Source of the DNA: a virus
Reading direction: 5' to 3' (one strand)
Length of the DNA stretch: 64,000 bases
Virus record (IMG/VR): IMGVR_UViG_3300045988_111815
Location: 80,893 to 144,892 of that record
In this document: positions 1 to 64,000 of the stretch, piece after piece
Layout: each line of letters opens with the position of its first letter
Position numbering within the stretch: the first letter of the stretch is position 1
Notes under the pieces: model-generated
Database searches by the model: none
What the model saw: the letters and a program-made list of their open reading frames with translations, nothing else
Told to the model about the DNA's origin: nothing
Position numbers and translations under genes: made by a program

Positions 1-162
1 CATTTACTGACGTTAGACGGGAAAAAGGATGGTGATGACATTGATTACAGCATGATGTATAGACAGCATCAAAAAGAAAGCGAAGAGGATAAGAAAATGG
101 CTTTGATTAATGCCGTGCTTCCCAATATACAACTTCGCATTAAAGGCGTCACTGATAATTAG
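1..162 (+). CDS. 3' end (last ~53 codons) of an upstream plus-strand gene; 5' end lies outside the window
   Basis: Frame 1 is open from position 1 to a TAG at 160-162 (…MALINAVLPNIQLRIKGVTDN*). A stem-loop plus T-tract terminator follows. Confidence 0.4.
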   Translation, partial: HLLTLDGKKDGDDIDYSMMYRQHQKESEEDKKMALINAVLPNIQLRIKGVTDN

Positions 163-198
163 AACAAGATTGTTTTATTTCTCATATTAATAAAGCGA

Positions 199-268
199 AG
201 CCGGATTTGAGACTCGTTATGCGGATACCGAAGGTTGAAGAACGATATCAAGATAATCCGGCTTTTTT
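199..268 (+). terminator. Rho-independent-like terminator after the upstream gene
   Basis: 9-bp inverted repeat AGCCGGATT (199-207) / AATCCGGCT (255-263), followed by TTTTTT (263-268). Confidence 0.45.
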
Positions 269-423
269 GTGCGATTTCGTGAAGGATGGAACTATCATCG
301 CCTTGGTTTAACAGAACAGACCTACGTACCTCCACTGTCCTGACGGGCATGGGAGCCCGTCTCGCCTACTACCTGCCTAATTCTCCACTGGCTACCTAAT
401 ATAACTATTAATGTCACTCCATC

Positions 424-448
424 ACCTATCTCCCTTCGGTAGATAGGT
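424..448. other. Hairpin 1 of a three-hairpin array: 8-bp stem with CCCTTCGGT loop
   Basis: ACCTATCT (424-431) / AGATAGGT (441-448), loop cccttcggt. The loop has a C(UUCG)G-like core. Confidence 0.6.
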
Positions 449-482
449 TCAGTCGTTTTTTAAATGTTATATGTTCTTTCGC

Positions 483-503
483 ATCGTTCCCTTCGGTCAC
501 GAT
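483..503. other. Hairpin 2 of the array: 5-bp stem, loop TCCCTTCGGTC
   Basis: ATCGT (483-487) / ACGAT (499-503). Same 11-nt loop as hairpin 3; the stem sequence differs, so the pairing covaries. Confidence 0.6.
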
Positions 504-574
504 ACTCAATCTTTTCACACAATTAGGCGAACAATACGATGACGGAAAAAATAATTTGTCAATCCGTTCACTCA

Positions 575-597
575 CTTAACTCCCTTCGGTCGTTAAG
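575..597. other. Hairpin 3 of the array: 6-bp stem, loop TCCCTTCGGTC
   Basis: CTTAAC (575-580) / GTTAAG (592-597). Loop identical to hairpin 2. Confidence 0.6.
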
Positions 598-811
598 TTC
601 ATTCACTGTAAACAATTATATGAATAAATGGTAAAGTATATAAAATAATATAAATAATATAATGAGTAAGATCATTGAAAATGGTCTTAATATTAAGGAA
701 AACGGAGACTATTCATAGGCGTAGTTTTAATTCAAGATTTGTTGTCCCACCACTGACGATCAGGCGGTTACGTTTCGAGCCGTTTTTCTGTCTCTTATCC
801 AAACCGTCATA

Positions 812-846
812 AAACAAAAAACCTTGTATCCTATTTCTCTCAAACC
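812..846. other. Perfect 10-bp inverted repeat just upstream of the promoter of the 924 gene
   Basis: CCTTGTATCC (812-821) / GGATACAAGG (837-846), 15-nt loop, then a T-rich stretch. Confidence 0.4.
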
Positions 847-894
847 GGATACAAGGCCGTGCATTTTCTTCTTTGAGCGTATGATGAAAAACCA

Positions 895-902
895 TATCTT
901 TG
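895..902 (+). promoter_or_regulatory. Bacteroides-type -7 promoter box (TAnnTTTG) for the 924 gene
   Basis: TATCTTTG lies 21 nt upstream of ATG 924. The same octamer sits upstream of the 2012 and 16369 genes. Confidence 0.5.
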
Positions 903-923
903 CACTAAAAAAACATTATCAAT

Positions 924-1943
924 ATGGACACAAAGTTAAAAGAAATAATAGATCCTCACAAGTTACACGACAAGCTCTTTAAGAAAGAGCAGGTCTCTCC
1001 GATAGAAGTTATATACAATAGTTTTAGCAACTTAGGGTGCAATGTAGTACGCCGTCCAGCCGGTCAGTGTTTAGGCAATTTGAGATATTTTAATCTATTT
1101 TATGACAAACATACTCATCATTTCTATCAGAAAGACAGGAAGTTGAGATATTGTAGCAACTTTCTCATATCTGATTACTGGAAAGATAGAGTGCGATGTT
1201 TCATAGTTTGGAACTTTGGATTTGGAAGATTCTTTCCGTACAATGACTTTATTGAGGCTATGGTTTATGATTATCTCCGATATGGTAGAAAGTCAGTTCC
1301 TTATCTTAAAAGCGTGCAAGAAGCTGAAGAAAAGTGTGTAAGGTTCTATATCCGGTCTCAGATAGATATGCTCCGTAAGGAAGGATATGCCGCATATCGG
1401 GCTAAGTTTAAGGAAGAACGTCCTCAGTATTTCATCGGAGACGATAGGACGGTGTTTAGATGCCTTGACAGCTCTTTGAAAAGAGAAGAGAAGATTGCTG
1501 CATGCGTAGCCCATAAAAGGGCTTTAAAAGAAGGGATAATGACTTCTTTCATCAACCATCTCAAGAAACATCCTACCACCTTGTATTCGTGGTTCTCGTC
1601 AGAGGTGGATAGTCAAGGAAAGAACAGGCTTTGTCTATCTGAAAAAGCCATTAATTATCTTAATAATAGGCTGGTTCGCAATGGGTTAAAGGATCTTTCC
1701 GCATCATATCTTTTTAGAACGTTTAGAAAAATGGTGAAGACCTTGTTCGGTTCCAATGTTAGGTCGTTCTTGAATAGCTGTCTGATGTCTGTTTCAACAG
1801 AAGAGGTTTTAACTAAATCTATGAAGAAAATAGTTTCCAAGACAGTGCTGTTTTTGTACAAGAGAGCGCTTAAGAACTATCGCCGGGCATGCGGTCTTAA
1901 GTACGACCCTGATTCGGGCGGTTTGTCTGTCATACGTCCCTGA
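924..1943 (+). CDS. Hypothetical protein (339 aa)
   Basis: Long ORF with an ATG start, preceded by a TAnnTTTG box. No recognisable motif. Confidence 0.6.
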   Translation: MDTKLKEIIDPHKLHDKLFKKEQVSPIEVIYNSFSNLGCNVVRRPAGQCLGNLRYFNLFYDKHTHHFYQKDRKLRYCSNFLISDYWKDRVRCFIVWNFGFGRFFPYNDFIEAMVYDYLRYGRKSVPYLKSVQEAEEKCVRFYIRSQIDMLRKEGYAAYRAKFKEERPQYFIGDDRTVFRCLDSSLKREEKIAACVAHKRALKEGIMTSFINHLKKHPTTLYSWFSSEVDSQGKNRLCLSEKAINYLNNRLVRNGLKDLSASYLFRTFRKMVKTLFGSNVRSFLNSCLMSVSTEEVLTKSMKKIVSKTVLFLYKRALKNYRRACGLKYDPDSGGLSVIRP

Positions 1944-1989
1944 TTTTTAAACGTATCCCATAACGTTGGATTTTCTCGTTCGTTTCTCT

Positions 1990-1997
1990 TATCTTTG
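1990..1997 (+). promoter_or_regulatory. Bacteroides-type -7 box (TATCTTTG) for the large-protein operon
   Basis: TATCTTTG lies 15 nt upstream of ATG 2012. Confidence 0.45.
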
Positions 1998-2011
1998 TGA
2001 AAAAAGATAGT

Positions 2012-4813
2012 ATGAGATTACGAATCATAAAAAATCGTCCGGTATTCGCTCCTGGTGGTAGTGTTCAGGATGTTACACAACAGGCTGATACGACATCTAA
2101 TCCATATATTGATATGGACATGTCTAATGTTCCTGGTATGAGTGAGATAAATTCGGAAATAGATACGATGGAGGCGGGATTTGACAATATTATAGGTCCT
2201 GACTATTCTACTATAAAAATGCAAGAACCTTCTATTCCGACTATGAATGTAAGTAATAACAATACGTTCGATCCTAAGTCTATGCCCAAAGGAACTATTG
2301 TTAGTGTTGATAAAGAAGAAAATCAATCAAATGAAAAGCGATCACAAGATGGGAATCCTCTGGATCCTATGACTGCTCCTTATTATTCTCCTGATCTTGG
2401 AGGTCGAGCTCAAATGTTCGGTACAAGTCTTGGTCGGATAAGAGCAGGTAATAAGGTCGGCGCTAATGTGGCACAGGCTGCTTTTTCTGGATTGAGCCTT
2501 GGCATGGGTCTTGCTCGTAATATCATGGGAGCTTCATCTGCTGCGTATGCAGCCAGCAGAGACGAGCAGGCGGCAAGGGAAAAGCTCGAAAAAGAGCGCC
2601 GGCAGCAGTTTATCCGATGGGAACGTGAAGGAGGTGGCGTTAATCTTGGAAATGGTCAGAGAATAGATACGTCTGATTTGACAGGAGAATACATTTACCC
2701 TCTTCCTAAATCTATGGAGGATAATGCTAATGTTGAGATAGAAAAAGGAGAATACGTTTCGACTCCGGATGATGTTGGTCCTATGGAGGCAAAAGGCAAC
2801 AGGCATGAAGACGGTGGCACTCCCGTTGATTTGCCAGAAGCTCATATTATTTCAGATTACCGTACTATCGATGATGATTTCGCTTCTTACGTAAGGGAAA
2901 ATTATGGCATTAGCGCTACGGAAAAAGATACGTATGCTACGCTTCTTGATAGATATAAGAAAAAAATAGGATTGTCCGAAAAGTATGATGATCAGGAACG
3001 TGTTTTCAAGAGGTTAGAAAAGAATAAGGATGTTAAGGATAAAAATACTTCTGAGTTGAATAAGTCCATTCTTTCCAAGTACGTAAATGATAATCAAAAG
3101 GAAATAGACGAACTTGAGGTGCAATCCAGGTCTTTTGCTGATATTGTCTATAACAAACAAGAGGAATCCAAGCGCCAAGAAAAGATAGATGCTTTTTTTA
3201 GGGATGGCGGGGTTGTTGATCTGAATCAGGTAAAGAAACAAGCTAAGGCTTTTAATATTGCAGAATCAGATGCTAAGAACTGGATATATGACGAGTATGT
3301 TAAGCAAACCAGAAAAATGGCTGAAGGTGGACCTACTCAGAAGGAGCTGGAGGAACTTAGAAAGAATGCTATCGGCTACAATAAGCTTATCAATCAGTTA
3401 TTTGGACGAACTCTTAATATGACTGTATCTGATGTTAGTGGTCGTGAGCAGATTCTTAATCCTGATTCCAGTGTCAATGCCAACCAGAATCTCCAACATA
3501 GAAGCAATTTAGGATACGGCAGGGTAAATGATAAGGCGGTATCTAATTTGCTCGACATAAACCGATGGGCTAACAAGTACAATACGGATGGTGATTTTGA
3601 TACAGAAGGTTTCCAGAAAGAATACAACAGGCAATTAAATGCATTGTGGGCGTTAGCTGATGTAGGCGCTATTACGAATGCTGATGCAGCCAAGAAATTC
3701 AGAGATGAATACGGATTCTGGGGCCAGGACGCCGGAAGCTACGGAGGGAATCAGGCTTATAATTCATTTGCCGTAGATGATAAGTTTGGTCAGACAACAG
3801 CTACTCGTTCTTATTATGGGTTGGACGTTGTTTCGGCAGAGCAAAAAAGATTGTTAAACGAAAAAGGGATAAAGAATTATGTTGACTTATTTGGTGATAA
3901 ATCTGATGCCGCTAAGAAGATTCTGGGCTCCGATTATAATAAGTTTGTTGCTTTAAGAGATAGTGGGTTAATGCCGGAAATAGACTTCGTTCTTGAGTCT
4001 GTTAAACCAGAAATGAAGCCTATTGAGGCCGGTCCCATAGCACCAGGCCTTACACCGCCTAAGATTGGATCTACTGGAAGGATAGAGGTAAAACCGAAAG
4101 CAAGTACGCCTACGACTGCAACCGACACCGATACAGAGGAGGTGGTTGAAGACAACGGACCTAAAGGACAGGGCAGACCGGCGGCGTTCGGTCCTATTTT
4201 CCCGGAGATGCTGAGAACGCTCGATACAGGCTTGGAGATAGAAGGTCTGGAAAGGCATCAGGCTCCGAGAATAGACCCGGTTCTTCAATCTGCTGATCAG
4301 TATATCAACGAGCTCAACCGCGCGACATCGGCTCAGTTGGACGCAGTAGGTGACGTGCCCGACTCCCAGCGCTCCGCTATTCTGGCTAATATGAACGCCA
4401 TAGCCGGAAGCAATATAGCCAAGTACATTAACGAAGTAAATTTCAATAACGCAAGGCAAATAAACGAAGCTGATAGATTCAATGAAATGGCTTATGTTCA
4501 GACAGACGATAAGAACATAGCGGAAAGGCAACGTTATGAATCTGGGTTATTGAAGGCTATGGCTATAAGGGATGAAAATCTTGCTCGTTATTATGACAGC
4601 ATAAACAGTGAGATACAGAATAAGTTCAATGTTCGTACATCGTTGAATACCATAGCTTCCATAGCTCCGAATATGAGAATGCTTCCAAGTGGTCAAATTA
4701 TTTACGTTCAAGGTAATCAGGATGTGATGAATATGGGTGATTATTCTACACCTTACTTGAGAAGTTTAAATGAAGAAGATGATGAAATTAAAAGAAGAAG
4801 GAGGACCAAATAG
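2012..4813 (+). CDS. Large hypothetical virion/tail-associated protein (~934 aa)
   Basis: ORF 1997..4813 in the track begins at a GTG; the likely start is ATG 2012 (MRLRIIKN…). It is the first of four coupled large ORFs, which in crAss-like phages is the virion/cargo gene position. No catalytic motif seen. Confidence 0.65.
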   Translation: MRLRIIKNRPVFAPGGSVQDVTQQADTTSNPYIDMDMSNVPGMSEINSEIDTMEAGFDNIIGPDYSTIKMQEPSIPTMNVSNNNTFDPKSMPKGTIVSVDKEENQSNEKRSQDGNPLDPMTAPYYSPDLGGRAQMFGTSLGRIRAGNKVGANVAQAAFSGLSLGMGLARNIMGASSAAYAASRDEQAAREKLEKERRQQFIRWEREGGGVNLGNGQRIDTSDLTGEYIYPLPKSMEDNANVEIEKGEYVSTPDDVGPMEAKGNRHEDGGTPVDLPEAHIISDYRTIDDDFASYVRENYGISATEKDTYATLLDRYKKKIGLSEKYDDQERVFKRLEKNKDVKDKNTSELNKSILSKYVNDNQKEIDELEVQSRSFADIVYNKQEESKRQEKIDAFFRDGGVVDLNQVKKQAKAFNIAESDAKNWIYDEYVKQTRKMAEGGPTQKELEELRKNAIGYNKLINQLFGRTLNMTVSDVSGREQILNPDSSVNANQNLQHRSNLGYGRVNDKAVSNLLDINRWANKYNTDGDFDTEGFQKEYNRQLNALWALADVGAITNADAAKKFRDEYGFWGQDAGSYGGNQAYNSFAVDDKFGQTTATRSYYGLDVVSAEQKRLLNEKGIKNYVDLFGDKSDAAKKILGSDYNKFVALRDSGLMPEIDFVLESVKPEMKPIEAGPIAPGLTPPKIGSTGRIEVKPKASTPTTATDTDTEEVVEDNGPKGQGRPAAFGPIFPEMLRTLDTGLEIEGLERHQAPRIDPVLQSADQYINELNRATSAQLDAVGDVPDSQRSAILANMNAIAGSNIAKYINEVNFNNARQINEADRFNEMAYVQTDDKNIAERQRYESGLLKAMAIRDENLARYYDSINSEIQNKFNVRTSLNTIASIAPNMRMLPSGQIIYVQGNQDVMNMGDYSTPYLRSLNEEDDEIKRRRRTK

Positions 4814-7800
4814 TGGCTTCACAGTATAGTATTTTAAGGCAATATGCCCCGTATGTTAGTCCTTACAACATAGATCTTGTTAAGGACGTCATGATGTACA
4901 AACAGCAGAAGGTTGATGCTGCTCGTGAAAAGATCTATACCCAGGTAGATTATCTTATGGGTCAAGAGATAGATAAGCCTGAAGCCCGCGCTTATATGGA
5001 AGATAAGATGTCAGGTGTGATTGCTAACATCAATCAAAAATTCAAAGGCGTGGATCTTTCTTCTGATGGTGTTACGAGAGCCATACAAGGAGAGATAAGT
5101 TCGGTGTTAGATGATACGGTCATTAACGCGATTGCCGGCACAAAAGAAGGCAAGAGGGTTATGAAGGAAATAGAATCTATAAAACAGAATCATCCTGAAC
5201 TTTATTCTCCTATTAATGAATGGCATGCTTTGGACCCTTATTACAAATGGAGGTCAGATGGTAAAGCAGGATCAAGGTTGGGAGGTCTTCATTATTCTCC
5301 TTATGTCGATTATACTAAGGAGATAAATAAGCTGGTCAGTGATTTTAGGAAAAACAACGAAGGCAAGAAGATTCAGACAACAGAATATGATGTTAAAGGT
5401 AATCCTACTGGTGGAATCATAGAAGTCAACGTAGATGAGCTTACTGATTCCCAGATAAGGAATTTTGTGTCTGCTAACTTATCTGAAAACATGAGGAATC
5501 AGATGAGAATAGAAGCATCATACATGGCAGCTACCAATCCGGTGTTCAGTAATCCGGATTTGGTTAGTCAATACATTGGGTCTTATGTCGAAAGATACGA
5601 TAGGCACATAGGAGCATTGGAAGCAAAAAAGAAATCAGTAGGGGATAATAAGGATATTATTGATCGTATTGACAGTCAGATACAGGAAGCTAAAAATCAG
5701 AAAGCAGAAGCCAAGAGGGAGGCAGATATGATAATAGCTTCATCAGATCCGGTAGCGGCTGCTAATTTTGTTGTTACCAATAATCTTTTCGATAAGATGA
5801 CTGATGCATGGAGATACGACAATACAAGTTTTGAAAGGAAGAAAGATGATCTTTATTTTGCAAGGTTGGCAGAGGATAGGGCTCAGCAAAAGTTTTTGAC
5901 TGATAATGCTAAGTCTATGGTTGAAATATCGTTGGCAAAAGAGCAACTTGCACAGGCTAAGATTGAAACCGAATACATGCGTACTTACGGTTCCAAGATG
6001 GGCACTGAAAGCTCATCCGGAGGCACAAGAGGAGCAGGCGGTGTAGGAGTGCCGATGGCTCCTATGGACGGGCCTACGGCTATCAATTCTGGAACGGGTA
6101 AGATAGGATCTGTTAATTTGGCTAATATCCCTTATGAACAACTCACATCTTCTTCCACAGAGCGTAGAGCAAATTTATTGAAATTATATAATTCATTATC
6201 TCCTACAGACAGAAGTAATATCGTTGCAGCATCATACGAAGAAGAAAAAACTGACCCAGGATTGTATGCTAATATGACTCCTGAAGAACGGATATATTCT
6301 TATTTAAAAAATAATGGAGGTCAGAAAAACGGATATTTTGGACAAGGAAATAACAGATTGTCTGAAGCTTATGATGCTTTACTTCTTTCTGATTCTAAGG
6401 CAAATGGAGCTACAAAGGCTATAAATAACATAACTGATTATCAAATAGATAATATAGTTACTAAAAAAAATAAGGATATTATCAGTAAAGTTCGTAATGC
6501 TAAGTTTATGAAAGGAAATTCTTTTATAAATCTTACCGATACAGATGATAAGGCTGGAGCCTTCCTGCTCGCCACAGCCATAACAACTGGTGTATCTGAT
6601 GCCGTAGGGTTCAGAGAATACATGATGGACCCTTCAAGAGGAATAGATATTCTTAGTGCTATATCTCCGTCATTAGGAGCTAAGGCGAGTGCCGGCAAGT
6701 TGGGGAAAAACATATCTGATGCTATTACAAGCGAGAATAATGGTTCTTCTACTGGTACATTGGCTCTTATTAATGGAATGAAGAAACTCAACGGCGATCC
6801 TGATTTTAATATATCAGATTATATGACCATAGATAAGGATGGTGATATAGATTTAAAAGATTATCAGGAAGGTGAACCATTAACTATTACCCAGCTAAGA
6901 TATGCTGAGAAAAACAGTAGAGTGTCTGATATGATAGCAGGTCAGATGCAGGATGAGATAAAAATGTCTGTATCTCCTGATCAGATTTCTGATAAGTTAT
7001 CTCAGTATCATTACCTTGATTCTTACAAAAGATACAATTGGAATGCCGATTCACCGGAAAAGTCTTTGCAGAAGGCTCAGTTTAGAAGATTGTCTGGTTA
7101 CATGGCAGGAAAGGTAAATAATCTGGATCCTACTGCTATTAATGCCATTAATATGGATGCCGAGATAGATAATGGCACTGTTAGAAGATTCTTGACTGCT
7201 CAAGTAGGTTCCGGTAAAAATTCTTATGTTACAGAAAGGGTTGAGATTACGAATGACGAGCTTCTTAAGGCGGGTATAGATCCTTCGGTCGAGGAGCGTA
7301 ATTATCCGGTGGATGGTTACAAATCAAGTTTTGGAACCTGTGATTTTGTAGATACCGGAAAGAAGGAAGGTTATTCTTATGATAAGTATCTTATACGTAA
7401 TGGTCTTCCCCGTTTGGCTTCTAAGGCTGATGTTAAGAATGATCTTTATGATATAGTAAAGGTTCATGGTTCTTACCTTAAGCCAGAAGAAATGAATGTT
7501 GTTAAAACCCTTGTTGATAATTTTATTGACATGTCTGATAACATATCAGTTCAGTTGGAGGGAATGGATGACAGGGGTTCAAGAGAGGTAGCGGTCAATT
7601 TCTATGACAAAAGGACTAAAAATTCTAAAAATCCTGCATTGTTGTTCTCGGATTTTGTTCCTTTGGATCCAGGTAATGATGAGTATGCGGATTACTGGAA
7701 TAGCATTCACCAGAAGTGTCCTCAGTACTTCTTTGTAAAATACGTGAAGGAGGCTGTTCAAGAACGTCTTGATCAGATGAGGGATCCGTATATGAGAGGA

Positions 7801-7872
7801 ATAAATATCACGCCCAATATGAATGACAAGTTTAGTAAGTTGAACGATTTTTTGCAGAAAATTTATGGCTGA
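4813..7872 (+). CDS. Large hypothetical virion-associated protein (1019 aa)
   Basis: GTG start shares one base with the upstream stop (TAGTG), indicating translational coupling. No recognisable domain. Confidence 0.65.
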   Translation: MASQYSILRQYAPYVSPYNIDLVKDVMMYKQQKVDAAREKIYTQVDYLMGQEIDKPEARAYMEDKMSGVIANINQKFKGVDLSSDGVTRAIQGEISSVLDDTVINAIAGTKEGKRVMKEIESIKQNHPELYSPINEWHALDPYYKWRSDGKAGSRLGGLHYSPYVDYTKEINKLVSDFRKNNEGKKIQTTEYDVKGNPTGGIIEVNVDELTDSQIRNFVSANLSENMRNQMRIEASYMAATNPVFSNPDLVSQYIGSYVERYDRHIGALEAKKKSVGDNKDIIDRIDSQIQEAKNQKAEAKREADMIIASSDPVAAANFVVTNNLFDKMTDAWRYDNTSFERKKDDLYFARLAEDRAQQKFLTDNAKSMVEISLAKEQLAQAKIETEYMRTYGSKMGTESSSGGTRGAGGVGVPMAPMDGPTAINSGTGKIGSVNLANIPYEQLTSSSTERRANLLKLYNSLSPTDRSNIVAASYEEEKTDPGLYANMTPEERIYSYLKNNGGQKNGYFGQGNNRLSEAYDALLLSDSKANGATKAINNITDYQIDNIVTKKNKDIISKVRNAKFMKGNSFINLTDTDDKAGAFLLATAITTGVSDAVGFREYMMDPSRGIDILSAISPSLGAKASAGKLGKNISDAITSENNGSSTGTLALINGMKKLNGDPDFNISDYMTIDKDGDIDLKDYQEGEPLTITQLRYAEKNSRVSDMIAGQMQDEIKMSVSPDQISDKLSQYHYLDSYKRYNWNADSPEKSLQKAQFRRLSGYMAGKVNNLDPTAINAINMDAEIDNGTVRRFLTAQVGSGKNSYVTERVEITNDELLKAGIDPSVEERNYPVDGYKSSFGTCDFVDTGKKEGYSYDKYLIRNGLPRLASKADVKNDLYDIVKVHGSYLKPEEMNVVKTLVDNFIDMSDNISVQLEGMDDRGSREVAVNFYDKRTKNSKNPALLFSDFVPLDPGNDEYADYWNSIHQKCPQYFFVKYVKEAVQERLDQMRDPYMRGINITPNMNDKFSKLNDFLQKIYG

Positions 7873-10800
7873 CAATAATATAGATAGATATAATCCTGCT
7901 GCTAAAACCACTTACGAAGATGTGGCAAGGCAAAGGAAATTAGCCGAAGAAGAGAATTACACTCCGGCTACATTACCAGAGACGACAACGCCTCTGGTTC
8001 CTAATTATATGCCTGGTGAAGGTGTGTATGCCCAACCTAAATTTCCGGATTACGCATCAAGGATAGCTGCTGCCGAATACGAAGAACCGTATATAGCCAA
8101 GGAGATAAGCAACAGCTACTCAGAGGCACTGGCTCGTAACAGCTACAGGGGGGCTACACCTGCCCCGCCGCCTCTTAATCCCTATGGACCGAAGGTAAGT
8201 ATCCGTGAAAGTCATCAGATGGGTAATGATGGGGTATGGCGTACAAAATATTCTAACTATATTCCGGGTATAAACAATGAAGATTATTATGCCAGGAGAC
8301 AGAGCGGATGGAGTAAGTTTTGGAATGGTGTAGGCAAATTCGCTTTAAAATCCGCATTGTACGGTGCACAAGGAGTTGTGTCATTGCCTGACAAACTTAT
8401 CAATATGGCATCTGAGGGAAGTTACAAAGCTGCGTTAAACACTAACATGGATAAGTTTGTAGGTGATCTTGACCAGCAAATAGACATGCTTCTTCCCCAT
8501 TATTACAAGAAAGAGGTAGAAGATTATAATTTTGGTCAGAAGCTTTTTAAGGATACCGGTAATTTCTTGTGGAATGACGTCCTTGGTAATGGTATGTCTT
8601 TTACCGTAGGAGCCATGATATCAGCGTACATGACCGGAGGACTTGGAGTTGGATCATTGGGTAATATAGGCGCTAAATTAGGTGGAAGAATCGGAGCTAA
8701 GTTAGCAGCAAGGCAAGCTGCCAATAGGGGCATAGGAAGCCTTAAAAGCGTGTTTAACGACTATGTAAGAAAAGGAGTTGCTACCGGAAGAAATGTAGGG
8801 GAGGCGGCTAAGACCATGACGTTGTTGGCTACCAGTGCCGGATTCGAGTCATCGGTTGAAGCAAATTCTTTTATGAAGCAATCTGAGTCTGATTTCAAGG
8901 ATTATTATCGTAAGATTTATGGTCGTGATCCCAATGCAGAGGAAATGGCTGTTTTTCGTAATTCTAATGCTGATGTAGGTAGTGCTATATTTGCCGCCAA
9001 TATGGGTATCGTAGGATTATCTAACTGGCTTCTTTTTGGTAAGTATATAGGGTTAGGAGGCAAGGCTATACCAGGGTTGGAAAAGAGGCTCAACAAGCAT
9101 TTATTTGGATTAGGGACGGAAGTTGCGAAGCCGGGAGAGATGGCTATTAAAATAACCAATCCCAATATAGGACAGAAGATAGCAGGCAATGTTTTCAATA
9201 TCATGAAAAGACCGGTATCTGAAGGCTTATGGGAAGAAGGATCTCAAGGTGCTGTTCAGAATACGGCTGAGGAATATGTTAAGTCAAGATATGATAATGT
9301 CGCCATGAACGGAGCCGTTGATGTTCTTGATGCTATTTCTGAAGGATTTAAAAAGCAATATACGTCTAAAGAAGGATGGACTGAAATAGGAATCGGTGCT
9401 ATTATCGGTTCTTTGTTTGGTATGAGAGAAGGCTTCTTTGGGGTGAAAGAGTATAGTAATAGTCAGATCTTGCTGGAAAGGCAAGTGAATGAATATAACA
9501 AAGCATCTTCTAATCTTAACACGGCGGCTTTGAATACGTTGAAAAAATCAATGAGTTTAGGGCCTCAAGTTCGTTCCGATGCCCAGTCTATGACTGGTAA
9601 GGAGCTTGATGATGCTATGTTTGAAAAGATGTCTATTGACAACCAAATGGGAACCTTAGAGGATTCGGCTGAAAATTTCCGGCAGATGATTGATATGATG
9701 CCTATTTCGGAAATAGCCGAAGCTAATGGAATGTCTTTGGAAGAGGCAAAGAAATACAAGGACTCTATTATTGATAATTATAATAATCGTCTTTCGGATT
9801 TCAGATCTGCCCAGAGTTTTGCCGAAGATCTTATAGGTGATGATTCTAAGATTGAGTTTAGGAAATACGTGGCTCGTAATGCTTTTCTTGGTCTTCAATC
9901 GGAATCAAGAATGAAAGACATAGCTTCTGTCATAGAAACGCTTTCGGGGCAGCCTCGCGTGGCGGATGCTCTAAGTACGTTCTCCCGGCTGTCGGACAGG
10001 GCAAGGGAGCGGGCGATGGCTATCCGTGGCATACGGTCAAGAATAGAAGAACTTGAATCCGAAATAGAAGATCTTGCTACCCGCCCTCGCAACGTAGAAG
10101 GGAAAGATCCACAAGCTGAATCCATACAACGAAAAACCAAAGAATTGGAAAGCCTTAGAACCAATTACAACAATTCGTTGTCTGAGTTATCAACGTTAAT
10201 AGGAAAAGAGTTTTCGATAGAAGAGCTGGTAAGTAAAACCGAATCTGTTTTATCATCTCCTCTTTCTCCCATAAGTTCACAAGATGTGATAGAAGCCTAT
10301 GATACGCTTGTGGCTTTTGATGATTATTTTAATGTAAAATCAAGACAGGAAAAGAAGTTTACAGCCAAAGACAAAGCCATGAGATCCTTGGTAAATGAAT
10401 ACCGAAGAAGTTTGATGGACTATAGGAATATGAATAACTTCTTGTCTAAGATGCTTGATAAAAGATTCTTAGCTGAGGAAAACAGGGGGTTTTCAAAAGC
10501 GCTGTCTTCTCTATGGTCTACTCCTTATAAAGGGGATGACAAGGTTCCTGATTTTGCAGAGTCTAATAAAGTTGGTGAATATGACACTGATGAGGTAGTA
10601 GATCAAGCTGTGTCAGAAGGTAAGATTTCGGAAGACGAAGCTTGGACTATCAAGGCTTTTATGCATGCTCTTGATAAAGTAAGGGAAGATAGGATGAAGG
10701 AAGCAGAAGATGATATAAAAGAGTCACCGCTTACGGAGTCTGTATCGGATGAAGATTATGAGGCTGCTATGGATAATCCTATTATGGTTCCGGCCGTAAG

Positions 10801-13800
10801 GCAGTCTATAATTGATAAACTATATACAGGTAATGCCGATCTTCTTACTGAGAGAGAAAAAGATGTGTATGATAAATACAAACAAGATTTTGATGATTAT
10901 GTATCGTCTTTGGGTGACAGTCCCGTTAATCTCATAAAATCATTATCTGAAAAGGCTGATAGGCTTACAAGTCCGAGATCTGTGTATGAGGATAATAAAG
11001 CTATTATTGATATGGCTAAATCCAATTTGGAACCAGATCAAAGGAAGGAACTTGATGATGCTATTTCTTCGTATGTTGATATAATGAACAGACGGGACAA
11101 AGGGGAGAAAGTTGACGAAGATAAGCTTGCCGATTCGGTATTTACCATAGAAGATCTTGGCCAGGTTGGAAACATCACGGATCTCCTTCCTTATATCGAA
11201 CAAAACAGGATTATTGATAAAGGTCGTATTTCCGAATCTACGTTAAGTAATTTTGGGGAGGATGATGCTAATATAGATTCTCTTGTAAATGAATTAGACG
11301 AATCTGATAATACGCCGGGAGCCAATATAGATAGCGCCCAGAATCCAGAGACGTTGATGGTAAGAAGAATCTCCAATGACGGCAATGAAAGGTATGAAAT
11401 TGCAGGTCTTAGAGCCGATAAATTTATATCTTCTATAAAATCATTGGTTCCTATTCAAATAAGCTCTGAAACGAACGCTAATGGTACTAAAAGGTATTCT
11501 CTTAACATAGGTGGAGAAACGGCTACTATAATTGAACTGCCTTATCATGCGAGATGGTCTATAGACAAAGAATCGGCTCGTGTTCTTAACCGTTACACAG
11601 ATGTGTCTATTCAGGACGTGGGTAATTCATATTCTTTGGTTTATAAGCGTCTTGATTCAGACGAATTGGTTCCGTACAGAACAGGTGTTGGATTCGGAGA
11701 GAATGAAGTAGATAAAATAGATCAGGAAGCATTATCTTCTTTGAAGAAAGGAGATAAGGTTAATCTTGAGATAGATGCAAATGATACCTATAATCAGTCT
11801 CTTTTTGCCGAATACAATGATGCTGTTCAGTCCGGTGATAAAAAAAGAATAGAATCTGCTGAAAATAAGCTGGTATCCAATATGGTTATCAAGGTCATGA
11901 GTGGAAACAGATTCGTTTCTGTTGTAAAAGCTGACACAGGAGGCATAGATGGTATAAGTAAGATAAGAAGAACGGCTTTTAACAAGTGGAAGAAGGACGC
12001 CGGCCGGTCGGCCACCATCAACGTCGGCACGCATGTTGTTGCCCAGACCCTTCCTGGAAGACCGGTGTTTAACATGAGAGTAAACGGTCAAGGATATGGT
12101 CAGGTAGAAAATCTCCCTATTACCGAAAAAGGAGCTGAAAAAGTATCTGATGTCGGATATGTATTAAATGGCAAAGTCGTGCTTAAGAACGGATCTAAAT
12201 ACACAGGCTTCCCATTTGCTTATTCTATATTAAATGACAAGGGGAATAATTACAAAAATGTAAGAGTTCCGGTAGTTGTCATCAAAGGCAAAAACGGTCT
12301 TAATTATCTTTTCCCGGTTAGTCTACGTTCTGTGGAATCAGAGGAAGGAAAGAAATGGATTTCTTTTATAGATATGCTGCTTGAATCAGGTGACTCTGAA
12401 TTGTTACAGATGGGTCAAGATGATATACAAGATCTTAATGCGTATCTAACCAAGTTAGGCCTTGATCCGGCTTCGTATCAAGTATCGTATTTGAATCCTA
12501 TTTCAGGGCTTAGAAAAGCTCGTGAGGCTATAGAAAAATTATCTACGGTTCCTGATGTTGTTAAATGGGTAGAAGATGAAAGCAGGAATGTGAAAGACAT
12601 TGTGATGTCTGAAGTAGAATCTGGAATAGATTTCGAAGGTGAGATGTTTGTCGCTCCTAAGATCAGGATTCAGTTTGGTAAATCATCTTCCAGACCTAAA
12701 TCACTTATAGAAGATGATCTCCCTTTCTCCGATGAGGGTAAGACCGTTACTTCCAAGGAAGATGTGGATATTTACGAAGATGAAATGCCAGAGGAAGACC
12801 CTGTCCGGGGGACTCGGCCGGCGCCACCAGCCCAGCCGGCTCCTGCGGCACAAGCTACGCAGTCCTTACATGGCAAGAAGCGCACCTCCAGAAAAAACTT
12901 CTCTCTTATGTTAAACGAAATAGAATCTCATATAGAAAAAGAAGGATTGCCGTCTTATGCTAATATTTTTGATTTTATAGCAAGGAAGATTGTAGGAGGT
13001 GATTTGAGGTTTCTTCGTGAGAGAGGTAATCCTAAAAGCCTTAAGGAAGAAATGGGATTAGAACCTAAAGGAACAGTAGGTGATAAAATATCCACTCCTT
13101 CTAAAAAGGGAGGTAAGACCTTAGAAGAATATGTTTCTTGGCTTCGTTCTCAAACAGATCAGGTGGTGGTTGATTATGTTGGTCCAAGATCTGACGAACA
13201 AATTATATCAGAGTTGAAAAACTTTTTGAAATATATTAATTTTGTTCCAAGCAAGGCTTTGAATTATTCTCTTAGAGTCAATGGCATGGATGCCCTAAAA
13301 GAATATGGCACAAAAGAGGAAGTAGAAAAAATGGAATCTGACATCAATAGTTTGGTTTCTGAAGTTTTGCCTACGGTAGATAATCAAACTGTAGAAGATG
13401 TTTCTACTGCAATAGAATTAAATAACCTGCCTGCCATATGGAGACCTATGGAAAGCCTTGATATGACAAACGAGGAAAAAATAGAGTTTTTGAATAACGT
13501 AGCAGATTTCCTTAGCGGCATTCCAGAGTATGATGCTGTTGTGGAGTCTATAGAGTCAGAATCAGATAATATTTTAAATGATGGAAAAGAAGGAAGTGCA
13601 GAAGGCGGTGCAGTACGCGCTGAGGAAGATGGCGATAAAAAGGGAGATGGAAAAAGAGAAGGACAACCCAGAGATGATGGCAAAGCTGAGGGAGATGTCT
13701 ATTTACCTGGATCTGAAGAAGGAAGAGTAGATAACTATAAGAAGAACGGAGATAAGTTCTCTGATATTGCCGAAGTTACTTTATGGTTACTTAGAAGGGC

Positions 13801-14506
13801 TGCCGGCATAACCTCTATCCCGGAAGGAGAAGAGGTTTATGTAGAGGGGGATGAAGTTAATAGCATTATGACCGATATGGAATCAAGGTACGGGATAGAC
13901 ACCATCAACCACTCGCATACGACTAAGGCTATAAGGGATCTTAACGGCGTATCAGGTTATAAAGTAGAATACGGCTTAACCTTTTTAACATACGATCCTT
14001 TTATTAGAATATCCAATCCAAGGAAAGAATCTAAGGCCGAGAAAGACGAACCTCGTATATCCGAAGAACCGCTTACTCACATATCAAGGGTAACAACCCC
14101 TTATTTCCTGTACGGCGGTGATGAAGCATATACATCTGTTCCGGCTAAGGTAGAACCTATACCGGAGAAGATAATGGGTCGTAATGGCATTAAATTTGGT
14201 ATGAGTGTAGTCGAGTTAACCAAATTAGGGTACAAAAAAGCTGGTGGAAACTGGATATATAAATTCTATATGAACTCAGGTGTGTATGATTTGTATAATA
14301 TCAGTACCGGTGAAGCGTTTAGGGTAAAACCGGATCTTGGAGTTAAGATAAGTTCCAGTGCATTCATCCGCTCTTTATCTCAATCTGGTAGAAAAATACA
14401 AAATATGATGAGTAATATGAGCCAGGAAGAGATAGATAGAAATAAGAATCTCGTAGAAGGTTCTGATAATTCGGATTCGATAAATGAGTTAAATAAGGAG
14501 TGTTGA
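7865..14506 (+). CDS. Giant protein (2213 aa), candidate virion cargo/ejection protein
   Basis: 6.6-kb uninterrupted ORF. ATG overlaps the upstream stop by 8 nt. Gly-rich, coiled-coil and acidic stretches. Giant internal virion proteins are a hallmark of crAss-like phages. Confidence 0.75.
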   Translation: MADNNIDRYNPAAKTTYEDVARQRKLAEEENYTPATLPETTTPLVPNYMPGEGVYAQPKFPDYASRIAAAEYEEPYIAKEISNSYSEALARNSYRGATPAPPPLNPYGPKVSIRESHQMGNDGVWRTKYSNYIPGINNEDYYARRQSGWSKFWNGVGKFALKSALYGAQGVVSLPDKLINMASEGSYKAALNTNMDKFVGDLDQQIDMLLPHYYKKEVEDYNFGQKLFKDTGNFLWNDVLGNGMSFTVGAMISAYMTGGLGVGSLGNIGAKLGGRIGAKLAARQAANRGIGSLKSVFNDYVRKGVATGRNVGEAAKTMTLLATSAGFESSVEANSFMKQSESDFKDYYRKIYGRDPNAEEMAVFRNSNADVGSAIFAANMGIVGLSNWLLFGKYIGLGGKAIPGLEKRLNKHLFGLGTEVAKPGEMAIKITNPNIGQKIAGNVFNIMKRPVSEGLWEEGSQGAVQNTAEEYVKSRYDNVAMNGAVDVLDAISEGFKKQYTSKEGWTEIGIGAIIGSLFGMREGFFGVKEYSNSQILLERQVNEYNKASSNLNTAALNTLKKSMSLGPQVRSDAQSMTGKELDDAMFEKMSIDNQMGTLEDSAENFRQMIDMMPISEIAEANGMSLEEAKKYKDSIIDNYNNRLSDFRSAQSFAEDLIGDDSKIEFRKYVARNAFLGLQSESRMKDIASVIETLSGQPRVADALSTFSRLSDRARERAMAIRGIRSRIEELESEIEDLATRPRNVEGKDPQAESIQRKTKELESLRTNYNNSLSELSTLIGKEFSIEELVSKTESVLSSPLSPISSQDVIEAYDTLVAFDDYFNVKSRQEKKFTAKDKAMRSLVNEYRRSLMDYRNMNNFLSKMLDKRFLAEENRGFSKALSSLWSTPYKGDDKVPDFAESNKVGEYDTDEVVDQAVSEGKISEDEAWTIKAFMHALDKVREDRMKEAEDDIKESPLTESVSDEDYEAAMDNPIMVPAVRQSIIDKLYTGNADLLTEREKDVYDKYKQDFDDYVSSLGDSPVNLIKSLSEKADRLTSPRSVYEDNKAIIDMAKSNLEPDQRKELDDAISSYVDIMNRRDKGEKVDEDKLADSVFTIEDLGQVGNITDLLPYIEQNRIIDKGRISESTLSNFGEDDANIDSLVNELDESDNTPGANIDSAQNPETLMVRRISNDGNERYEIAGLRADKFISSIKSLVPIQISSETNANGTKRYSLNIGGETATIIELPYHARWSIDKESARVLNRYTDVSIQDVGNSYSLVYKRLDSDELVPYRTGVGFGENEVDKIDQEALSSLKKGDKVNLEIDANDTYNQSLFAEYNDAVQSGDKKRIESAENKLVSNMVIKVMSGNRFVSVVKADTGGIDGISKIRRTAFNKWKKDAGRSATINVGTHVVAQTLPGRPVFNMRVNGQGYGQVENLPITEKGAEKVSDVGYVLNGKVVLKNGSKYTGFPFAYSILNDKGNNYKNVRVPVVVIKGKNGLNYLFPVSLRSVESEEGKKWISFIDMLLESGDSELLQMGQDDIQDLNAYLTKLGLDPASYQVSYLNPISGLRKAREAIEKLSTVPDVVKWVEDESRNVKDIVMSEVESGIDFEGEMFVAPKIRIQFGKSSSRPKSLIEDDLPFSDEGKTVTSKEDVDIYEDEMPEEDPVRGTRPAPPAQPAPAAQATQSLHGKKRTSRKNFSLMLNEIESHIEKEGLPSYANIFDFIARKIVGGDLRFLRERGNPKSLKEEMGLEPKGTVGDKISTPSKKGGKTLEEYVSWLRSQTDQVVVDYVGPRSDEQIISELKNFLKYINFVPSKALNYSLRVNGMDALKEYGTKEEVEKMESDINSLVSEVLPTVDNQTVEDVSTAIELNNLPAIWRPMESLDMTNEEKIEFLNNVADFLSGIPEYDAVVESIESESDNILNDGKEGSAEGGAVRAEEDGDKKGDGKREGQPRDDGKAEGDVYLPGSEEGRVDNYKKNGDKFSDIAEVTLWLLRRAAGITSIPEGEEVYVEGDEVNSIMTDMESRYGIDTINHSHTTKAIRDLNGVSGYKVEYGLTFLTYDPFIRISNPRKESKAEKDEPRISEEPLTHISRVTTPYFLYGGDEAYTSVPAKVEPIPEKIMGRNGIKFGMSVVELTKLGYKKAGGNWIYKFYMNSGVYDLYNISTGEAFRVKPDLGVKISSSAFIRSLSQSGRKIQNMMSNMSQEEIDRNKNLVEGSDNSDSINELNKEC

Positions 14507-14508
14507 GT

Positions 14509-15087
14509 ATGAGAAGGAGATACGAAGATGTTTCAAATCTTGTTCAGTATCAGTTGAAGACCAATCAGCAGGGGGATATAGAGGTTTATGTTGATGACAG
14601 GTTTGTTGGAAACGTAAGTGAAGGAGTCTGTAATTGGAAGGATATTGAATACAAGAGCAAAGTTACTATATCTTTGAAAGGAGTCGAGGATAAGGCTAAA
14701 ACTTTAAGTAAAAGAGTCGGTCCCTATTGTCACATTTATAGCATATTTGGAGGAAATGAATCTTATCATGAAGGTCCGGATAGTAATATAAAAAAGAGTC
14801 CGGTTACCACCTTTATAATGTATTGTTATAAAAATGGGGATATTACAACTACCACCACTTATACTAAAAATTTATCTGGAACTCTTCAGATAGGTAAAAC
14901 ACAATTGACTATCAATTACAAACAAAGTAAAAGTCAGTCTTTTTCTGGTGGTGATAAAGATTATGTAACATCCGTATCTGATTTCCCTTTTGTTACTGGT
15001 CCAGGAGATAATAGCGTTGAGTTTGAAGGAGAGGGAAGATTGATAGTTGAGACAGAGGCTTCGCATTATGAAATAGAAGTTTCTTGA
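14509..15087 (+). CDS. Hypothetical protein (~192 aa), last gene before the IS insertion
   Basis: ATG at 14509 is preceded by AAGGAG. Its stop lies 13 nt from the convergent tnpB stop. The C-terminal codons may overlap IS right-end sequence. Confidence 0.5.
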   Translation: MRRRYEDVSNLVQYQLKTNQQGDIEVYVDDRFVGNVSEGVCNWKDIEYKSKVTISLKGVEDKAKTLSKRVGPYCHIYSIFGGNESYHEGPDSNIKKSPVTTFIMYCYKNGDITTTTTYTKNLSGTLQIGKTQLTINYKQSKSQSFSGGDKDYVTSVSDFPFVTGPGDNSVEFEGEGRLIVETEASHYEIEVS

Positions 15088-16335
15088 CATACTCCCATCG
15101 CTAAAGCAAACGGGATTCTTGGATACAAACGCAAGAAACCCCGATATTACTATCGTTGGAATTACTCTTACTCTCCAATTCGGAAATGCCCTTCCGAAGT
15201 ATATTACGGGCTGCAAGAATATCACGGTCGTTTACCGCTCCGCACGCCGGGCATACCCACGTGCGGTCGCGTAACGACAGTCCTTTATTAATGCAGCCAC
15301 ATTCGCAAGTTTTGGAAGAAGGATACCATTTATTAATCTTGTGTATCGTTACTCCATACTTTGAAGCAACATACGTAAGTTTATCAATAAAAGAAGAATG
15401 ACTGAGATCAGAAACTTTCTTTCCCCACAAACGTTTCATTCCTTCAATGTTTAGATCTTCAATAAAAATATAATCATACTGTTTGCATAACTGGTGTGCT
15501 AATCCCCATTGAAAATCTGATCGAAGATCGTTTATTTTACGATACGTTTGTTGGAGTTCAAACAGTCTCCTTCTTCTATTGTTGGATCCTTTCTTTGCAT
15601 TAGAAATCCGTTTATTTAGTTTTCTAATCTTGTTTTGATATTGTTTAAAGAATAATGGAGAATCGATTTTGCTACCATCGCTTTTAGTTAGATAAGTTTT
15701 CAGCCCAAAATCCAATCCGATAGATGCACCATCATGTGTCTTTCTATAAGAGTTTGAATGATTATGATCTGTAACTATAATCAAACTAAAACGGGAACAG
15801 GTTTCTCTAACTATTCTAATTTGTTTAACATTACCTTCGTAGACTCTACTGTATGAAAATCTAAATCGTTTCTTTCCTTTGTTAATTGTTAGACAATTCC
15901 CATTCAGGGTAAACCCTCCTTGTTTGAAAACAAAAGAGTTAAAACAATCAGCTCTTTTGAACTTAGGAGGTCGTTTAGCCAACTTCTTAAAGAAACGATT
16001 ATAAGATTCATCAAGACGTTCAAGTATTTCTTGTGTTGTTTGAGAATGAAGAAGATTTCTTTTAATTCTTTTGGTAAAATGTTTCTTCATTTTACCAATT
16101 GATATATATTTCCTAAACAGTTTGTAGTATCTACGTTGTAGAGCTAACGCATGATTCCATACAAAACAACATTCACGAAGCATTTTGTCAAGATACTTCG
16201 TTTTCTTGGAATGGTATATGTTGTATTTGTATGAAATCATTTTTATCTGTAATTTTGATTCAAAATTAATCAAACCAATTCATCCACCTTCTAAAGTATG
16301 GTGGTTTTGTTGGTTAAATTATCATAATTTCTATT
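15040..16335 (-). mobile_element. IS200/IS605-family TnpB-only (IS1341-like) insertion element; boundaries approximate
   Basis: Solitary tnpB on the strand opposite the flanking operon. No Y1 (HUH) TnpA is adjacent. The 74-nt upstream spacer contains hairpin CCACC…GGTGG (16284-16304). The 3' coding end contains a perfect palindrome TTCGGAA…TTCCGAA. Exact left/right ends could not be determined by eye. Confidence 0.5.
15101..16273 (-). CDS. tnpB: TnpB (OrfB) RNA-guided endonuclease-type transposon protein, IS605 family (390 aa)
   Basis: RuvC-I: IGLDFGLKTYLT. RuvC-II: IFIEDLNIEGM. Zn finger: CECGC…CPACG. RuvC-III: DRDILAARNI. N-terminal region is OrfB-like (…CFVWNHALALQRRYY…). Confidence 0.85.
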   Translation of the reverse strand: MINFESKLQIKMISYKYNIYHSKKTKYLDKMLRECCFVWNHALALQRRYYKLFRKYISIGKMKKHFTKRIKRNLLHSQTTQEILERLDESYNRFFKKLAKRPPKFKRADCFNSFVFKQGGFTLNGNCLTINKGKKRFRFSYSRVYEGNVKQIRIVRETCSRFSLIIVTDHNHSNSYRKTHDGASIGLDFGLKTYLTKSDGSKIDSPLFFKQYQNKIRKLNKRISNAKKGSNNRRRRLFELQQTYRKINDLRSDFQWGLAHQLCKQYDYIFIEDLNIEGMKRLWGKKVSDLSHSSFIDKLTYVASKYGVTIHKINKWYPSSKTCECGCINKGLSLRDRTWVCPACGAVNDRDILAARNILRKGISELESKSNSNDSNIGVSCVCIQESRLL

Positions 16336-16342
16336 TTTATAC

Positions 16343-16350
16343 TATCTTTG
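16343..16350 (+). promoter_or_regulatory. Bacteroides-type -7 box (TATCTTTG) for the 16369 gene
   Basis: TATCTTTG lies 18 nt upstream of ATG 16369. Confidence 0.45.
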
Positions 16351-16368
16351 TCTAAAATATTTATCACT

Positions 16369-18627
16369 ATGGGTGTCAAATGTCAGATAGAAAAAAAGGA
16401 AAATGAAATAAAACGGGTTAAGGCTCCTAACGGGGAGCCTTCCGTTCTTTACGAAAGTGCTTTAAAAGTATTAGGAAACAGCGAGCGGGCTCTTCAGGTA
16501 TGGGCTAAGGCTTACACTCCTGGTTTTTTGTCGTATTACGGTCATTGGAATAACCCGGCTCCAGGGGAGATGTTTAACACCGATCCCAATGGCGAACCTC
16601 TTTTAGAAGATGTGCTGTCGTATATGAAGCGTCAGACTTATTTTGCTGATCCTTTAACGGCTCAGGATGTTAAGGATGTAAGGGATTTCCTTTTGTCTAC
16701 TCATTATTTTTTCAATGCGTCTTCATTGTCTAATGCTATTCTCTTCGATTTTTATGTAGATGGCAGTTTGATACTGAATGAGCAGAATTTAAGGAGATCC
16801 GGTTTGTATGATGAAACAGAAATAAGTCGTATTTTATCCGATCCTTCTGTTTTAAACGAGGTTTCGACTTCCATGAGAAAGTTAATAGATTCTTCTATTA
16901 ACGAACATGATAGGGAAAAAGATAATTATTTTATGTCTATTGACTATCAGTATGGTCCTATTGTTTACAAGGAGGGAGTGTTTAACCAATTTGGTAAAAA
17001 AGTACCATATAATCCTTCTGAGCTTTATTATGCTATGCGTAAAACAGTAGCCGGCATAAAAAACTTTTCTGAATTTTCATCTGCTTTTGAATCGTTGAGA
17101 AATTCATATCCTGAACTGGTTGAGAAATTCGTTTCTGATAAAGAATTTGCCGAATCTATGTTTGATGAGTTCTCATCTACGAATAAGATTCCGGTAATAA
17201 ACATAGAAGGGGATGATGTGGTGGAAGGCAAGAGAAGATCTTTGTCTAAGCTACAAGATCTTTCTTATTACAATTCCGGCAAAATAGAGTTCCTAAGAGC
17301 TCGTATATCAGCTTATTTACATAGGGCTAATGCCGACACCGAATCCGATTTAAGAAGCATGATATGGGATATAGAAGAGGCTTGTACGTGGTTTGGCATA
17401 GATATAATAGGGACATCGGAAACTTATGATGGCACAGAAGAATCTTTGAATAAGATAGATAATTTGATGCTGGATCTTGATATTTATGTGGCCAGGCATA
17501 ATGATGTAAATTATGCTCCAACGCTGGCATCTTCTATAGATGATGTTCTTGGTGATAGTACAGACTATTATTTTGGATTATTGCCGGAGTATATGGATAA
17601 TTTGAATATCGTTTATTCTGAATCCGATATAGACCCAGTAGAGGCATTTGAGAAACATTCATTGCTTAAGGTAGGAGATAATCTATATCAAAGGATCAGC
17701 AAAGATGATCTTAACGAGATGTATCAAATATCAACAGTATTAGCCAAGCACAACCTAACTCATTTTTCTACTAAAATATATCCTGAATCTTGTTTTAAGA
17801 ACGGCGTTTTGGATAAAGAGAAAGTACGGAACGTAGATAATAATACGCTCATGGCTTCCATTAAAAAATACGTCAGATCGTTCATGGATTCTCAGAACAC
17901 AGAGGACATGATAATGACCAGGATGGCGTTTGGGCACCCTGCGGTACTTGACGTTCCTTACGTGGATGTGGATCGGGAGTATAGTCGATACATGAACAAA
18001 AAACAAGATAGCGAAAACCCATTATCCTTATTCGATTTATACCAATCTTACCTTGACAACAAACTCCATAAAACAAAATTATATGATAATGCCTATAAGT
18101 ATCTTGACTTCAAACCTGGTCCATCTTTGGGTCTTATTTCTGATGATCCTGATATTTTGAAATCAATAGAATTATCTTTATCTGGAAAAGACAGGTTGAT
18201 GTTGTTTGATTATAGCATGACCAGTACCGACCCTTCTTTATCAGAATTGTTTTATTTGGAGAGGTATGACCCTTCGTATGCTGGGAATGATTTTGAACAC
18301 TATTTTTACACCAGGCACCCGTATTTGTTAAAAGAAAAATCGGGTTCTAATATCGTAGAGCAAGATGGTGTTATAACAGCAGAAGGTATTTATGATAATT
18401 TTATAAGAGTAGGTAATAAGATATGGTCTAAAGTAAGCGAGAGTAGTTCCGGCTCTATCTACCAAAATCTGACAGGAACCGAATCGGAGGTGAAATACGA
18501 TTCTACTCAGAAGGCTAAGACGGTAGAAACTGATTACGCTCCATACCAAAACAGATCTGGCTTGACGCAAGACATGACCGTAAGCAAGTCTGAATTGGAT
18601 GATCTTAACAAATTGGAATGCAGGTAA
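16369..18627 (+). CDS. Large hypothetical protein (~752 aa), probable structural protein
   Basis: The ORF track begins at TTG 16348; the likely start is ATG 16369 (MGVKCQ…). No identifiable motif. Confidence 0.65.
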   Translation: MGVKCQIEKKENEIKRVKAPNGEPSVLYESALKVLGNSERALQVWAKAYTPGFLSYYGHWNNPAPGEMFNTDPNGEPLLEDVLSYMKRQTYFADPLTAQDVKDVRDFLLSTHYFFNASSLSNAILFDFYVDGSLILNEQNLRRSGLYDETEISRILSDPSVLNEVSTSMRKLIDSSINEHDREKDNYFMSIDYQYGPIVYKEGVFNQFGKKVPYNPSELYYAMRKTVAGIKNFSEFSSAFESLRNSYPELVEKFVSDKEFAESMFDEFSSTNKIPVINIEGDDVVEGKRRSLSKLQDLSYYNSGKIEFLRARISAYLHRANADTESDLRSMIWDIEEACTWFGIDIIGTSETYDGTEESLNKIDNLMLDLDIYVARHNDVNYAPTLASSIDDVLGDSTDYYFGLLPEYMDNLNIVYSESDIDPVEAFEKHSLLKVGDNLYQRISKDDLNEMYQISTVLAKHNLTHFSTKIYPESCFKNGVLDKEKVRNVDNNTLMASIKKYVRSFMDSQNTEDMIMTRMAFGHPAVLDVPYVDVDREYSRYMNKKQDSENPLSLFDLYQSYLDNKLHKTKLYDNAYKYLDFKPGPSLGLISDDPDILKSIELSLSGKDRLMLFDYSMTSTDPSLSELFYLERYDPSYAGNDFEHYFYTRHPYLLKEKSGSNIVEQDGVITAEGIYDNFIRVGNKIWSKVSESSSGSIYQNLTGTESEVKYDSTQKAKTVETDYAPYQNRSGLTQDMTVSKSELDDLNKLECR

Positions 18628-18669
18628 TTTTTGTATATATATATAGTTTTTTCATAGTTATAATTTGGG

Positions 18670-18700
18670 AAGTGAGGCTTGTGAAAGTCTCACTTTTCTT
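18670..18700 (+). terminator. Stem-loop plus T-tract terminator after the 752-aa gene
   Basis: AAGTGAGG…TCTCACTT hairpin followed by TTTCTT. Confidence 0.45.
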
Positions 18701-18849
18701 ATATATGCACGTATATCAATAACATACAAGAAAAGTTAGATTTTCATTGTTTATGAATTATTTTTGTTAAGTTTGCAATATTAGTTTCAGGAAGGGATTA
18801 TGGAAATAAGGAAAAAGTAAGAACCGAACGTAACTAATAACAGTAGGAA

Positions 18850-19230
18850 ATGAGAATCAGTACCATCAAACGTAACAACAGCATTCATCTTATGTATAAA
18901 AACATTATGAATGATTTAGGTCAATTAAGAACTGTAGTTTCAAAATCCTATATTTATAATCTGTTTGTATGTTCAAAATGTGGCTGTATAGATAATACAG
19001 CCACGTCCTGTTACTGGGCTCTTGTGAGACCTTGTAAGAATCGTGTCTATGATGAGTCGCTAAAGGGATATGAAGGCAAGCCTCTTTGTTCTGAATGTGC
19101 CGCTATTGAATATAGTAAGGGGGACGAATTGGTGGTAGTTCCTGGAACGTGGCATGGTAATTTCAAGAAGGAATGGCCTACTGAAGAAGAAAAGAAGCAT
19201 ATTGGTAAAAACGGTATTTTAAATATGTAA
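18850..19230 (+). CDS. Hypothetical Cys-rich protein (126 aa)
   Basis: ORF with CxxC…C…C residues. A TAAGTTTG (TAnnTTTG) box lies at 18768-18775. Confidence 0.5.
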   Translation: MRISTIKRNNSIHLMYKNIMNDLGQLRTVVSKSYIYNLFVCSKCGCIDNTATSCYWALVRPCKNRVYDESLKGYEGKPLCSECAAIEYSKGDELVVVPGTWHGNFKKEWPTEEEKKHIGKNGILNM

Positions 19231-19233
19231 ATT

Positions 19234-19539
19234 ATGTGTGATAAGGAAATTGTTGTATGCGCAGCTATATGGGTTCAAGATCACAAGAACAAGCCTCACG
19301 GTCCAGTAAATATACCATCTGGAACCGTATTTTGTGGATTGAGACACTGTTCTATAATATCGCAACTTGCGGCATACGGTATAGCCCATAAAAACCGCAG
19401 TGTTCAAGGATTTTTGACAAGCAAGAATCGGTTTTTAACAAGAGAGGAAGCGTCTGAACTTGTTAGAAACAATAATCAGGAGATGGTGGTAGATAGGAAT
19501 GCCATTAGAGAACAGTTGTATTCAGAAGATTTGTATTAA
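19234..19539 (+). CDS. Hypothetical protein (101 aa)
   Basis: ORF 4 nt after the upstream stop. Confidence 0.45.
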   Translation: MCDKEIVVCAAIWVQDHKNKPHGPVNIPSGTVFCGLRHCSIISQLAAYGIAHKNRSVQGFLTSKNRFLTREEASELVRNNNQEMVVDRNAIREQLYSEDLY

Positions 19540-19556
19540 CTAAAAAATAAAACAAT

Positions 19557-19907
19557 ATGGGATTTATAATCAGAAAGTCAATATTTTATGATATGATGGA
19601 CGGCAATCAATTAGAGTATGAATTTGACAACAGGGATTTAGATCATATCACATTTAAAGGTGATGGTAAAGAATCTTTTTCATTTAACAGAGCACTTGTT
19701 GAAAATTTAATTGAGACATTTGAAATCATGCAGAATATATACTCCGATAATTATAGGCTTAAGGTTTATACTGGTAATTGCATAATTCAATTGAACGTAA
19801 ATCCAAAGGACCCCAGTGAATCCTTTTTTGACGTATATGATAGAGATGAGATGAAATTGATATACGGAATAAAGATCAGTATTCTGAAAGAAATGTTTAT
19901 CATATGA
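19557..19907 (+). CDS. Hypothetical protein (116 aa)
   Basis: ORF in the operon. Confidence 0.45.
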   Translation: MGFIIRKSIFYDMMDGNQLEYEFDNRDLDHITFKGDGKESFSFNRALVENLIETFEIMQNIYSDNYRLKVYTGNCIIQLNVNPKDPSESFFDVYDRDEMKLIYGIKISILKEMFII

Positions 19908-20221
19908 TTACTAAACAAGACATACAAGCAGCAGCATCGTATATTTTCCGAAGCAGTTTTGTCTCGGAGGACCAGGCAAGGAAAGCAATGGTAAAAGCCG
20001 GCAATAACGCTACCAAGATCCTCGTCAAGACCTTTAGAGGCAAGTTGTTCAAGAAAGCTTTTGAAAGAGCCCGTAGAGGAAAGGATATCAGTTCTTTTGA
20101 AAGACAGGAAAAAGAAAGTGGTTTCAATTTTCTACATAATCCTAATAATGGTCGTATGCAAAGCGGTCATATTATAACAGATGGAATTGGTCTGTTTAAA
20201 CAAATAATTCATGAAAGGTAA
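19904..20221 (+). CDS. Hypothetical basic protein (105 aa)
   Basis: ATGA overlap with the upstream gene. Confidence 0.4.
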   Translation: MITKQDIQAAASYIFRSSFVSEDQARKAMVKAGNNATKILVKTFRGKLFKKAFERARRGKDISSFERQEKESGFNFLHNPNNGRMQSGHIITDGIGLFKQIIHER

Positions 20222-20383
20222 AAAAGTTGATATTCGTTTAGGCAGAGGTCTGGCGAATCAGATTAAGATAAACAAAACCATCCCAGTGTCTCATAAACCA
20301 AAAGAAGAACGTCGAATGATGTTTATTTGTGGTGATGATATTGCTTCTCTTATAAAGCGGTTTGAAAACGAATCAAAGTAATA
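20210..20383 (+). CDS. Small hypothetical protein (57 aa), not in the ORF track
   Basis: ATG overlaps the upstream stop (cATGAAAGGTAA): MKGKKVDIRLGRGLANQIKINK…. Confidence 0.35.
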
Positions 20384-20394
20384 TAAAGTAGGAC

Positions 20395-20754
20395 ATGTAT
20401 CTTGTCCGATTTTTTTTATATATTTGTGGCATGGCAAGAGGTTATTATTGGATACCACAAACAGATGAAACGTTAAATGGCAGAAGCTATTACGTGGCTA
20501 AGATAGTAGGAGATATCACGTTTGATACTAAACGAAAAAGAATCGTATTTCAAGCTGATAGGTATTTCCCTGTAGGATCTGTTTTCCATTTTACGCACAA
20601 TTGCTTCAACTATATCATAACTTGCCGACTTCGTAAGCCGGGGCTTTGGTTTGAAGCCAGGAGAGAAGATTCAGGCTCTATTTGCCCTGAAGATATTGAG
20701 CGCTTTGAATCGGGAAGGTTTATACACCGAGATGGGTACATGCATTACATATAA
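20395..20754 (+). CDS. Hypothetical protein (119 aa)
   Basis: ORF only. Confidence 0.4.
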   Translation: MYLVRFFLYICGMARGYYWIPQTDETLNGRSYYVAKIVGDITFDTKRKRIVFQADRYFPVGSVFHFTHNCFNYIITCRLRKPGLWFEARREDSGSICPEDIERFESGRFIHRDGYMHYI

Positions 20755-20865
20755 GCTGAACTTGACGATTTTTCGTCAGATTATAATTTTTTTTCATATT
20801 ATTTTTAAGCCATCAGACTGAGAAGTTAGGTGGCTTTATTTTTTATGATATGCTTGATTTTTAAC

Positions 20866-20873
20866 TACCTTTG
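20866..20873 (+). promoter_or_regulatory. Bacteroides-type -7 box (TACCTTTG) for the 2140-aa gene
   Basis: TAnnTTTG lies 24 nt upstream of ATG 20897. A stem-loop plus T-run (AAGCCA…TGGCTT) lies upstream. Confidence 0.45.
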
Positions 20874-20896
20874 TCTCATAACAAAAATGTTTTACT

Positions 20897-23800
20897 ATGA
20901 CATCAACGTGTATTATTAAAAGAGATAATAAAAATAAAGTTGTTTCTGTCTCTACCAGATCAGGGGACAGGTCTATGTTGTTTGATAAAATAGCATCTAT
21001 TCCTCTTATGGAGAATAGGGAACGGGCTACTACTGTTTTTAAAACCGTATTTTCTAATAAGTTCTTAAAGGCTTTTGGTGACTGGAGAAGGAATGTGCCT
21101 ATCAACAAACAGGCTTACAATAAGGTAAAATCTAACATCGGCCTTATTCCAGAGACCTATAGAGAAAGGGTGCTGGATAAGGCTTCTAAGATGAGCAACC
21201 CTATTCTTGTGTCGAAATCAGATGCACCTTATGGGATTCAAGAATCAGGCTTTGGATTTTATAGCCAAGATCTGGGTGATAATATTATGTTGGTGGATGC
21301 TATGGTTCCGTCAAGTATCTCCGTGCCGGAAGAACCAGGAATAGACTCAGGGCAGTATCTACAAGATGCTATATCTTCGGACTTCACTCCCGTATCTATG
21401 GTACAGGATAATGATGTTAATTATATGGTTATAAAAGACGGTCTTAAGATATTTAGTCCAGAAGAGCTACCAGAAACAGATTCTAATCCTGTGGGTGTAA
21501 CGTATCAGACTGGAGAACCTCGTTTGTTTTTTATGAATGATCGTAATCAATTATTTGAAGATTACGGAGAAGCTCTTCGCTCTGGCGGGAATGATATCAG
21601 AATAGGATTCTTATCAGGCATCGTTCAAGAATCTACCGTGGATGGAGTGGCAGACATTACTTACAAGGCTGGAAAGTATGTTCTTAATAATCCCAAGTCT
21701 TTTATACCGGTCATGACCGCTTCTGCTTCTACTTCTTTATCAACAAAAGGCGGTATAATTAACTACCTTATAAAGAAAGGTCTTTTGTCCGGATCCAAGA
21801 TATTCGATCCGGAAACAAGAAGCTATTATATTACAGGAGAAGGACATACAGGACAAATTAGACTTTTCAATTCAGCCTTATCCTACACTGAGCTCCGTAA
21901 TCATTTTGGTTCCGATGTTTCCATGAACGACCAGGGTATGATAACCATAAATTCATTGGATAATAGTAAGGTAACTATGAGACTCGCCACCGGAGGAACA
22001 GAAAGAGTTAGCAAGGAGCAGATAAAGAGCGATCTTAAGTCTGGAAGATACAATGAATTGGATGCTAAATACGATCACTTTGATGCGCTTGTAGTTTCAT
22101 TTATATTAGAAGACAATGATCTTTATGCTGATACTAAAGCTAAGATAGTATCGGATTATAGCCAAGAGGAACGTAATCAACGAAATTCTATTGTTGAGAT
22201 ACTGAAAACGCTGGGCGTTAGTGTCGTTGGCATGACCGATTATATAGAGAAGTACCAAACTAAATACGGACACGAACCTTCTGCTAAGGCATTGGCGGAT
22301 ATTGCCAATAACGTAATAGCAGTCGGTGAAGATGCTACTTTGTCTGACTTAGTAGAAGAAACAGCACACTTTCTCGTAGAGGCGTACAGAGATCAGAATG
22401 CTGTTGAATCTGTTTTGCAAGATGTAGAAGGCACTGAAGAATGGAATCAGTATGCAGGTCAGTATTATAATACATACGGTAAGGTATATGAAGGCTCTGA
22501 ACTTGATAATGCTGTTAGGAGAGAAATTCTTGGAAAGATCCTCGCCAGGGAGATGCAGACCGGCACAGCACAGGCGCCGGTAGAGCCCACCTCCTTCCTG
22601 GGGCGCGTCCGGCAGCTTCTCTCTGGAATTGTAAACTGGCTTAAATCAGCTTTATCAACCCAAAGACAGGATTTGAATAACGTTATTAAAAATATTCGTG
22701 ATCTTGCTATTACCGACATAGATAAAGGATTTGATACTTCTCTGTTAAAGGATAATGATTTTACATTATACTCTCTTTCTTCTATGAACAAGAACAAGTT
22801 TCTTGAGTCTAAGATCAGATCACTAAGAAAAACCTTAAGAGACTTACGTCAGATAAGCTCTGATAGGGCTGTAACTACGTCTATGACTCTTGCTCAGCTT
22901 AAGACCATAGAAGATAAGATAAATAAAGTAGAGACCGAAATAGACAAGAATGAGATGGCGGCTGCCATGAACAGCATGATCTCCACAGCCGAAGCCCAGG
23001 TCAGATACTTAAGCAATGTGGTAAACACCATCCTTCATGGTGATACCAAAGACGGTAAGCTTCACTTCAATACCAATGATCGAAAGAACGTAGATATTAT
23101 CAACAATCAGGTTCTTCCGATCATGAACGATCTTCGAGGATATATCCGTAACAGAAGTACCGAATTTGATGAACGTGAAAAGCAGGATTATACAAATAGG
23201 ATCAATACCGTCATTGCCGACATTAATGGTATTCAATCTGATATTAAATCAGTACAAGACCTTGATGAAAGTACGTTGCTTGATAAGTTAATGAACGAAC
23301 TTCATGTGCCGGCAGATAAGGTAAAGAGAGTAAAAGAATTTTTTGACAAAGTTCAACATGATGTCTCTTGGATAAGTAGGTGGTTCGGTATATTAGAGCA
23401 TTCTTCCAGCCCGTTCAACAACGCTCTTGGAGCTATGATTGCCAAAGACAATTACAATGCGATGGTGAATGCCCAGCCCGCTATATCCGATTTTCTGGCA
23501 TATGTGAAAAAGCATGGTTTTAACAAATCTGAATTTGAAAAACTGCTTCAGAAAGTAGACGGCAAAACTTCCAATTACCTTCGTAGTGCTCTTGATATGG
23601 CTAAATACGATCGTAATAAGAAGCTGGCGCAGATGCGAGCGTTTGCGACTGCCATGAACATAGAGATATCAGAAGAAGAAATTGGTGATGTGGTTGACAA
23701 TAACCGTAATTACGTATTTAAAAGAGAAGTAGTTGACAAGGATGGAAATACGGTTACTGAAAACGCTAAATTTAAGCCATCGTCTGATAGGGTTAATACC

Positions 23801-26800
23801 GATATTTTTACCATCGAGCAGGAAAAGATCTATACGGAACAGATGGAAAAGTGGGATGCTGAAAATTCGGAACTGGAATTTAGCGAAAGTTATGCCACAA
23901 GAATGGAATCCATATACAAAAAGGCTGAAGAAGAATTAGGGCATCCGGTTTCTCAAACAACCAAAGAATACCTTAATGCTCTATCCAGGCAAAAACGGAT
24001 ATTGAGGCAGCCTTTTATTGATAGCGGTGGTAATTTTGATGAAGTTGCCTATTTTAAAAGCAGCAATTACGAAGAAGAAGGACTGCTTCGTAAACAACGT
24101 AAGGAAGCAGCTTCAGAATACATATATGTAGGAACCAGGAGAGTGGAAAAAACCGGCGACCAACTTAAGATGGCCAAAGAAATACAAGCTATAAATGAAG
24201 TTTGGAGAAAGGAATCAAATAATGTTACTAATGCCGTATCAGAATCGTTTTTGCAAAAATTGAGAACGATTCAGAACGAGTCGGGAGGAGAAGCTGCGCT
24301 GAAGACACTTATGTTGGGAGGTCACCTGTCATTTAATGATCGGTTTTGGAATGATGTAGAATCGGAACAGTCGGCACGTACCGAATCAAATAACAAGGCT
24401 TCGTATCTCAAAATGGCGCATGATATCATTAGTTCTACGACAAGTGATAGAGATGCGACTGACGTGGACTCGATTGTAAAAGATATAGAAAAAAATAAGG
24501 CCATTATCAAGGAAATAATCGGAAACAATCGCGATGTGGCTGATATCGGAGAAATTAACGAAGCGACATTTACCTCATCCGAAAGAGATGCTTTTAGGGC
24601 CGCATCTGAAGCTATTGAAGCCGATTACGCTATTTTGATAGATTATGCTAAGATGGTGGGTCTTGAAGATATTGATAAGTACCTTACTAAAAGCAGTAAG
24701 GCTGAAAACGAAGTAAATCAGTCTTATTTAAATGCTCTTGCTGACTCCAAGGAAGTGGAATGGAAGTTCGTACAACGTCATACTACGGCGAAGAAAGCAA
24801 AAAGGATTCAGGCTTTAAGGGATAAGCTGTTTAAGGCTGCTGATAACCGATATCTGTTTACCGTATCTGAAACCAATTACCTGTCAGAAAAGCTTGGTAT
24901 AAGCAAAGAATTAGACGGTAGAGATTTTAGGAATGCTGTTAATGCTAAGATGGCCAGCTTATTTTTAAATAATACAAGAGAGGAGGGCATAGAAGAGGCC
25001 AATGCTATTGTTAATGAATTTGCCAGGAGCCAGGTCTTTTCGTACTATAAACGCATGGCGCCTACCGGATATGCGGCTATGATCGACAAAATTGGTCGAG
25101 GTGAGATAGATGTGGCGCAGATGGTTAAGGACGTACAAAATGGTACATCCACCCAAGATTATGGCATGGACATATCGTACCTGTCTTTCGATCCTGCAAG
25201 GGCATGGGTGGCTGAATCTGAAGCCGAAAATAGCGGCCGTAATCCTGATTATGTAAAAGATCATGGGTATGGTCATCGAATGCCTAAGAAAAGCCTGTAT
25301 CGTGACGAATCGTATTTCAATGACTTTGGTATCAAGTATGATGCTGACGGTAATGAGGTTGCTACTAAAAACGTAGAGCAGTGGAATATGATTCAAAAGC
25401 TCAAAGAAATAAAAAGACAATCCCTTGATCTATATAAAGAGCAGAGTCCGAACCTGTATGCTATTCCACAGATATCCAAACAAGACATAGAACGTGTAGA
25501 AGGATTGGGTATTAACTTCAAAAATACAGTTCGTAATTTTGTATCAGATCTGTGCCTGGACAGAGTAGACGATTCTCTATACGGTAAAACCAGACAGGGG
25601 GAAGTATATGATCCTGAAGACAGGCTTAGGTCTATACCTAAATACTACATATATGAATTGGAGAACCAAGATGATGTATCTCACGATTTTGGCTACTCTT
25701 ATTCGATGCTTATGATGCAGTCATCGTTATACAACGAAAAGCAGAAATCTATAGAGCTTGCCCAAGGACTGGAGCAGATGTTGCTGAATAAGCAATTTGA
25801 GGGCGGTAAGAAAGCTGAAGCGACTCAAGCATATCAGATGTTTAGAGACTTCTTTAACGATCATTATTATGGCATTAGGATGAACACCAAAAAACTTACG
25901 GTGAACATCGGAGGATATACGGTAGACCTTACAAGAATTATGATGGCTGTTGAAAGATTTATGTCGGTCATGAACTTAGCGCTGTCCCCGTTTGTGGCAG
26001 CTACTGGCGCCTTAACAGGTCATATCAACCTCATCATGGAATCTGCCGTAGGACAGTATATAAGTAAAGATTCCCTTAAATACGCATCGGCTGAATTTTC
26101 ACGCCTTGCTCCATCTTGTATAGCAGAAACCGGAGACATAGATAGGAAAAGCAAATTATATGTCATAGGTGAGAGAATGGGGATATTCAATATCCGAAAT
26201 CGTATGTATGGTGCCGGATATAATAGAGTGGCCAGGACCTTAATGCGTTCACCTATGTATGCTTTTATGGAAATCCTGAACTACCCTCTTGATCCGCAGG
26301 TTATGATTGCTACTATGGACAATGTTCGTTATTACAAAGGTCGGTTCTACACGTTCCAAGATTTCAAGATGGAAAAAGAACGCAATAAAGAACAGAGTAC
26401 CATAAAAAGAGAATGGAATGCATTAAAAGATCGTACTTTATGGAGTATGGTAGACGTCGTGGATGGAAAGGTGGTTGTAAAGCCCGGATCAGGTGTTACT
26501 GTTGAGGAAGTTGAAACCCAGATGGCTATAACCAGGAATCAAGTCCGTAGCTTGTCGCAGATATGTAACGGATATTTGAATGAAGAAAACCGAACTGCCG
26601 CATCGCGCAACTGGATAGCCAGGTTCATGACCGCCCACCGAGGATGGTTGGTGCTGGCGGCTCAACGCCTGTGGAAAAGACGTGGCTTCAATTTCCAAAC
26701 AATGCAAGAAGAGGAAGGACTGTCAATTACGTTAAAGAATATGATAGCCAAAACATTTAGCTTAGCTTCCGAGTCTGGTATGAAAAACATCATAGATGCC

Positions 26801-27319
26801 TGGAACGAAAATAAAGACAATATGAATGAGGCAGAGAAAACCAATATAAAACGCCTCAGTGTCTATGCCGGCACGTTTCTTATCATGCAAGCCGTATCTA
26901 TGCTTCTTGCCGGATGGCGTGATGATGATGAAAACGAAGAAAGTTGGCTTACTCAATTTGGATCCTATGTCGGATTCAGAACCATAAACGAAATAGCTTC
27001 ACAGATGCCGTTTATTATGGAGCTTAACGTGGTAGATATCATTAACGATCCGTTTGTTATGGGGCGAAAACTGAAGGATCTTACCGATCTTAGGAATTAT
27101 TCACTTGATAAAGTAACATCCGGTACATACAAGGGAGAGTTTAAGTTATTTAGGCAACTCGCCAAACAGACGTTTATCAAACAATGGTATAATATCAAGA
27201 CGCCGGAAGACGTAGCGCGCGCCTATAATTGGTGGCAGCAGACGAACAACAAGTCAATGATGTTCTTCATTGGCGCCACTCCTGATTCGGAAGGAGACGA
27301 TGATGTTAGTTACAAATAG
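20897..27319 (+). CDS. Giant protein (2140 aa), candidate virion cargo protein or virion RNA polymerase
   Basis: 6.4-kb ORF. It is the last gene of the plus module, abutting the convergent replication module, which is the position of vRNAP/cargo genes in crAss-like phages. It contains KYDADGNE (approx 25334-25354), which only loosely resembles the DxDGD metal-binding motif of double-psi beta-barrel RNAPs. Confidence 0.75.
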   Translation: MTSTCIIKRDNKNKVVSVSTRSGDRSMLFDKIASIPLMENRERATTVFKTVFSNKFLKAFGDWRRNVPINKQAYNKVKSNIGLIPETYRERVLDKASKMSNPILVSKSDAPYGIQESGFGFYSQDLGDNIMLVDAMVPSSISVPEEPGIDSGQYLQDAISSDFTPVSMVQDNDVNYMVIKDGLKIFSPEELPETDSNPVGVTYQTGEPRLFFMNDRNQLFEDYGEALRSGGNDIRIGFLSGIVQESTVDGVADITYKAGKYVLNNPKSFIPVMTASASTSLSTKGGIINYLIKKGLLSGSKIFDPETRSYYITGEGHTGQIRLFNSALSYTELRNHFGSDVSMNDQGMITINSLDNSKVTMRLATGGTERVSKEQIKSDLKSGRYNELDAKYDHFDALVVSFILEDNDLYADTKAKIVSDYSQEERNQRNSIVEILKTLGVSVVGMTDYIEKYQTKYGHEPSAKALADIANNVIAVGEDATLSDLVEETAHFLVEAYRDQNAVESVLQDVEGTEEWNQYAGQYYNTYGKVYEGSELDNAVRREILGKILAREMQTGTAQAPVEPTSFLGRVRQLLSGIVNWLKSALSTQRQDLNNVIKNIRDLAITDIDKGFDTSLLKDNDFTLYSLSSMNKNKFLESKIRSLRKTLRDLRQISSDRAVTTSMTLAQLKTIEDKINKVETEIDKNEMAAAMNSMISTAEAQVRYLSNVVNTILHGDTKDGKLHFNTNDRKNVDIINNQVLPIMNDLRGYIRNRSTEFDEREKQDYTNRINTVIADINGIQSDIKSVQDLDESTLLDKLMNELHVPADKVKRVKEFFDKVQHDVSWISRWFGILEHSSSPFNNALGAMIAKDNYNAMVNAQPAISDFLAYVKKHGFNKSEFEKLLQKVDGKTSNYLRSALDMAKYDRNKKLAQMRAFATAMNIEISEEEIGDVVDNNRNYVFKREVVDKDGNTVTENAKFKPSSDRVNTDIFTIEQEKIYTEQMEKWDAENSELEFSESYATRMESIYKKAEEELGHPVSQTTKEYLNALSRQKRILRQPFIDSGGNFDEVAYFKSSNYEEEGLLRKQRKEAASEYIYVGTRRVEKTGDQLKMAKEIQAINEVWRKESNNVTNAVSESFLQKLRTIQNESGGEAALKTLMLGGHLSFNDRFWNDVESEQSARTESNNKASYLKMAHDIISSTTSDRDATDVDSIVKDIEKNKAIIKEIIGNNRDVADIGEINEATFTSSERDAFRAASEAIEADYAILIDYAKMVGLEDIDKYLTKSSKAENEVNQSYLNALADSKEVEWKFVQRHTTAKKAKRIQALRDKLFKAADNRYLFTVSETNYLSEKLGISKELDGRDFRNAVNAKMASLFLNNTREEGIEEANAIVNEFARSQVFSYYKRMAPTGYAAMIDKIGRGEIDVAQMVKDVQNGTSTQDYGMDISYLSFDPARAWVAESEAENSGRNPDYVKDHGYGHRMPKKSLYRDESYFNDFGIKYDADGNEVATKNVEQWNMIQKLKEIKRQSLDLYKEQSPNLYAIPQISKQDIERVEGLGINFKNTVRNFVSDLCLDRVDDSLYGKTRQGEVYDPEDRLRSIPKYYIYELENQDDVSHDFGYSYSMLMMQSSLYNEKQKSIELAQGLEQMLLNKQFEGGKKAEATQAYQMFRDFFNDHYYGIRMNTKKLTVNIGGYTVDLTRIMMAVERFMSVMNLALSPFVAATGALTGHINLIMESAVGQYISKDSLKYASAEFSRLAPSCIAETGDIDRKSKLYVIGERMGIFNIRNRMYGAGYNRVARTLMRSPMYAFMEILNYPLDPQVMIATMDNVRYYKGRFYTFQDFKMEKERNKEQSTIKREWNALKDRTLWSMVDVVDGKVVVKPGSGVTVEEVETQMAITRNQVRSLSQICNGYLNEENRTAASRNWIARFMTAHRGWLVLAAQRLWKRRGFNFQTMQEEEGLSITLKNMIAKTFSLASESGMKNIIDAWNENKDNMNEAEKTNIKRLSVYAGTFLIMQAVSMLLAGWRDDDENEESWLTQFGSYVGFRTINEIASQMPFIMELNVVDIINDPFVMGRKLKDLTDLRNYSLDKVTSGTYKGEFKLFRQLAKQTFIKQWYNIKTPEDVARAYNWWQQTNNKSMMFFIGATPDSEGDDDVSYK

Positions 27320-27455
27320 ACGAAGAATATCGGACTTGCATTGTTTTTGTATGATTCCAATATGCTATATTAGCATCGTCAAAGAGTAGATTGTACGTTT
27401 TTTGTTCTTACTTGAAAGATTATGTAGGTTTAATTTTTTCTGAAATTGTTTTCTT

Positions 27456-27498
27456 ACCGGTCCTCAGTCAGAGATGATAGAGAACCGGTTTCTTTTGT
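27456..27498 (+). terminator. Terminator for the plus-strand module
   Basis: ACCGGTCCTC…GAGAACCGGT (10-bp stem, one mismatch) followed by TTCTTTTGTT. Confidence 0.45.
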
Positions 27499-27502
27499 TA
27501 TG

Positions 27503-27523
27503 AAAAAAGGTATATAATTACCT
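27503..27523 (-). terminator. Terminator for the minus-strand module
   Basis: AGGTATATAATTACCT palindrome (27508-27523), followed on the minus strand by TTTTTT. Confidence 0.4.
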
Positions 27524-27529
27524 AAGTTT

Positions 27530-28018
27530 CTAAGCATTAACTTCATGACCTTCCCTATCTGTGAAAACTAAACCAATACCTTCTATAATATATCCTACTA
27601 CAGGAGCTTTGTCAAATTCCTCCTTCGTGGCCCAAGTGGCATTATCAGGCATCAGATCCTTAAATGCATCCGAAACATCACCTTGGCACCAGCAGTTATT
27701 TGATACAACAATGCCTTTCCCTTCGATATTGATATACATTTTTCTTCCACCGCATCCAAGGCAGTTCCATCCGTTTGGTACGTTTTTCACCATAGGCTTA
27801 AGCACCCAGCTTACACCGTCTATCCTAACCCATCCAGGATCGTCTTTGTGCTTGTCGTACAAGTTTTGCCAAAAAGAGCATTCGTAGCACCATCCCATGT
27901 CTTCCATGACAGTTCTTATCTCACACCTTTCAAATCCATCTGCATCCATCGTGTGCGGAGAATGAGGCTGGTGAGGGGTGCCACATTTTGGACATACGAG
28001 TTTTAAATTCTTTTCCAT
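27530..28018 (-). CDS. Hypothetical Cys/His-rich protein (162 aa)
   Basis: Several CxxC pairs (CPKCG…, CLGCGG…), suggesting zinc binding. Confidence 0.5.
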   Translation of the reverse strand: MEKNLKLVCPKCGTPHQPHSPHTMDADGFERCEIRTVMEDMGWCYECSFWQNLYDKHKDDPGWVRIDGVSWVLKPMVKNVPNGWNCLGCGGRKMYINIEGKGIVVSNNCWCQGDVSDAFKDLMPDNATWATKEEFDKAPVVGYIIEGIGLVFTDREGHEVNA

Positions 28019-28019
28019 A

Positions 28020-28235
28020 TTATTTAATTTTTACGATCTTAATAGAATCTCCGATATTGTATTCCCCTTGGTGTCCAACGAATTTTATGATTCTATTATG
28101 TTTAAATATTGAAATTCTTTCGTCTTCAGCATAATACATCACACGTCCACCCTGTAAAGGACGTAGATCATATATAACCCATCCGTCATTAACCTGATGA
28201 TTATTTGAACATGATGATAATACTAATGTCATCAA
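28020..28235 (-). CDS. Small putative lipoprotein (71 aa)
   Basis: N-terminus MMTLVLSSC has a lipobox-like LSSC. Confidence 0.35.
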   Translation of the reverse strand: MMTLVLSSCSNNHQVNDGWVIYDLRPLQGGRVMYYAEDERISIFKHNRIIKFVGHQGEYNIGDSIKIVKIK

Positions 28236-28448
28236 TAAAATAAAATACTTTATATTATTTTCAGCATAAAAATTTGTAACCTGGTTTTACAGCTTCCGCT
28301 TCTTCTCTCGTATCAAACATTAAGGTAGTGACAGCTCCTATTCCTTCACAAACGTAAGACACTTTCACCCACCACCTAAAAATCCCAGAGCCGTAATCAT
28401 CATAGTACGGCTCAGAAAGAATCTCCTCTACATACCCATCCAAATAAT

Positions 28449-29171
28449 TCATGATCGCTCCTCCTTGTTTTTAGATTCTGCTTCTTCGAGTATGCTGATC
28501 ACCTTGTCAACAATATCCGAATCAGACATTTTCTCAATAAAAACATCCATTGCCTTAGTTATGTCATTGGCTTCTTTTTCTTCAAGAGCTATTTCTCCAC
28601 CGGTAATAGCATCAGATAATGATGTAGATAAGTGTCTTATCTTATCAATGCTCATAAACGTAAATGGATTACCACCTTGACCCCCACCCATTTCTTTCAT
28701 GATCTGATATCCACCTGAGATAAGTCTGCCTGATGTCGTGGCCAAAGAGGATACGATTAGGGACAGTACCGCCGCTTCCGTCCGCTCCTCGGACACACCC
28801 CTCGACCACACGGCTGCCCTTATAGCGCCGGCCAGGTCGTCTATGTATGGCATGAGACAGTCTTCCATCGCTTGTGTTATGTCAGCAATAACCTCACTAC
28901 GTTCTTTATTTATGTAGTAGATAGAAGCATTGTACCTTTTTATCTCTTTGTCCATCTCATTTAAAAGACGCTTGATATTGTGCTTATACATAGGACTGGT
29001 TTTAATTACTTCCTTTAGCTTAAGAATGTAATTATAAGCCTGGTCGTTTACGAATAATGTCATGGTCTCAACCGTCGAATGAAGCGTGTTAAGACTGTTA
29101 AGAATCTTATCGAAATTATTTATCAAATAAGCTTTTCTGGCTTTTGCTGCGTAATTAATCATCGCATTCAA
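28449..29171 (-). CDS. Hypothetical protein (240 aa)
   Basis: ORF coupled to its neighbours. Confidence 0.5.
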   Translation of the reverse strand: MNAMINYAAKARKAYLINNFDKILNSLNTLHSTVETMTLFVNDQAYNYILKLKEVIKTSPMYKHNIKRLLNEMDKEIKRYNASIYYINKERSEVIADITQAMEDCLMPYIDDLAGAIRAAVWSRGVSEERTEAAVLSLIVSSLATTSGRLISGGYQIMKEMGGGQGGNPFTFMSIDKIRHLSTSLSDAITGGEIALEEKEANDITKAMDVFIEKMSDSDIVDKVISILEEAESKNKEERS

Positions 29172-29685
29172 ATTTTAGATTTTCAAGTTCATTCAATTGT
29201 TTCTTAATAGATTCGATCAGGTGCGCTCTCCGTTCCTCTGCATGTTTTAAAGCTTCTTCTTTGCTCTCAAAAGCATCCCTTCCTATTTCATAAGGAGTGA
29301 ACCTATCAGGAATGTCAGCTAACAAAAGACCACCATACTCTTCTATTTTAGCTTTTACTTTTCTTATTATACCGTCTCTCAGGCACGCATCCGTAACCCA
29401 TATAAATCTATCACATTCTTCTAATTCCCTTTCGTACAATTCATACCATTTCGGCTTAGGGAATCTTAATGTGAATCTAATTTCGGTATCTTTCTCTAAG
29501 ACATTAATATCATACGCCTCCGGCCACAGTTCTTTTATACTGTCTTCGTCTTCAGCATACGCCACCAATACAAATGAATTACTGGATTCTGCGCTACACC
29601 AATACGGGTATTTTATAGGCCATTTGACTGGACGGTAATCATTGTCACAGTCATCCTTTCTAATGTGAAATCTTGCTCTGATCAT
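29155..29685 (-). CDS. Hypothetical protein (176 aa)
   Basis: ORF only. Confidence 0.5.
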   Translation of the reverse strand: MIRARFHIRKDDCDNDYRPVKWPIKYPYWCSAESSNSFVLVAYAEDEDSIKELWPEAYDINVLEKDTEIRFTLRFPKPKWYELYERELEECDRFIWVTDACLRDGIIRKVKAKIEEYGGLLLADIPDRFTPYEIGRDAFESKEEALKHAEERRAHLIESIKKQLNELENLKFECDD

Positions 29686-29686
29686 A

Positions 29687-29995
29687 TTATTCTACTTTTT
29701 TGATTTCGCTCAAATCGTCTTCATACACCAAATAAGATCCTCTTCCAGGTCTTCCTTCTTTATTGGGTGCCTGGATCGTAAATATAACTGTTCCAGTACT
29801 CATGATTTGAACGCTCTTGAAGAAACCAACAAGAGATTCTTTCGAACGTTTGTAAAGAACGCTCACTTTATCTCCCTTCTTGAATCCATAAACAGAATCG
29901 AAATAATCCTTTTTAATTCTTTCAATATTACTTCTGTGTTTGTCCATTGCTTCAAACTCGTCGTCTAACAGACGAATCATTTGTTCTTTTGTCAT
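29687..29995 (-). CDS. Hypothetical protein (102 aa)
   Basis: ORF only. Confidence 0.45.
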   Translation of the reverse strand: MTKEQMIRLLDDEFEAMDKHRSNIERIKKDYFDSVYGFKKGDKVSVLYKRSKESLVGFFKSVQIMSTGTVIFTIQAPNKEGRPGRGSYLVYEDDLSEIKKVE

Positions 29996-30549
29996 TCCTT
30001 TTCCTCCTTATTCAATGGTATTAATCCTTTTCCGTGCTTATCATACCACAGCATAGCTATACAATTCCACGCACATTGTGCAAGATGAAAACACCCTGTA
30101 TCTGAGTCTATTCTTTCTCCTTTCATGTATTCCATTAGGTGTCGAAATATTGCAGCACGATACCGTTCAATGCCATTGTCAAGATTCTGCCAAGTATTAG
30201 GACCGTACTTTTTGGCTCCGGCATGATAGACTTTTACAATGTCCTCAATCTCTTCCATTGGAAGCAAATCCCATCGTAGTTTATCATCAATGATGTCATT
30301 TTTCACCGATTTGTTTTCTATGGGGTCTTTGGTAAGAATAATATCCATAATATCCGTTTCTATGACGAACGTCTCCCCATTGCAACAAACCTCAGCATAT
30401 TTATCATTTACTTCTATGTCTGATACTGCCTCCGCTATAGCTCCTTTGACGATTTTAAATTCGGCACTGATTATATCATCTTTTAATATGCGAAAAATAG
30501 ATCCTTTTGGATAAAGGATATTTTTAGTATTATCATCCATCTTTTCCAT
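29992..30549 (-). CDS. Protein with a dATP/dGTP diphosphohydrolase-like N-terminal-type domain (185 aa)
   Basis: KKYGPNTWQN…ERYRAAIFRHL…GERIDSDTGCFHLAQCAWNCIAMLWY resembles, from memory, the conserved KYG..NW…RY…RH…GE.D.E.G.HL.H pattern of that phage family. Confidence 0.4.
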   Translation of the reverse strand: MEKMDDNTKNILYPKGSIFRILKDDIISAEFKIVKGAIAEAVSDIEVNDKYAEVCCNGETFVIETDIMDIILTKDPIENKSVKNDIIDDKLRWDLLPMEEIEDIVKVYHAGAKKYGPNTWQNLDNGIERYRAAIFRHLMEYMKGERIDSDTGCFHLAQCAWNCIAMLWYDKHGKGLIPLNKEEKE

Positions 30550-30601
30550 TGCTTTATCGTTGTTTTACCTCATTTCGATAGTAATATAATCCATCTTCGT
30601 C

Positions 30602-30889
30602 TTATACCCTATCATTTCTGTTTTTCTCAAAATACTGTCTTACGGCTTCAATCGCCTTATCGTCATCAAAAGCCTCTACAAACCCCTCATAGAATCTATT
30701 TCGCTCCATAGAGAACGTATTGCTTCCATCCGGAATGGTTCTGAACACAACTACCTTCTCTCCATCTACGTTCGTTCCTATGATGTTGTTATGGAGAATA
30801 ATAGAATACCGCCCAGAGTTTTTGTTCTGGACGACACTATGTTCGAGATTGTAGAGTCTAAGTAGTTCTCTTATTTCTTTTACTCCCAT
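30602..30889 (-). CDS. Hypothetical protein (95 aa)
   Basis: ORF only. Confidence 0.4.
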   Translation of the reverse strand: MGVKEIRELLRLYNLEHSVVQNKNSGRYSIILHNNIIGTNVDGEKVVVFRTIPDGSNTFSMERNRFYEGFVEAFDDDKAIEAVRQYFEKNRNDRV

Positions 30890-30890
30890 A

Positions 30891-31658
30891 TTATTTTACG
30901 TTTTTAGAAGTTACAGCCTCTTCTCCCCATTTCTTTACATATATAGATCTCATCATGTTCATTAAATTAGAGAAAGAAGAGATGGTTCCCATCTCTATGC
31001 AGAATGCAAGATTAGACTGTAGGGTTTCAAGTTCTTTCAACTGCTCCTGTGTAGCACTATTTCTTATCATGCTTTCATGCTCATTAAATACAATCCAATT
31101 TAAGCCTTTAGCCATCTTGGAGTAATCGGCATCCGGAAATCTTGATATAGCTCTTGACAAGACATTGTATTTATCACCTGCCTCTATTCGGTTTAAGATA
31201 AGCTTATCTGTTAACCACGTAACAACCTCAGCATACAACATAGGGTTTAGTTCCATAGCTACAAGTACCCATATATATGGATTGCACATAGTTCTTCTAT
31301 TTTCTCCCCTACCCATAGTTTTGTAGGCCCCCATCTTTTTCATCACTTTTATAAGTGATTCTTTTTCAACAGATTGTATAAAACCAGGAAATCCTGATTC
31401 TATCTTATATCCCTGTTTTTCAAGAATATAGTAAACCCGTTCCGCACTCTCCTTGTTAGATAGAATATTCTCTATCCTCTTTTCATTCCATCCCATTTCG
31501 ACCCTCTTCTTCGTATAGGCTTCCTGAAGGTCTGTTAAGGACATAAACGAAGTTTTAGTGTCCTGCTTAATTATTACGCCAAATAATTCTCGGTCTTTTG
31601 ATACCATTGTAACATTTGTTTTCATAAAATATAACACATAAAAAATAATACGATACAA
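30891..31658 (-). CDS. KilA-N-like DNA-binding domain protein (255 aa)
   Basis: N-terminal FGVIIKQDTKTSFMSLTDLQEAY… is KilA-N/APSES-like. Preceded by an operator-like palindrome overlapping a TAnnTTTG box. Confidence 0.45.
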   Translation of the reverse strand: MYRIIFYVLYFMKTNVTMVSKDRELFGVIIKQDTKTSFMSLTDLQEAYTKKRVEMGWNEKRIENILSNKESAERVYYILEKQGYKIESGFPGFIQSVEKESLIKVMKKMGAYKTMGRGENRRTMCNPYIWVLVAMELNPMLYAEVVTWLTDKLILNRIEAGDKYNVLSRAISRFPDADYSKMAKGLNWIVFNEHESMIRNSATQEQLKELETLQSNLAFCIEMGTISSFSNLMNMMRSIYVKKWGEEAVTSKNVK

Positions 31659-31666
31659 AAATATGT

Positions 31667-31692
31667 ATCGTATTATATCTATACAAATATAT
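31667..31692 (-). promoter_or_regulatory. Perfect 9-bp inverted repeat overlapping a -7 promoter box upstream of the KilA-N gene
   Basis: ATACGATAC-aaaaatat-GTATCGTAT. On the minus strand this contains TATTTTTG, 16 nt before the ATG. Confidence 0.45.
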
Positions 31693-31722
31693 TGTGTTAA
31701 ATTTTATGATTATATTTTTACA

Positions 31723-32085
31723 TTATGCGCCTATGGCTGCCTCTAAATTTCCTATAATATCAGTTTCTATCTCATCGATTTTATCATCAATGGTTGAAAC
31801 CGCATTCTCTAAATCCCCTACAATACTTTCCATATCATCAACAACTGCCTCCATATTAGCTACAGCCTCATCTGATTGATAATATCTTTCTGTATCTTGT
31901 AACGACTCCGGCATATTGTCTCTTGCTTCTGTCTCCTCGTCTAAAATCATATCAACATCATCCTTGGCTGAATCCAGATTATGCCTGACCTCTGACAGCT
32001 TTGATTTGATAAACTCAAGATCTGTTTTATACTTTTCCAAATTGGAAATAATATCCTCTATTTTCTTACGTCTTTTGCTGTTCAT
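31723..32085 (-). CDS. Acidic coiled-coil hypothetical protein (120 aa)
   Basis: ORF with ATGA overlap to the helicase gene. Confidence 0.45.
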   Translation of the reverse strand: MNSKRRKKIEDIISNLEKYKTDLEFIKSKLSEVRHNLDSAKDDVDMILDEETEARDNMPESLQDTERYYQSDEAVANMEAVVDDMESIVGDLENAVSTIDDKIDEIETDIIGNLEAAIGA

Positions 32086-33503
32086 GCCTTTATCCTATTA
32101 TAATATTCGATAATCTTTTCTTTCCTATCTCCCGGTTTTACTGTCATATTCTCAGCCAGGAACCTAAAATACGACACCGGTATGTCTTTGAATCTAATTC
32201 CTTCATATTTTCCAAACCACATTATTATGCTGTCAAGATCGTCCTCTCTCCTACCATCTCCATTTACGGATTTAAGCGAGGCTGCCCGGCGAAGGATCTC
32301 GTCTTTGGTAATAATATCACCCATCCTTATATTGGACAGAAGTTGATCGCCGGCAAACATACACCAGCCTTTAGAAGGGAATTGTTCGATTGTCAAGTCT
32401 TCTATCCGACCGAAACGCCTCATGTTGTCGCAGCAATCAACTATCAGTGCCTCTTTCTTGTCAGGATGGATGCGAACGGCACGGCCTACAATCTGGTAAA
32501 ATACTGAATATGAGAATGTTGGACGCCCAAACATCACACAGTCAAGTTCAGGAAAGTCAAATCCGGTAGCAAGCGTTGAATAATTAAAAACCACCTTCAA
32601 CTTACCTTCTTTGAAATCGGATATGATTTGTTCTCTTTTCTTTTTGGTTGTTAGCGATGTTACGACACCGGTTATGGCTCCCATCTTGGCATTCATGAAC
32701 TCTGATATTCTATTACATGATTCAATAGAATCCATGCAAACCAAAATGGCTTTACGTTCGTTCATAAGTTGAAGAAGGCGCTTGTAGATAGAGTTGTTTA
32801 AGCCATTTCGTACAATACTTTCTTTAATAGATTCGTTGGTGTATTCAGCTCCGGTGCTGTTCAACATCAGAGCCGATTCATCAAAAGACCATCGTTCGTA
32901 CTTAAGTGGACACCAAAACCCTTGAGAAGTTAATTCTTGTATTTGAGTCACATGAACTATTTTCTTGAAGAAATTATGCTCGTCTTTCGTCAGCATATTG
33001 AGCTTGCTGTAGTTTCCTTCCAGCATGGAACTGTAGGTTCGGAGGCGGCAGGGAGTGGCGGTGAAGCCCAGCACCTTCGCCTCTGGGAACCTGTTCATAA
33101 ACTCCATAAATTCAGAACCTTCTTCAGGAGAATACCCGCTATGCACCTCATCTATCAATAATGTGTCTATCCCTATATCTTTCAACCTTGCTACGTCTTT
33201 CTTTATGCTTTTAAGTGTAGCATAAGTCATAGCCGATAACTCTTTTTTTTTACATGAAGCAGAATATATGGTAGGTTTAGAACCGAATGATACAGCCTTC
33301 GCATAATTCTGCTCCAGAATCTCTTTAGATGGCTGTAATACAAGGATAGGTCTTTTTAATTCATGAGCTATCTTGCTAATTATCAAAGACTTCCCCGCTG
33401 CACACGGCAAGACTTCTATGCCAGGCTTCTTAGATCTTCCTGTAAGGAACTTAAGCCCGGCATCTACTGCCTCTTTTTGGTAAGGTCTAAGTTCAAAGCC
33501 CAT
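32082..33503 (-). CDS. Superfamily-2 DEAD/DEAH-box helicase (473 aa)
   Basis: Motif I: LPCAAGKS. Motif II: IDEVH. Motif III: FTATP. Motif VI: QIVGRAVR. Confidence 0.8.
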   Translation of the reverse strand: MGFELRPYQKEAVDAGLKFLTGRSKKPGIEVLPCAAGKSLIISKIAHELKRPILVLQPSKEILEQNYAKAVSFGSKPTIYSASCKKKELSAMTYATLKSIKKDVARLKDIGIDTLLIDEVHSGYSPEEGSEFMEFMNRFPEAKVLGFTATPCRLRTYSSMLEGNYSKLNMLTKDEHNFFKKIVHVTQIQELTSQGFWCPLKYERWSFDESALMLNSTGAEYTNESIKESIVRNGLNNSIYKRLLQLMNERKAILVCMDSIESCNRISEFMNAKMGAITGVVTSLTTKKKREQIISDFKEGKLKVVFNYSTLATGFDFPELDCVMFGRPTFSYSVFYQIVGRAVRIHPDKKEALIVDCCDNMRRFGRIEDLTIEQFPSKGWCMFAGDQLLSNIRMGDIITKDEILRRAASLKSVNGDGRREDDLDSIIMWFGKYEGIRFKDIPVSYFRFLAENMTVKPGDRKEKIIEYYNRIKA

Positions 33504-33870
33504 CGCAATCTATTTTACTGTTTTTTGAAAGTTCTATTATCGCCTCTTTCAACATCTCCCTTGCTTTATCTTCGTTATCTTCAAGCAAGCATACACTGCA
33601 CGATATGCCCATACGATCCCCATAAGCCTCGGCATTACCTAATGTGAATGCGCAGCAGTAATCATAATCCATGTTTTTTGCTACGGCAATAAACTGATTA
33701 TCTTCTATCAGTACAGCATATTCAGCATCAGTTTCACACATGATAATGGCTTTATCTTTTTTTATAGACAACACCTTGTTTCTGAAAAGTCCGTTATAAA
33801 TCCATAGTTCTTTTCCTGTATTTTTATAAAACACAGCCATATCTTCCTTGATTGTGACTTCTTTTTTCAT
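33493..33870 (-). CDS. Hypothetical protein (125 aa)
   Basis: ORF only. Confidence 0.45.
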   Translation of the reverse strand: MKKEVTIKEDMAVFYKNTGKELWIYNGLFRNKVLSIKKDKAIIMCETDAEYAVLIEDNQFIAVAKNMDYDYCCAFTLGNAEAYGDRMGISCSVCLLEDNEDKAREMLKEAIIELSKNSKIDCDGL

Positions 33871-33873
33871 GAC

Positions 33874-34203
33874 TTACTTGTGTTTAACATCAGTAATTAA
33901 AATGTATTTTTTAACAATATCTTCAAGACTCACAGAAGAACGTATATATGGTTTTTCTTCGTACTCATATAGAACGTACCCTTCTTTTATGTCTAATATC
34001 TTAATCACATGCTTGCCTCTTTCAAATGGATCCTCAAAGTAGTTCTTATGTTCGTATCTTTGACCTACTTTGATTTTGTCAGTTTTCTTCTTCATCTTAT
34101 AACGATCTACTGCTCTACCTGTTTTTATGAAAGCTGTCGTGAGCAAGTATAATAAAACTAAATACAAAAGGATCGCTACTCCACATATTAGATCTTCTTT
34201 CAT
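33874..34203 (-). CDS. Small membrane protein (109 aa)
   Basis: N-terminal hydrophobic helix ICGVAILLYLVLLYLLTTAF. Confidence 0.45.
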   Translation of the reverse strand: MKEDLICGVAILLYLVLLYLLTTAFIKTGRAVDRYKMKKKTDKIKVGQRYEHKNYFEDPFERGKHVIKILDIKEGYVLYEYEEKPYIRSSVSLEDIVKKYILITDVKHK

Positions 34204-34367
34204 TGGACTCCCTTTAAGTAGTTAAACCATATATCCTCCAGCTTCTCCTGAAGTTCAAATGCTTTCTTGAAATTCCCACATCTTACAGCAACGTCTCTCA
34301 TGTATTCTACGTTTATAACTTCCGGATCTTGCCGGTATTTTGTTCTTAACTTTTGAACGTCCTCGTA
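34200..34367 (-). CDS. Small hypothetical protein (~55 aa), not in the ORF track
   Basis: MKYEDVQKLRTKYRQDPEVINVEYMRDV… Fills the 34204-34369 gap. Approximate coordinates. Confidence 0.3.
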   Translation of the reverse strand, partial: YEDVQKLRTKYRQDPEVINVEYMRDVAVRCGNFKKAFELQEKLEDIWFNYLKGVQ

Positions 34368-34369
34368 TT

Positions 34370-35389
34370 TCATCGTTTTATCTTTTTAGACGGATCCCAA
34401 TCCGAAGAGAAAGGGCATTCGTTTTTGTTATGTAATCCAAAGTCACAATAATAACACAGTGCTGACGGGCAGGGTAGCTTGTTTTGCGAAACAGGCTGGC
34501 TTAGGGTGGCACGCCGCTTGCTATACCTGGCTCCTTCTGCTCCCTGGATGTACGCTTGAAATGATTTTACACTATTATCTTCAAAATCATACATTTTAGA
34601 CAAAGTGTCATTTAGCATCTCTATAGATTTTGTTTTACGTTCCTCATCTACCTTAACCTTTTGGTACTGCCTGGTCCTGGTAAAGAAATAGATGTTCATA
34701 TCTGGTAGAACCCCACCATATCTTCTATAGATGTAAAATGAATATATAGGATGCTGTAAATTTGTTTCCAACTTCTTAGAATCAAAAACCTTATTACCTG
34801 ATTTCCAATCTATGACATAATGGTGAACTACGTTCTTGCTTTTTATAGCCAGATGAAGGTCTACCGATCCTACTATGTACACATGAGTATGAATTACTCC
34901 ATTTATGTTAACAGGCTTAGGAAGACGGTACGGCAGCACAAAATCTTCTTCGACTCCAACTATAGCGCTGTGTCTGATAAGTTTCTCGCAGGGATTAAGA
35001 TCACTATCAGCTATCATAAACCTATTGCCGTCTTTTTTGAACAGATCCACAATCCAAGCAAGAAGCTCCCCGGATTGCTTCATGGCTATCATCATATTTT
35101 CCGGTGATTGCCAAGGTATGTCTTCTTGGTAAGCATAGTAACTTATAGCTTCCCCCAGGTCTTTTCCAGAAGGCTGTCTTCCGTTCTTAAAGAAGTATTC
35201 CAGTGTCTTATGGATAACCGTACCATAAGACGTAGCTTCTTGTTTTTCCGTAGACCTTTTGCCCTCTACGTAAGTCTTATACCATTTCATTGGACAAGTA
35301 AGAAACGTGTCTATCTGGGAATAAGATATGGCAAGACGTTTCACGCCATTAAACTCCTTATATAGCAAATGCGTTTCCGGGACCATCAT
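34370..35389 (-). CDS. Cas4/RecB-like PD-(D/E)XK nuclease with Cys cluster (339 aa)
   Basis: SYSQIDTFLTCPMKWY N-terminal motif. VDLH…VIDWKSG (D…DxK). C-terminal CxxC…C cysteines consistent with a Cas4-type Fe-S site. Confidence 0.7.
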   Translation of the reverse strand: MMVPETHLLYKEFNGVKRLAISYSQIDTFLTCPMKWYKTYVEGKRSTEKQEATSYGTVIHKTLEYFFKNGRQPSGKDLGEAISYYAYQEDIPWQSPENMMIAMKQSGELLAWIVDLFKKDGNRFMIADSDLNPCEKLIRHSAIVGVEEDFVLPYRLPKPVNINGVIHTHVYIVGSVDLHLAIKSKNVVHHYVIDWKSGNKVFDSKKLETNLQHPIYSFYIYRRYGGVLPDMNIYFFTRTRQYQKVKVDEERKTKSIEMLNDTLSKMYDFEDNSVKSFQAYIQGAEGARYSKRRATLSQPVSQNKLPCPSALCYYCDFGLHNKNECPFSSDWDPSKKIKR

Positions 35390-35745
35390 AAGTCATTGTC
35401 TTTAAATCCTTCCGGGTAATATACGACATACTTCTTACCGTCCTCCGGCGTCATGGCGAACTGCATGTAGTTATTACGATTACGATGCTTGCCATCCAAT
35501 CCTCGTTTCCAATACAGGATACCGTCTATATCCACATAAGACCGTCCGCGTTCGGCTCTAACCACGTCCGTGTGTAGCAGATACCCGTCGGAAGACACGA
35601 TCCACACTTTATCCCCTTTGTTTAAATAAGATATTCTTTTTCTTACAACAACCTTTTTCTTATTATCCAATACAAATTCCTCATCCGTCATATTCTTCAT
35701 CCTCCTCTTCTTCTGTTTCAAAATCAATTCCATAACACTGATCAT
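35386..35745 (-). CDS. Hypothetical protein (119 aa)
   Basis: ORF only. Confidence 0.45.
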   Translation of the reverse strand: MISVMELILKQKKRRMKNMTDEEFVLDNKKKVVVRKRISYLNKGDKVWIVSSDGYLLHTDVVRAERGRSYVDIDGILYWKRGLDGKHRNRNNYMQFAMTPEDGKKYVVYYPEGFKDNDL

Positions 35746-35786
35746 AATGTCCGGTCAGTTCTTCTGGTTCTAAATCTTGTCCAAAA

Positions 35787-35828
35787 TCCATATTAAAAAT
35801 ATATTAATACATATTAAAAATATATTAA
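35787..35828. repeat. Tandem direct repeat, 2 x 21 nt, AT-rich
   Basis: CATATTAAAAATATATTAATA followed by CATATTAAAAATATATTAATC. Lies in the intergenic region upstream of the 35745 start. Confidence 0.6.
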
Positions 35829-35899
35829 TCAATAAAGCACTAAAAATCACTATTCCTGCTGGCATGAAATCTATAAATGCTGCTTTTGCTTCTTCAATT

Positions 35900-35921
35900 A
35901 GGCCCAAGTGTAACCTTGGGC
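35900..35921. other. GC-rich perfect hairpin just downstream of the flotillin stop
   Basis: GGCCCAAG-tgtaac-CTTGGGCC. A T-run follows on the plus side only. Confidence 0.45.
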
Positions 35922-35929
35922 CATTGTAT

Positions 35930-37630
35930 TTATTTTTTGTCATCTCCTTTTAACTTCTTTAAAGTATCTGCAATCGGAAGCTGATCAATGACTCCCAATG
36001 CCGGAGCGACGGTCTTAACAACATTGTTAAGGAAATTACCGGTACTGTTCTGACCGCCGTCAAATACCGTGATATTTCCGAGGTTAATGTGCTCGAACGC
36101 CTTAACCTGTTCTCCAGCAATTTCTTTCCACTGATTAACCATCTTGTACTGGATGGCTATCTGAGGATTGGATTCTGCTGCTTCCACCATAGCCTTAAAT
36201 CCGTCGGCTTCTGCCATCAACGACTTTTTCTTACCTTCGGCTTCTGCCTCCAGCTTCATCTGAATAGCTTTTGCTTCCGCTTCTGCTTTTGCCAAATGTG
36301 CTGCTGCTTCGGCATCAGCCCGACGTTTGATTTTCTCAGCTTCAGCATCAGCTTGCAACATAGCCTCCTGCTTCTGAATTTCAGCCGGCACAATCTTTTC
36401 AGCTTTAAGCGCAGCTTGAACCTTCTTAGCTTTAGCTTCTTCCACTTCTTTATCAGCAAGCTCTTTTGCCGTTTTCACAGCCGCTTCCGATTTAACTCTC
36501 TCTTCTCCGGCTTTCTTTTCTGATTGAGCTTTGATAACCTGTAGCTCTGATTCTGATACAGCAACCTCTTTCTGGGCATTGTTATAACCCACAGATGCGT
36601 TTTTCTCAGCTTCAGCTTTCTTGATCTGAGCTTCGGAATCTTGGATTGCTATAGCTGCCTGTTTATCAGCTTCAGCTTTATTCTTCCCGACTTCTTCCAT
36701 TCTTTCGGCTTCAGCTTTGTTTACTTCAAGTTCTGCCTTAGATTTTGCGATCGCTGATTCCTTATCAGCCAAAGTCTTTGCAATAACCGCAGCCCTATCT
36801 CTATCGGCTTGAGCTACACCGATCTGTTTTTCTTTATCGGTTAAAGCCAAAGCTACTTCTTTTTCTTTCTTTGTTTCAGCTACTACCGTTTCCTTTTCTT
36901 TTTCAGTATAGGCAATTTGAATCTCTTGCTCTTTTTGGGTATTAGCTACAGCCGTTTCTTTTTCCTTTTGCTGTACAGCAATCTTAATAGCACCCAGCTT
37001 TTCCTGTTCTTCGATATTAGCCTGTGCTTCGTTCAGGGCCTTACTTTCAGCTTCTTTGCCAAGATTCATGATATAGCCGGCTTCGTCTCTGATGTCACTG
37101 ATGTTGATATTTAGGAGGTAAAGACCTAACTTATTAAGTTCGTTATCAATGTTTTTTCTTGCCTTATCCAAAAACTCATCCCTGTCAGAATTAAGTTTTT
37201 CAATCGTCATTTCAGCAATGATCAAACGCATTTGGCCATAAACAATATCCGTAATAAGATTTTCAGTAGATTCAGTATCCATCCCCAAAAGCCTTTCTGC
37301 TGCATTCTGCATAATTTCAGGATTTGTGCTGATTGCTACTGTAATAGTAGTAGGTACATCCACTCTGATATTTTGAGACGACAAAGCACCGGTGAGCCTA
37401 CAATCTATTTGCATAGGCTCCATAGACAAAATATCATAGCTTTGAATAATAGGCAAGACGAATGCCGCTCCACCATGATATAATTTCGCCGATTTCTTTT
37501 CCCCACCTGTCTTACCATAAACGACCAAGACTTGATTAGGCTTACATCTACGATACCTTGATAAGACTCCGATGATTGTCAAAATAATCACTACAGCTAA
37601 AATAGCTGACACGTACATGATTGTTGTCAT
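35930..37630 (-). CDS. Flotillin-like SPFH/band-7 protein (FloT/YuaG-like, 566 aa)
   Basis: N-terminal TM helix. VLVVYGKTGG…GGAAFVLPIIQ and DIRDEAGYIMNLG match flotillin signatures. Long Ala/Glu/Lys-rich coiled-coil with EA-type repeats. C-terminal ITVFDGG. Confidence 0.85.
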   Translation of the reverse strand: MTTIMYVSAILAVVIILTIIGVLSRYRRCKPNQVLVVYGKTGGEKKSAKLYHGGAAFVLPIIQSYDILSMEPMQIDCRLTGALSSQNIRVDVPTTITVAISTNPEIMQNAAERLLGMDTESTENLITDIVYGQMRLIIAEMTIEKLNSDRDEFLDKARKNIDNELNKLGLYLLNINISDIRDEAGYIMNLGKEAESKALNEAQANIEEQEKLGAIKIAVQQKEKETAVANTQKEQEIQIAYTEKEKETVVAETKKEKEVALALTDKEKQIGVAQADRDRAAVIAKTLADKESAIAKSKAELEVNKAEAERMEEVGKNKAEADKQAAIAIQDSEAQIKKAEAEKNASVGYNNAQKEVAVSESELQVIKAQSEKKAGEERVKSEAAVKTAKELADKEVEEAKAKKVQAALKAEKIVPAEIQKQEAMLQADAEAEKIKRRADAEAAAHLAKAEAEAKAIQMKLEAEAEGKKKSLMAEADGFKAMVEAAESNPQIAIQYKMVNQWKEIAGEQVKAFEHINLGNITVFDGGQNSTGNFLNNVVKTVAPALGVIDQLPIADTLKKLKGDDKK

Positions 37631-37661
37631 AACTTTTAAAATTTAATTGTTGATAAAAAAA

Positions 37662-38360
37662 TTAGATACTTAATTCTCCTTCTTCGTATTTTATATTCAC
37701 CTTGTCACCGTTTTTGTAATTTTTTCCAGACAAGCACCTCACTCTCATCTGTTCCTGTCTTCCATTTTTCGAAATATTTACCATATAATGATTCTTCCCT
37801 GATCTAAATACTATCTCCACTTCTCTGCCATTTAAATCTTCCGGACATTCGTACACCATTTCTTGCTTTAACTTAAGAAGTAACTTATATACGTAAAACA
37901 AAACGATAAAGAAAAACGACCCTATTACGACCCCTATTAAATGGGAACCCGAAAAGTATGTGGTCCAGCTATATCCAAGAATAAAATGTGTTATGCCTTT
38001 GAATGATATGATGTCCGACAAAGACATGCTTAAATCAGAAGCGTTATCAATGTCAATATCCGTATCCAGATCAGATCCTAATATCGACAATAAAAACTGT
38101 ATAACAAAAGCAAATGACGCTATTAAAGCCATGCATAAAATTATATCATTTCCCATATCCTTGATGGATTCTGTATCATAATCAATAATAACGATATTGA
38201 ATTTTTGTTCCACCATCGCATCAAGCTCAATTCGATCAATAGAATCTAATCCAAGTTCTTTAAACGACACATCTTCTTCATGAACTATATCCATTTCCGA
38301 ATTAAGAAACTGAGTAATAATTATATCCTCTATTATCTTTCTAATTCTTACTTTTTCCAT
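37662..38360 (-). CDS. NfeD-like membrane protein with N-terminal acyl-carrier-protein-like domain (232 aa)
   Basis: Residues ~1-70 align by eye to ACP (SFKELGLDSIDRIELDAMVEQKFNIVI matches [24 protein letters not shown], including the DSL/DSI serine). These are followed by 2-3 TM helices and a C-terminal beta-rich OB-like segment (…GREVEIVFRSGKNHYMVNI…) typical of short NfeD/YuaF partners of flotillin. Confidence 0.55.
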   Translation of the reverse strand: MEKVRIRKIIEDIIITQFLNSEMDIVHEEDVSFKELGLDSIDRIELDAMVEQKFNIVIIDYDTESIKDMGNDIILCMALIASFAFVIQFLLSILGSDLDTDIDIDNASDLSMSLSDIISFKGITHFILGYSWTTYFSGSHLIGVVIGSFFFIVLFYVYKLLLKLKQEMVYECPEDLNGREVEIVFRSGKNHYMVNISKNGRQEQMRVRCLSGKNYKNGDKVNIKYEEGELSI

Positions 38361-39061
38361 TGCTTTCTAATTTTGTTAAATAAATATGTTTTTATGTTTT
38401 TCAATCGTTCTTTGTCTGTTTCCGCACTTCCGGTAAACAAATAATCCGGATTGCCTTTAGCCGGCGGCGTAGGCAATTTAGATACGGCAAACAACCAATC
38501 CATTTCCTTATTCTTCTTAGGCTCCAAATAAGGCTCGGTAGCGATCTTAAATTTTTCAGCTATTAAGTCAAAGAGCTTTGAGTTTTTAAGGTTCATATGG
38601 ACTGAAAAAGCCTGAGAAGGCGGTTTCCATATGAAGTTACATAAGCTCATTGTGTAATCTCCTGACTCTGCTATATAAGATTCCGTTACTTGAAGTATGA
38701 CCTCTTTCTTAAATGAAGTATTACCCATAAACCAACACAATCTGGATTCCGCTTCTTTTCTGCTGACACCTATGTCTTTTGAATATGATTCGTACATTCC
38801 TATCATAATCTTCAACGTTTCCAGAACCTCGTCTGTCATTTCCGGTGTCTCTATATAATTCACAAAAGACGTTCCTTTGTTGGTCAATCTCATCACGCCT
38901 GATTTTAATTTCTCAACCAGGCCAAGCTCTATATATCTACCAGCATCTTCTTCCTGCATGGCTTCGATCATAACCGAATCCTTCTGTCTTATGGCAAGAA
39001 GATTAGCGAGATCATTAGGAGTCATGTCTGATGCTGTAAGTTGTCTGAAATTGATGTACAT
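38348..39061 (-). CDS. Hypothetical protein (237 aa)
   Basis: ORF only. Confidence 0.5.
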   Translation of the reverse strand: MYINFRQLTASDMTPNDLANLLAIRQKDSVMIEAMQEEDAGRYIELGLVEKLKSGVMRLTNKGTSFVNYIETPEMTDEVLETLKIMIGMYESYSKDIGVSRKEAESRLCWFMGNTSFKKEVILQVTESYIAESGDYTMSLCNFIWKPPSQAFSVHMNLKNSKLFDLIAEKFKIATEPYLEPKKNKEMDWLFAVSKLPTPPAKGNPDYLFTGSAETDKERLKNIKTYLFNKIRKQWKK

Positions 39062-39063
39062 TC

Positions 39064-39270
39064 CTAATCAGCTTTAATGAAAATAACATCTCTATTATCC
39101 TCCCTCTCCGCGTGACTACACGGACCTGCAATCACATGCACTGCCCCGCATGTAAAGTAATTGAATATACATCCTTCACATCCTGCATTTGGCGCCGTAG
39201 GTTCCACACATTTTAATCTCACAAGTCCGGCATCAAACACTTCTCCTACTTTAAATTCCTTCTTTTCCAT
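39064..39270 (-). CDS. Small Cys-rich protein, CEGCIF-motif family member 1 (68 aa)
   Basis: …CVEPTAPNAGCEGCIFNYFTCG… Paralogous to 62142..62390 and 63584..63844. Confidence 0.4.
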   Translation of the reverse strand: MEKKEFKVGEVFDAGLVRLKCVEPTAPNAGCEGCIFNYFTCGAVHVIAGPCSHAEREDNRDVIFIKAD

Positions 39271-39285
39271 ATTTCCTCCTTGTTT

Positions 39286-39888
39286 TTAACTGTTGTACCC
39301 TTCTTTGATAATCGAATTTCTACCGGTAGACACCGACTGACGGAGATCATCATGTACAGAATCTACCGTAGAATACTTGTTTCTGGTTGTAAAAATAACT
39401 TCCAGCATCTCCTTGTAATCACCTAAAGCCACTTCGTATCTTGGATCCACTTTGGCTTTTCTTTCAGCCTCGGCATTACTTTTAGCCAGCTCTCGGTCGA
39501 GAAGGTCTTCTTTGATCCGGTCAGCAATCATATCAAGTTCTTTTTTAATAACTTCTCCTGCTGCCCGAAGTTGACCTTCTACGTCACCAAGCTGGTCTTG
39601 GACGGTACCTATTTCTTTCTTTAGACGATCGTATTCGTTAATCATACCCATATCACCTGCATAGCCGGAAAAGTCCTTGATTATTCTGGTTCCTTCTTTA
39701 AGGAGCTCAATGACTCGTCTTTTGCGTTCTCTGCTTATTAAAGACGGAAGACGATAATTCATATCCGCTACTGCTTTATCATGTATGGAGTTGATTAAAA
39801 ACATCTCTCTTTCATCCCCTGCGAACTCAGTAAGAACCAAAAGGAACTTACTTATCAGGTATTCGTTTTCTTCTACGGTAAGTCTCAT
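39286..39888 (-). CDS. Hypothetical protein (200 aa)
   Basis: ORF immediately downstream of the DnaB-like helicase. Function unknown. Confidence 0.5.
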   Translation of the reverse strand: MRLTVEENEYLISKFLLVLTEFAGDEREMFLINSIHDKAVADMNYRLPSLISRERKRRVIELLKEGTRIIKDFSGYAGDMGMINEYDRLKKEIGTVQDQLGDVEGQLRAAGEVIKKELDMIADRIKEDLLDRELAKSNAEAERKAKVDPRYEVALGDYKEMLEVIFTTRNKYSTVDSVHDDLRQSVSTGRNSIIKEGYNS

Positions 39889-39901
39889 ACGTTTCTTTTT
39901 T

Positions 39902-41035
39902 TTAATATACTGACTGTTCTTCCTTTACCTCTTGTTCTTGATCTTGATTGTTCGTAACGTCTTCCACAGTATAGAGCTTGGGCGGCGTCGGCGGCTGGTT
40001 GGGGTTCACGAACTTCGTCCCTCCCTCCCCGTACATCCATCCATGCCCCGGCAGGATCTCTGGGTGGATTGTATTAGTAAGCTCTTCCATACTAACTTGC
40101 CTTACCTTCAGTATATGATGAAACACCAGTCCGGCTGTCCTGAATGATGTTTTGTTTTCAGTTTTAAACCGGTCAAGAGTCTGATACCAGTCTTTCCCAA
40201 ATATCATATACTTGTCCAGCCCGTATCTGCGAGGATTATGCAAACCTATCATTAACGTACATAGTTGCCCCAGCGTATCAGACTGATAAAAGTCAGAAAG
40301 ACGGGGAGGCTGCTCTTGAGGGCTTTTTATCCTTCCTTCTATCTCTCTGTTGAATTGGGATATGATGAGGAAAAATATGTTTTTATATACTAATTTAGCC
40401 TCGTTCATAACCGCCACCAAATCATCTATAGCCGACTTAGGATCCAATCCCATTCTTTTTATCAAAGCAATATGATCGACTTTAAATATTATAAGACGTT
40501 TGTCTTTATGCTTAGTAGCTATATGATATACAGCCGCCTCAAACTCTTTTACCGTACACGGAGCGTCGATGTATATTATATTATTTCTGATTTCACCTTG
40601 AAGGATTTCAAACATCCTCATCTCTTCTACTGTATTAGAATCTTGCCTTCTTAATATTTCAGGAGCCCGTTTTTTCATATCCTGACTCATTCTGCGAAGA
40701 AGAAGATCTTGAGGATTCATTTCGAACTCGCAATTGACAAGAAAATAATCTTCTGCTTGTGGGTTGATCATCGGATTCATCACATTTTCCAATATCTTTT
40801 GGGCCACATACGATTTACCCACAGATGGCCGAGCCCCTATGGCAATAGCATGCTGAGGGAAAATACCTCCAAGCAAAGCCTCATCAATATAATCGTATCC
40901 GGTTTTAGCGGGGATAAGCTCTCCCCGCCTGTATTTTAAGATATTCTCATACGCCTCTTCCATAACCTGTTTGGAGGTTTTGAATATCCTTCTTATATCT
41001 ATCCTATTTGCTATCTCCTCGTGCATTTTTGTCAC
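39902..41035 (-). CDS. DnaB-like replicative helicase, RecA-fold C-terminal domain (377 aa)
   Basis: IDEALLGGIFPQHAIAIGARPSVGKS (Walker A in DnaB context). Walker B-like IIFKVDHIAL. Confidence 0.75.
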   Translation of the reverse strand: MTKMHEEIANRIDIRRIFKTSKQVMEEAYENILKYRRGELIPAKTGYDYIDEALLGGIFPQHAIAIGARPSVGKSYVAQKILENVMNPMINPQAEDYFLVNCEFEMNPQDLLLRRMSQDMKKRAPEILRRQDSNTVEEMRMFEILQGEIRNNIIYIDAPCTVKEFEAAVYHIATKHKDKRLIIFKVDHIALIKRMGLDPKSAIDDLVAVMNEAKLVYKNIFFLIISQFNREIEGRIKSPQEQPPRLSDFYQSDTLGQLCTLMIGLHNPRRYGLDKYMIFGKDWYQTLDRFKTENKTSFRTAGLVFHHILKVRQVSMEELTNTIHPEILPGHGWMYGEGGTKFVNPNQPPTPPKLYTVEDVTNNQDQEQEVKEEQSVY

Positions 41036-41282
41036 CTTTTGTATCCGATTTGGATCCCCTATTAGCTTTTACTGATTTATACCTAAGACCGTTTTTGGTA
41101 TGAGAACAATCTTTGCCTTTCCTCCAGCTTTTGCCTTTCTTCTTGTCCGTTTCGTAGTTTTTACGACCAAGCTCCCGGCGTTTGGCTTTCTGTTCCGGTC
41201 TGGCATTTATCTCCTTGTCCTTTTTAGCCTTTTTCTTCCTGGCTTCGGGATGAGTCCTGTAGTACTCTGTCGATCTACCCAT
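41004..41282 (-). CDS. Lys/Arg-rich basic small protein (92 aa)
   Basis: Highly basic low-complexity ORF overlapping the DnaB start; possibly a DNA-binding protein. Confidence 0.35.
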   Translation of the reverse strand: MGRSTEYYRTHPEARKKKAKKDKEINARPEQKAKRRELGRKNYETDKKKGKSWRKGKDCSHTKNGLRYKSVKANRGSKSDTKGDKNARGDSK

Positions 41283-41334
41283 GTGCTTATATTTTTTTTG
41301 ATGAATAATAGCACAAAGATAGGTAATTCGCGTC

Positions 41335-41901
41335 CTATTTCAACCTGCCGTAGCTCATATCGGGATCACACCAGACATACCCGTCTTTCTCATCATGGAG
41401 ATACTCAGGGCATCCTCTGCATGCGCTACTGCCTGACACTATTTGATTGTTCTTATTAGGGCACTTATCTCCAGGTTTATGCCATTCTATTCTCGAACCT
41501 GATCGTTCTTTGTTTACATGACAGAACTGAAAGACTTTTCCCATCGTCTTCTCGCCAAACATACCTATATGTGTGTACTCTTCCGGTATAGCGAGAAATT
41601 CAGATAAATCTTTATACATCCTTTCCCGTTCCTCTGGCGTAGACCATAGTCTATCAAGTTCGGCATGGACTCTTATCTTAAGAGACCTCAGTGATGGCCC
41701 CGCAAGCCGGCCTTTAGCTTTTCCCTTATTCGGCCCTGATTCATGAACACCGACATAAGCGTTGCATGGTTTACACATCATAACCATCCCTAAGCCTTTT
41801 CTGCTATATATTTTATCGGCATTGACCAACTCGGTTTCTCTTCCGCAATAAGGGCAAATTTCGCCTCTTAAAATCCGTTGTTGCCGCACATTGAGTTCCA
41901 T
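41335..41901 (-). CDS. Zinc-finger protein (188 aa)
   Basis: CPYCG…CKPCNAYVGVH plus C-terminal CRGCPEY. Resembles a phage zinc-finger family; the family assignment is from memory only. Confidence 0.45.
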   Translation of the reverse strand: MELNVRQQRILRGEICPYCGRETELVNADKIYSRKGLGMVMMCKPCNAYVGVHESGPNKGKAKGRLAGPSLRSLKIRVHAELDRLWSTPEERERMYKDLSEFLAIPEEYTHIGMFGEKTMGKVFQFCHVNKERSGSRIEWHKPGDKCPNKNNQIVSGSSACRGCPEYLHDEKDGYVWCDPDMSYGRLK

Positions 41902-42143
41902 ACTCTATCCTTTTGTTTCTCTTTAAACTTTTCATACAAACTGCTTTCAGTTTCCATTTCCGAGATCTCCACCTCTACGTCCTCTCTTTTGAAAATTACT
42001 TTCTTGGCTGTAGGATACGCACATTTAGAGATACGAATAGCATTACGAATAGCGTAAACAAAATACGTTTCTGGTGATGATTCGATCACCACTACCTCGT
42101 TTAAAGTGTTTTTGTAATTTTCCATATTATCTGCTTGCTTCAA
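41868..42143 (-). CDS. Hypothetical protein (91 aa)
   Basis: ORF only. Confidence 0.4.
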   Translation of the reverse strand: MKQADNMENYKNTLNEVVVIESSPETYFVYAIRNAIRISKCAYPTAKKVIFKREDVEVEISEMETESSLYEKFKEKQKDRVWNSMCGNNGF

Positions 42144-42480
42144 TTATATAACCAGGATGATCTTCACACGCCTCTTTGTATTCGATAAGAAACTTAAGAA
42201 ATGAATCATAAGACCCCCATCCGTTTTCCGGCTCGTATCTCAAAAGACTTTTTCTCTTAGAGATCATAATACATATACCTTTTGTAAGTACATTCTTCAT
42301 CTCATTGGTATATATTTCTTTATACAATTCTTCTGGTCTCCAAACATAATCGTACAGCGTTTCTTTATTTTCCGATACGAATATCCTTTGTGCCATCTTG
42401 TTCATGTTGTGGGTGATGTTTGCAACCCATTCACGATCCTCTTCTTTCTTCTTGTTCTTAATATAAACATCCAGGCTCAT
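42127..42480 (-). CDS. Hypothetical protein (117 aa)
   Basis: ORF only. Confidence 0.45.
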   Translation of the reverse strand: MSLDVYIKNKKKEEDREWVANITHNMNKMAQRIFVSENKETLYDYVWRPEELYKEIYTNEMKNVLTKGICIMISKRKSLLRYEPENGWGSYDSFLKFLIEYKEACEDHPGYIIEASR

Positions 42481-43471
42481 GATATTTCTCTTTTACCTTG
42501 ATATTAATTATCAAATCTGCCACATCATCTCCGTCTCCTACATTTTCAACATTTTGAAGATAGTCTGATACTTTTATCCTTGACTTCATCATCATCCCAT
42601 CTATCTTTTTACTCCATGTCTCAAATGCTTGTCCTTTGTCCGGAAAAGCTACAGTCTTTCTATCTTTTAAAACATCTATCACTTCCGGCCTTAGATTCTG
42701 CAACCCACCGGTAGCTACAAACAACTCATCTGGTTTATTCACGGCGCATATAATAGCCGTCTTTTCTGATTCCACCAGATTAACCACCTTATCCGGATAC
42801 TGGCTTAGAAGATGCTCCCCGAACAGGCATTGTCTAAACAAGAAGTCCCTTGCATGCAACGAGTGATAAAACATAACATGAGGCCGCTCATTGTCACCGT
42901 CTTTTTCTTTCACTCTTTTTACATCAATCTCATTCCCCTGGCTGTCGGTCTTTATATAAAAGTCCATGATCTTGCCAGTTCTACATACAAAGTCCTTATC
43001 TATCTGCCAGAATATACAACACCCTTTCCATCCCCATAAGTCCATTGTTCCGACATGATATCTTCTAAATACGTCAGATACCCTTTCTTTTCCCCATAGA
43101 GACGATAAAAATCTAAATACAGTATTTCTATCATCTGGAACCACAGTCCTCTCAAACTCGCTAAAAGGTATGTAATTTACAACGTCAGGATTTACAGGAG
43201 GACGATAAGCTCTTATACACTTGTTTCCTGAAATCCAAAGATCTTTGTCACCTACATCCTTACCGGTAGGTCGTTTATCGTAACCGCAAGTCCGTTCATG
43301 ATCGCATCTTCCGAACTCGTTGCCAACAACCTGACCTGTTGCCACATCAATATAAGGAGTGAGGCACCGGCTTTTCCCGCAAGCTGGGCAGGTTAGCTTC
43401 AGTCGGCTCCTGCCCGGCCTGCGGTCAAGTTGAAACCGAGGTACGTTTTCGTATTTTCTAAAATCAAGCAT
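42458..43471 (-). CDS. DNA primase (zinc-binding domain plus TOPRIM, 337 aa)
   Basis: N-terminal CPACGK…C…C zinc ribbon. C-terminal LVESEKTAII…VGDGDDVADL (TOPRIM E and DxD). Confidence 0.6.
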   Translation of the reverse strand: MLDFRKYENVPRFQLDRRPGRSRLKLTCPACGKSRCLTPYIDVATGQVVGNEFGRCDHERTCGYDKRPTGKDVGDKDLWISGNKCIRAYRPPVNPDVVNYIPFSEFERTVVPDDRNTVFRFLSSLWGKERVSDVFRRYHVGTMDLWGWKGCCIFWQIDKDFVCRTGKIMDFYIKTDSQGNEIDVKRVKEKDGDNERPHVMFYHSLHARDFLFRQCLFGEHLLSQYPDKVVNLVESEKTAIICAVNKPDELFVATGGLQNLRPEVIDVLKDRKTVAFPDKGQAFETWSKKIDGMMMKSRIKVSDYLQNVENVGDGDDVADLIINIKVKEKYHEPGCLY

Positions 43472-43814
43472 TTTTAACTCCTCTCATCGCCTCTATGATT
43501 CTATCTGCTATAGTTATAGACCATGACACCACATCTGGTACATATACTCCGCAATCTATTTCACCTTTTCTATTTTGTGCTTTAACAAACTCAATAGAAT
43601 AAGCCTTGATAAGATCGAATCTACGTTGCTCCCAGTCTACATCTTTGTTTTCGTCATTTACAGGAAGGGTATCGAGATAAAAATTTAAACTCTCACTTAT
43701 CACATTCCCATTATCACCATAGAACTGTATTCTGTCATGGTCGCTTCTTGTAGTTGAGCTACTGAAAGTGATTACGTCTATTATCTCTCCTGTTCTTCTA
43801 ATTTTTCTTTTCAT
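43464..43814 (-). CDS. Hypothetical protein (116 aa)
   Basis: ORF only. Confidence 0.4.
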   Translation of the reverse strand: MKRKIRRTGEIIDVITFSSSTTRSDHDRIQFYGDNGNVISESLNFYLDTLPVNDENKDVDWEQRRFDLIKAYSIEFVKAQNRKGEIDCGVYVPDVVSWSITIADRIIEAMRGVKNA

Positions 43815-44044
43815 ACTCTTCTTGTATTTCTGACCAATATAGGCATTATTATTTCGATGGTCTTGCCATATTTCTTATGAGATGCAAGTACACATATTGC
43901 ATATTTATCTCCTATTTTCAAATCTTTCGATAATCTTAATCTCGAACCCCTTTTGATGTTAATAAAATAACAACCAAAAGGATTGATGCATATCGGTTTT
44001 ACGATTTCTATATAATCTCCTTCAGGAATAACAATATCGTTCAT
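43811..44044 (-). CDS. Hypothetical protein (77 aa)
   Basis: ORF only. Confidence 0.35.
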   Translation of the reverse strand: MNDIVIPEGDYIEIVKPICINPFGCYFINIKRGSRLRLSKDLKIGDKYAICVLASHKKYGKTIEIIMPILVRNTRRV

Positions 44045-45357
44045 ATTATGAATCTTTTAGACATTTCCTCTGCAATATCATACACGACCGTATGATCCTC
44101 TTCATTGTACGGCTTATTGATATTCAGCACTCCTTTTCTCACTTTGAACTTCTTATCTTTTCTAAGGTGATTCAACATACCTTGTTGGAACACGCAGTCC
44201 GCTTTCTCCATAGCAGCATTTTTATCAGACCATTCTTTTAGCGTATAACCTTTACTGTTCGTGCTTTTTGGAGAAAAATTCATAATACGTGCATCAATTC
44301 CGTACCAGTTTTTAACCATTCTTCTTTCAGCCTCCAATTGAAAAGCGTGTTCATTTCGTATGTCACCTGATTTAAAATCTAAGATAACAATCTCTTCTTT
44401 CTCCACTTCTCTCACTTCCTTCTTCGGATCACCTTTTTTGAACTGCCCTGTGGCCCTTTGATACACGGCTCCAAAATAACCTTCTTCTTTGTATTTGAAT
44501 GTCATTTCAACCATCGCATCTATCGGCGTAGCTACCAAATAGTCCTCTAATGACAATATTCTTTCAATCATCATCGGCTTAACCTTATACTCCGAACAAA
44601 ACTTAGCAAACTTCATAACTCTGACAATCATATCGTCAAGATCATCTATGCTACCAAAGAATTTGTCAAGATTCTTTTTTGATATTTTAAGCTTGCCTTC
44701 TTGCACTGTCTTAACTATAAAACTTCGATTTAAGACCATATCTCTACCTGTCAAGTACAATCCGTATAGGTAGTGCATGATCGTTCCTTTATCTGCATCA
44801 TATTCTGATACTTCTTCCGGATTGCGACCAATCATCCTCATCTCCTGTCTCCATTCTTGAAGAGCCGTCTTGTCATCTACGAATCCGTCTCTGATCATGG
44901 TTGTTACCGAGGCGTATATCTTGGCTGTCCCATCGTCCATCTTTCTTACATAAAAACGATTACCGTCTAATGTCAATCTTACGAATTTGGGAGTCTCGAT
45001 CTTCTTTAACTCATCACAGATATAAAACGGCTCTAACGTTTCCTGATTTTCTGTAAACGGATTCGAATCTTCTTCTCCAGGGTTAGGAGCGGCTTCCTCC
45101 GCCTGAGCTTCCGGTTCCTCCTTCTGGGCCTGCTCTGGCTCAGGCGCCGGCTCTTCAACTACTGGAACCTGTCCACCTTTTTCTGCTATGTCTCTGTTCT
45201 TTATTAAAGACATAACCTCCTTCTTCAACTGCTCTGGTGTTTGGTTAGGATCTGACACCGACATCACAACATCGTTCATTCTAAACAACGTATTTCCTTC
45301 TCCTTCTACCATAGGCGCAAACCCTAAATCTGTCAATATTTTTATCTTCTCTTTCAT
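44041..45357 (-). CDS. Protein with C-terminal PD-(D/E)XK nuclease-like domain (438 aa)
   Basis: …ATPIDAMVEM…IVILDFKSGD… (D…DxK). Acidic Pro/Glu-rich linker. Confidence 0.5.
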   Translation of the reverse strand: MKEKIKILTDLGFAPMVEGEGNTLFRMNDVVMSVSDPNQTPEQLKKEVMSLIKNRDIAEKGGQVPVVEEPAPEPEQAQKEEPEAQAEEAAPNPGEEDSNPFTENQETLEPFYICDELKKIETPKFVRLTLDGNRFYVRKMDDGTAKIYASVTTMIRDGFVDDKTALQEWRQEMRMIGRNPEEVSEYDADKGTIMHYLYGLYLTGRDMVLNRSFIVKTVQEGKLKISKKNLDKFFGSIDDLDDMIVRVMKFAKFCSEYKVKPMMIERILSLEDYLVATPIDAMVEMTFKYKEEGYFGAVYQRATGQFKKGDPKKEVREVEKEEIVILDFKSGDIRNEHAFQLEAERRMVKNWYGIDARIMNFSPKSTNSKGYTLKEWSDKNAAMEKADCVFQQGMLNHLRKDKKFKVRKGVLNINKPYNEEDHTVVYDIAEEMSKRFII

Positions 45358-45515
45358 GATCTTCCTCTAATCAATTCTTCTTTAATACAATGTAACACTG
45401 TTTCCACTTCATCTTTATCTCTATCTTTCACTGCGATAGCTATATCCTTGCCATAACTCTCTCTCTTTGTATGTGAGCATAAAAGATAGTTTCATTGTCA
45501 GCTTCTATTCTTATT

Positions 45516-46040
45516 TTATAAAGCTTTCTCATATCTGTCAATTATTTCAATAATTAATCTACCTCTTTCTTTAATCATCCCCCTGCTTTCCATATCCAGC
45601 ACCTTCTTTACCGCATACTTCCATACAAAAGGAAATTCTGTTTCAAGTTTATCAAATTCCATCCGGTCAAGATACATGTCGAATACCGTATGCTCCGATT
45701 CATGTAGAAAAACTATATTATCTCTGCAAGTGGCAACCGACTTATATATCCTTTTTGGAAGTATGTGACATACGTTACATACTGTAGGAAAATGAATAGC
45801 CTTACCGGTCATAGACATTCGAATACTATTCAACTCCTCCAGCATAAGACGAAAAAACCCGGATAAATCCGGGTTCTCTAACTTTTTCTTCTTGCTGCTG
45901 TTTTTAATGGATGTAATTCTGTTTTTTTTCTTCGGAGTCAACTCTTTGCTCCTGCAAGCCTGGCATAAGCCATGACTTCTTATCATCACTTTTCGTCCGC
46001 ATCGTTCGCAGACGTATAGCTTCTTTTCCTTGCTTTCCAT
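45516..46040 (-). CDS. Zn-ribbon plus HNH-like endonuclease protein (174 aa)
   Basis: CERCGRK…CQAC, then CNVCHILPKR…DNIVFLHESEH (H-N-H arrangement). Confidence 0.4.
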   Translation of the reverse strand: MESKEKKLYVCERCGRKVMIRSHGLCQACRSKELTPKKKNRITSIKNSSKKKKLENPDLSGFFRLMLEELNSIRMSMTGKAIHFPTVCNVCHILPKRIYKSVATCRDNIVFLHESEHTVFDMYLDRMEFDKLETEFPFVWKYAVKKVLDMESRGMIKERGRLIIEIIDRYEKAL

Positions 46041-46225
46041 TCGAATAATAATGATATTATTGAAAAGAACAATCCCGCTGAAGCCAGTAGATAAGGTACG
46101 TTCATTAATAATTTAGATACCTCGTCTGTCTTAATCACTATCAGAAGGAAAGCGCCTGCTGAAAGCAATGATATTATCGCCACAACAAGCGCTATGTTGG
46201 AAACTACATCATCCTTACTCTTCAC
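45986..46225 (-). CDS. Small membrane protein (79 aa)
   Basis: Two hydrophobic helices. Confidence 0.35.
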   Translation of the reverse strand: MKSKDDVVSNIALVVAIISLLSAGAFLLIVIKTDEVSKLLMNVPYLLASAGLFFSIISLLFEWKARKRSYTSANDADEK

Positions 46226-46685
46226 TCTTCTTCTCGCCTAATTTTTCAGCTCCCTTCTGAAGATCGTATTTGAATACGTCTATGATCTTCGTTTCAGCAA
46301 TAGCTTCGCAATTCCAGTCGCCCAACGTACCCTGCATGCCTTTAGTCAACACAGCTTCGGCATCCTTGGGATTGCCGGCCTGGACATACATATAGCATGG
46401 AGTTTTCTTTTCTTTACCTTTCTTTTCATTCAGTGTAATGTAATTTACCTTACACTTATACCAGTACTCAGCTTCTCCGTTGAAGAAGAGTTCCGACACT
46501 TTAATAGGATTTATTTTAACAATGTCGAACACTTGAAATAAATCCTTGAAAATCTCTAAAGATCTTGATTCTGCCTCTGTATAAGATAAGGCATCTACCA
46601 AATACTTTTCAGTTACTTTCTTTTTTTTGCCGTTCTCGATATTATCAATCTCGGCTTTTACCGTAATTTCAAACCAGCGATTCAT
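46215..46685 (-). CDS. Hypothetical protein (156 aa)
   Basis: ORF only. Confidence 0.45.
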   Translation of the reverse strand: MNRWFEITVKAEIDNIENGKKKKVTEKYLVDALSYTEAESRSLEIFKDLFQVFDIVKINPIKVSELFFNGEAEYWYKCKVNYITLNEKKGKEKKTPCYMYVQAGNPKDAEAVLTKGMQGTLGDWNCEAIAETKIIDVFKYDLQKGAEKLGEKKSEE

Positions 46686-46696
46686 TGTATTAATAT

Positions 46697-46972
46697 TTAA
46701 TTAGTTGATTTCTTTCCTTTCTCTATACTATTTTTAAATCTTTCAGAACACCACTGCAAAACGTCCATCATCATCATTTCATTATTAGATAAGATGCCTT
46801 TTATAACTAACGCCAATTGATACTGTGACATTCTTTGGCTCATATCAAATCTTCTTTCCTCTTCATTTACTATCGTAGCCACGAAATACTTACACCCCTC
46901 TAAGTGCGTCAGGGCTTCAATCATAGCTTCTTTTATCTCTTTTTCTTCCATTCTGTTTGTTTTTTTGGACAA
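46697..46972 (-). CDS. Hypothetical protein (91 aa)
   Basis: Preceded by a Bacteroides-type box (plus caaagata at 46991-46998). Confidence 0.4.
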   Translation of the reverse strand: MSKKTNRMEEKEIKEAMIEALTHLEGCKYFVATIVNEEERRFDMSQRMSQYQLALVIKGILSNNEMMMMDVLQWCSERFKNSIEKGKKSTN

Positions 46973-47024
46973 AGATATGTCTTTTGATAATAAAAAAGAT
47001 TCAAAATGATTTAATTTAGCTTAA

Positions 47025-47693
47025 TTACTGCTCTTTTGATTCGTCCGGTATAGGCATGTCAAACTTTTTTCTGATAAACGACTCTGTTTCTTCATTGAAT
47101 GGATAGGCCTCCTTGATAAAATTCATAGCTACCTCCATGTCACCGTCTGCTATATCTTTATACCTTTCAAAGATACCAACCAGGTCATTGTTGTATGAAC
47201 GTTCTTGTTTTATGTTGTACACGTATTTCAATACCCTGTCTTTGATTTCATTGGCTTTTTTCACAGTATCATTGAAAGAATTTATACTTTCCAATTCTGG
47301 ATCTTTGTTTTCCTTGTTTACCTTATCAAACTCTTCCTTGCTATATCCCGCTTCTCCTGTAATGGCTGGGCAAACACTTCCATTTATGATCCAAAACTGC
47401 TCATACGATCCTATCAGAAACTTTGATTCCATTTTAAATGCATTATATTTAATAAGCAAATTAGCCACCTCTGTTGCACCTTCTATGGTTCTAAAACCGA
47501 TGCCGATATCTTTTAACATAAATACTGGAACTTCAGTTCTTGGATACACGACTTCTTTTTTGTTCTTTATATTCCAGTTTTTAGCTTCAATTGGAATACC
47601 TTTACCAGCAAGCTCTTTGTCTATATACAGATATATCTCTTTGCATGTCAATGACACAATCTCATCTCTGCTTAAATCAAAAACTGTTTTCAT
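47025..47693 (-). CDS. Hypothetical protein (222 aa)
   Basis: ORF only. Confidence 0.5.
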   Translation of the reverse strand: MKTVFDLSRDEIVSLTCKEIYLYIDKELAGKGIPIEAKNWNIKNKKEVVYPRTEVPVFMLKDIGIGFRTIEGATEVANLLIKYNAFKMESKFLIGSYEQFWIINGSVCPAITGEAGYSKEEFDKVNKENKDPELESINSFNDTVKKANEIKDRVLKYVYNIKQERSYNNDLVGIFERYKDIADGDMEVAMNFIKEAYPFNEETESFIRKKFDMPIPDESKEQ

Positions 47694-47893
47694 TTCTTTT
47701 TATTTATTAAATTAAACAATCTACCTCTTTGTTCGGGCTCCGTATATTCAACCCATATATCGGCTGCCACATTTCTAAGAAATTCCATAAAGTCTTGATG
47801 ATCCCTGTATTCAGCAGAATCAACTTTTCTCACAAAACTTAGAATTTCCTTTAACATCTTATTGTTTTCTTCAAGAAGTTCTCTGTCGGTCAT
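47690..47893 (-). CDS. Hypothetical protein (67 aa)
   Basis: ATGA overlap with the downstream gene. Confidence 0.35.
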   Translation of the reverse strand: MTDRELLEENNKMLKEILSFVRKVDSAEYRDHQDFMEFLRNVAADIWVEYTEPEQRGRLFNLINKKK

Positions 47894-48013
47894 AACCTTT
47901 CATATTTTCTTCTTAAGTCTTTACCTGCCCAGATATCATGATCTTTTTCTTGTTCTTGATAAATCTTTGCTGCTTTTTCAATATCTTCTCTTTTCATAAT
48001 TTTATACTTTAAT

Positions 48014-48262
48014 CTAACCTCCAATAAAATCATCGGGAGTTATATATCCTACTGATTCCATACGGTCTATAATCTCATTCGCATTCATTTCTGAACCGTT
48101 CCATTCAAGTATGATTTCATTTCCTGAAGCCATGCTCAAATTAGGCTCATTATCTCTAAATCCTGAGAAAGCAAGATGTTCCCAAATGGATTGCAGTGCA
48201 AGGTCCGCTTCGTTTTGTTTGTTTTCTGCTTTCTTTATGGCATTTCTTAATTTTTTATTCAT
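48014..48262 (-). CDS. Hypothetical protein (~82 aa; start trimmed to MNKKL)
   Basis: The track ORF 48014..48349 has an Arg-rich junk-like N-terminus that overlaps the upstream gene. The internal ATG at 48262 removes the overlap. Confidence 0.4.
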   Translation of the reverse strand: MNKKLRNAIKKAENKQNEADLALQSIWEHLAFSGFRDNEPNLSMASGNEIILEWNGSEMNANEIIDRMESVGYITPDDFIGG

Positions 48263-48264
48263 TA

Positions 48265-48516
48265 TCACCCCCTTTCTTCTTCGCATGGGAGCAAGTCCTC
48301 GATGTATGCCCAGCGCATATAATGATCCTTTTCTGAAAGTTCTTCCCATGGCTTGCTCTTGGTTAAATAGACCAAATCATAAGCACCTTCAATATCCTCC
48401 ACAATGAGCAGCTTCCCTTTGTCTGGCTTTTCTCTTGCATCGTGCCACACGCTGTTAATGCGCCATTCTGCACCAGCTTTAAAAAGAGGAACAGCATATT
48501 CTATATCTTGTTTCAT
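48265..48516 (-). CDS. Hypothetical protein (83 aa)
   Basis: ORF only. Confidence 0.4.
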   Translation of the reverse strand: MKQDIEYAVPLFKAGAEWRINSVWHDAREKPDKGKLLIVEDIEGAYDLVYLTKSKPWEELSEKDHYMRWAYIEDLLPCEEERG

Positions 48517-48560
48517 GTCTTATTATTGTTTAATTAATTTAAATATTTTTAGTTTTGAAA

Positions 48561-48806
48561 TTATTTAATATGCTTATCGGCTGGATTGATTATCAATCCA
48601 TCGTCACATGAAGGGAATGATATGTTAGATTCTCCATTATCAAGATTAGTCAGTTTAACCGTTCCAGCATATTCATCATCCACAAAAAACAATTGACCCG
48701 AAGAAACCACAAACCTGCATTGATATGCATTCATCATTGCTCCAAGTTGTCTAATCTTAGTTTTAATCTCTAAAAGTTGAGCGTTGTTGATTATATTCTT
48801 ATTCAT
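48561..48806 (-). CDS. Hypothetical protein (81 aa)
   Basis: ORF only. Confidence 0.4.
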   Translation of the reverse strand: MNKNIINNAQLLEIKTKIRQLGAMMNAYQCRFVVSSGQLFFVDDEYAGTVKLTNLDNGESNISFPSCDDGLIINPADKHIK

Positions 48807-48959
48807 ATTTTATTAAAGTTTATCTATTATTTTGTCACCCATTTCCTGCCATTCATCACTCACGCTTATAACCAATCCTATGACAGTGAATGATAATAAC
48901 AACGTAAAAATAAGCCATAACAGAAAGCAGATAAAAACACATACATACCTCATGATTTT

Positions 48960-49706
48960 TCAGTTGTTAGATAAAAGCAAAATCGGTTCATTTGACTCCG
49001 CAATTGCTTTTATTTGTTCTGGATTGATAAAACTCTTGACTTGTTCGCTTATATTACAAATGGACTTGATCATATCAACGAATAATTTTGAGGTGCATTC
49101 GTTGCATTCCACTTCCATTACCGGCTTATATCGATTGTATGACATACCTGCTACACAATTCAGCCAGTGCGCATAGGTTCCTTTTTCTGTATTTAACCTG
49201 CTGTATTCTACTTTTGTCTCTCCATTTCCATATTCAATTACTCTTTTTAGAAATGGTTTTGCATAAACACTAAAACCGAAAGGTTGGGTGTTTAAGGCAT
49301 CTAAACGGGAAGTTCCATCCCTCCATTTTCCATTTTCATCGCCTCCTGTCCATTCCTTAGAGGGGTTAGGGACAATATTTCCGTTTTTGTCATAGGAAAA
49401 CATGCAATTCGTTTCCAGTTGATACTTAATAATAGGCACTTCTTCTACTATTTTATAACTCAAACATCTCTTTAAAACTTCCCTGATTTGACTTTCCAAA
49501 TCAGAAAGTGCTATACTATTAAAATATCCTTCATTGCCTAATCTGTTTGTAGGTAATTTGATCCCATAAGAATGAATCTTATCCACATCTTCTTTTGATA
49601 AAGTAGTGGTAAACACCCCTTCTTTGGTGACATTCACTTTAGCAGTTACAGATAAACTGTTGTTAGCATTCTTTTCCGTTATATTTAGTGTTGTTAATGC
49701 TGCCAT
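48960..49706 (-). CDS. Hypothetical protein (248 aa)
   Basis: ORF only. Confidence 0.5.
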   Translation of the reverse strand: MAALTTLNITEKNANNSLSVTAKVNVTKEGVFTTTLSKEDVDKIHSYGIKLPTNRLGNEGYFNSIALSDLESQIREVLKRCLSYKIVEEVPIIKYQLETNCMFSYDKNGNIVPNPSKEWTGGDENGKWRDGTSRLDALNTQPFGFSVYAKPFLKRVIEYGNGETKVEYSRLNTEKGTYAHWLNCVAGMSYNRYKPVMEVECNECTSKLFVDMIKSICNISEQVKSFINPEQIKAIAESNEPILLLSNN

Positions 49707-49724
49707 AATCAGATCTTTTTAAAA

Positions 49725-49976
49725 TCAATTTGAATAAATATAATGCATTCCTGCTTCATATACCTTATGTACATCAGGGTCATTCTTGTCTTCCGGTTCC
49801 AATTCACTCTCTTCACGAGTATAATCCCATTCAGAGTTGTAGTACATATTCTCATTTGTTTTCTCCAAGGAGCAATCTTTCATCAAATTCAGATATTCTC
49901 CCCAAACTGCAACTTCTTGCTGTTGCTCTTCTTCTGTCATAAGAGATATTTTGTCTTTCAATTCTTTCCAGGTCAT
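49725..49976 (-). CDS. Acidic hypothetical protein (83 aa)
   Basis: ORF only. Confidence 0.4.
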   Translation of the reverse strand: MTWKELKDKISLMTEEEQQQEVAVWGEYLNLMKDCSLEKTNENMYYNSEWDYTREESELEPEDKNDPDVHKVYEAGMHYIYSN

Positions 49977-50005
49977 AGCTTGATTTATAAAAGGTGATTA
50001 CTAAT

Positions 50006-50389
50006 TCATTCCACATCAAAAAGTTGATCCAATACCAATAATTCCGCATTCATATCTTCATCTTTTGGAAAACGAACTTTTATGTTCCCAAACTTAGATG
50101 TTTTGAATAAAATGTAGGGATTCATATCCTCGGCAGTTACCGGTTTATATTCCTTGATTTCCGACATCTTGAGATACCAGTCGCCTATTTTCACAAATCC
50201 GGAGAAGACAGAACACAGATGCGCTTTTACAGACTGTATCTCCTTTTTATCTTTGAAAGGTATAATTTCCTCCTTCCCTCTTATCCTGATTGACAGGAAA
50301 GGACAAATATTATCTGTTTCATTTTGGAACTTAAAGCCTGTTATAGCCTGCTTTGGGATTCTTCTCCCCATTAATACAAAATAGCTCAT
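50006..50389 (-). CDS. Hypothetical protein (127 aa)
   Basis: ORF only. Confidence 0.45.
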   Translation of the reverse strand: MSYFVLMGRRIPKQAITGFKFQNETDNICPFLSIRIRGKEEIIPFKDKKEIQSVKAHLCSVFSGFVKIGDWYLKMSEIKEYKPVTAEDMNPYILFKTSKFGNIKVRFPKDEDMNAELLVLDQLFDVE

Positions 50390-50401
50390 TGTTGAAAATA
50401 T

Positions 50402-51199
50402 TTAATTGGACATAAATATACAAGTTTTACTAAGATATCCTTCTGTCATCTCTATGAAATTCACACAATCTAATTTGCTTAATTTGTAAATCAATGCCGG
50501 ATTGTGTATTATGGCTATAATTTGTGTTTGTGGTTTATGGAATGATAATACATTATAAATTTGCATTATATTGTCAATGTCAAGATTCCTGTCTGGCTCA
50601 TCCATGAGAACCGTGTATTCAAAACTGCTTTCTGCTAATGTTATGCGGTTTCTTTTATAATACTTCAACAGGCTATCAATCCTTTTAATCCAAAACGCAT
50701 TTGATTTTTTCTTGTATTCTACAAGATCTTGTATTGGAAACGTATAATCCTTTTGACCGAACATTAAATTGAAAAGTGATTCCAATGATAACACCACTTT
50801 CTCTCCATAAGATCTTCGAATATTATTCACATACAAATCTAAATTGCTGATGTTTTTCAATACACTATCTCGATTCATCTCCGCAGATGGTAATAAACGG
50901 AATACTTTCCCTGCATAATCGGATGATATGTCAATCCCATCAAGAACCTTGTCATCATCATCAAATATAGGTGGAAAATCCAGTGCCTCGATCGGTATTT
51001 CAGAGCACATGGATTTCTCACATAACGCATACATTGATATGATGTTAAGCAAAGTTGATTTTCCACTACCGTTTTTACCTACAATCACATTCACTCCTGG
51101 CTTGAAAATAAATTCTCTGCCATTTTCAAACGCTTCTATGTCAGAAACATATTCAAATGGAGTTTTCGTATTGTCTTTTATTTTTACTGATGTTATCAT
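50402..51199 (-). CDS. Minimal ABC-type ATPase (AAA_21/AAA_15-like, 265 aa)
   Basis: Walker A: VIVGKNGSGKSTLLN. Signature-like: RRSYGEKVVLSL. Walker B: TVLMDEPDRNLD. H-loop: IIAIIHN. Confidence 0.7.
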   Translation of the reverse strand: MITSVKIKDNTKTPFEYVSDIEAFENGREFIFKPGVNVIVGKNGSGKSTLLNIISMYALCEKSMCSEIPIEALDFPPIFDDDDKVLDGIDISSDYAGKVFRLLPSAEMNRDSVLKNISNLDLYVNNIRRSYGEKVVLSLESLFNLMFGQKDYTFPIQDLVEYKKKSNAFWIKRIDSLLKYYKRNRITLAESSFEYTVLMDEPDRNLDIDNIMQIYNVLSFHKPQTQIIAIIHNPALIYKLSKLDCVNFIEMTEGYLSKTCIFMSN

Positions 51200-51210
51200 T
51201 GTAATCCTTT

Positions 51211-52065
51211 TTAAAAATCAATTACCGTCCGAACCATGTCTCCGATGTGCTTGTTGCCGGTGCCCGTGAGGCCACTGGAGAAGACCACGTACCACGCGAC
51301 GGCCTGGCTGCTCTCAGTACTGGACCAATACCACGTCGAGGAGAGGGGAGATGCCGAAACATAAGTGAATGCTTTGTTTAGTTCGTCCATATAATGGGCC
51401 ATTAAATTTAATTGACCAAGAGATGGTATATACTCGCCATCTTCCAGCAGATTTCTCAATTTTGGATTTCTGGTTACAAGGCGTTCCGTATTGCCGCGTC
51501 CGTCAATGTCAAACAGCGCATCACATTCACGTTCGTAATATGTCCCACTTCCGGATTCTTCACGGCTATCATCGTCAAGCAATTGTATGATATCATGCTC
51601 CGTCAGTGAGATTGCAAATGACATGTATCTGTGCTTCAACCCAATGTATCGTACACAATCTTTGGAGTTATCGCCGGTAAACGGCTCTGCATGTCCGTCT
51701 TTGTAGATTATATACAGTCCGTCAGTTGACTCTTTCTTATCCTCTTCGGATGGTACTCTGTTTTCACATGTACATTTCTCACTTTTGGATCTTACGATTA
51801 TATTCAACTCATTTAATACATGATCCCTGATGACGCTCTCGCACGCTTTTCTTACAAAATCATGATCTCTTCGTTTGAGTTCATCATTCACCATGCATCT
51901 GATCCAGTTTTCTATCTGGTTGTCACCTCCATATGTATTAACCATGTACCGTTTTACGTGTTTCTCCAATAACGGCTCTATGTTTTTGATTATATCTTCT
52001 TTGGTAAGGTGAAGTTCATTTAATATACAGTTCCTTACTGCCTTGCATTCTTTACTTGTGCTCAT
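51211..52065 (-). CDS. Protein with DUF1566 (Lcl C-terminal)-like domain (284 aa)
   Basis: C-terminal …YIPSLGQLNLM…YWSSTESSQAVAWYVVFSSGLTGTGNKHIGDMVRTV matches, from memory, the WRLPT…YWSST…AW.V.F..G…K…VR.V pattern. Confidence 0.45.
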   Translation of the reverse strand: MSTSKECKAVRNCILNELHLTKEDIIKNIEPLLEKHVKRYMVNTYGGDNQIENWIRCMVNDELKRRDHDFVRKACESVIRDHVLNELNIIVRSKSEKCTCENRVPSEEDKKESTDGLYIIYKDGHAEPFTGDNSKDCVRYIGLKHRYMSFAISLTEHDIIQLLDDDSREESGSGTYYERECDALFDIDGRGNTERLVTRNPKLRNLLEDGEYIPSLGQLNLMAHYMDELNKAFTYVSASPLSSTWYWSSTESSQAVAWYVVFSSGLTGTGNKHIGDMVRTVIDF

Positions 52066-52076
52066 GATATGCCCAT

Positions 52077-52424
52077 TTAATACTGTGAATCATATTTTCT
52101 TTCTCTCCCGCTGTCTTCCCCTATAGGATTATCCCATCCGTATTTTACAGCCGTAGCTTTAAATAGAGGTAGCCCGTAAAATCCATAATCATCCTCATCC
52201 CAGTCTTCAAGACCTTCTTCCAGGATGTAGTTCCACATCATTACACATTCAAACATTAAACTGGCTGATATTCCTCTCTGATTTAATGCCTTTTCAAAAC
52301 CGAATCTTACATCTTCTTCAAGCTGTTTCAAAACATTCTCCCTGGTAAATTCAACTACAGTACTGTTCCACCTTTCTTCGTTATTGTATTCTTCGTTCGG
52401 CTCCATACCGAAATCCTTTATCAT
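52077..52424 (-). CDS. Acidic hypothetical protein (115 aa)
   Basis: ORF only. Confidence 0.45.
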   Translation of the reverse strand: MIKDFGMEPNEEYNNEERWNSTVVEFTRENVLKQLEEDVRFGFEKALNQRGISASLMFECVMMWNYILEEGLEDWDEDDYGFYGLPLFKATAVKYGWDNPIGEDSGRERKYDSQY

Positions 52425-52535
52425 GGTTATATGGGATAAATTTAGCCAGTCTGTTAAAATCTCTACCGTCTAAACATTTTGATTCTAATTCTTTAAGTTG
52501 TTCTAATGTTTTCATAAGCAATTTTGTTTTATAGG

Positions 52536-53215
52536 TTAATCCCATCCTCCAGTAGTGTACAAAGATATATCTTCCTCCTCTACGTTTACACCTTTAATAG
52601 CCTGTAGAAGTTTTTTCTTTGTCTCCCGGCACATATTGTAACCATATCCTTTATACCGATATGAGCGCTCCCATGTACTTACTGGAAAAGGGATATTTTC
52701 GTCAATAACCAGCCTCTTCATATGAAGATGTTCGAAGAATTTCTCATGATAGAGTAGTTTGTACTCGTATGCTACTATACTTGCAGATGAGAATGGAAAA
52801 TAATCATCTTCTTTTTCTTCGTATTTGGGCTCCTTATAGTAAGCCATTTTTGTCACAGTAAAATCGAAGCTCCTAAGAATCTCTTTCGGCTTTCCAAACT
52901 CTGACTCTATGAACTCTATCCATACTCTTTCTCCCTCTTTCTGGAACGCACATACCTTCTCATTTCTATATTTAAATTTCCATCCTTATTTCTGATGTTT
53001 TTCATCATTGAACAAATCAACAGTTTCCTGAAAATCGCTTTCACTTTCAAAGAAAATATCAATGTCTTTTACTTTTTCTCCGGAAGAATATTCTTAAAAC
53101 ATCCACCAGCTATAAACCCTTTGTGACCTTCCATATACTTGTCAAGCCATCTTATTTGCCAGAAATTATCTGGAGTATCTATTATAAAATTGTTCATATC
53201 GTTTATGTTTTGCTG
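52536..53215 (-). pseudogene. Disrupted class-II nucleotidyltransferase (CCA-adding/poly(A)-polymerase head-domain family) gene
   Basis: Three collinear minus-strand pieces. Frame 1: MNNFIIDTPDNFWQIRWLDKYMEGHKGFIAGGCFKNILPEKK*. Shifted frame: (K)VKDIDIFFESESDFQETVDLFNDEKHQK, then TAA (plus ~52986-52988). The same frame then continues: …KYRNEKVCAFQKEGERVWIEFIESEFGKPKEILRSFDFTVTKMAYYK… into track ORF 52536..52856. Motif A GGCFKNILPEKKVKDIDIF matches GGAVRD…KDIDI. Motif B RSFDFTVTKMA matches RRDFTINAMA. The frameshift maps to a homopolymer (plus ttttt at 53063-53067). Restoring one A gives PEKKVKDIDI. Confidence 0.5.
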
Positions 53216-53470
53216 TTACCAAGCGAGATAAAAATTCCGCTTCACAATAATACAGTGAGTGTAATTGCTCAGGTCGACTCCGTTGTCCGTAAATGTATCC
53301 AGGACTCGTTTTTCCACGTATTTGAGTTTTACCATTATCCCCTTCTTAAACACTTCTATTAACTTCTCATTGCACTCAATAGGTCCAATAAGACAGTATC
53401 TATTCGAAGGACTGTCTGATATACAATATGTCTGACATCCTAACATGTTGCTTAAAATATTCTCATACAT
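53216..53470 (-). CDS. Hypothetical protein (84 aa)
   Basis: ORF only. Confidence 0.4.
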   Translation of the reverse strand: MYENILSNMLGCQTYCISDSPSNRYCLIGPIECNEKLIEVFKKGIMVKLKYVEKRVLDTFTDNGVDLSNYTHCIIVKRNFYLAW

Positions 53471-53595
53471 ATTTTCTATATTTTACAATTCTTAGCTATG
53501 TTACTTAATTCAGCGGTCATTATCAAATCTGATAGTGACCGCCCCGCATGCACATTTTTGAATAAATTTTACTTTTAATAATTTTCTCATTAGAG

Positions 53596-53871
53596 TTATC
53601 CTCTATTTACTTTTTTCTTTATTTCTTCCGCGATCTCTTCTAATGTTGTTGGAGATAAATAATCATCTACCCTCAACTCTCTTACATAATCTAAGCAATC
53701 CAGACCCTTAGCATCTATTTCCTGCCTCTCTTCGTCGACCCATCTTAAAGTGCCATTTTCTCCACATTCCGGGCATTTATCTGCCCCACATGGAAGAAGC
53801 ATTTGCGCCCCACATAAGACACATCTCACCCAGTCTCCATGCTGCACCCCTTCGTATGTTATTGTTTTCAT
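53596..53871 (-). CDS. Zn-ribbon protein (91 aa)
   Basis: CVLCGAQ…CGADKCPECGENG. Confidence 0.45.
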   Translation of the reverse strand: MKTITYEGVQHGDWVRCVLCGAQMLLPCGADKCPECGENGTLRWVDEERQEIDAKGLDCLDYVRELRVDDYLSPTTLEEIAEEIKKKVNRG

Positions 53872-53876
53872 ATTTG

Positions 53877-54608
53877 TTATCCATTTTTATTAGTTCCTAA
53901 AAGATGCTCGTTACCCTCAAAAGGAATGCAACAATCCCATAATGTTCCATTGGAACATTCATGCTTATAAGACAATCCATCAGAATCGTCCACAATTTCC
54001 CTTGCAAACAAGCTGATATGCCATTCTTTATCATCCTCGTCTCTTACCAGCACTTTGTCAAACGGCTTAAACTCATATTTCGGTTTTTCTTCAATTCCGA
54101 AGAAGCGTTTTAGATATTCTTTTGCTTTAGGATTTTTGCTTTTCTTTAACGCTTTAATCATCCTCTGTTTTTCCGAATCTGTTGCAAGTCTATAGCATTC
54201 TATTTTGTTATTACATGCAGCAAGATTATCCGATATATTAAGACCTGTTATCGCTGCAAGACTCGCATAAAAAGATGTTAAATATTTCCCATGTGTATTT
54301 AAAATAAAAATAAAACTTCCATCTTCGTTGCTTAACACCTCTCCATCTTTAAATGTAATATATTCTGGAACTTCAAGAAGGAGGCGATTTTCGCTGCTAA
54401 GTGCTTTTCCTGTAGCAGAAAACCAATCTGCCGATACAGAAATCGAATGAATTACAACCAATAACGGACAACTTGACGAATTGTCTTCATATACGATTTC
54501 TGCTCTATTTCGTCCTTTCTCTGTCACAATCCGACCTTCTATTGCCCCTATGTTTATTTTTTTCGCCATTTCTAAATCAAACGGAATTGTTACTGTTTTC
54601 TGTTCCAT
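53877..54608 (-). CDS. Hypothetical protein, tandem paralogue A (243 aa)
   Basis: Shares VPFDL…A.KI..G.IEG, YRLAT..EK, DFKPFD.VLVR, LFAR and the C-terminal CIP..GNEHLLGTNKN with 54613..55356. Confidence 0.5.
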   Translation of the reverse strand: MEQKTVTIPFDLEMAKKINIGAIEGRIVTEKGRNRAEIVYEDNSSSCPLLVVIHSISVSADWFSATGKALSSENRLLLEVPEYITFKDGEVLSNEDGSFIFILNTHGKYLTSFYASLAAITGLNISDNLAACNNKIECYRLATDSEKQRMIKALKKSKNPKAKEYLKRFFGIEEKPKYEFKPFDKVLVRDEDDKEWHISLFAREIVDDSDGLSYKHECSNGTLWDCCIPFEGNEHLLGTNKNG

Positions 54609-54612
54609 AATC

Positions 54613-55356
54613 TTATTTGTTTTTATTAGTTCCTAAAAGATGCTCATTTCCTTGGTATGGAATACACTCTTTGTATCTCAAACCTCCCAAGCATTCATAT
54701 TTGTATTCTTCTTCTCTTACTCTGGCAAATAAGTGTAGATTCCAATTTCCCAAATTACTTGCTCTCACCAATACTTGATCGAATGGCTTAAAATCGCATT
54801 TCTTTTGTTCGTCAAGTAAATATTCGTACTTACTTAGATATTTTTTTATGATTTCTGTTTTTTCAAAGCTTTCTGTATTAGCAATTCTTTCAGCAAAAGA
54901 TTTTTTCTCTTCCTCTGTGGCTAATCTAACATACTTGGATTTATCCTCACCACACACACTTGTCCATATTGGAATTTCTTCAGATGTAATCTCGCCATAT
55001 GCCGATATACCATATATGCATCCCATATCTCCTTCTCTATTAATAATACCATTATATATAAATGGGTTCCCAAGCGTGCTTATTAATACATCTCCTTTCT
55101 TAAAATACGCTCCAGCCTCTACTTCCAATTCCAGAGTGGTGTCACCAAGAGTACAACCTTCTGTGTTAGCATATATAGCACTTATCCCATATCCATCTTT
55201 TTTTACAAAAAGTAAATTATAAGGACTTGTACAGTCTTTCGACTCATATACAAATTCTATTTCAATATCATTAATTAATACCGAACCTTCTATTTCTCCG
55301 CTTTTAATTTTTCTCGCCGTATTTAAATCAAACGGAACAATAATTGGATTTTCCAT
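54613..55356 (-). CDS. Hypothetical protein, tandem paralogue B (247 aa)
   Basis: Paralogue of 53877..54608; see above. Confidence 0.5.
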   Translation of the reverse strand: MENPIIVPFDLNTARKIKSGEIEGSVLINDIEIEFVYESKDCTSPYNLLFVKKDGYGISAIYANTEGCTLGDTTLELEVEAGAYFKKGDVLISTLGNPFIYNGIINREGDMGCIYGISAYGEITSEEIPIWTSVCGEDKSKYVRLATEEEKKSFAERIANTESFEKTEIIKKYLSKYEYLLDEQKKCDFKPFDQVLVRASNLGNWNLHLFARVREEEYKYECLGGLRYKECIPYQGNEHLLGTNKNK

Positions 55357-55396
55357 ATCTTTTCGTTTTTAATTGTTATAAAACAGGATGGGTTAC

Positions 55397-56458
55397 TTAC
55401 GCCCATCCCAGTTGTTTCGCAATACTTTCCATCTCGCTATATGCAATCCGGTGGCATCCAGCGGTTAACAAATCGTTTTCGTACCGATTTAGACTCCACT
55501 GGTGGCCGGTGACGTCCTCCACCAGACCGTGCCGAAACTCGGCGCCCCGGTGCATTGCCGACACAGCCCGCCACAGTTTTCTGGCTTCTGCTATTCCAAT
55601 CTTTATCTGTTTACTTGTCTCAATAATATTTCCTTTTATACGAATCCAGGCGTTAGGTTTTTCACCAGGAATATAGAAAGGTGTATTCAAGAAATTGATT
55701 TCTCCTGACTTCCACTCTTCCAGTTTTTCATCAAAATCCTTGTAACGGGCTTCTTCTTCCTTTCTTAATCTCTCTAATTTTATTCTTTCTCTTTCTTCCT
55801 CACCCTTTCTCCATCTTTCAGATCTTTCTGAATACTTAATCCATGTACCTTCCCCGCAAACTTCATCAACAATCACATTTACGGTCCCTAACACTTTTAA
55901 TCCTTGATGATCTAATAAAATTTGAAAGATGCGTTTTAATTCATGTACGTGCTTACGCTTGATACTATCTCCGCTCTTGGATAATTCATGATTGGTTCCA
56001 AGCCAATCATTAGCACTCTTTTTAAGGATACTCTTAGCAGTTCCCATGTTAAAGAACTGAATGTAATCCATCATATTCCCAAAAGCGCCCCAAATATCTG
56101 TATAAGATAATTCTGTTTTAGCTCTTTTGTATTTTTCAATAGACTTCTTAATTGATTCCAGTTTGCTGGCAACGAACCTCATATTACCAGTATCCGATAT
56201 ATTATCCCCTACACTGAAAACCATTGCCCAAGTTGGTATCGCATTACGAACATAGCATTGATGTTTGCTCGTGGTAACAGAATAATAATCTTCATTTATC
56301 AGGTATGCTTTCTTCCCTTGTTTGTTTTTTACTATTCTCCCGACTTCAAAGTGATGCCCATAAGAATAAATACTTGCACCTTCAAAGAAGAAATTGCTCC
56401 CTGATGCTGATTCTTCTTGTTCATGAGCCCACAAGTGAGCGACCATTGAATTGTTCAT
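55397..56458 (-). CDS. Hypothetical protein with central charged coiled-coil (353 aa)
   Basis: ORF only; ERERIKLERLRKEEEARYKDFDEKLEEW segment. Confidence 0.5.
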   Translation of the reverse strand: MNNSMVAHLWAHEQEESASGSNFFFEGASIYSYGHHFEVGRIVKNKQGKKAYLINEDYYSVTTSKHQCYVRNAIPTWAMVFSVGDNISDTGNMRFVASKLESIKKSIEKYKRAKTELSYTDIWGAFGNMMDYIQFFNMGTAKSILKKSANDWLGTNHELSKSGDSIKRKHVHELKRIFQILLDHQGLKVLGTVNVIVDEVCGEGTWIKYSERSERWRKGEEERERIKLERLRKEEEARYKDFDEKLEEWKSGEINFLNTPFYIPGEKPNAWIRIKGNIIETSKQIKIGIAEARKLWRAVSAMHRGAEFRHGLVEDVTGHQWSLNRYENDLLTAGCHRIAYSEMESIAKQLGWA

Positions 56459-56470
56459 ATAAATATCTTT

Positions 56471-56737
56471 TTAATTGTTTAACTTACCTTTATCATATGA
56501 CATTCTCTTTTCGTATTTTTCAATACGTTCGGTTATCATATCGCAGAAGACTTGCCCCTCTTTTTCGGAACCTCTGAAGTAACCAACCATCTTCAGAATA
56601 TTTCCGTCAAATTCATGGACAAACTTGTTATAATAATGCTCACCCATTACCCGTCCGTATTTTTCTACGAACAAATCCTTGTCCAGTGATTCATCCTTAA
56701 AGCAACGATTGTAATCCCATCTTGCTTTTATGCTCAT
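56471..56737 (-). CDS. Hypothetical protein (88 aa)
   Basis: ORF only. Confidence 0.4.
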   Translation of the reverse strand: MSIKARWDYNRCFKDESLDKDLFVEKYGRVMGEHYYNKFVHEFDGNILKMVGYFRGSEKEGQVFCDMITERIEKYEKRMSYDKGKLNN

Positions 56738-57156
56738 AGTTTTATTAATCTACAGTTACTATCTTCAAATACCGGAACCTTCCCTTGTTCTCTAAAATAA
56801 GCAGTGGCCACCTTGAAAGCATAAAGCGGATTTACTTTCTGGATTTCTCGTTGTGATTTATAGAAAGATAACGGCCGACATACATAGAAATTTTCATTGC
56901 CAAGACTCCCAAAAAGCCAATCCATACTACCTTCATCACAATTAGTGCCACCCAGTATTATTAAATCACATCCGGCCTTTCGGGTTCCAAGAATAAACAT
57001 CTTATTCTTGTTTTCCGGTTGCATAAATATTTTCTTGTCGATTTTAAACCAGTCACTCTGGCAACTCTCCACATCCCGACGAACGATTTCGTCAATTTCA
57101 CGGGCATATTCTTCTTGTGTTTTCATCTGTGTAATTTTTAAAAGAAATTCCAACAA
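56734..57156 (-). CDS. Hypothetical protein (140 aa)
   Basis: ORF only. Confidence 0.45.
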   Translation of the reverse strand: MLEFLLKITQMKTQEEYAREIDEIVRRDVESCQSDWFKIDKKIFMQPENKNKMFILGTRKAGCDLIILGGTNCDEGSMDWLFGSLGNENFYVCRPLSFYKSQREIQKVNPLYAFKVATAYFREQGKVPVFEDSNCRLIKL

Positions 57157-57554
57157 TCAGTCATGATAAATGTATGATCAGGTGTGTATTCGGTAAGTGA
57201 TTTAAGTGATTCTATCCCATTACAGTAATAGAAAACATCCTCTTCGTCATCATCTACGATAGTAGTTGATAATTTAATGATTGTTCTTTTATTCTCTCCT
57301 GTGTCCTTCCATACAACCTGACACCATGCATATTCTGGTTCTTTCCCATTTTTCTCCACAAACCTACTATGCTTTAACTCAATATCCCTCTTTATTTGAT
57401 CGGGGTTAGTTATTGTTACCATTTCTTCACAATCACTACAAGTAGCGTGCATGAAAATATCACTAAGATAATCTATTATCTCAAGTGTATTCGGATTTAC
57501 TATGGCTTCACAAGCAACATTTGTTCCACCACATCTTGTACATATATATCCCAT
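57138..57554 (-). CDS. Cys-rich hypothetical protein (138 aa)
   Basis: CTRCGG…CEA…CSDCEE. Confidence 0.45.
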   Translation of the reverse strand: MGYICTRCGGTNVACEAIVNPNTLEIIDYLSDIFMHATCSDCEEMVTITNPDQIKRDIELKHSRFVEKNGKEPEYAWCQVVWKDTGENKRTIIKLSTTIVDDDEEDVFYYCNGIESLKSLTEYTPDHTFIMTDCWNFF

Positions 57555-57698
57555 AATTATCTATTTTTTAAATGTTCAATAATTTCATCTACTGTAGCCT
57601 TACGCCACACAAGACAGGTCCCATCTCCCCTGAACCGGAGCTCTTTGCACTTTACCCACCTGTCTCCTGTGGCATCCGTCACTATCAGCCATTATAAC

Positions 57699-58507
57699 CT
57701 ATTCTTCTAAGCCATTCTCTATCATGACTTCCTTTATCAATTCATCTGTCTCCTCGTAATATCCCCAGCAAGAATCAACCTCTTCCCATTCTTCGCAATC
57801 TTCATCCTCTCTTGATTCGTCTTTGTATCTCTTGGTAAATGCTACCTTCTTTTCAAGAACGTACCCTTTTATATCTCCCCACATCCACATACCTATGGAC
57901 TTTACTTCATTATTTATAATTTTGGCACAATCTTCTTTCCAATCTCCTTCTTTGTTGCAGACTTCATTATCATATTTTTCTTTTGTAACGTATGCTATCC
58001 CTTTTATATAATCACCTTGACTATAACCCCTTGTTGACCACTCTATAGCTACCACATCTTTTCCATATTTGGATATGATATCTAACAGGTCTTCATCATC
58101 CAGATCCTCTATTAATTCTCCTCTGTAATCAAAGTCCTTCAAATCACCTGGTAAAAACTCTTGACCTATATATGGACTTGTCTTATGCTTCAACTCCCAT
58201 ACATTGCTACCTCTGTTGTATGTGAATGAGATCCCATTCGCTTCCCCTTTCTTTAAATATTTTACAATATCTTTCTGTTTTATATGCTTCATTACAATAG
58301 CATCAATAACATCTCTAAGATTATGCTTGTTATCGTAGAAGAAAGTTTTCCAATTGCATTCATCATGCAATCGATGCATATCAGAGTATTCAAAAAGAAT
58401 GACCCAAACAAACCCCAATTAGTTATAGGGCATTCTGAATCATGGCAATAATACACTTTAATGCGATAATTGCCTACTTCTTTTGTTGTAATAAGATCGT
58501 CTTCCAT
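57699..58507 (-). CDS. Hypothetical protein interrupted by a homopolymer frameshift (two track ORFs, 57699..58418 and 58292..58507, probably one gene)
   Basis: Upstream frame reads MEDDLITTKEVGNYRIKVYYCHDSECPITNWG… Downstream frame reads (M/L)GFVWVILFEYSDMHRLHDECNW… Adding one G to the minus-strand GGGG run (plus cccc ~58411-58415) joins them as …PITNWGFVWVILFEY… The downstream track ORF begins at a TTG directly after a TAA. Confidence 0.45.
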
Positions 58508-58518
58508 GTCTTTATATT

Positions 58519-58971
58519 TTAAATAGTTCTTAATTTTTCTTCGATAAATTCATCTATTACATCATAGTATGAGCCATCAAAATCCCCATATTTCTCTGTA
58601 AACTCTTTAGCCCACTCTTGAATGATGGCAAATGCCTCTTCCCTGCTACATTCTTTTAATCCCATTAGATCATCCACGGCTATCACCGACATCTCTTGCA
58701 GATTTCGTAAATAATTCAAATCTATGCTATATGGTAGCTTGCCTACTCCTATACATACATAATGACCTTGTTTAAAGGCATCCTGTAAATCTTCCAAACT
58801 TTCTATCAATGACTCGGACTCATCATCTACTCTCACCTTGTATAACTCAAAATCTTCATTTTCTGCCGACACCCATATCTTGTAGGCTTTTTCGTTGGAC
58901 AATCTTTTCCAAACAAATCCGTCACTGAATACAATTAGGCTACCTGTTACTATCGTATTTTTCATAACCAC
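58519..58971 (-). CDS. Hypothetical protein (150 aa)
   Basis: ORF only. Confidence 0.45.
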   Translation of the reverse strand: MVMKNTIVTGSLIVFSDGFVWKRLSNEKAYKIWVSAENEDFELYKVRVDDESESLIESLEDLQDAFKQGHYVCIGVGKLPYSIDLNYLRNLQEMSVIAVDDLMGLKECSREEAFAIIQEWAKEFTEKYGDFDGSYYDVIDEFIEEKLRTI

Positions 58972-58973
58972 TT

Positions 58974-59168
58974 TTAATCTGTTACTCTGTAATAATAATC
59001 AAGCTCTTCTCCCTTAAAGTTATTCATGGCATACTCGTCAGCTTCTCGCCACAACCGGTCATACAGTGCAGCCAGTTTACGATTACTTTCATCACATGTA
59101 CAAGGTTGCTCCCATCTGTTATGATCTATGCCTACCAACTTCTTTATCCGTTCTACTTCTTCTTTCAT
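58974..59168 (-). CDS. Hypothetical protein (64 aa)
   Basis: ORF only. Confidence 0.35.
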   Translation of the reverse strand: MKEEVERIKKLVGIDHNRWEQPCTCDESNRKLAALYDRLWREADEYAMNNFKGEELDYYYRVTD

Positions 59169-59169
59169 A

Positions 59170-59454
59170 TTATACTATCTCTGTTAGTTTTTCATAATAC
59201 AACTTCATTTCCGGTGAAGCATATTCCATGAATGCTTCGAATAAGCAGGGTACCTCTATTATCATATTCACATTACAACCTTCTGCCTGTGAAAGCAATT
59301 CAGGATCATTACTGTACAGACACGCAACATGAGCACCTATATTAAATACATGCAAATCTATCCTTACGTATTCTATACATGAAGACAATGCATTAAACAA
59401 ATTCTTTACTTCATTCTTGTCAAAAAGTTCTACAAATTCTCTCAACCCCATCAT
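59170..59454 (-). CDS. Hypothetical protein (94 aa)
   Basis: ORF only. Confidence 0.4.
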   Translation of the reverse strand: MMGLREFVELFDKNEVKNLFNALSSCIEYVRIDLHVFNIGAHVACLYSNDPELLSQAEGCNVNMIIEVPCLFEAFMEYASPEMKLYYEKLTEIV

Positions 59455-59834
59455 TTTACTACCCTTTCTATGTGTTTAATTAATACTACCGCCATTCCAT
59501 TGCCGGTTTTTATCGCACATTCCGATCCTTTTATCCATTCTACACACCCTACATACTTTTCCGTAGCATGAAATCCGGGATTGTATTTTCCAGATGTACT
59601 GAACTCTACCGTATCCCCTACCTTCAAATCATCAAAAGCAATAGACCATGTGGTCCAAATTCTATCATGTCTCCCAGGCTGAATGGCTCCAATTACGCCT
59701 TTTTTACGACCGTTTTTTATCGCCCTTAGTATTATCTTTCTATCACCTTCGATAAGGCTGCAAAAGCGCCCGTAAAAGGTTAAATCAACCTGTTTTCCTC
59801 CTATTTCTTCTCTTATTTTTGTTATTCTGTTCAT
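59451..59834 (-). CDS. Hypothetical protein (127 aa)
   Basis: ORF only. Confidence 0.45.
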   Translation of the reverse strand: MNRITKIREEIGGKQVDLTFYGRFCSLIEGDRKIILRAIKNGRKKGVIGAIQPGRHDRIWTTWSIAFDDLKVGDTVEFSTSGKYNPGFHATEKYVGCVEWIKGSECAIKTGNGMAVVLIKHIERVVK

Positions 59835-60058
59835 TTTCTGATTTTGTTTTATTTTTTTCTTTGTTTTTTCTATCTTCTATAGAAGATGATAATAACATTA
59901 TCTTTTCTATGTTACTTTTTGACTGTAAAAAAGAATCGCATTTCATTACTACTACCACCTTCTTAAGTTCCCCATTATCGTATAGCGATACACGCATCAT
60001 GTTTTGCGCCTCGTCCACTATCAGACCTGGAGTAGTCTTAGCCATTTTGCGTAGCTTA

Positions 60059-60343
60059 TTATACTCCGGTCTTTCCATTTCCTCTGTTTATTACTCTATA
60101 GTATTTATCCTTATCCCCTTCTTCCAACTTCTCCAGATAGAAAATTCCATCATGTAAATGAGACAAACAAAACCTGTATCCGTATTTCTGCGTTCTTCTT
60201 ACATGATCCCGCAGTCTTATCTCTTCACTTTTGTCTTGTACTTTGATCTTAATACTGTCTCCTTCTTTGATTGTGTATAAAATAGTTTGAATCTCTTCTT
60301 TTTTCATCTTATAAAATATTTTAACGGCAGCACCTATACTCAC
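60059..60343 (-). CDS. Hypothetical protein (94 aa)
   Basis: ORF only. Confidence 0.4.
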   Translation of the reverse strand: MSIGAAVKIFYKMKKEEIQTILYTIKEGDSIKIKVQDKSEEIRLRDHVRRTQKYGYRFCLSHLHDGIFYLEKLEEGDKDKYYRVINRGNGKTGV

Positions 60344-60370
60344 GCACCACTACTGCCTTATGTTTAACAA

Positions 60371-61180
60371 TTAAATACTTAACTCTTCAATGGTCAAGCC
60401 TTTTTCTTTTGCCCACTTTAGCATCGCGCATAATTCTGTTTCTGACTTATATTTCGGATCACGCCACGCCCATCCGAATTTATCCAGGACATGATGATAT
60501 AATTCGTCGGCCTTTGCCGTGTAAATGTCTTTGAATAAATGCTCCGAACCTTCCGGTATAAGCATCTCTGTTGTTGCAAAATCAGAATACGACAAACATC
60601 CGTAAGCATATTCTGTTATTTCACTCCATGCTTCTCCGGCTTTAAATCCAAATTCTTTTACAAAAGCCAAAGTTAGATACATATTTAACAATATTGTTAC
60701 ATCATATCCCGAATCTGACTTTCTTTCTATTATTTCCTTTTCAAATTCCTCTAAATCTTCAGGTCCTAAAAAGATGTATCCTGATACCGACCGATAATTA
60801 GCCTCCGCATACTTCTTGCATTTATCATCATTAATAATCTTACCAATGTTAGATAACATCTTTTGCCTCCATTCATCACAAAACTCTATCCTTACATCCA
60901 TCCAATCAGTACCATAATTGCGATCTTTTGGATGTCCGACCGATATTACCTTTATGTTATTCACACCATATTCATAAAGGCGTTCGCCCACCTTATCCGC
61001 CCATTCCTGTACAAAAGGAATAAACTTATTGCAATAAGAATCAAAATCAAAATCTAATTCCTCCTCATATTCCGGCATCTCTTCATAATCTTGTTCAAAG
61101 AAATATCGAGGATCTGCTATTGTTTCATAGAAACTTACGTTAATAAAACAAAACTCGTTGGTTGTCGTTTTTAATATCAT
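60371..61180 (-). CDS. Hypothetical protein (269 aa)
   Basis: ORF only. Confidence 0.5.
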   Translation of the reverse strand: MILKTTTNEFCFINVSFYETIADPRYFFEQDYEEMPEYEEELDFDFDSYCNKFIPFVQEWADKVGERLYEYGVNNIKVISVGHPKDRNYGTDWMDVRIEFCDEWRQKMLSNIGKIINDDKCKKYAEANYRSVSGYIFLGPEDLEEFEKEIIERKSDSGYDVTILLNMYLTLAFVKEFGFKAGEAWSEITEYAYGCLSYSDFATTEMLIPEGSEHLFKDIYTAKADELYHHVLDKFGWAWRDPKYKSETELCAMLKWAKEKGLTIEELSI

Positions 61181-61431
61181 AACTTTTTGTATTTACGTAC
61201 ATTTTTCTTGCCATAGAATCTACACATGGCACGAATCTGACTATAAAATACTTTTGTCCTCCTGGCCTCAAAGTATTTAAACATTTCTTCATTCTTTGTT
61301 TCCCAAACGTAATCCGTTTGGGAACTCATGTGATTTTTGTCCTTGCGTGAATAATGGTAATATGATACCACAACACGTTTCGCACCATTCTTTACAGGTA
61401 CGATATTCACATCTATGTTATTATCTGTCAT
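61177..61431 (-). CDS. Hypothetical protein (84 aa)
   Basis: ATGA overlap with its neighbour. Confidence 0.4.
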   Translation of the reverse strand: MTDNNIDVNIVPVKNGAKRVVVSYYHYSRKDKNHMSSQTDYVWETKNEEMFKYFEARRTKVFYSQIRAMCRFYGKKNVRKYKKL

Positions 61432-61454
61432 ATTATTATTGTTTTATGTATTAT

Positions 61455-61493
61455 ACAAATACAAAGAGCGCATACCTTCACAGGCCGGCGCTC
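61455..61493 (-). terminator. Stem-loop plus T-tract terminator (minus strand) after the 61541..61768 gene
   Basis: GAGCGC (61466-61471) / GCGCTC (61488-61493). On the minus strand a TTTGTATTTGTAT stretch follows. Confidence 0.4.
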
Positions 61494-61540
61494 CTTTCAA
61501 TAAAAATGAAAAAACTAACATTAACATAAAAATACGTTTT

Positions 61541-61768
61541 CTACTTCTTATGTTTTAATCTTTTAATAGCATCCTTTCTTGAGTATGCCATTACTTTAGT
61601 ACCATTAATATCAAATTCTTTTTCTGTTCTGACAATCTTTTCTCTTCTATATGTAGATTGCATTCCTTTTCCCCTTTTAGTATTTAGCACAAAGGCATCA
61701 TCTCCGCACATTGCAGCTAATATCATAGGGAGCAACAAACCTCTGTATTTCATATTTTCCCTCCACAA
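61541..61768 (-). CDS. Small putative secreted protein (75 aa)
   Basis: N-terminal hydrophobic segment LLLPMILAAMCG. Confidence 0.35.
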   Translation of the reverse strand: MWRENMKYRGLLLPMILAAMCGDDAFVLNTKRGKGMQSTYRREKIVRTEKEFDINGTKVMAYSRKDAIKRLKHKK

Positions 61769-62141
61769 TTATTATATCTGCCATATTCGTTTCTTCCATC
61801 ATTCCGTATTTCAAAAATCATCTTCTTATGATCTTTGCCTGGTAACTTATCTTTAACAGCCTATATTACGCCCGCTATAGACGTGAATCCTGAATCTGTT
61901 ATTGAACACAGCAACACACCTCTGTTGGCGCCGGTGCTTATTGCTGACGCCTTTATAATATCATTTTTATATATTCTCATAATCTTTTGTTTTATTATCT
62001 ACAAACTTATCTATATCGTCTCTTATTCTTTTTAGCACTCCGGCTATAATTTCCGGCATCTCTCCTTCGGTACGGTTCAGAGTTTCTATCACCCCATCAA
62101 TCCTACCAATTTGACGCCATAAGAAATTGGCGTCTTTCGCA

Positions 62142-62390
62142 TTAAATTCCCTCATCATGTCTTATTTTACAGTAAACAACTTGCTTTTTTAAGCACCAGT
62201 CTTGCGATTCTGAGAGTGAACACCGTTCGGAGTTGTTAAAAAATATACAATCTTTGCAGAACATAAGAGGATCTTCGTCGTCACCAACTACTTTGACATC
62301 ATACTCTATACCATACAATTTTAATCTAAATACATCTCCTGTTTTTTTAGAAGACAAATCCATGTTCGGACCGAATGTTATTACTTCCAT
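62142..62390 (-). CDS. Small Cys-rich protein, CEGCIF-motif family member 2 (82 aa)
   Basis: MEVITFGPNMDLSSKKTGDVF…FCKDCIFF. Clear N-terminal and Cys-motif similarity to 63584..63844. Confidence 0.45.
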   Translation of the reverse strand: MEVITFGPNMDLSSKKTGDVFRLKLYGIEYDVKVVGDDEDPLMFCKDCIFFNNSERCSLSESQDWCLKKQVVYCKIRHDEGI

Positions 62391-62410
62391 ATAATTATGT
62401 TTTATTGTTT

Positions 62411-62504
62411 GTGAGATGCCCAGAATCGAACCAGGACCGGCACATACATACCGGCACGCCGCGCCATCCCTCTATGATACACAAATAGACATGCCTATTC
62501 TCAC
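62411..62504 (-). ncRNA. tRNA-like structured element A (not foldable by eye as a canonical tRNA)
   Basis: On the minus strand this 94-nt span reads GTGAGAA…GGTTCGATTCTGGGCATCTCAC. The 5' GUGAGAA pairs with the 3' AUCUCAC (6/7). A T-arm-like GGUUCGAUUC sits next to the 3' strand. Internal GC-rich hairpins are present. It lies directly upstream of the 62390 start. Confidence 0.3.
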
Positions 62505-62563
62505 GAACCGACATGCCAAAACCCAAAACTTAATTTGATGAATAAAATAGATTAACAAAAATA

Positions 62564-62887
62564 CTATTCTAATTCTTTTATAATGTCTTTTATGATATTT
62601 AGCCTCACCTCCTTCGTTTCTGGACTAATACAGCCAAACCATCCATATATCCTCCATTCTTCTTCTGGTTCTGTAGCCATACTTTTCTTTTCCTCCAATT
62701 CCGGGAAATATGTTTTCACCATTTTATCTAAATATAGCCCATAAAAGGATTCTATTTTTTTAGGAGTACTGAAAAACTTAAATACTATATTTCTCAACAT
62801 GACGCATATATAATTCCCATCCTCTAACCTTTCGATATTCTCATATACCTTTTTCCAAATGAATAATCGCTCTTCTTTTGTAAACAT
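62564..62887 (-). CDS. Hypothetical protein (107 aa)
   Basis: ORF only. Confidence 0.4.
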   Translation of the reverse strand: MFTKEERLFIWKKVYENIERLEDGNYICVMLRNIVFKFFSTPKKIESFYGLYLDKMVKTYFPELEEKKSMATEPEEEWRIYGWFGCISPETKEVRLNIIKDIIKELE

Positions 62888-62895
62888 ATCTTTCT

Positions 62896-63243
62896 TTATT
62901 TTTGTGGTATTATTTGACTGTACGCAGACTTTTCCATGTACACAACACTATGTTCCTGTCCAAGTATTTTCTTTGCTGCTTCTTTCTTTATCGCGCAATA
63001 TCTCCCTGTACGATACGGATTCTTTTGATCTGATCCATCCTCGACTTCGATAATAAAACAACCTCCGTCATCTATTATCTTTTTGCAATTGTCACATATT
63101 TCTCCCGTGCATATATGATGCGGCGCCTGCCCTTTGATGTTATTTCCTAATAAAGCAATCCCCATCTCTTCGCCACATATCATGCAGACTTCTATAGACG
63201 GATTCAATCCGTGTTCTGGATATAATGTAATACCATCTTTCAT
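62896..63243 (-). CDS. Zn-ribbon/Cys-rich protein (115 aa)
   Basis: CMICGEE…CTGEICDNCKK…GGCFIIEV. Preceded by the AGGAGG-like AAAGGAGGAAAGAAAATG. Confidence 0.45.
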   Translation of the reverse strand: MKDGITLYPEHGLNPSIEVCMICGEEMGIALLGNNIKGQAPHHICTGEICDNCKKIIDDGGCFIIEVEDGSDQKNPYRTGRYCAIKKEAAKKILGQEHSVVYMEKSAYSQIIPQK

Positions 63244-63282
63244 TTTCTTTCCTCCTTTGTTTTTAATGTTGTGTGAGATCGC

Positions 63283-63406
63283 CGGAATCGAACCGACCTA
63301 CCGCACCATGAATCCCATAAAGCAAGTGCTCCGATCTTCGCAGACGGGAGCACTTTGTCTAAAGCATAAGAAAATTAATGAAGAAATTTTTCTCACTTAC
63401 GCCATA
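63283..63406 (-). ncRNA. tRNA-like structured element B, second copy of the family
   Basis: On the minus strand the span reads GTGAGAAAAAT…GTCGGTTCGATTCCGGCGATCTCAC. T-arm-like GTCGG-TTCGATT-CCGGC. Internal perfect 7-bp hairpin GTGCTCC…GGAGCAC (plus 63329-63356). It shares a ~45-nt block with element A (GTGC.GGT..GGTTCGATTC.GG..ATCTCACA.AACA.TAAAA). Confidence 0.3.
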
Positions 63407-63583
63407 GCATCTAAAATAGCTATCAGCACTATTTCTATGACAAACATAATAGAAAATATCTTAAATGCCTTTTTCATATCGCTATCTCCTCCTTTTTATT
63501 TTTTTAGTTCCACAATAAACTGTTCCGGCTCTGCTCCGACCTACGTTCCACCTACAACCGCAGGCCTTAGCCCAAGGCGCCGC

Positions 63584-63844
63584 CTACTTCCCCTCTATGG
63601 CAGCCTGTTCGTACCTACAAAGCCAGTCTCCATCTACACAACTATCACTACTCGATAATAAACATTTATTCTTATAACAATCATGAAAAATACACCCCTC
63701 ACAACTGTAATCCTTAACTTCTGCACAGCTAACTACCTTAGCATATACTATACCATCACTACCTTCTATTCCTCTTACCCCAAAAATAGAACCTTCTCCC
63801 TCCTTACTCAAATCTAAGTCAGGTGCAAAATCATATACGTTCAT
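63584..63844 (-). CDS. Small Cys-rich protein, CEGCIF-motif family member 3 (86 aa)
   Basis: MNVYDFAPDLDLSKEGEGSIF…SCEGCIFHDC…. Confidence 0.45.
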   Translation of the reverse strand: MNVYDFAPDLDLSKEGEGSIFGVRGIEGSDGIVYAKVVSCAEVKDYSCEGCIFHDCYKNKCLLSSSDSCVDGDWLCRYEQAAIEGK

Positions 63845-64000
63845 GTTGTTTATATTTTAATTGTTAAACATTCCGATTACTACTAATCTATTGAATTTTG
63901 CGGAATAAACTCACATTATGCTGTTTTAAAACGCTGATCTGTTGAATTTTGTTGGAAAAAACCTACAGAATGATGTTTTAAAACCCTGTAAGTCTTGATT

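Follow-up and report, generated by a model that had tools for sequence, protein, structure and literature searches.

A minus-strand hairpin module adjoining the gene of a basic 339-residue protein in epsilon crAss-like phages

The CCGAAGG mini-hairpin of RSF1010 ssiA is an extraordinarily stable DNA structure that is recognised by the primase RepB', and the d(GCGNAGC)/d(CCGAAGG) mini-hairpin class also occurs in the phage G4 origin and in the early promoters of phage N4 (GCGGAGC). Promoters of the N4 type have a 3-nt loop with a purine at its centre and with a 5' G and a 3' A, on a stem of 5-7 bp; the G:C closing pair and the loop G and A stabilise the template-strand hairpin, and SSB melts the non-template hairpin. 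Among the crAss-like phages, the virion polymerase of phi14:2 transcribes single-stranded and not double-stranded DNA, and its early transcripts have no common upstream motif. The crAss-like virion polymerase belongs to the two-barrel enzymes and has no relationship to the T7-like polymerase of N4. Additionally, abundant long non-coding RNAs are produced from two long intergenic regions of phi14:2 (Drobysheva et al., bioRxiv 10.1101/2020.03.07.982082).

The DNA analyzed here, referred to as the window, is a stretch of 64,000 nucleotides from a viral IMG/VR record (IMGVR_UViG_3300045988_111815, positions 80,893 to 144,892). A non-coding module of ~650 nt (273-923) precedes the gene for a 339-aa protein (924..1943, plus strand) and comprises a C-rich tract, three hairpin units, an AT-rich tract, a further hairpin (H) and a promoter. 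As already noted in the original prediction, this region lacks coding potential, because indels of 1 nt and 7 nt separate the window from a 94% identical relative; recoded or minus-strand small ORFs were rejected owing to the same kind of non-triplet indels between close relatives. The three hairpins that had been predicted at 424-448, 483-503 and 575-597 are all present there, with an identical core, TCCCTTCGGT (exact copies at 431, 488 and 581). All three units are assigned to the minus strand: U1 extends over 419..452 (stem 424-431 / 441-448, arms ACCTATCT / AGATAGGT), U2 over 476..509 (stem 483-487 / 499-503, arms ATCGT / ACGAT) and U3 over 569..602 (stem 574-580 / 592-598, arms CTTAAC / GTTAAG), the pairing of U3 thus reaching beyond 575-597, out to 574-598. 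Each core sits in a different inverted repeat, and the three stems are unrelated in sequence. The spacing between units is 57-95 nt, and each of them is flanked on both sides by conserved purine-rich single-stranded sequence, which in U3 reads, on the minus strand, GUGAnUGAA on the 5' side and GAGUGAACG on the 3' side.

When both strands of the window were scanned, the core gave three exact matches, all within 160 nt, and no fourth; the two sites elsewhere with one mismatch are within the expectation from shuffled sequence. A covariance model constructed from the relatives recovered U1 (47.2 bits, E 9e-9), U2 (50.7 bits, E 1.3e-9) and U3 (53.3 bits, E 3e-10), and no other site in the window up to E=10. 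The minus-strand core is GA-CC-GAA-GG-GA in both U2 and U3; in U1 it is TA-CC-GAA-GG-GA in the window and GA-CU-GAA-GG-GA in most relatives. The units were also inspected for the form of a terminator: U2 and U3 have no U-run on either strand, and U1 has only a plus-strand T-run 7 nt downstream, which is not kept in the other module types.

The remaining parts of the module and its borders can be described from left to right. The terminator that had been proposed for the upstream gene, a tail-lysozyme gene, is real: this element (T0, 198..270) consists of a long hairpin (198-207 / 255-264) and a T-run (263-268), fits the intrinsic terminator form on the plus strand, and forms the left border of the cassette at the window locus. 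It encloses a plus-strand CC-GAA-GG mini-hairpin (228-234), on the strand opposite to U1-U3. The outer stem of T0 covaries between the window type and the L123 type of module, the pair flanking CCGAAGG changing from A-T to T-A, and the L123-type T0 lacks a U-rich tail on the minus strand. Next comes a conserved tract (331..400, assigned to the minus strand) with a high C content on the plus and a correspondingly high G content on the minus strand, in which lie the blocks CTGTCCTG, CTCGCCTAC, CCTGCC and TCCACTGGCTAC, which are conserved in the window, L123, L119 and L304 types. The GC hairpin reported at 342-361 does lie within this tract, but it is confined to the window-type lineage and is not kept in the other module types. 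The GC skew at this tract is -0.3 to -0.4, as in minus-sense genes, and the region 300-600, when read on the minus strand, has the purine excess that is typical of the sense strands of this genome.

The AT-rich tract (605..730, no strand assigned) is purine-rich on the plus strand, and a change in the sign of the base skew can be observed in it just to the right of U3; the same switch is found in the L119 and L304 types. It carries a ATGAATAA motif (620-627), similar motifs recurring in the other module types. As to the repeats described for this tract, a duplication of 2 x 9 nt, ATAATATAA, is present at 645-662, but it is a lineage-specific detail. Block F (731..764, no strand assigned; TTCAAGAT..TTGTCCCACCACTGACGATCAGG), with the mini-palindrome CTGA-NNN-TCAG at 753-763, is shared by the window, L123 and L119 types, is partly kept in L304, and is followed by a variable hairpin (762-785). 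Hairpin H (808..856, minus strand) has a 10-bp covarying stem (822-831 / 847-856) and a conserved 15-nt loop, which reads GGUUUGAGAGAAAUA on the minus strand; it corresponds to the 10-bp inverted repeat formerly placed at 812-846, whose coordinates were ~10 nt off. In the alignment of H, 98.2% of the cells are paired, compensatory changes are found in 7 of the 10 pairs, and nine cells are G.U on the minus strand; the hairpin is also found in L304, L307 and L308, and a common variant (20 loci) has three G.U pairs in the 10-bp stem. On the minus strand H has the form of an intrinsic terminator, because a U-run (UUUUUUG, the plus-strand A-run at 811-821) directly adjoins the stem. This U-run is conserved in the window, L123, L119, L307 and L308 lineages and is weak in L304.

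A predicted Bacteroidetes-type promoter of the 339-aa gene (872..902, plus strand) is composed of a -33 element TTTG (872-875), a 19-nt spacer and a -7 element TATCTTTG (895-902), the consensus used being that of Bacteroides promoters. The sequence TAnnTTTG(C/T) is present at the same place ahead of the start codon in every lineage. The promoter is located downstream of U1-U3, and the module is outside the predicted transcript.

The feature that the original prediction had described as a shared loop is not an 11-nt loop: it holds a covarying 2-bp helix (CC/GG, GC/GC or AC/GT) that closes a loop of 3 nt. Its broader claim, that different stems surround a fixed element, stands, the stems covarying around the fixed core. 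On the minus strand the architecture reads stem-GA-NC-GNA-GN'-GA-stem, and the predicted order from the outside inwards is a Watson-Crick stem, tandem sheared G.A pairs, the 2-bp helix and a GNA-triloop cap. The unit stems have ~11 pairs, including the internal G.A pairs, and one unit class shows an extra second tandem G.A and a 1-nt bulge. The G and A of the triloop are fixed and the middle base alone varies (A, U or G, with A in most units); in L304, a distant relative, the triloop is swapped for C-GUGA-G, a GNRA tetraloop. A switch of the 2-bp helix can also be observed at an orthologous unit when L142 is compared with the other L123-type loci.

The 80 close IMG/VR relatives of the window were uninformative for covariation because they are too similar to it (95-98% identical). 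Across the wider set of loci, 98.3% of the cells are paired on the minus strand in simple units and 100% in class-K units, double changes affect 6 of 9 pairs in the former and 3 of 7 in the latter, and the observed covariation score was not matched in any of 500 shuffles. The reading of the hairpins on the plus strand, which bears the neighbouring genes, had to be given up. Approximately 12 independent one-sided substitutions were found, every one of which gives G.U on the minus strand and C.A on the plus strand, with none in the reverse sense, and because all the wobble substitutions of the relatives follow this rule the folded strand is the minus strand. The fold energies are also lower on the minus than on the plus strand, namely -16.6 vs -12.0 kcal/mol for U1, -11.8 vs -5.0 kcal/mol for U2 and -13.1 vs -6.8 kcal/mol for U3, and RNAalifold, which had been suggested as a check on homologous regions, returned a consensus fold of -42.2 for the minus and -20.4 for the plus strand with 33 representatives. 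The core read on the plus strand would give U.C / C.U mismatches. Of the relatives that have a long upstream region, L307 is the most distant, and there the purine-rich strand with the hairpins seems to be the plus strand, suggesting that the orientation is possibly reversed in remote relatives. The hairpins are strand-specific folded elements under selection, and they fold on the minus strand. It is important to mention that evidence of this kind has no power by itself to separate RNA from single-stranded DNA, because CCGAAGG is a known, highly stable DNA mini-hairpin and G.T is the best-tolerated mismatch in DNA.

The cassette, that is, the ~650-nt module together with the 339-aa gene, is found at one or two loci per genome and appears, from the genomes compared, to be specific to epsilon crAss-like phages. 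Both loci lie upstream of a run of virion-structural or tail-associated genes. Gain, loss and exchange affect the cassette as a whole, and it recombines as a block: in csAssE-Sib, a close relative, the second locus has no cassette, in the recombinant L142 the module type switches just after T0, and in the chimera P0002 the module type tracks the N-terminal ~150 residues of the protein. The 339-aa gene is the constant partner of the module. The unit pattern was detected at 61 IMG/VR loci, and all of the 59 that were long enough to be scored have a paralogue of this gene ~530 nt downstream. Among distant members, P0017 and P0033 have an upstream non-coding stretch of 540-560 nt with an H-like hairpin and a TAnnTTTG promoter at its end, and P0030 has one of ~1,100 nt; the contigs of P0034 and P0035 are too short to include the upstream regions. 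In csAssE-Sib a Ro60 gene is located ~3 kb upstream, L126 has a TROVE-domain gene upstream at the same locus, and a separate YrlA-like candidate adjoins the Ro60 gene.

Selection on structure, as originally claimed, can be recognized from the conservation of the module. Identity across the 80 close relatives is 95.1-95.2% for the module and 94.8% for the adjacent gene, and the architecture is kept where the adjacent protein is only 42-60% identical, in two genomic contexts; the module is therefore under selection, with a conservation approximately equal to that of neighbouring coding sequence. The search for the hairpin elsewhere in the genome and in relatives found it conserved and, outside the window cassette, only in the paralogous cassette copy; it is hence neither a single occurrence nor an unconserved one. 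A metagenome scan yielded the same three module types and no fourth. In a scan of viral contigs with the two-core pattern, most of the matches beyond the family proved to be collagen-like repeats in coding sequence or tandem repeats of an unrelated kind, and they were rejected; the block-A pattern was too degenerate and led mostly to unrelated contigs, and the L023 repeats, which form a different 72-nt inverted element, were not accepted as members of the family. For prophage copies or host mimicry, the 22-nt class-K unit pattern was compared with one genome each of 185,579 bacterial and archaeal species, with three single scattered chance matches and no arrays as the result.

Comparisons with known RNAs and proteins were then evaluated. 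The suggested Rfam/Infernal check brought no known RNA family: Rfam 15 at the gathering score gave no match in the whole window, and at E up to 10 only two chance-level matches were found at 150-960 on both strands. A tRNA/tmRNA scan was negative, and when the remainder of the window was searched for sequences that the module could target as antisense, only chance 11-13-mers were obtained. The 339-aa protein, which is basic and mostly helical and forms a tiny novel family, has no match in Pfam (at E up to 0.01), PHROGs, NCBIfam or the PDB sequences, and its family seems to be without relatives outside epsilon crAss-like phages. Its weak fold matches are to winged-helix, ORC and Rep-like folds, which we take to be largely DNA-binding winged helices. 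A YGxxLR motif at the C-terminus is intrinsic to the family, and this motif explains better what had been considered as a target-site duplication at the locus-b insertion, which was rejected. As judged from these comparisons, the module would correspond to no known RNA family, promoter type or origin.

The region 273-923 is best explained as the putative non-coding half of a two-part accessory cassette whose other half is the 339-aa gene. Our preferred reading, which we hold tentatively, is that the module encodes a minus-strand structured RNA that partners the adjacent 339-aa protein. The minus strand of ~273-610, perhaps to ~800, would be transcribed into a non-coding RNA with these presumed ends, and its three GA-hairpin modules may serve as multivalent protein-binding sites. 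The binding protein would most likely be the co-inherited basic 339-aa protein, encoded divergently next door; that it binds the module RNA is something we purely infer. The RNA and the protein could then act on the virion-structural gene run downstream of the cassette. Hairpin H and its U-run would form a minus-strand intrinsic terminator that shields the module from antisense transcription out of the protein gene, and T0 would shield it on the other side. That the folded molecule may be RNA rather than single-stranded DNA is suggested by the conserved U-run after H, by the purine excess of the 300-600 minus strand, which is sense-like, and by the H variant with three G.U pairs, which is RNA-like since RNA readily accommodates such a stem and a DNA hairpin hardly does. 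The abundant non-coding RNAs of phi14:2 offer a precedent. Other observations argue against this reading. No minus-strand promoter could be identified, TAnnTTTG being absent from the minus strand at 605-810 in every lineage and a search by eye from U3 to H and from H to the start codon revealing no conserved Bacteroidetes promoter on that strand; there is no conserved minus-strand terminator at the left end of the module, T0 being a plus-strand one; and if H is an efficient terminator, transcripts coming from its right would miss the hairpin units. In addition, the core is a known DNA mini-hairpin and G.T is well tolerated in DNA, the hairpin-bearing strand of L307 appears to be the plus strand, and the weak fold matches of the protein point to DNA-binding winged helices and not to a known RNA-binding fold.

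A possible though less probable explanation is that the hairpins are initiation signals in single-stranded DNA, formed by unwinding or extrusion and read by an enzyme that starts RNA on a single-strand template. The enzyme could be the packaged virion RNA polymerase, the hairpins then being N4-style template-strand promoters that fire rightwards into the 339-aa gene, or the phage primase, in which case the module would be a priming site in the style of RSF1010 ssiA and, together with the AT-rich tract, possibly part of an auxiliary origin. The core matches d(CCGAAGG) exactly and, like the members of the ssiA / G4 origin / N4 class, has a GNA triloop that is closed by C-G and contains a sheared G.A pair; the strand asymmetry of the fold resembles that of the N4 template and non-template hairpins; the phi14:2 polymerase uses single-stranded templates with no common upstream motif, and both the virion polymerase (7865-14506 in the window) and the primase of the epsilon group are divergent and particular to it. 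The conserved flanks on both sides of each hairpin, the adjoining AT-rich tract with the skew that flips just right of U3, T0 and H bracketing the module and facing transcription that comes from outside, the CCGAAGG hairpin of T0 on the opposite strand, and the winged-helix, ORC and Rep-like fold matches are all consistent with such a signal. However, the motif is restricted to the cassette, with three sites in 64 kb, and does not precede a set of early genes, the 339-aa gene already has a host-type promoter, and the ~11-pair stems with G.A do not agree with N4 promoters, in which the stem has 5-7 bp and +1 is eleven nt away from the centre of the loop. The crAss-like polymerase is moreover unrelated to the T7-like N4 enzyme, and the H variant, which would need three G.T pairs, and the U-run beside H are RNA-like. 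As regards an origin, none of the features looked for, namely identical iterons (the unit stems differ), an adjacent Rep or primase homologue (the 339-aa protein matches neither family) and a replication-type skew switch, was found; the proposed GC-skew check thus gave no support, as the flanking genes are co-oriented and the large turn in the skew of the window lies at ~27 kb and not at the module. The more specific proposal that the minus-strand GNA-triloop hairpins are template-strand signals for the epsilon virion RNA polymerase or a divergent primase seems rather unlikely to us. Of the candidate functions listed in the original prediction, structured RNA and a hairpin-type promoter or origin are the two leading readings, but the motif lacks the scattered distribution expected of a set of promoters.

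A regulatory region or iteron-type origin acting as double-stranded DNA is still less likely, and we consider it improbable. The cores would then be bound by the winged-helix-like 339-aa protein, for autoregulation or origin recognition, and the inverted repeats would reflect operator symmetry. The fold matches, which presumably are largely to DNA-binding winged helices, agree with it, as do the position of the module upstream of, and not inside, the transcript of the TAnnTTTG promoter, the co-inheritance of the module type with the N-terminal part of the protein, the ATGAATAA repeats of the AT-rich tract and a DnaA-box-like TTATCCACT in the L119 type; but one protein would not read three palindromes as different as the three unrelated self-complementary stems, the fixed core is itself asymmetric, a bias towards G.U on the minus strand only is meaningless for duplex DNA, and the tandem G.A / GNA architecture is a single-strand feature. 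It is very unlikely that the hairpins act in a plus-strand leader RNA, in the nascent transcript of the structural cluster as in lambda nut/boxB or put, with the first gene encoding the cognate factor. The location of the cassette upstream of a virion-structural or tail-associated gene run at both loci would suit such a leader, and the layout of hairpins, regulator gene and operon resembles pL-nutL-N, yet the strand comparison appears to have largely refuted it: a plus-strand core would contain U.C / C.U mismatches, all the wobble substitutions turn into C.A on that strand and its folds are 4.6-6.8 kcal/mol weaker, the predicted promoter is downstream of the hairpins, and T0 stops incoming plus-strand transcription. 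Finally, chance palindromes or a decaying, functionless repeat can be given hardly any weight and are refuted by the comparative data, that is, by three exact 10-mers within 160 nt with none elsewhere in the window, an architecture kept at 42-60% protein identity in two genomic contexts, compensatory changes, and a conservation equal to that of coding DNA.

The cassette combines a folded element that is strongly constrained and strand-specific with a protein family that seems to be without relatives beyond epsilon crAss-like phages. As an RNA, the element would be a novel structured RNA of a phage, with a protein partner dedicated to it; as a DNA signal, it would bear on how the packaged, single-strand-dependent crAss-like RNA polymerase, for which there is no known promoter motif, finds its starts. 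Should template-strand signals prove to be the case, a crAss-like phage would have arrived independently at the marking of starts by mini-hairpins known from N4 and RSF1010, and, if this applies to the virion polymerase, they would be the first start signals recognisable for a crAss-like enzyme of this type. A short set of oligonucleotides and one protein would allow in vitro testing without a cultured host.

Among known systems, some can be set apart from the cassette. In type III toxin-antitoxin systems of the ToxIN kind, tandem, near-identical direct repeats of ~36 nt are placed just upstream of the ToxN gene, on the same strand and with a terminator between; such a system was rejected here on account of the 57-95 nt between units, their different stems, the opposite strand and the lack of a Pfam match at E up to 0.01. 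An RNA anti-CRISPR, or CRISPR repeat mimic, was also rejected, given the three scattered single matches and no arrays of the class-K pattern among the 185,579 species. The lambda nut site (boxA-boxB) contains a small GNRA-like hairpin with sheared G.A and conserved single-stranded flanks, and in nut-N, as in the cassette, hairpins stand ahead of a gene cluster and next to the gene of a basic protein; however, the folded strand of the cassette is opposite to the downstream cluster, its hairpins are upstream of the predicted promoter, and its protein has 339 aa and is unrelated to N. A nut/boxB-type antitermination site was rejected for the minus-strand fold and for the position of the hairpins relative to the promoter. 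Of 19 positions compared between the 5' end of human RNY1 (GGUCCGAAGGUAGUGAGUU) and the unit core with its 3' arm (CGACCGAAGGGAGUGAGGU), 15 agree, but the RNY1 sequence is one strand of a long stem and not a local hairpin. The Rfam models of Y_RNA, YrlA, GOLLD, ROOL, HEARO and tRNA-like RNAs gave no relevant score on either strand at E up to 10. GOLLD and ROOL nevertheless share with the module the character of a phage-borne element of several hundred nt with covarying helices.

The phi14:2 non-coding RNAs, which are highly expressed, likewise come from long (hundreds of nt) non-coding intergenic regions of a crAss-like genome; they differ from the module in belonging to another phage group and to another place (g004-g006, in the early region), in running in the direction of their neighbours, and in that no linked protein or hairpin-unit architecture has been described for them. 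The mini-hairpins of ssiA and N4 differ from the units in that the latter have longer stems (~11 pairs) with tandem G.A and are arranged as three tandem units in one module, not as one per promoter or origin arm. With respect to N4, the motif is also not found ahead of other genes, the only copies being the three tandem units in 64 kb and those of the paralogous cassette; the C-G closing pair and the GNA loop are present on the minus strand, with mostly A and in some units U or G as the central base, and the stem of ~11 compares with 5-7 bp. In ssi sites, which lie on opposite strands, a stable hairpin of one strand is recognised by a primase; here three units are on the minus strand and one CCGAAGG hairpin, inside T0, is on the plus strand. 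As in N4, a packaged RNA polymerase is present, and the one crAss-like enzyme tested uses single-stranded templates. The hairpin itself is also alike: the core heptamer CCGAAGG of ssiA is identical to that of the units, and in ssiA and N4, as here, a C-G-closed GNA triloop with sheared G.A and a free middle base is formed stably by one strand and not by its complement.

The first 2 kb of the window are 94% identical to csAssE-Sib (OR575929), a 151-kb epsilon crAss-like phage from the human gut. The hairpin region is bounded by a tail-lysozyme gene (stop codon at 160-162) and by the gene of a hypothetical 339-aa protein (924-1943), downstream of which lie the genes of large virion proteins and of a 2,213-aa protein (7865-14506) that we take, judging by its size and position, to be the virion RNA polymerase. 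A TnpB gene (OrfB_IS605 / Cas12f-like TNB) lies on the minus strand among the plus-strand virion genes (15101-16273), and a second one was found at the edge of the related viral contig L119. Since indels of 1 and 7 nt separate the window from csAssE-Sib, the region 163-923 is non-coding, in agreement with the original prediction. The three stem-loops were found at the positions first given for them, with an exact TCCCTTCGGT core common to all three, and a repeat finder showed that the similarity among the units reaches past the hairpins (left flank TCAC..., right flank ...TTCAnTC). The GC hairpin (342-361), the upstream terminator and the AT-rich repeat, consisting of a 2 x 9-nt duplication at 645-662, were also present. 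The 10-bp inverted repeat exists as well, but its arms are located at 822-831 and 847-856, and not at 812-846 as originally placed.

The region is 95% identical in 80 close IMG/VR relatives, as compared to 94.8% for the 339-aa gene and 89% for the next gene. Homologues of the 339-aa protein with 82%, approximately 60% and 42% identity are all preceded by a non-coding stretch of 560-750 nt, in which the following parts appear in the same order: a C-rich tract with the blocks CTGTCCTG, CTCGCCTAC, CCTGCC and (T)CCACTGGCTAC; the three hairpin units (U1, U2 and U3, at 419-452, 476-509 and 569-602 of the window); an AT-rich tract with ATGAATAA-like motifs; the block TTCAAGATAACTTGTCCCACCACTGA; a variable hairpin; a hairpin with a conserved loop, named H (808-856); and a TAnnTTTG(C/T) promoter, followed by the start codon. 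When viral contigs were scanned with a 22-nt unit pattern derived from the 60%-identity relatives, 61 loci were detected, and a paralogue of the gene was located about 530 nt downstream in all of those long enough to score (59/59). Three module types, designated window, L123 and L119, were distinguished, and the metagenome scan revealed no fourth type. In the window, the core has three exact copies within 160 nt and none elsewhere. A covariance model of the simple units matched U1-U3 (E 3e-10 to 9e-9) and nothing else on either strand of the window up to E=10, and no other part of the window was significantly similar or complementary to the module. In 185,579 genomes of bacteria and archaea, the unit pattern gave only three matches, all attributable to chance.

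In L119-type modules, a conserved block (L119 4446-4460, and its equivalents in L120 and L125) reads CTTATCCACTGG, the window equivalent being TTCTCCACT; it agrees with the DnaA-box consensus, TTATCCACA, at 8/9 positions, although a single match of this quality should arise by chance about every 10 kb. Among the relatives with a long upstream region, the most distant (L307 3040-3720; protein P0030, 21% identity, 1.1 kb non-coding) has its purine-rich strand as the plus strand, which carries GC-GA-GC-GACA-GC-GA-GC (~3483-3498) and five TGAGCG repeats. The orientation of its H-like hairpin is unchanged, and the part with the hairpins may, in this relative, be inverted with respect to the gene. 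The same TCCCTTCGGTC core, with short GC-rich inverted repeats on its flanks (e.g. caggcTCCCTTCGGTCgcctg), is multi-copy in unrelated viral contigs, several of them from giant-virus bins (L008, L010, L020, L021, L023, L025, L034, L035 and L037). In L023 the core lies inside a 72-nt inverted repeat around an AT-rich centre, and the 393-kb viral contig L036 contains nine copies (7372-7840), one at 7372 and the other eight in a tandem array of identical 54-nt units beginning at 7453.

In the minus-strand fold, 98.3% of the cells are paired in the first unit class, 100% in the second and 98.2% in H, whereas only 16-49% were paired in a control in which the pairing partner was slid along. Double changes were observed in 6/9 and 3/7 pairs of the two unit classes and in 7/10 pairs of H; these compensatory changes, together with the conservation of the module in relatives, bear out the selection on structure originally proposed. 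All of the ~12 independent single-side changes counted lead to a minus-strand G.U, which would be a C.A if the plus strand were folded; changes in the other direction were not seen. The units fold more stably as the minus strand by 4.6-6.8 kcal/mol, and the consensus fold of 33 representatives reaches -42 on the minus strand versus -20 on the plus strand. The minus-strand sequence of 300-600 has a G>C, A>T bias like that of sense strands, which flips to the right of U3; the same bias and flip can be observed in L119 and L304. These data show that a strand-specific fold is under selection, in a cassette with the 339-aa gene.

Across units, the plus-strand core is TC-NC-TNC-GN'-TC, in which N and N' covary (CC/GG, GC/GC, AC/GT, with one switch at an orthologous unit) and only the middle position of the loop varies freely. 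The corresponding minus-strand core, GA-NC-GNA-GN'-GA, gives tandem G.A / A.G pairs, followed by a 2-bp helix that carries a C-G-closed GNA triloop; L304 has a GNRA tetraloop, C-GUGA-G, at the apex instead. The second unit class (class K) has CCGAAUC...GUGAGG arms, and its fold contains one more tandem G.A as well as a bulge of one base.

The stem of H covaries fully and its loop is conserved (minus strand GGUUUGNGARAAUA). A minus-strand T-run directly follows H in every lineage except L304, and the two together have the form of a putative intrinsic terminator for leftward transcription. The predicted promoter of the protein gene, 15-20 nt to the right of H, follows the Bacteroidetes promoter consensus (TTTG, 19 nt, TATCTTTG). 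On the left side, the plus-strand terminator of the lysozyme gene, T0 (198-270), encloses a plus-strand CC-GAA-GG hairpin. T0 is a 67-nt structure whose inner CCGAAGG corresponds, as its reverse complement, to the CCTTCGG of the three units; its inner part includes a 9-nt perfect complement to 433-441, and the pair flanking CCGAAGG changes from A-T to T-A in the L123 type. The inner hairpin might represent a fourth unit, located on the opposite strand, or the partner in a kissing interaction. A perfect minus-strand Bacteroidetes -7 box overlies the first codons of the protein gene (931-938, TAACTTTG; L119 ~5020-5027, TATATTTG, in L119/L120). A short antisense RNA that terminates at H could start from it, but the box is lacking in the L123 and L304 types and may therefore be due to chance.

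The window type and the L123 type are alleles of a single locus, between the lysozyme gene and the gene of a 938-946-aa virion protein. The L119 type occupies a second locus 36-40 kb away, 3' of a DUF6808 gene and upstream of tail-associated genes and a DGR reverse transcriptase; both loci occur together on at least 21 viral contigs. In csAssE-Sib the second locus is empty: the flanks are 95.6% identical, the ~1.85-kb cassette is absent, and 83 nt remain between the flanking genes. Many relatives carry the cassette there, and comparison of the empty site L309 1867-1951 with the filled site L119 4266-6154 placed its right boundary ~40 nt past the paralogue stop codon and revealed no convincing target-site duplication. 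Mosaics also occur: in L142, the end of the upstream gene and T0 are of the window type and the module is of the L123 type, and the protein P0002 (L123 5001-6161) is a chimera in which ~150 N-terminal residues of the L123 type are joined to a C-terminal part of the window type. It follows that the cassette is an accessory unit, subject to gain, loss and recombination. Its protein family is small (22 representatives among 1.84 billion clusters), with no match in Pfam, PHROG or NCBIfam and no PDB sequence match; the protein is basic and mostly helical, and 13 aligned members share no invariant acidic or histidine residue.

The sequenced members of this phage group encode Ro60. The Ro60 (TROVE) gene of csAssE-Sib lies in a stretch (L001 1065-3219, corresponding to 72.5-74.7 kb) that is ~3-6 kb upstream of the window start, and a TROVE gene is also located upstream in L126. 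Just upstream of the csAssE-Sib gene are tRNA-Tyr, tRNA-Lys and a YrlA-like (Y RNA-like) candidate (L001 1095-1199), which scored 28.5 bits (Rfam threshold 69; E 5.5e-4 in a 700-nt search) and whose model alignment includes T-arm- and D-arm-like stems. The minus-strand unit CGACCGAAGGGAGUGAGGU (569-602; class-K units of L119 and L123) agrees at 15/19 positions with the 5' end of human RNY1, GGUCCGAAGGUAGUGAGUU, a primer sequence in PMC13382184. In the Y RNA the matching stretch forms one side of a long stem, whereas in the module it is a local hairpin; Y RNA models gave no score at the units, and the likeness may be coincidental.

Chance palindromes are excluded, and the strand test largely rules out both a plus-strand leader RNA and a duplex operator. 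The reading that we tentatively rank first is a structured minus-strand RNA that partners the adjacent protein. It is suggested by the U-run adjoining H, by a frequent H variant with G.U in 3/10 pairs, by the sense-like composition of the minus strand, by the GNRA apex replacing GNA in L304, and by the precedent of the crAss-like phage phi14:2, which produces abundant intergenic RNAs (Drobysheva et al., bioRxiv 10.1101/2020.03.07.982082). Neither a promoter nor a left-end terminator was found for such an RNA, and both results count against it. Ranked second, and somewhat less likely, is the possibility that the hairpins are single-strand DNA initiation signals: CCGAAGG is the exact mini-hairpin of RSF1010 ssiA and GCGGAGC that of N4 early promoters, both of which are recognised on single strands, and the crAss-like virion polymerase requires single-stranded templates, and no promoter motif is known for it. 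However, the motif is restricted to the cassette, its geometry is unlike that of N4, and neither iterons nor a Rep-like protein are present.

The element is a phage-borne folded non-coding element, and the proposed Rfam comparison returned no matching family. It most resembles a series of stable hairpins with GNA triloops that serve as recognition modules, a class represented in DNA by ssi signals and N4 promoters and, with GNRA loops, in RNA by boxB; on the features tested, it is a member of none of these. Its unusual properties are a dedicated novel protein partner, the presence of 1-2 copies, each preceding a run of virion-structural or tail-associated genes, and a mobility like that of a cassette.

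Follow-up and report, generated by a model that had tools for sequence, protein, structure and literature searches.

A tnpA-less IS200/IS605-family element with a tnpB gene and a covarying ωRNA scaffold in an epsilon crAss-like phage

A 64,000-nucleotide stretch of viral DNA, here called the window, carries a 1240-bp insertion on its minus strand (15084..16323), placed within a block of structural genes. Very probably it is an element of the IS200/IS605 family with IS608-like architecture, which has lost tnpA, has kept its ends, tnpB and an ωRNA, and was acquired recently. The kind of element is ordinary and well known, though the spread of this family across its phage group is unusually wide. 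TnpB genes of the group are already in print: in some Epsilonunovirus genomes they are listed only as TnpB-family transposases, with no account of ends, target, ωRNA, or polymorphism (PMC11054128).

A preliminary description of the window, made from its sequence, had proposed a TnpB-only, IS605-family element in antisense orientation at 15040-16335. The identification is borne out: left and right ends can be identified, and no tnpA lies between them. A discrete element is indeed present in that span, but its true bounds are 15084-16323. These were set by global alignment with the empty site of phage crAssE-Sib (L001 4567|4568), from which the occupied allele differs by exactly the insert, seamlessly. 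A 2-nt TC is common to both junctions, so that all placements from 15082-16321 to 15084-16323 are allowed. The comparison with phages lacking the insertion, which had been recommended, found crAssE-Sib and 60 IMG/VR genomes empty, and yielded both the ends and the target, TTAT (16324..16327, minus strand; ATAA on the plus strand). This tetranucleotide, also the presumptive TAM, lies directly 5' of the left end; it is phage DNA and not part of the element, occurs in empty sites as well, and shares nucleotides with the TAA that originally terminated the 192-aa gene. The element has no terminal inverted repeats and no target-site duplication, contains a single ORF, and has TCAA as its right terminus. 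About 240 IMG/VR copies, set in unrelated flanks, have these same sharp ends.

Both ends carry subterminal imperfect palindromes. The left end (16241..16323, minus strand), which its sequence assigns to type LE1, has a 19-nt spacer, GATAATTTAACCAACAAAA, whose last four nucleotides, AAAA (16305-16308), form a putative TnpA guide (GL); next comes the hairpin CCACC-ATACTTTAGAA-GGTGG (16284-16304). After the hairpin lies TAATTTTG, which may be a -7 box of Bacteroidota type and might mark a promoter; the ATG follows about 23 nt later. TAnnTTTG boxes were set aside as promoter evidence, being too short to carry weight, and a sigma-70 and terminator scan, whose scope excludes Bacteroidota and phage promoters, did no better than on shuffled sequence. 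The right terminal hairpin (15093..15115, minus strand), as DNA a subterminal palindrome, is the predicted binding site for TnpA. It is followed by GTATG and then by the cleavage site TCAA (15084-15087), 5 nt past the hairpin foot. TCAA is the right end throughout the family, apart from TCAT or TCAC in a few copies.

These features resemble those of IS608 and IS605 from Helicobacter pylori, which likewise lack inverted repeats and target duplications and insert 3' of a tetranucleotide. IS608 also shares the TCAA right end, the subterminal hairpins at both ends, and the left spacing, with 19 nt between the cleavage site and the hairpin foot; its TCAA is found 10 nt beyond the right palindrome, on the 3' side (PMC3201880). 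Whereas IS608 targets TTAC, the phage family uses TTAT or TTAC, and the target varies with the left-end guide (AAAA with TTAT, AAAG with TTAC): all 35 distinct LE1 junctions are preceded by TTAT, and all eight LE2 junctions lie at TTAC. AAAG is also the guide of IS608 for TTAC, and the pairing of AAAA with TTAT fits the GL/CL rule described for that element (PMC3201880). End structure, analysed in 240 of the roughly 270 IMG/VR copies, is identical in all of them, and the family's junctions comprise at least 50 distinct flank pairs.

IS elements are a classic source of misassembly, and bacterial IS reads might have been joined into a phage contig. That origin is wholly improbable and is rejected, for the junctions fit the TTAT/TCAA rule with single-nucleotide precision and the same junctions appear in independent assemblies (L004/L279, L280) and in derivatives (L005, L012); nor did a genome-contig scan find a close bacterial copy.

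The insertion site is polymorphic. Among IMG/VR relatives, 60 alleles are empty, two are occupied, and two more are deletion derivatives, giving an occupancy of about 5/67. In crAssE-Sib, a member of the same (Epsilon crAss-like) group, the flanks are 90.6% identical in nucleotide sequence to the window's. This phage is empty at the site, but it has a TnpB copy at a different locus (WOZ57285, 78% identical to the window TnpB) with the same right end and ωRNA. The occupied alleles of the window, L004, and L005 carry mutually closest element sequences (98%); many empty genomes, however, have flanks closer to the window's than are those of L004, and empty genomes match the flanks of the window copy at 100% identity. 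Together, the 98% identity to two same-site copies and the complete flank identity to empty alleles point to recent acquisition or loss.

The polymorphism bears on a further possibility, that the phage has recruited an immobile, domesticated TnpB, perhaps to serve as a TldR-like regulator or repressor guided by RNA. Purifying selection on tnpB, its antisense placement inside a structural gene block, and the lack of tnpA would all suit such a role. TldR-type regulators, however, have lost RuvC, whereas the catalytic residues here are intact. Moreover, the element occurs with the same ends at no fewer than 50 unrelated sites, and its guide is merely whatever flank adjoins the right end. The preliminary description had reasoned that the same gene at the same locus in relatives, with no identifiable IS ends, would argue for domestication; what relatives have instead are empty sites and clear ends. 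Since some 60 related genomes, about 90% of the close relatives, are empty with the target intact, the element is judged to be mobile. Domestication, contradicted by this polymorphism, is highly unlikely.

The single ORF is tnpB (15101..16240, minus strand; assigned with Pfam, NCBIfam, and phmmer), which encodes 379 aa plus a stop. As called, the ORF extends from 15101 to 16273, and the intact 390-aa TnpB of the preliminary description begins at an upstream TTG within the left end; the true start is the family-conserved ATG at 16240, so the protein is intact but shorter than claimed. Its placement needs no correction: tnpB lies between the plus-strand 2213-aa/192-aa genes and the 752-aa gene, on the opposite strand, with 13 nt separating its stop (15101-15103) from that of the 192-aa gene (15085-15087). 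Profile searches, also suggested beforehand, agree with the assignment. Pfam detects Cas12f1-like_TNB (5e-20) and OrfB_IS605 (1e-17), so that the OrfB_IS605 and TNB zinc-ribbon domains both exceed curated thresholds (PF01385, 64.9 bits, cutoff 30.5; PF07282, 71.8 bits, cutoff 26.3); NCBIfam guided_TnpB scores 236 bits (cutoff 100).

The TnpB of ISDra2 from Deinococcus radiodurans (PDB 8BF8/8EXA/8H1J) has the same domain order, D-E-D triad, and four-Cys zinc site, and phmmer aligns the two proteins with E = 5e-27 (8BF8/8EXA). RuvC residues D177/E261/D340 align to ISDra2 D191/E278/D361, and zinc ligands C312, C314, C330, and C333 align to C331/C334/C351/C354. RuvC-I, II, and III had been reported as present, with loss of their key residues named as a sign of inactivity; the triad is intact, and both it and the four zinc cysteines are invariant in 109 homologues. 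The zinc finger reported at the same time does retain its four cysteines, but the first pair (C312, C314) is CxC, unlike the CxxC of ISDra2. Purifying selection acts on tnpB, to judge by a dN/dS ratio of about 0.12 over codons 1-335. The dS value drops from 0.33 to 0.12 over the final 44 codons, those shared with the RNA.

An ωRNA overlapping the 3' end of tnpB had been anticipated, and a scaffold supported by covariation is found there, running to the right end. Its minimum extent, from RNAalifold and pair counts, is 15084..15198 (minus strand): about 115 nt and five helices, covering tnpB codons ~348 to 379 plus 17 nt past the stop, and terminating in AGUAUGUCAA. Covariation was counted on two alignments, A1 and A3. 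Paired cells amount to 95.5-96.9% in these alignments, against 34-56% with the partners slid, and compensatory changes occur in 22/42 (A1) and 25/36 (A3) pairs, which none of 500 shuffles reached. Where 25/36 pairs are compensatory, the paired share is 95.5%, and sliding the partners lowers it to 34-53%. Across about 240 copies, the scaffold stops exactly at the transposon boundary, beyond which the downstream flanks are unrelated.

Helix 1 (15179..15198, minus strand) is formed by UUCGGAAG and UUUCCGAA, the palindrome TTCGGAA/TTCCGAA that the preliminary description picked out as a candidate ωRNA stem. It is 100% paired in 35 sequences and has compensatory changes in 3/8 pairs (A-U to C-G; UC/GA to GA/UC), with which the encoded residues also alter (K to Q, S to A). 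Beyond it lies a multibranch (15119..15178, minus strand), in which helix 2 (15174-15178 with 15119-15123; 4/5 pairs compensatory) encloses helix 3 (15165-15171 with 15131-15137; 5/7) and the helix 4 hairpin (15151-15159 with 15139-15146; 6/7). The UUGGA/UCCAA pairing of helix 2 is replaced elsewhere by UUAGA/UCUAA, UUGAA/UUCAA, UUGGG/CCCAA, and UCCGG/CCGGA. Helix 5, with 7/9 pairs compensatory, is the terminal hairpin at 15093..15115, already described as DNA. RNAalifold further predicts a long-range helix between 15218-15222 and 15086-15090 (AUGUC, at the right end), which was rejected; it varies on one side only and has no compensatory support.

A covariance-model search had been proposed for this region. 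In Rfam, a cmscan of 14000-17500 with E up to 10 found no ωRNA family, only a chance rli34 match outside the element; our own model, R1, scores 141 bits at the scaffold, which is a self-match. A covariance-model search of the window for further copies found no solo ωRNA or right end, and the exact right-end pattern is unique there. The layout follows that of ISDra2, whose ωRNA also spans the tnpB 3' end and the right end, with the flank as guide and the transposon target site as TAM (TTGAT for ISDra2, TTAT/TTAC for the phage element). The ωRNA sequences themselves are unrelated, and the phage scaffold, as a minimum extent, stops short of any longer 5' part or pseudoknot.

Reading through from the right end into phage DNA gives the predicted guide GAAACUUCUAUUUCAU (15068..15083, minus strand), its 16-nt length being assumed from ISDra2. 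Relative to the 192-aa gene, this guide (GAAACTTCTATTTCAT) runs antisense to the final five codons, in keeping with the earlier deduction that the right end and ωRNA must overlap the 3' end of that gene. TTAT followed by the guide sequence occurs without mismatch in crAssE-Sib and in 59/60 empty IMG/VR alleles (60/61 in all), and the only copy of the guide sequence in the window lacks the TAM. From this match in the empty alleles, TnpB is predicted to make ωRNA-guided, TAM-dependent double-strand cuts in DNA. For the upstream 192-aa gene the insertion is silent, because the right end rebuilds the stop codon: GTT TCA TAA in the empty allele becomes GTT TCT TGA in the occupied one, and the protein is unchanged. 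The new TGA (15085..15087, plus strand) comes from the reverse complement of the right-end TCAA. On the other side of the element, the 752-aa gene and its 45-nt leader lie downstream.

Neither Y1_Tnp nor TnpA was found anywhere in the 64-kb window. Because this copy encodes no Y1 TnpA, though relatives do, it is filed as a non-autonomous derivative. Autonomous copies with Y1_Tnp (L161, L157, L139, L003, L318-322) have tnpA and tnpB in divergent orientation, the IS605 arrangement; NCBIfam transpos_IS200 scores 145 bits in TnpA-bearing relatives, and the tnpB genes of L161/L157/L139 are 84-88% identical in nucleotide sequence to the window's. On IMG/VR contig 113423, a TnpA copy (L333) occurs together with a TnpB-only copy, whose flanks match window positions 60088-60687 at 98% identity; by this flank match, an autonomous copy resides in one genome of this phage group. 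Flank BLAST of two TnpA-bearing contigs (L161, L157) against GenBank phages returned either no match or unannotated fragments only. IS608 and IS605 differ from the window element in having tnpA and in residing on a bacterial chromosome rather than in gut epsilon crAss-like phages; TnpA action on the phage ends is a prediction. Helicobacter phage copies encode a TnpB only about 37% identical to the window's.

A stranded IS fragment, neither moving nor cutting, would also lack TnpA within 64 kb, and about 6/80 family tnpB copies do have stops or have lost the start codon. About 74/80 are intact, however, and the window copy retains its full ORF, active site, both hairpins, and a complete scaffold, with sequence identities that bespeak recent change. 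That it is such an inert relic is thus improbable, and the reading is rejected.

How would a non-autonomous element of this family move and persist? TnpA could act in trans, from autonomous copies in related or co-infecting phages. Its cuts, both in the top strand, would fall 3' of TTAT (left end) and 3' of TCAA (right end), and the resulting single-stranded circle (predicted junction TCAA-GATAATTT) would insert 3' of another TTAT. By analogy with work on ISDra2 and Geobacillus, the tnpB transcript would be processed to an ωRNA, with the flank as its 3' guide. TnpB-ωRNA would then cut any phage genome with TTAT directly before the guide sequence, which is to say an empty or excised allele, and recombinational repair from an occupied genome would copy the element back in. 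We infer expression, cleavage, homing, and trans-mobilisation alike.

The cutting step might be the element's main business: it could be chiefly a phage-versus-phage weapon or a TnpA-independent homing element, cutting empty epsilon crAss-like genomes in co-infection and so excluding or converting them. This proposal, rather doubtful as it stands, extends the reading of a transposon that has lost tnpA rather than opposing it. It draws on the 60 of ~65 relatives that hold the TAM and a perfect or near-perfect 16-27-nt target, on the occurrence of a single element lineage in non-sister flank backgrounds, and on an excess of TnpB-only copies, ~270 to 22 with TnpA in IMG/VR (about 13 per TnpA copy). 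Host range points the same way. Close relatives (>=70% aa) were found only on contigs of up to ~160 kb, and a scan of 185,579 species genomes gave one distant match (56%), on a phage-like MAG contig; the scan, which detects only sequences sharing exact 8-mer peptides, found no bacterial source or TnpA. Occupancy of the site is low, however, unlike the outcome of an efficient drive, and homing alone would not account for more than 50 different sites, which call for a transposase. Nor was a co-conversion tract detected around the element: next to the element, the flanks of the window copy and L279 share 95-97% identity, which does not exceed that of the distal flanks. Ordinary phage mosaic recombination or precise excision, instead of homing, could account for the non-sister spread of occupied alleles.

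In T-even phages, homing endonucleases encoded by free-standing genes (SegF, Mob, and others) offer a precedent. There too a nuclease gene lies between conserved phage genes and the cleavage site is the allele without the gene, with gene conversion or marker exclusion following in co-infection (concept reviewed in PMC13565253). The phage element differs in its transposon ends, its many sites, and a recognition predicted to be RNA-guided and set automatically by the flank; its homing would be by analogy. A bolder and rather doubtful reading holds the TnpB/ωRNA lineage to be endemic in epsilon crAss-like phages and in neighbouring phages of the gut, where it would persist largely without its own transposase through RNA-guided homing or marker exclusion in co-infection.

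Cas12 descends from TnpB-ωRNA systems, which serve as compact genome editors. At 379 aa, the window TnpB is a candidate nuclease with a short TAM (TTAT/TTAC), and covariation defines its scaffold of about 115 nt. With hundreds of copies at dozens of sites, and clean occupied and empty alleles in abundant gut phages, the family offers a natural test system for RNA-guided homing between viruses. Its insertions, and associated deletions between TTAT sites, may add to structural variation among crAss-like phages. If the lineage does persist by homing, each copy would act as a homing endonuclease that programs itself and skews recombination between phages at some 50 loci, and the lineage would help shape the mosaicism of a very abundant group of human-gut viruses.

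The tnpB gene in the window lies within a tnpA-less insertion of the IS200/IS605 family (15084-16323, minus strand). Its ends come from a relative without it, a comparison that the preliminary description had proposed. The phage crAssE-Sib (OR575929; 151 kb, from the human gut), published as an epsilon crAss-like member of a proposed genus, Epsilonunovirus (PMC11054128), is 90.6% identical to the flanks and has no insert at this locus. Global alignment to its empty junction, gaaatagaagtttc/ataatttcta, gives both ends and the adjoining TTAT, with an insert of 1240 bp and a 2-nt TC placement ambiguity. Written on the element strand, the occupied allele is ...AGAAATTAT/GATAATTTAACC...(element)...GGGAGTATGTCAA/GAAACTTCTATTTCAT; compared with the empty allele, it has neither a target duplication nor terminal inverted repeats at the element ends.

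The tnpB ORF (15101-16273, minus) has a 2213-aa gene (7865-14506, plus) and a 192-aa gene (14509-15087, plus) on one side, and a 752-aa gene (ATG at 16369, plus) on the other. The homologue of the 2213-aa protein is annotated as structural in crAssE-Sib, and a neighbouring 1019-aa protein matches a virion structural protein PHROG. The tnpB and 192-aa gene stops are 13 nt apart, and the insertion point lies within the latter's final codon and stop: GTT TCA TAA when empty, GTT TCT TGA when occupied. The right-end TCAA, in reverse complement, supplies a new stop codon, so the 192-aa protein is unaltered; nor does the insertion touch the 45-nt leader of the 752-aa gene. (TAnnTTTG motifs, TATCTTTG 5' of the 752-aa gene at 16330-16345, plus, and TAATTTTG 5' of tnpB at 16262-16269, minus, resemble the Bacteroidota -7 promoter box, and are too short for significance alone. 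Among other window ORFs, a 566-aa phage ORF (35930-37630, minus) matches SPFH/Band 7 at 2.5e-25 and Flotillin at 1.5e-9, and ORFs elsewhere carry a dATP/dGTP diphosphohydrolase N-terminal domain and DUF4494.)

The assignment to IS605-type TnpB holds in three databases: Pfam (Cas12f1-like_TNB, 5e-20; OrfB_IS605, 1e-17; HTH_OrfB_IS605, weak), NCBIfam guided_TnpB (236 bits; cutoff 100), and PHROGs (phrog_506 'transposase', 1e-89). The length first given, 390 aa, counts from a TTG within the left end; from the family ATG, equivalent to 16240 and used by 58/58 intact copies in IMG/VR and by almost all of the best 120 database relatives, it is 379 aa. In a phmmer search of the PDB, the protein aligns end to end with ISDra2 TnpB (8BF8/8EXA; E = 5e-27). 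Its RuvC triad (D177, E261, D340) aligns with ISDra2 D191, E278, and D361, and C312, C314, C330, and C333 with the four zinc cysteines, although the first pair is CxC here and CxxC in ISDra2. All seven residues are invariant among 109 full-length homologues, and about 74 of 80 tnpB copies are intact. Pairwise Nei-Gojobori comparison of 50 unique CDSs puts dN/dS at 0.12 across codons 1-335. Over the 44 C-terminal codons dS drops from 0.33 to 0.12 and dN/dS goes up to 0.52, as would be expected if a structured RNA overlaps there and the protein tail is under weak constraint.

That RNA was aligned over 175 nt, then 120 nt, 5' of the right end, in 32 to 35 non-redundant copies that include diverged clades (L084, L169/170, L220, L229, L316, L318, Parabacteroides phage PF672P2, and MT835597). 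RNAalifold yields five helices. On the explicit structure 95.5% of cells are paired, against 34-53% with partners slid by 1-3 columns. Compensatory changes occur in 25 of 36 pairs, compared with 4-13 in slid controls and 9.8 ± 1.5 in shuffles, none of 500 reaching the observed value (similar on alignment A1). The palindrome TTCGGAA/TTCCGAA (15179-15198), picked out beforehand as a candidate ωRNA stem, is indeed helix 1. Its compensatory A-U to C-G swap also alters the protein (K to Q, S to A), which makes the RNA the constrained partner there. The long-range helix 2 changes from UUGGA/UCCAA to UUAGA/UCUAA, UUGAA/UUCAA, UUGGG/CCCAA, or UCCGG/CCGGA, and helix 5 doubles as the right-end hairpin. 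The scaffold 3' end, AGUAUGUCAA, lies at 15084, and the predicted guide would be the next 16 nt, GAAACUUCUAUUUCAU (15083-15068), which lie antisense to the 192-aa gene's final codons, in agreement with the antisense overlap anticipated earlier. No Rfam family matches the ωRNA; a covariance model from alignment A3 finds a single copy in the window, the element's own, and the guide has no second TAM-adjacent match there.

The element belongs to a large mobile family. A TnpB-based IMG/VR scan returned 267 relatives, and two further scans, started from diverged queries, arrived at this same family (about 270 copies), mostly on phage contigs of 75-160 kb, several carrying two or three copies. About 240 analysed copies, with 55 distinct flank pairs, share the right end ...CCCAYYYGC-TTTA-GCRATGGGAGTATGTCA(A/T/C), followed by unrelated DNA. 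The window's left-end type, LE1, is preceded by TTAT in 35/35 junction classes, and a second type, LE2, by TTAC in 8/8. The tetranucleotide abutting the left hairpin on its 5' side is AAAA in LE1 (window 16305-16308, minus) and AAAG in LE2 (e.g., L011, L019, L161). IS608 pairs guide AAAG with cleavage site TTAC (GL/CL) and has TCAA as its right cleavage site (PMC3201880); the LE2 pair is identical, and this family also shares with IS608 the TCAA and the 19-nt spacing from cleavage site to left hairpin. At the level of sequence these features are good evidence that transposition would follow the single-strand chemistry of IS608. The AAAA-TTAT/AAAG-TTAC covariation is the GL/CL rule in natural variants. 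TnpB proteins about 90% identical are associated with both targets, which suggests a TTAY TAM.

Some right ends are irregular. Two independent lineages carry one or two extra tandem GTCAA copies (…GTATGTCAA GTCAA GTCAA…; L077 ~5160-5170, L316 4157-4170, L317 1836-1850), which could have arisen by slippage or by more than one round of cutting and rejoining at the right cleavage site. In L167 and L234 (~3560-3646), two right-end fragments are inverted tail-to-tail some 1 kb downstream from a complete copy: a direct fragment, and one that is CAAGAATCCCATTTGCTTTAGTGATGGGAGTATGTCAA in reverse complement. They resemble what is left of a solo ωRNA/right end.

tnpB is the sole ORF of the element. Pfam detects no Y1_Tnp, serine recombinase, or second TnpB among the window's 86 ORFs of 95-300 aa and 10 other large ORFs, and tblastn with a TnpA of the family finds no match in the window. 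Autonomous relatives exist: a TnpB 72% identical in amino acids (P0111) adjoins a divergent 132-aa Y1_Tnp (145 bits, NCBIfam transpos_IS200) in five gut metagenome contigs, and TnpA is also present in L003, L139, L157, and L161, the last three with tnpB genes 84-88% identical in nucleotides to the window's. An IMG/VR TnpA scan gave 22 loci versus about 270 for TnpB. On contig 113423, a copy with TnpA (L333) is accompanied by a TnpB-only one (L044) whose flanks are 98% identical to window 60088-60687, so autonomous and non-autonomous copies co-occur in this phage group. (In L318-L322, at 4590-5777, a different 395-aa TnpB lies about 450 bp downstream of an autonomous relative and directly precedes a ~2148-aa gene, placing two unrelated OMEGA elements side by side; crAssE-Sib, too, is reported to have two TnpBs, which are only 18% identical (PMC11054128).) A pattern-limited scan of 185,579 species-representative bacterial genomes found only one relative, 56% identical, on a phage-like MAG contig without TnpA, and none of the best 120 relatives lies on a contig above ~160 kb. 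This suggests, without proving, a lineage living mainly in phages.

Fetched from relatives with the 192-aa protein, the locus is empty, with TTAT and target intact, in 60 genomes, and occupied at the same site in two (L279, which is the contig of L004, and L280). The window element is closest to L004 (98.2%) and L005 (97.9%), an identity suggesting a single origin. Over the 1.2 kb right of the element, the window shares 99.9-100% identity with many empty genomes and 97-98.7% with L279, so the allele is gained or lost faster than the flanks diverge. Precise excision could account for this pattern, and so could homing or ordinary recombination among phages; flank comparison of empty and occupied relatives revealed no co-conversion tract. 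The window in turn holds empty TTAT/TTAC sites filled in relatives: 33990/33991 (L009), 28034/28035 (L066), 47517/47518 (L015/L020), 19567/19568 (L017), ~50393 (L058), and 61179 (L044).

L005 and L012 have the left junction seen in the window but another right flank. In several copies the left flank comes from one TTAT site and the right end joins DNA 12-491 bp further on: window 14787-15083 and 14825-15083 (L005, L012), 19568-19769 (L017), 47506-47517 (L015), and 60688-61178 (L044). In three of five, this join lies exactly 3' of another TTAT in the window sequence; in the rest it follows ATAT or TTGT. At the window's own locus the 192-aa gene thereby loses its final ~260-300 bp. Such joins would be explained if two nearby insertions of like orientation had recombined, or if TnpA had acted in cis on the right end and a nearby target.

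Together, the ends, ωRNA covariation, and empty sites bear out the preliminary interpretation. The element class is well understood, and TnpB genes of epsilon crAss-like phages are already in print, where 'two transposase genes' of the TnpB family in some members are the sole remark on them (PMC11054128). What is new is descriptive: exact ends, target, and TAM; an ωRNA backed by covariation; a silent insertion restoring a stop codon; how far the family has expanded; and TTAT/TTAC co-varying with AAAA/AAAG. The element is non-autonomous and would be moved in trans by TnpA of autonomous copies. If expressed, TnpB-ωRNA would, by analogy with ISDra2 and Geobacillus elements, cut the empty allele (TTAT plus guide match), and recombinational repair would then retain or spread the element. 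In a lytic phage, cleavage and repair between co-infecting genomes would make it functionally similar to a homing endonuclease.

Follow-up and report, generated by a model that had tools for sequence, protein, structure and literature searches.

Organization of the locus

The window, i.e., the whole 64,000-nt stretch of viral DNA analyzed here (IMG/VR record IMGVR_UViG_3300045988_111815), carries on its minus strand a flotillin gene preceded by a 232-aa ORF, in which the remnant of an acyl carrier protein (ACP) gene is fused to the gene of a membrane protein with an OB fold (Table 1). A previous sequence-only reading had described two genes on the same strand, 31 nt apart, and this arrangement holds for the 232-aa ORF and the flotillin gene. 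Because both are on the minus strand, the 232-aa ORF lies 5' of the flotillin gene, and not 3' of it as had been supposed when the partner was called downstream. The unit is also larger than the two-gene module then proposed: it comprises three genes and probably four, the probable fourth being a small tail-anchored membrane ORF behind the flotillin gene. This small ORF is conserved (50 aa in csAssE-Sib, 52 aa in the divergent lineage L082), its length differs between loci (50, 34, or 57 aa) and the window copy bears a 7-aa internal duplication; no family match was found for it in Pfam or PHROGs.

In the spacer that separates the partner gene from the flotillin gene, no coding-strand terminator was detected, and a sigma-70 scan, which does not cover Bacteroidota promoters, gave no promoter signal above chance. 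The nuclease and DnaB neighbors named in the earlier reading are both present, as a PD-(D/E)XK nuclease and a DnaB-like helicase. A conserved 237-aa gene upstream of the cluster (38348..39061) was considered as an Sfp-type phosphopantetheinyl transferase (PPTase) and left unassigned, having neither a Pfam nor a PHROG match and only a weak PADLOC match to LmuC.

Table 1. Coordinates of the features at the locus (window positions).
Feature	Position	Strand	Description
PD-(D/E)XK nuclease flank	34370..35389		Pfam/PHROGs searches
Small tail-anchored membrane ORF	35770..35943	minus	57 aa; probable fourth gene; overlaps the flotillin stop codon by 14 nt
Flotillin gene	35930..37630	minus	566 aa; Band_7 and Flot domains
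Flotillin protein layout			N-terminal membrane anchor; SPFH/Band_7, residues 30-211; EA/K-rich coiled coil, ~191-480; Flot C-terminal domain, 450-559
Spacer	37631..37661	minus	31 nt, AT-rich, partner gene to flotillin gene; coding strand TTTTTTTATCAACAATTAAATTTTAAAAGTT
Fusion ORF	37662..38360	minus	232 aa; residues 1-68 truncated ACP, 69-232 membrane protein and OB fold
Native NfeD-like gene	37662..38156	minus	164 aa; kept internal ATG at 38156-38154
ACP gene remnant	38157..38360	minus	codons 1-68 of the fusion; helix IV and stop codon deleted
Deletion junction	38162..38163	minus	37 nt missing (AAAGATATGACTGATCTTGTTTACAAAATAATAACAG)
DnaB-like helicase flank	39902..41035		Pfam/PHROGs searches

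The flotillin

A full-length SPFH protein of the flotillin type had been predicted here, and the domain searches agree. Pfam membership, for which the gathering score is the threshold, was found for both Band_7 (PF01145; 2.5e-25, 90 bits against a cutoff of 23.6) and Flot (PF15975; 1.5e-9, 38.5 bits against 27). The best relatives in a PDB search were human flotillin-2 and flotillin-1 (9BQ2; 5e-23 and 3e-18, respectively), QmcA following at only 3.6e-4. Judged by these matches, the protein is nearer to flotillins than to SPFH proteins of the stomatin or HflK/C type. The N-terminal transmembrane helix that had been proposed corresponds to the hydrophobic stretch MTTIMYVSAILAVVIILTIIGVLSRYRR, with a hydropathy maximum of 2.8 (19-residue window) at residues 4-22. 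The SPFH signatures GGAAFVLP and DIRDEAGYIMNLG are located at residues 53 and 179, and the EA-rich coiled coil can be recognized in a region (residues 191-480) where E, A, K, and Q account for 63% of the residues and P and G are scarce. With YqiK from E. coli the phage protein shares 24% identity over its full length (E=6e-19), and with NCBIfam NF058507, the equivalog model of B. subtilis FloT, it scores 146.9 bits against a cutoff of 700; by these scores it is a member of the flotillin family and not a FloT equivalog. PHROGs contains no family for the flotillin or for the NfeD-like part of the fusion.

The NfeD-like partner

In the 164-aa protein encoded upstream of the flotillin, hydrophobic helices and a loop with the acidic pattern DxDxDxD are found, together with the conserved motif SFKGxxHF and a beta-barrel at the C-terminus. 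In AlphaFold2 models, helices occupy residues 2-25, 52-69, and 72-95, N-terminal to the OB domain, and hydropathy peaks are present. The sequence fits either three spanning helices with the N-terminus outside, or two spanning helices and an interfacial one with the N-terminus inside, and a cytoplasmic location of the fused ACP remnant would depend on which of the two applies.

The assignment of this protein as an NfeD-type partner stood in part. The membrane helices and the C-terminal OB fold are there; the N-terminal third of the ORF turned out to be ACP, and no match to Pfam NfeD (PF01957) was obtained for the window protein. The same model is matched by just 2 of 70 family members, at best with 6e-5, the positive control YbbJ giving 3.5e-12. 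Similarly, neither YqiJ_N (PF21001) nor YqiJ_OB (PF07290) matches the window protein or any of the 70 family members; 13 Pfam families are matched among these members, YqiJ_N and YqiJ_OB not being among them, and YqiJ from E. coli, used as a control, matches both. Weak in-register alignments were obtained between the partner profile and YuaF (E=0.053, PDB-wide), YqiJ (0.019), and YbbJ (0.001, probability 21%), and for the barrel a Foldseek search of the PDB gave no distinction between NfeD and OB folds in general. The partner gene is found beside a flotillin gene in the window, in 81/81 related phage loci, and in 79/80 Bacteroidales loci. The protein is thus NfeD-like by its fold, its weak in-register profile matches, and its genomic context.

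The acyl carrier protein and the fusion allele

The sole Pfam match of the fusion ORF is to PP-binding (PF00550; 6.7e-5, 23.5 bits against a cutoff of 20.8). Its ACP part is assigned by PHROGs to phrog_5934 (ACP) and stays below the cutoff of TIGR00517 (1.9e-6, 27.6 bits against 70.45). The phosphopantetheine-site serine is Ser40, within LGLDSID (codon 38243..38241). For the intact allele of 83 aa, 62 solved ACPs were matched, this serine being aligned to their LGADSLD, and PF00550 is precomputed on the ACPs of most relatives. LGLDS(I/L/V)D is found in every allele retaining the region, except an 86-aa allele (L050/L055) with LELDS. The 120 matches listed in a search for homologues are all near-identical phage alleles. 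From its sequence, the phage ACP is a divergent one and not a housekeeping AcpP. As neither a PPTase nor an acyl-transfer enzyme is annotated in csAssE-Sib, the AcpS of the host would be needed for modification, and probably modifies the phage ACP at Ser40.

In nearly all related phages ACP and partner are separate genes, the ACP stop codon overlapping the nfeD-like start codon. Among 81 related phage loci, 73 have an intact separate ACP gene (82-86 aa) encoding a complete four-helix bundle and eight have a disrupted one; the separate 164-aa membrane gene is present in all 81 and the fusion in none. In the window, helix IV of the ACP (TDLVYKIITEGYGK) is deleted. The deletion was defined by alignment with two relatives (L006 and L033), whose displayed flanks are identical to the window apart from one mismatch in L033, and the fusion is also seen as such in the alignment with csAssE-Sib. 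The missing 37 nt are flanked by two imperfect direct repeats, AAAGATATG and AAGGATATG, and their deletion, probably microhomology-mediated, removed helix IV together with the stop codon, generating the fusion. An identical fusion protein is encoded on 10 contigs from at least two ENA assemblies, so that an assembly error is unlikely and the fusion is a real minority allele. The window therefore represents a minority allele in which an ACP remnant is fused to the NfeD-like protein and the native internal start codon is kept. In an AlphaFold2 model of the fusion, the ACP part reaches a pLDDT of 58-78 (the alignment is shallow there) and a helix at residues 63-93 runs continuously into TM1. Fusions between ACP and partner arose at least twice, in the window allele and in P0044. 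As a whole, the earlier reading was right about the flotillin, the bacterial-type pair, and the phage context; orientation and the Pfam NfeD family had to be corrected, and the ACP fusion had escaped it.

Phage identity and distribution

The nucleotide identity of CrAssE-Sib to the window is 92.6%. In its major capsid protein the phage shares 34% identity with Cellulophaga phi17:2, which has been placed in Epsilon (Yutin 2021), and the genomes are of ~150 kb. These sequence relationships identify the phage as a member of the Epsilon crAss-like group, and the term crAss-like is therefore true in the broad sense. The label of a canonical member of Crassvirales was rejected, the capsid matching only Lightbulbvirus (Cellulophaga phages) among classified phages. 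Epsilon accounts for 13-18% of crAss-like reads (Yutin 2021), a sizeable part of the virome of the human gut, in which the phage described here is abundant. The literature found on this group does not mention flotillin, NfeD-like, or ACP genes. To our knowledge, the Epsilon crAss-like phages of the gut have no cultured representative and most of their genes are without an assigned function.

In IMG/VR, 164 contigs (up to 155 kb) show this gene order. It is shared by the complete 151-kb csAssE-Sib genome of GenBank and a divergent second lineage, and it recurs in assemblies made independently in ENA and Logan. In the second lineage the order is kept although the ACP is just 35% identical, and its DSLD motif is retained. 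A more distant relative, L084, has the nfeD-like/flotillin pair without an ACP. A scan of IMG/VR with the partner protein of the second lineage found nothing, so that this lineage is documented from ENA and Logan contigs only, and an alignment of three flotillin sequences, used as query against IMG/VR, recovered the same close relatives only. Phage-borne copies are present in 8/50,697 GenBank phage records, in keeping with the earlier statement that they are rare.

Host origin and selection

With a tight five-sequence partner alignment as query, a genome scan located chromosomal homologues of the partner in Bacteroides, Phocaeicola, Parabacteroides, and Prevotella. These lie directly upstream of a flotillin gene in 79/80 Bacteroidales loci, and no ACP match was found within 4 kb in the 80 loci. 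The chromosomal operon of Bacteroidales (e.g., in B. thetaiotaomicron, B. faecis, and Parabacteroides goldsteinii) has both genes in common with the phage, arranged alike and separated by a short spacer. The host flotillin is ~65% identical to the phage one over its full length, and the host partner, annotated merely as hypothetical or transmembrane protein and ~36% identical, agrees with that of the phage in length and in having the acidic DxDxD loop, the SFKGxxHF motif, and an OB barrel at its C-terminus. Unlike the phage cluster, the Bacteroidales operon has neither a detectable upstream ACP gene nor a conserved small downstream ORF. Median BLASTP identities between host and phage copies are 65.7% for the flotillin and 36.5% for the NfeD-like protein, and in the trees of both genes (neighbor-joining, without bootstrap) the two phage lineages form a single clade, whose sister group is the host clade. 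The pair is of Bacteroidales origin and points to the likely hosts of these phages. This Bacteroidales family of hypothetical or transmembrane proteins can now be regarded as the NfeD-like partner of the Bacteroides flotillin, which should be useful for work on membrane microdomains in gut commensals.

The likeness to a bacterial operon that had been noted holds also for the order, since the partner-first arrangement is that of bacteria, in the Bacteroidales loci as well as in yqiJ-yqiK from E. coli. In the latter, and in yuaF-yuaG (nfeD2-floT) from B. subtilis, an OB-fold membrane protein is likewise encoded directly 5' of a flotillin of ~510-570 aa, and flotillins of the YqiK/YuaG type share the N-terminal anchor, the SPFH domain, and the EA-rich coiled coil with the phage protein. 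The profile of the phage partner is in register with the OB regions of YuaF and YqiJ, the matches being marginal. The phage pair differs from these two operons by its low identity to YqiK and by failing the YqiJ_N, YqiJ_OB, NfeD, and FloT-equivalog cutoffs. In QmcA-YbbJ from E. coli (8Z5G) and FloA-NfeD from S. aureus, a SPFH protein likewise has a short NfeD partner encoded in its own operon; however, QmcA and FloA are short, stomatin-like SPFH proteins, whereas the phage protein is of the flotillin type, and the E. coli order, qmcA then ybbJ, is the reverse of that in the phage.

Within a lineage, dN/dS is 0.037 for the flotillin, 0.062 for the NfeD-like protein, and 0.37 for the ACP, ratios between lineages not being used because synonymous sites are saturated. 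Purifying selection on the flotillin and NfeD-like genes is strong. Natural variants that have lost the OB domain and most of the flotillin exist in an 82.5-kb contig and several runs; the module is therefore dispensable and not required for viability. The ACP is intact in the deletion variants of the second lineage. A phage-borne flotillin with circulating deletion variants amounts to a natural experiment on the use of the scaffold. The function of bacterial flotillins is still debated.

A probable host-derived membrane scaffold

The region is probably, if by no means certainly, a host-derived membrane-scaffold operon of a crAss-like gut phage from the Epsilon group. The nfeD-like and flotillin genes would have been taken, as one unit, from a Bacteroidota host by an ancestor of the Epsilon phages of the gut. 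The phage pair is located in the leftward replication/early block, with a phage-specific ACP gene before it and the small tail-anchored ORF after it. In infected cells, the N-terminal helix would anchor the flotillin in the inner membrane, and through its SPFH domain and coiled coil the flotillin would oligomerize into a dome-like cage on the cytoplasmic face, while the NfeD-like protein, in the same membrane, would bind the flotillin with its OB domain and promote assembly. This mechanism is inferred by comparison with flotillin and SPFH-NfeD complexes of known structure. The cage of QmcA-YbbJ consists of 26 heterodimers (Tan 2024, cited in PMC13086221), and FloA-NfeD stabilizes unfolded membrane proteins without ATP (PMC11222466). 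The phage scaffold may thus supplement or replace host flotillin microdomains. The likely benefit would be that membrane proteins are kept stable and the membrane organized during infection, an accessory fitness function and not an essential one. A conserved, strongly selected membrane module acquired from Bacteroidales hosts gives a handle on how Epsilon phages may manipulate the host envelope. Such a module is not categorically new: GenBank already has annotations for the flotillin and the ACP, and SPFH genes are known from other phages.

That the unit is the nfeD-like/flotillin pair and the ACP a mere neighbor, used in lipid or secondary metabolism or for binding a host protein, with the fusion a tolerated loss of ACP, has a chance a little short of even. 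In its favor, no ACP match lies beside the pair in the host loci, L084 carries the pair without an ACP, the dN/dS of the ACP (0.37) compares with 0.04-0.06 for the pair, the ACP is disrupted in 8/81 loci and is incomplete in the window, confidence is only moderate for the ACP part of the fusion model, and phage genes that are unrelated to one another often adjoin or overlap at their ends. Against this, order and overlap are kept in two lineages whose ACPs are 35% identical and both bear the serine motif, an intact ACP is retained in the deletion variants of the second lineage, and fusions with the partner arose at least twice. It is improbable that the ACP is a third subunit of the scaffold, its holo- or acyl-form docking on the NfeD-like protein or the flotillin cage. 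In mitochondrial complexes, acyl-ACP is a subunit with a structural or regulatory role. Should such docking occur, flotillin microdomains would become linked to the state of the lipid carrier or to local acyl transfer, the recurrent fusions would be "Rosetta-stone" evidence of an ACP-scaffold interaction, and a dominant gut phage would be remodeling the Bacteroides inner membrane with an undescribed ACP-NfeD-flotillin module. The unexpected ACP linkage is in any case a testable lead. As it stands, the link between ACP and scaffold consists only of conserved adjacency and overlap, and the ACP is less constrained than the pair.

Replication anchoring, superinfection exclusion, and an effect on envelope stress, as put forward in the earlier reading, are candidate roles. 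Two other explanations, superinfection exclusion and a takeover of host microdomains, are each improbable, to a similar degree. The scaffold could alter the inner membrane so as to block DNA injection or assembly of competing phages. The accessory character of the module and its natural deletion variants would suit such superinfection exclusion, as would the high allelic diversity around the ACP and the small ORF, and in the unrelated Vi01-like phage PhiSH19 a SPFH/Band 7 gene adjoins a gene annotated, by annotation only, as a superinfection exclusion protein. However, PADLOC-DB defence models gave no match for the flotillin or the 232-aa ORF, the genes are inside a replication block and not in a recognizable moron or lysogeny island, and purifying selection on a ~65%-identical flotillin suits a retained scaffold role as well or better. 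Alternatively, the phage flotillin could co-assemble with that of the host and poison or re-program host microdomains, e.g., by releasing or sequestering host membrane proteins. Mixed oligomers are plausible at ~65-70% full-length identity, the coiled coil and Flot domain included, and the further divergence of the NfeD-like partner (~36%) is as expected if partner specificity shifted; yet this takeover differs from the scaffold operon only in the direction of effect, which sequence cannot separate. Finally, a host fragment or chimeric assembly join, which the clear Bacteroidales origin of the genes might suggest and which the earlier reading had already doubted, is effectively refuted by the recurrence of the same order with the same phage replication flanks in the IMG/VR contigs, the complete csAssE-Sib genome, the ENA and Logan assemblies, and the second lineage, by GC content and strand skew that run smoothly through the region, and by the low identity of the phage copies (only ~65% and ~36%) to any host copy.

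SPFH genes in other phages

SPFH genes can be found among the early or replication genes of other large lytic phages, namely the flotillin of Vibrio phage KIT04, the Band 7 protein of Vi01-like Kuttervirus, and the SPFH-family gene of the fecal phage MT835492. No function is reported for these three in the literature found. They are independent acquisitions with respect to the window phage, at 26-28% identity and on separate tree branches, and unlike the window phage their loci have neither an OB-fold NfeD-like partner nor an adjacent ACP. In PhiSH19, an ACP and a DUF3268 protein are encoded on the same strand as the SPFH gene.

Identity of the Flotillin and Gene Order

The 566-aa protein had been taken from the sequence alone for a flotillin, which is borne out. 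It carries the motifs quoted in that reading and matches the Pfam models Band_7 (2.5e-25) and Flot (1.5e-9), both above the gathering score. Its best solved relatives in a PDB search are human flotillin-2 (5e-23) and flotillin-1 (3e-18), from the native cage complex; in the same comparison the stomatin-type QmcA scores 3.6e-4. A strongly hydrophobic N-terminus precedes RYRRCK, and E, A, K and Q make up 63% of a 290-residue stretch. Identity to YqiK from E. coli is 24% over the full length. Because of the Band_7, Flot and PDB matches, and because the NCBIfam FloT equivalog cutoff is not reached, the protein can be classified by sequence as a member of the flotillin family and not as a FloT orthologue. 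Flotillins of 489, 499, 562, 568, 577 or 597 aa replace the 566-aa form in 7 of 81 related phage loci, presumably through indels in the repetitive coiled-coil region.

Every gene from about 28 kb onward lies on the minus strand. The partner gene, previously placed downstream of the flotillin, is therefore upstream of it, which is the usual bacterial order.

Genes around the flotillin in the window, in transcription order
Feature	Position	Strand	Remark
DnaB-like helicase	39902..41035	-	first in order
Three small/unknown genes	between DnaB-like helicase and 237-aa gene	-	
237-aa conserved gene, no known function	38348..39061	-	13-nt overlap with 232-aa ORF (ACP start)
232-aa ORF	37662..38360	-	directly after 237-aa gene
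Spacer, 31 nt	between 232-aa and 566-aa ORFs	-	
566-aa ORF (flotillin)	35930..37630	-	
57-aa ORF	35770..35943	-	14-nt overlap with 566-aa ORF
119-aa ORF	between 57-aa ORF and PD-(D/E)XK nuclease	-	
PD-(D/E)XK nuclease	34370..35389	-	last in order

The 237-aa gene has a counterpart in the divergent second lineage (L082, 4831-5544). No match to it was found in Pfam or PHROG, and PADLOC gave a weak LmuC match (E=0.0095); by eye, its N-terminus looks like a winged-helix motif. The small tail-anchored ORF following the flotillin is a length-variable gene, with 50-, 34- or 57-aa forms among the 81 loci; the copy in the window has a 7-aa internal duplication (INIFLIC/INIFLI) relative to csAssE-Sib. 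A small cysteine-rich ORF at 39064..39270 (minus strand, 68 aa; 65 aa in csAssE-Sib, L001 12082..12279) shares its ends with the csAssE-Sib version and differs entirely in its cysteine-rich middle, and from this comparison has the look of a hypervariable cassette confined to this site. Both skews, GC and AT, reverse sign at about 26000-28000, where plus-strand structural genes give way to minus-strand replication/early genes. Within the structural block, a TnpB/IS605-type transposase ORF of 390 aa lies antisense (15101..16273, minus strand; phrog_506, 5e-90); csAssE-Sib has two TnpB-family genes.

Fusion of the Partner with an Acyl Carrier Protein

The 232-aa ORF has no Pfam NfeD match. Its sole Pfam match is PP-binding (residues 23-58), backed by TIGR00517 and phrog_5934, both acyl carrier protein (ACP) families. 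In the nearest GenBank genome, csAssE-Sib (151 kb, human gut, 92.6% identical), the same site is annotated as an 83-aa ACP and a 164-aa transmembrane protein, with an 11-nt overlap. Alignment to this genome reveals that 37 nt are missing from the window at the junction 38163|38162. The missing stretch, AAAGATATGACTGATCTTGTTTACAAAATAATAACAG, as read from two loci (L006, L033) whose ACP allele is otherwise identical, is flanked by the imperfect repeats AAAGATATG and AAGGATATG. The deletion removes helix IV and the stop codon of the ACP and shifts the frame into the partner gene, whose own ATG is retained (38156-38154). The sequence-only reading, which took the whole ORF as NfeD-type, missed the ACP and the deletion-fusion; in substance it stands for residues 69-232.

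In a survey of csAssE-Sib and 80 IMG/VR loci, all 81 carry a separate 164-aa gene and 73 an intact ACP of 82-86 aa; the fusion occurs in none. Ten contigs, drawn in part from two different ENA assemblies, nevertheless carry the identical 232-aa protein, and at least 1000 carry the matching intact ACP allele, so the fusion is a real but minority allele. In two of the IMG/VR loci (L050, L055), a distinct 86-aa ACP allele (…ELELDSLDKIELVVEVEKEFGILIYDNEMDNIKSIKDM…) is located some 780 nt 5' of the flotillin start. Because their flotillins are 98% identical to that of the window despite the distinct ACP, it is suggested that the ACP gene has been swapped by recombination independently of its neighbours.

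NfeD-Like Character of the Partner

The 164-aa protein itself has no match to Pfam NfeD, the family named in the sequence-only reading, nor to YqiJ_N or YqiJ_OB; NfeD is touched by only 2 of 70 family members, and the controls YbbJ and YqiJ match their own models. A deep HMMER search yielded about 200 representatives of the family, most of them 155-180 aa long. The AlphaFold model from a 70-sequence alignment is confident (pLDDT 89.5): helices span 2-25, 52-69 and 72-95, there is an acidic loop of the form DxDxDxD, and the C-terminal part is a beta-barrel, a fold for which Foldseek did not tell NfeD apart from generic OB folds. The C-terminal region of the family profile aligns in register with YuaF (E=0.053), YqiJ (0.019) and YbbJ (0.001), all weak matches. 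The strongest argument is genomic context, in that 79 of the 80 Bacteroidales genomes have the homologue immediately 5' of a flotillin gene; in databases, the Bacteroides homologues are named only 'hypothetical' or 'transmembrane' protein. On account of architecture, fold, profile alignment and this adjacency, the protein is regarded as NfeD-like, and not as a demonstrated member of Pfam NfeD.

Regarding topology, only two segments are strongly hydrophobic. An N-in, two-span arrangement would agree with the acidity of the loop and with the K-rich segment that follows the last helix, and would keep the fused ACP remnant cytoplasmic; the three-helix AlphaFold model would imply N-out. In the model of the fusion, the ACP part has moderate confidence and one continuous helix runs into TM1.

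Host Origin and Conservation

Identity to the phage copy is 63-67% for host flotillins (BLASTP, median 65.7%) and 30-41% for host partner proteins (median 36.5%). In neighbour-joining trees of both genes, built without bootstrap, both phage lineages cluster in a single clade whose sister is that of the Bacteroidales, far from E. coli YqiJK and other phage flotillins. None of the 80 Bacteroidales loci has an ACP match at 4 kb or less from the pair. The simplest reading of these sequence relationships would be that the two genes were captured together, once and fairly long ago, from a Bacteroidota host, the ACP having joined on the phage side. Two paralogous nfeD-like/flotillin operons occur in some Bacteroidaceae genomes (L239-L245 vs L189/L190; Phocaeicola/Bacteroidaceae); the second flotillin is also 566 aa long, and L242, a member of the paralogue group, shows about 73% identity to the main copy of B. 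faecis.

The order ACP, partner, flotillin, small ORF recurs in the second lineage, and csAssE-Sib has counterpart genes; as the sequence-only reading expected, the region is a real part of a phage genome and not an artefact. Identity between the lineages is 83% for the flotillin, 61% for the partner and only 35% for the ACP, which still has DDLGLDSLD and still overlaps the partner gene. Among members of the window's own lineage, dN/dS comes to 0.037 (flotillin), 0.062 (partner) and 0.37 (ACP). An alternative view is that the ACP is simply a neighbour of the pair.

Among metagenome variants, P0008 (82.5-kb contig), P0020 and P0028, all of lineage 1, join the partner to the C-terminus of the flotillin; P0029 (L259-L261), a lineage-2 deletion variant from several sequencing runs, has an intact ACP upstream, and in P0044 the ACP is fused to the OB domain. 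These five and P0023 have in-frame internal deletions, one of which removes the third helix, and the locus appears deletion-prone. Selection and these variants show a pair that is constrained and functional, yet inessential for viability, i.e., an accessory gene set.

Proposed Function

We infer every step of the most likely mechanism, that of a membrane scaffold. By analogy with solved assemblies, of which the human flotillin cage (9BQ2) is the best PDB match, the flotillin would build a dome-shaped oligomer at the cytoplasmic side of the inner membrane, and the NfeD-like protein would bind to this oligomer via its OB domain. Tan 2024, as cited in PMC13086221, describes the QmcA-YbbJ cage as an assembly of 26 heterodimers, and FloA-NfeD keeps unfolded membrane proteins stable with no need for ATP (PMC11222466). 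If expressed alongside the replication genes, the phage flotillin may supplement, replace or mix with that of the host, and membrane proteins and membrane organisation would be kept serviceable during infection. Rival explanations are that the module confers superinfection exclusion, or that the phage flotillin poisons the host scaffold. In sum, a phage abundant in the gut carries an SPFH-NfeD operon of host derivation together with an unexplained ACP gene.

Occurrence in Other Phages

Among classified phages, the major capsid protein of the relative matches only those of Cellulophaga phi4:1 and phi17:2, of the genus Lightbulbvirus, with 34% identity. According to Yutin et al. 2021, phi17:2 and gut genomes of about 150 kb belong to the Epsilon group of crAss-like phages, which accounts for 13-18% of crAss-like reads. 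Flotillin and ACP are mentioned neither there nor in the CrAssE-Sib paper (PMC11054128), which likewise does not mention SPFH, NfeD or membrane. A literature search found no paper linking 'crAss-like' with 'flotillin'; both genes are already annotated in GenBank, with no paper found discussing them.

The supposed rarity of phage-borne flotillins is confirmed by tblastn, with matches in 8 of 50,697 GenBank phage records. Three are large genomes, namely csAssE-Sib, Vibrio phage KIT04, where only an 82-aa membrane protein lies upstream of the flotillin, and faecal phage MT835492, whose flotillin has no partner; the others are short fragments. Vi01-like phages have a Band 7 protein shorter than the window flotillin. 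In one of them, Salmonella phage PhiSH19, the ACP lies 5.4 kb from the Band 7 gene on the same strand, a co-occurrence and not a module. SPFH/Band 7, 'superinfection exclusion protein', ACP and DUF3268 genes are found there on one strand within 11 kb (74140..84925), and the replication block of the window also encodes a DUF3268 zinc-ribbon protein (41335..41901); that two large phages unrelated to each other share SPFH, ACP and DUF3268 genes may be a coincidence.
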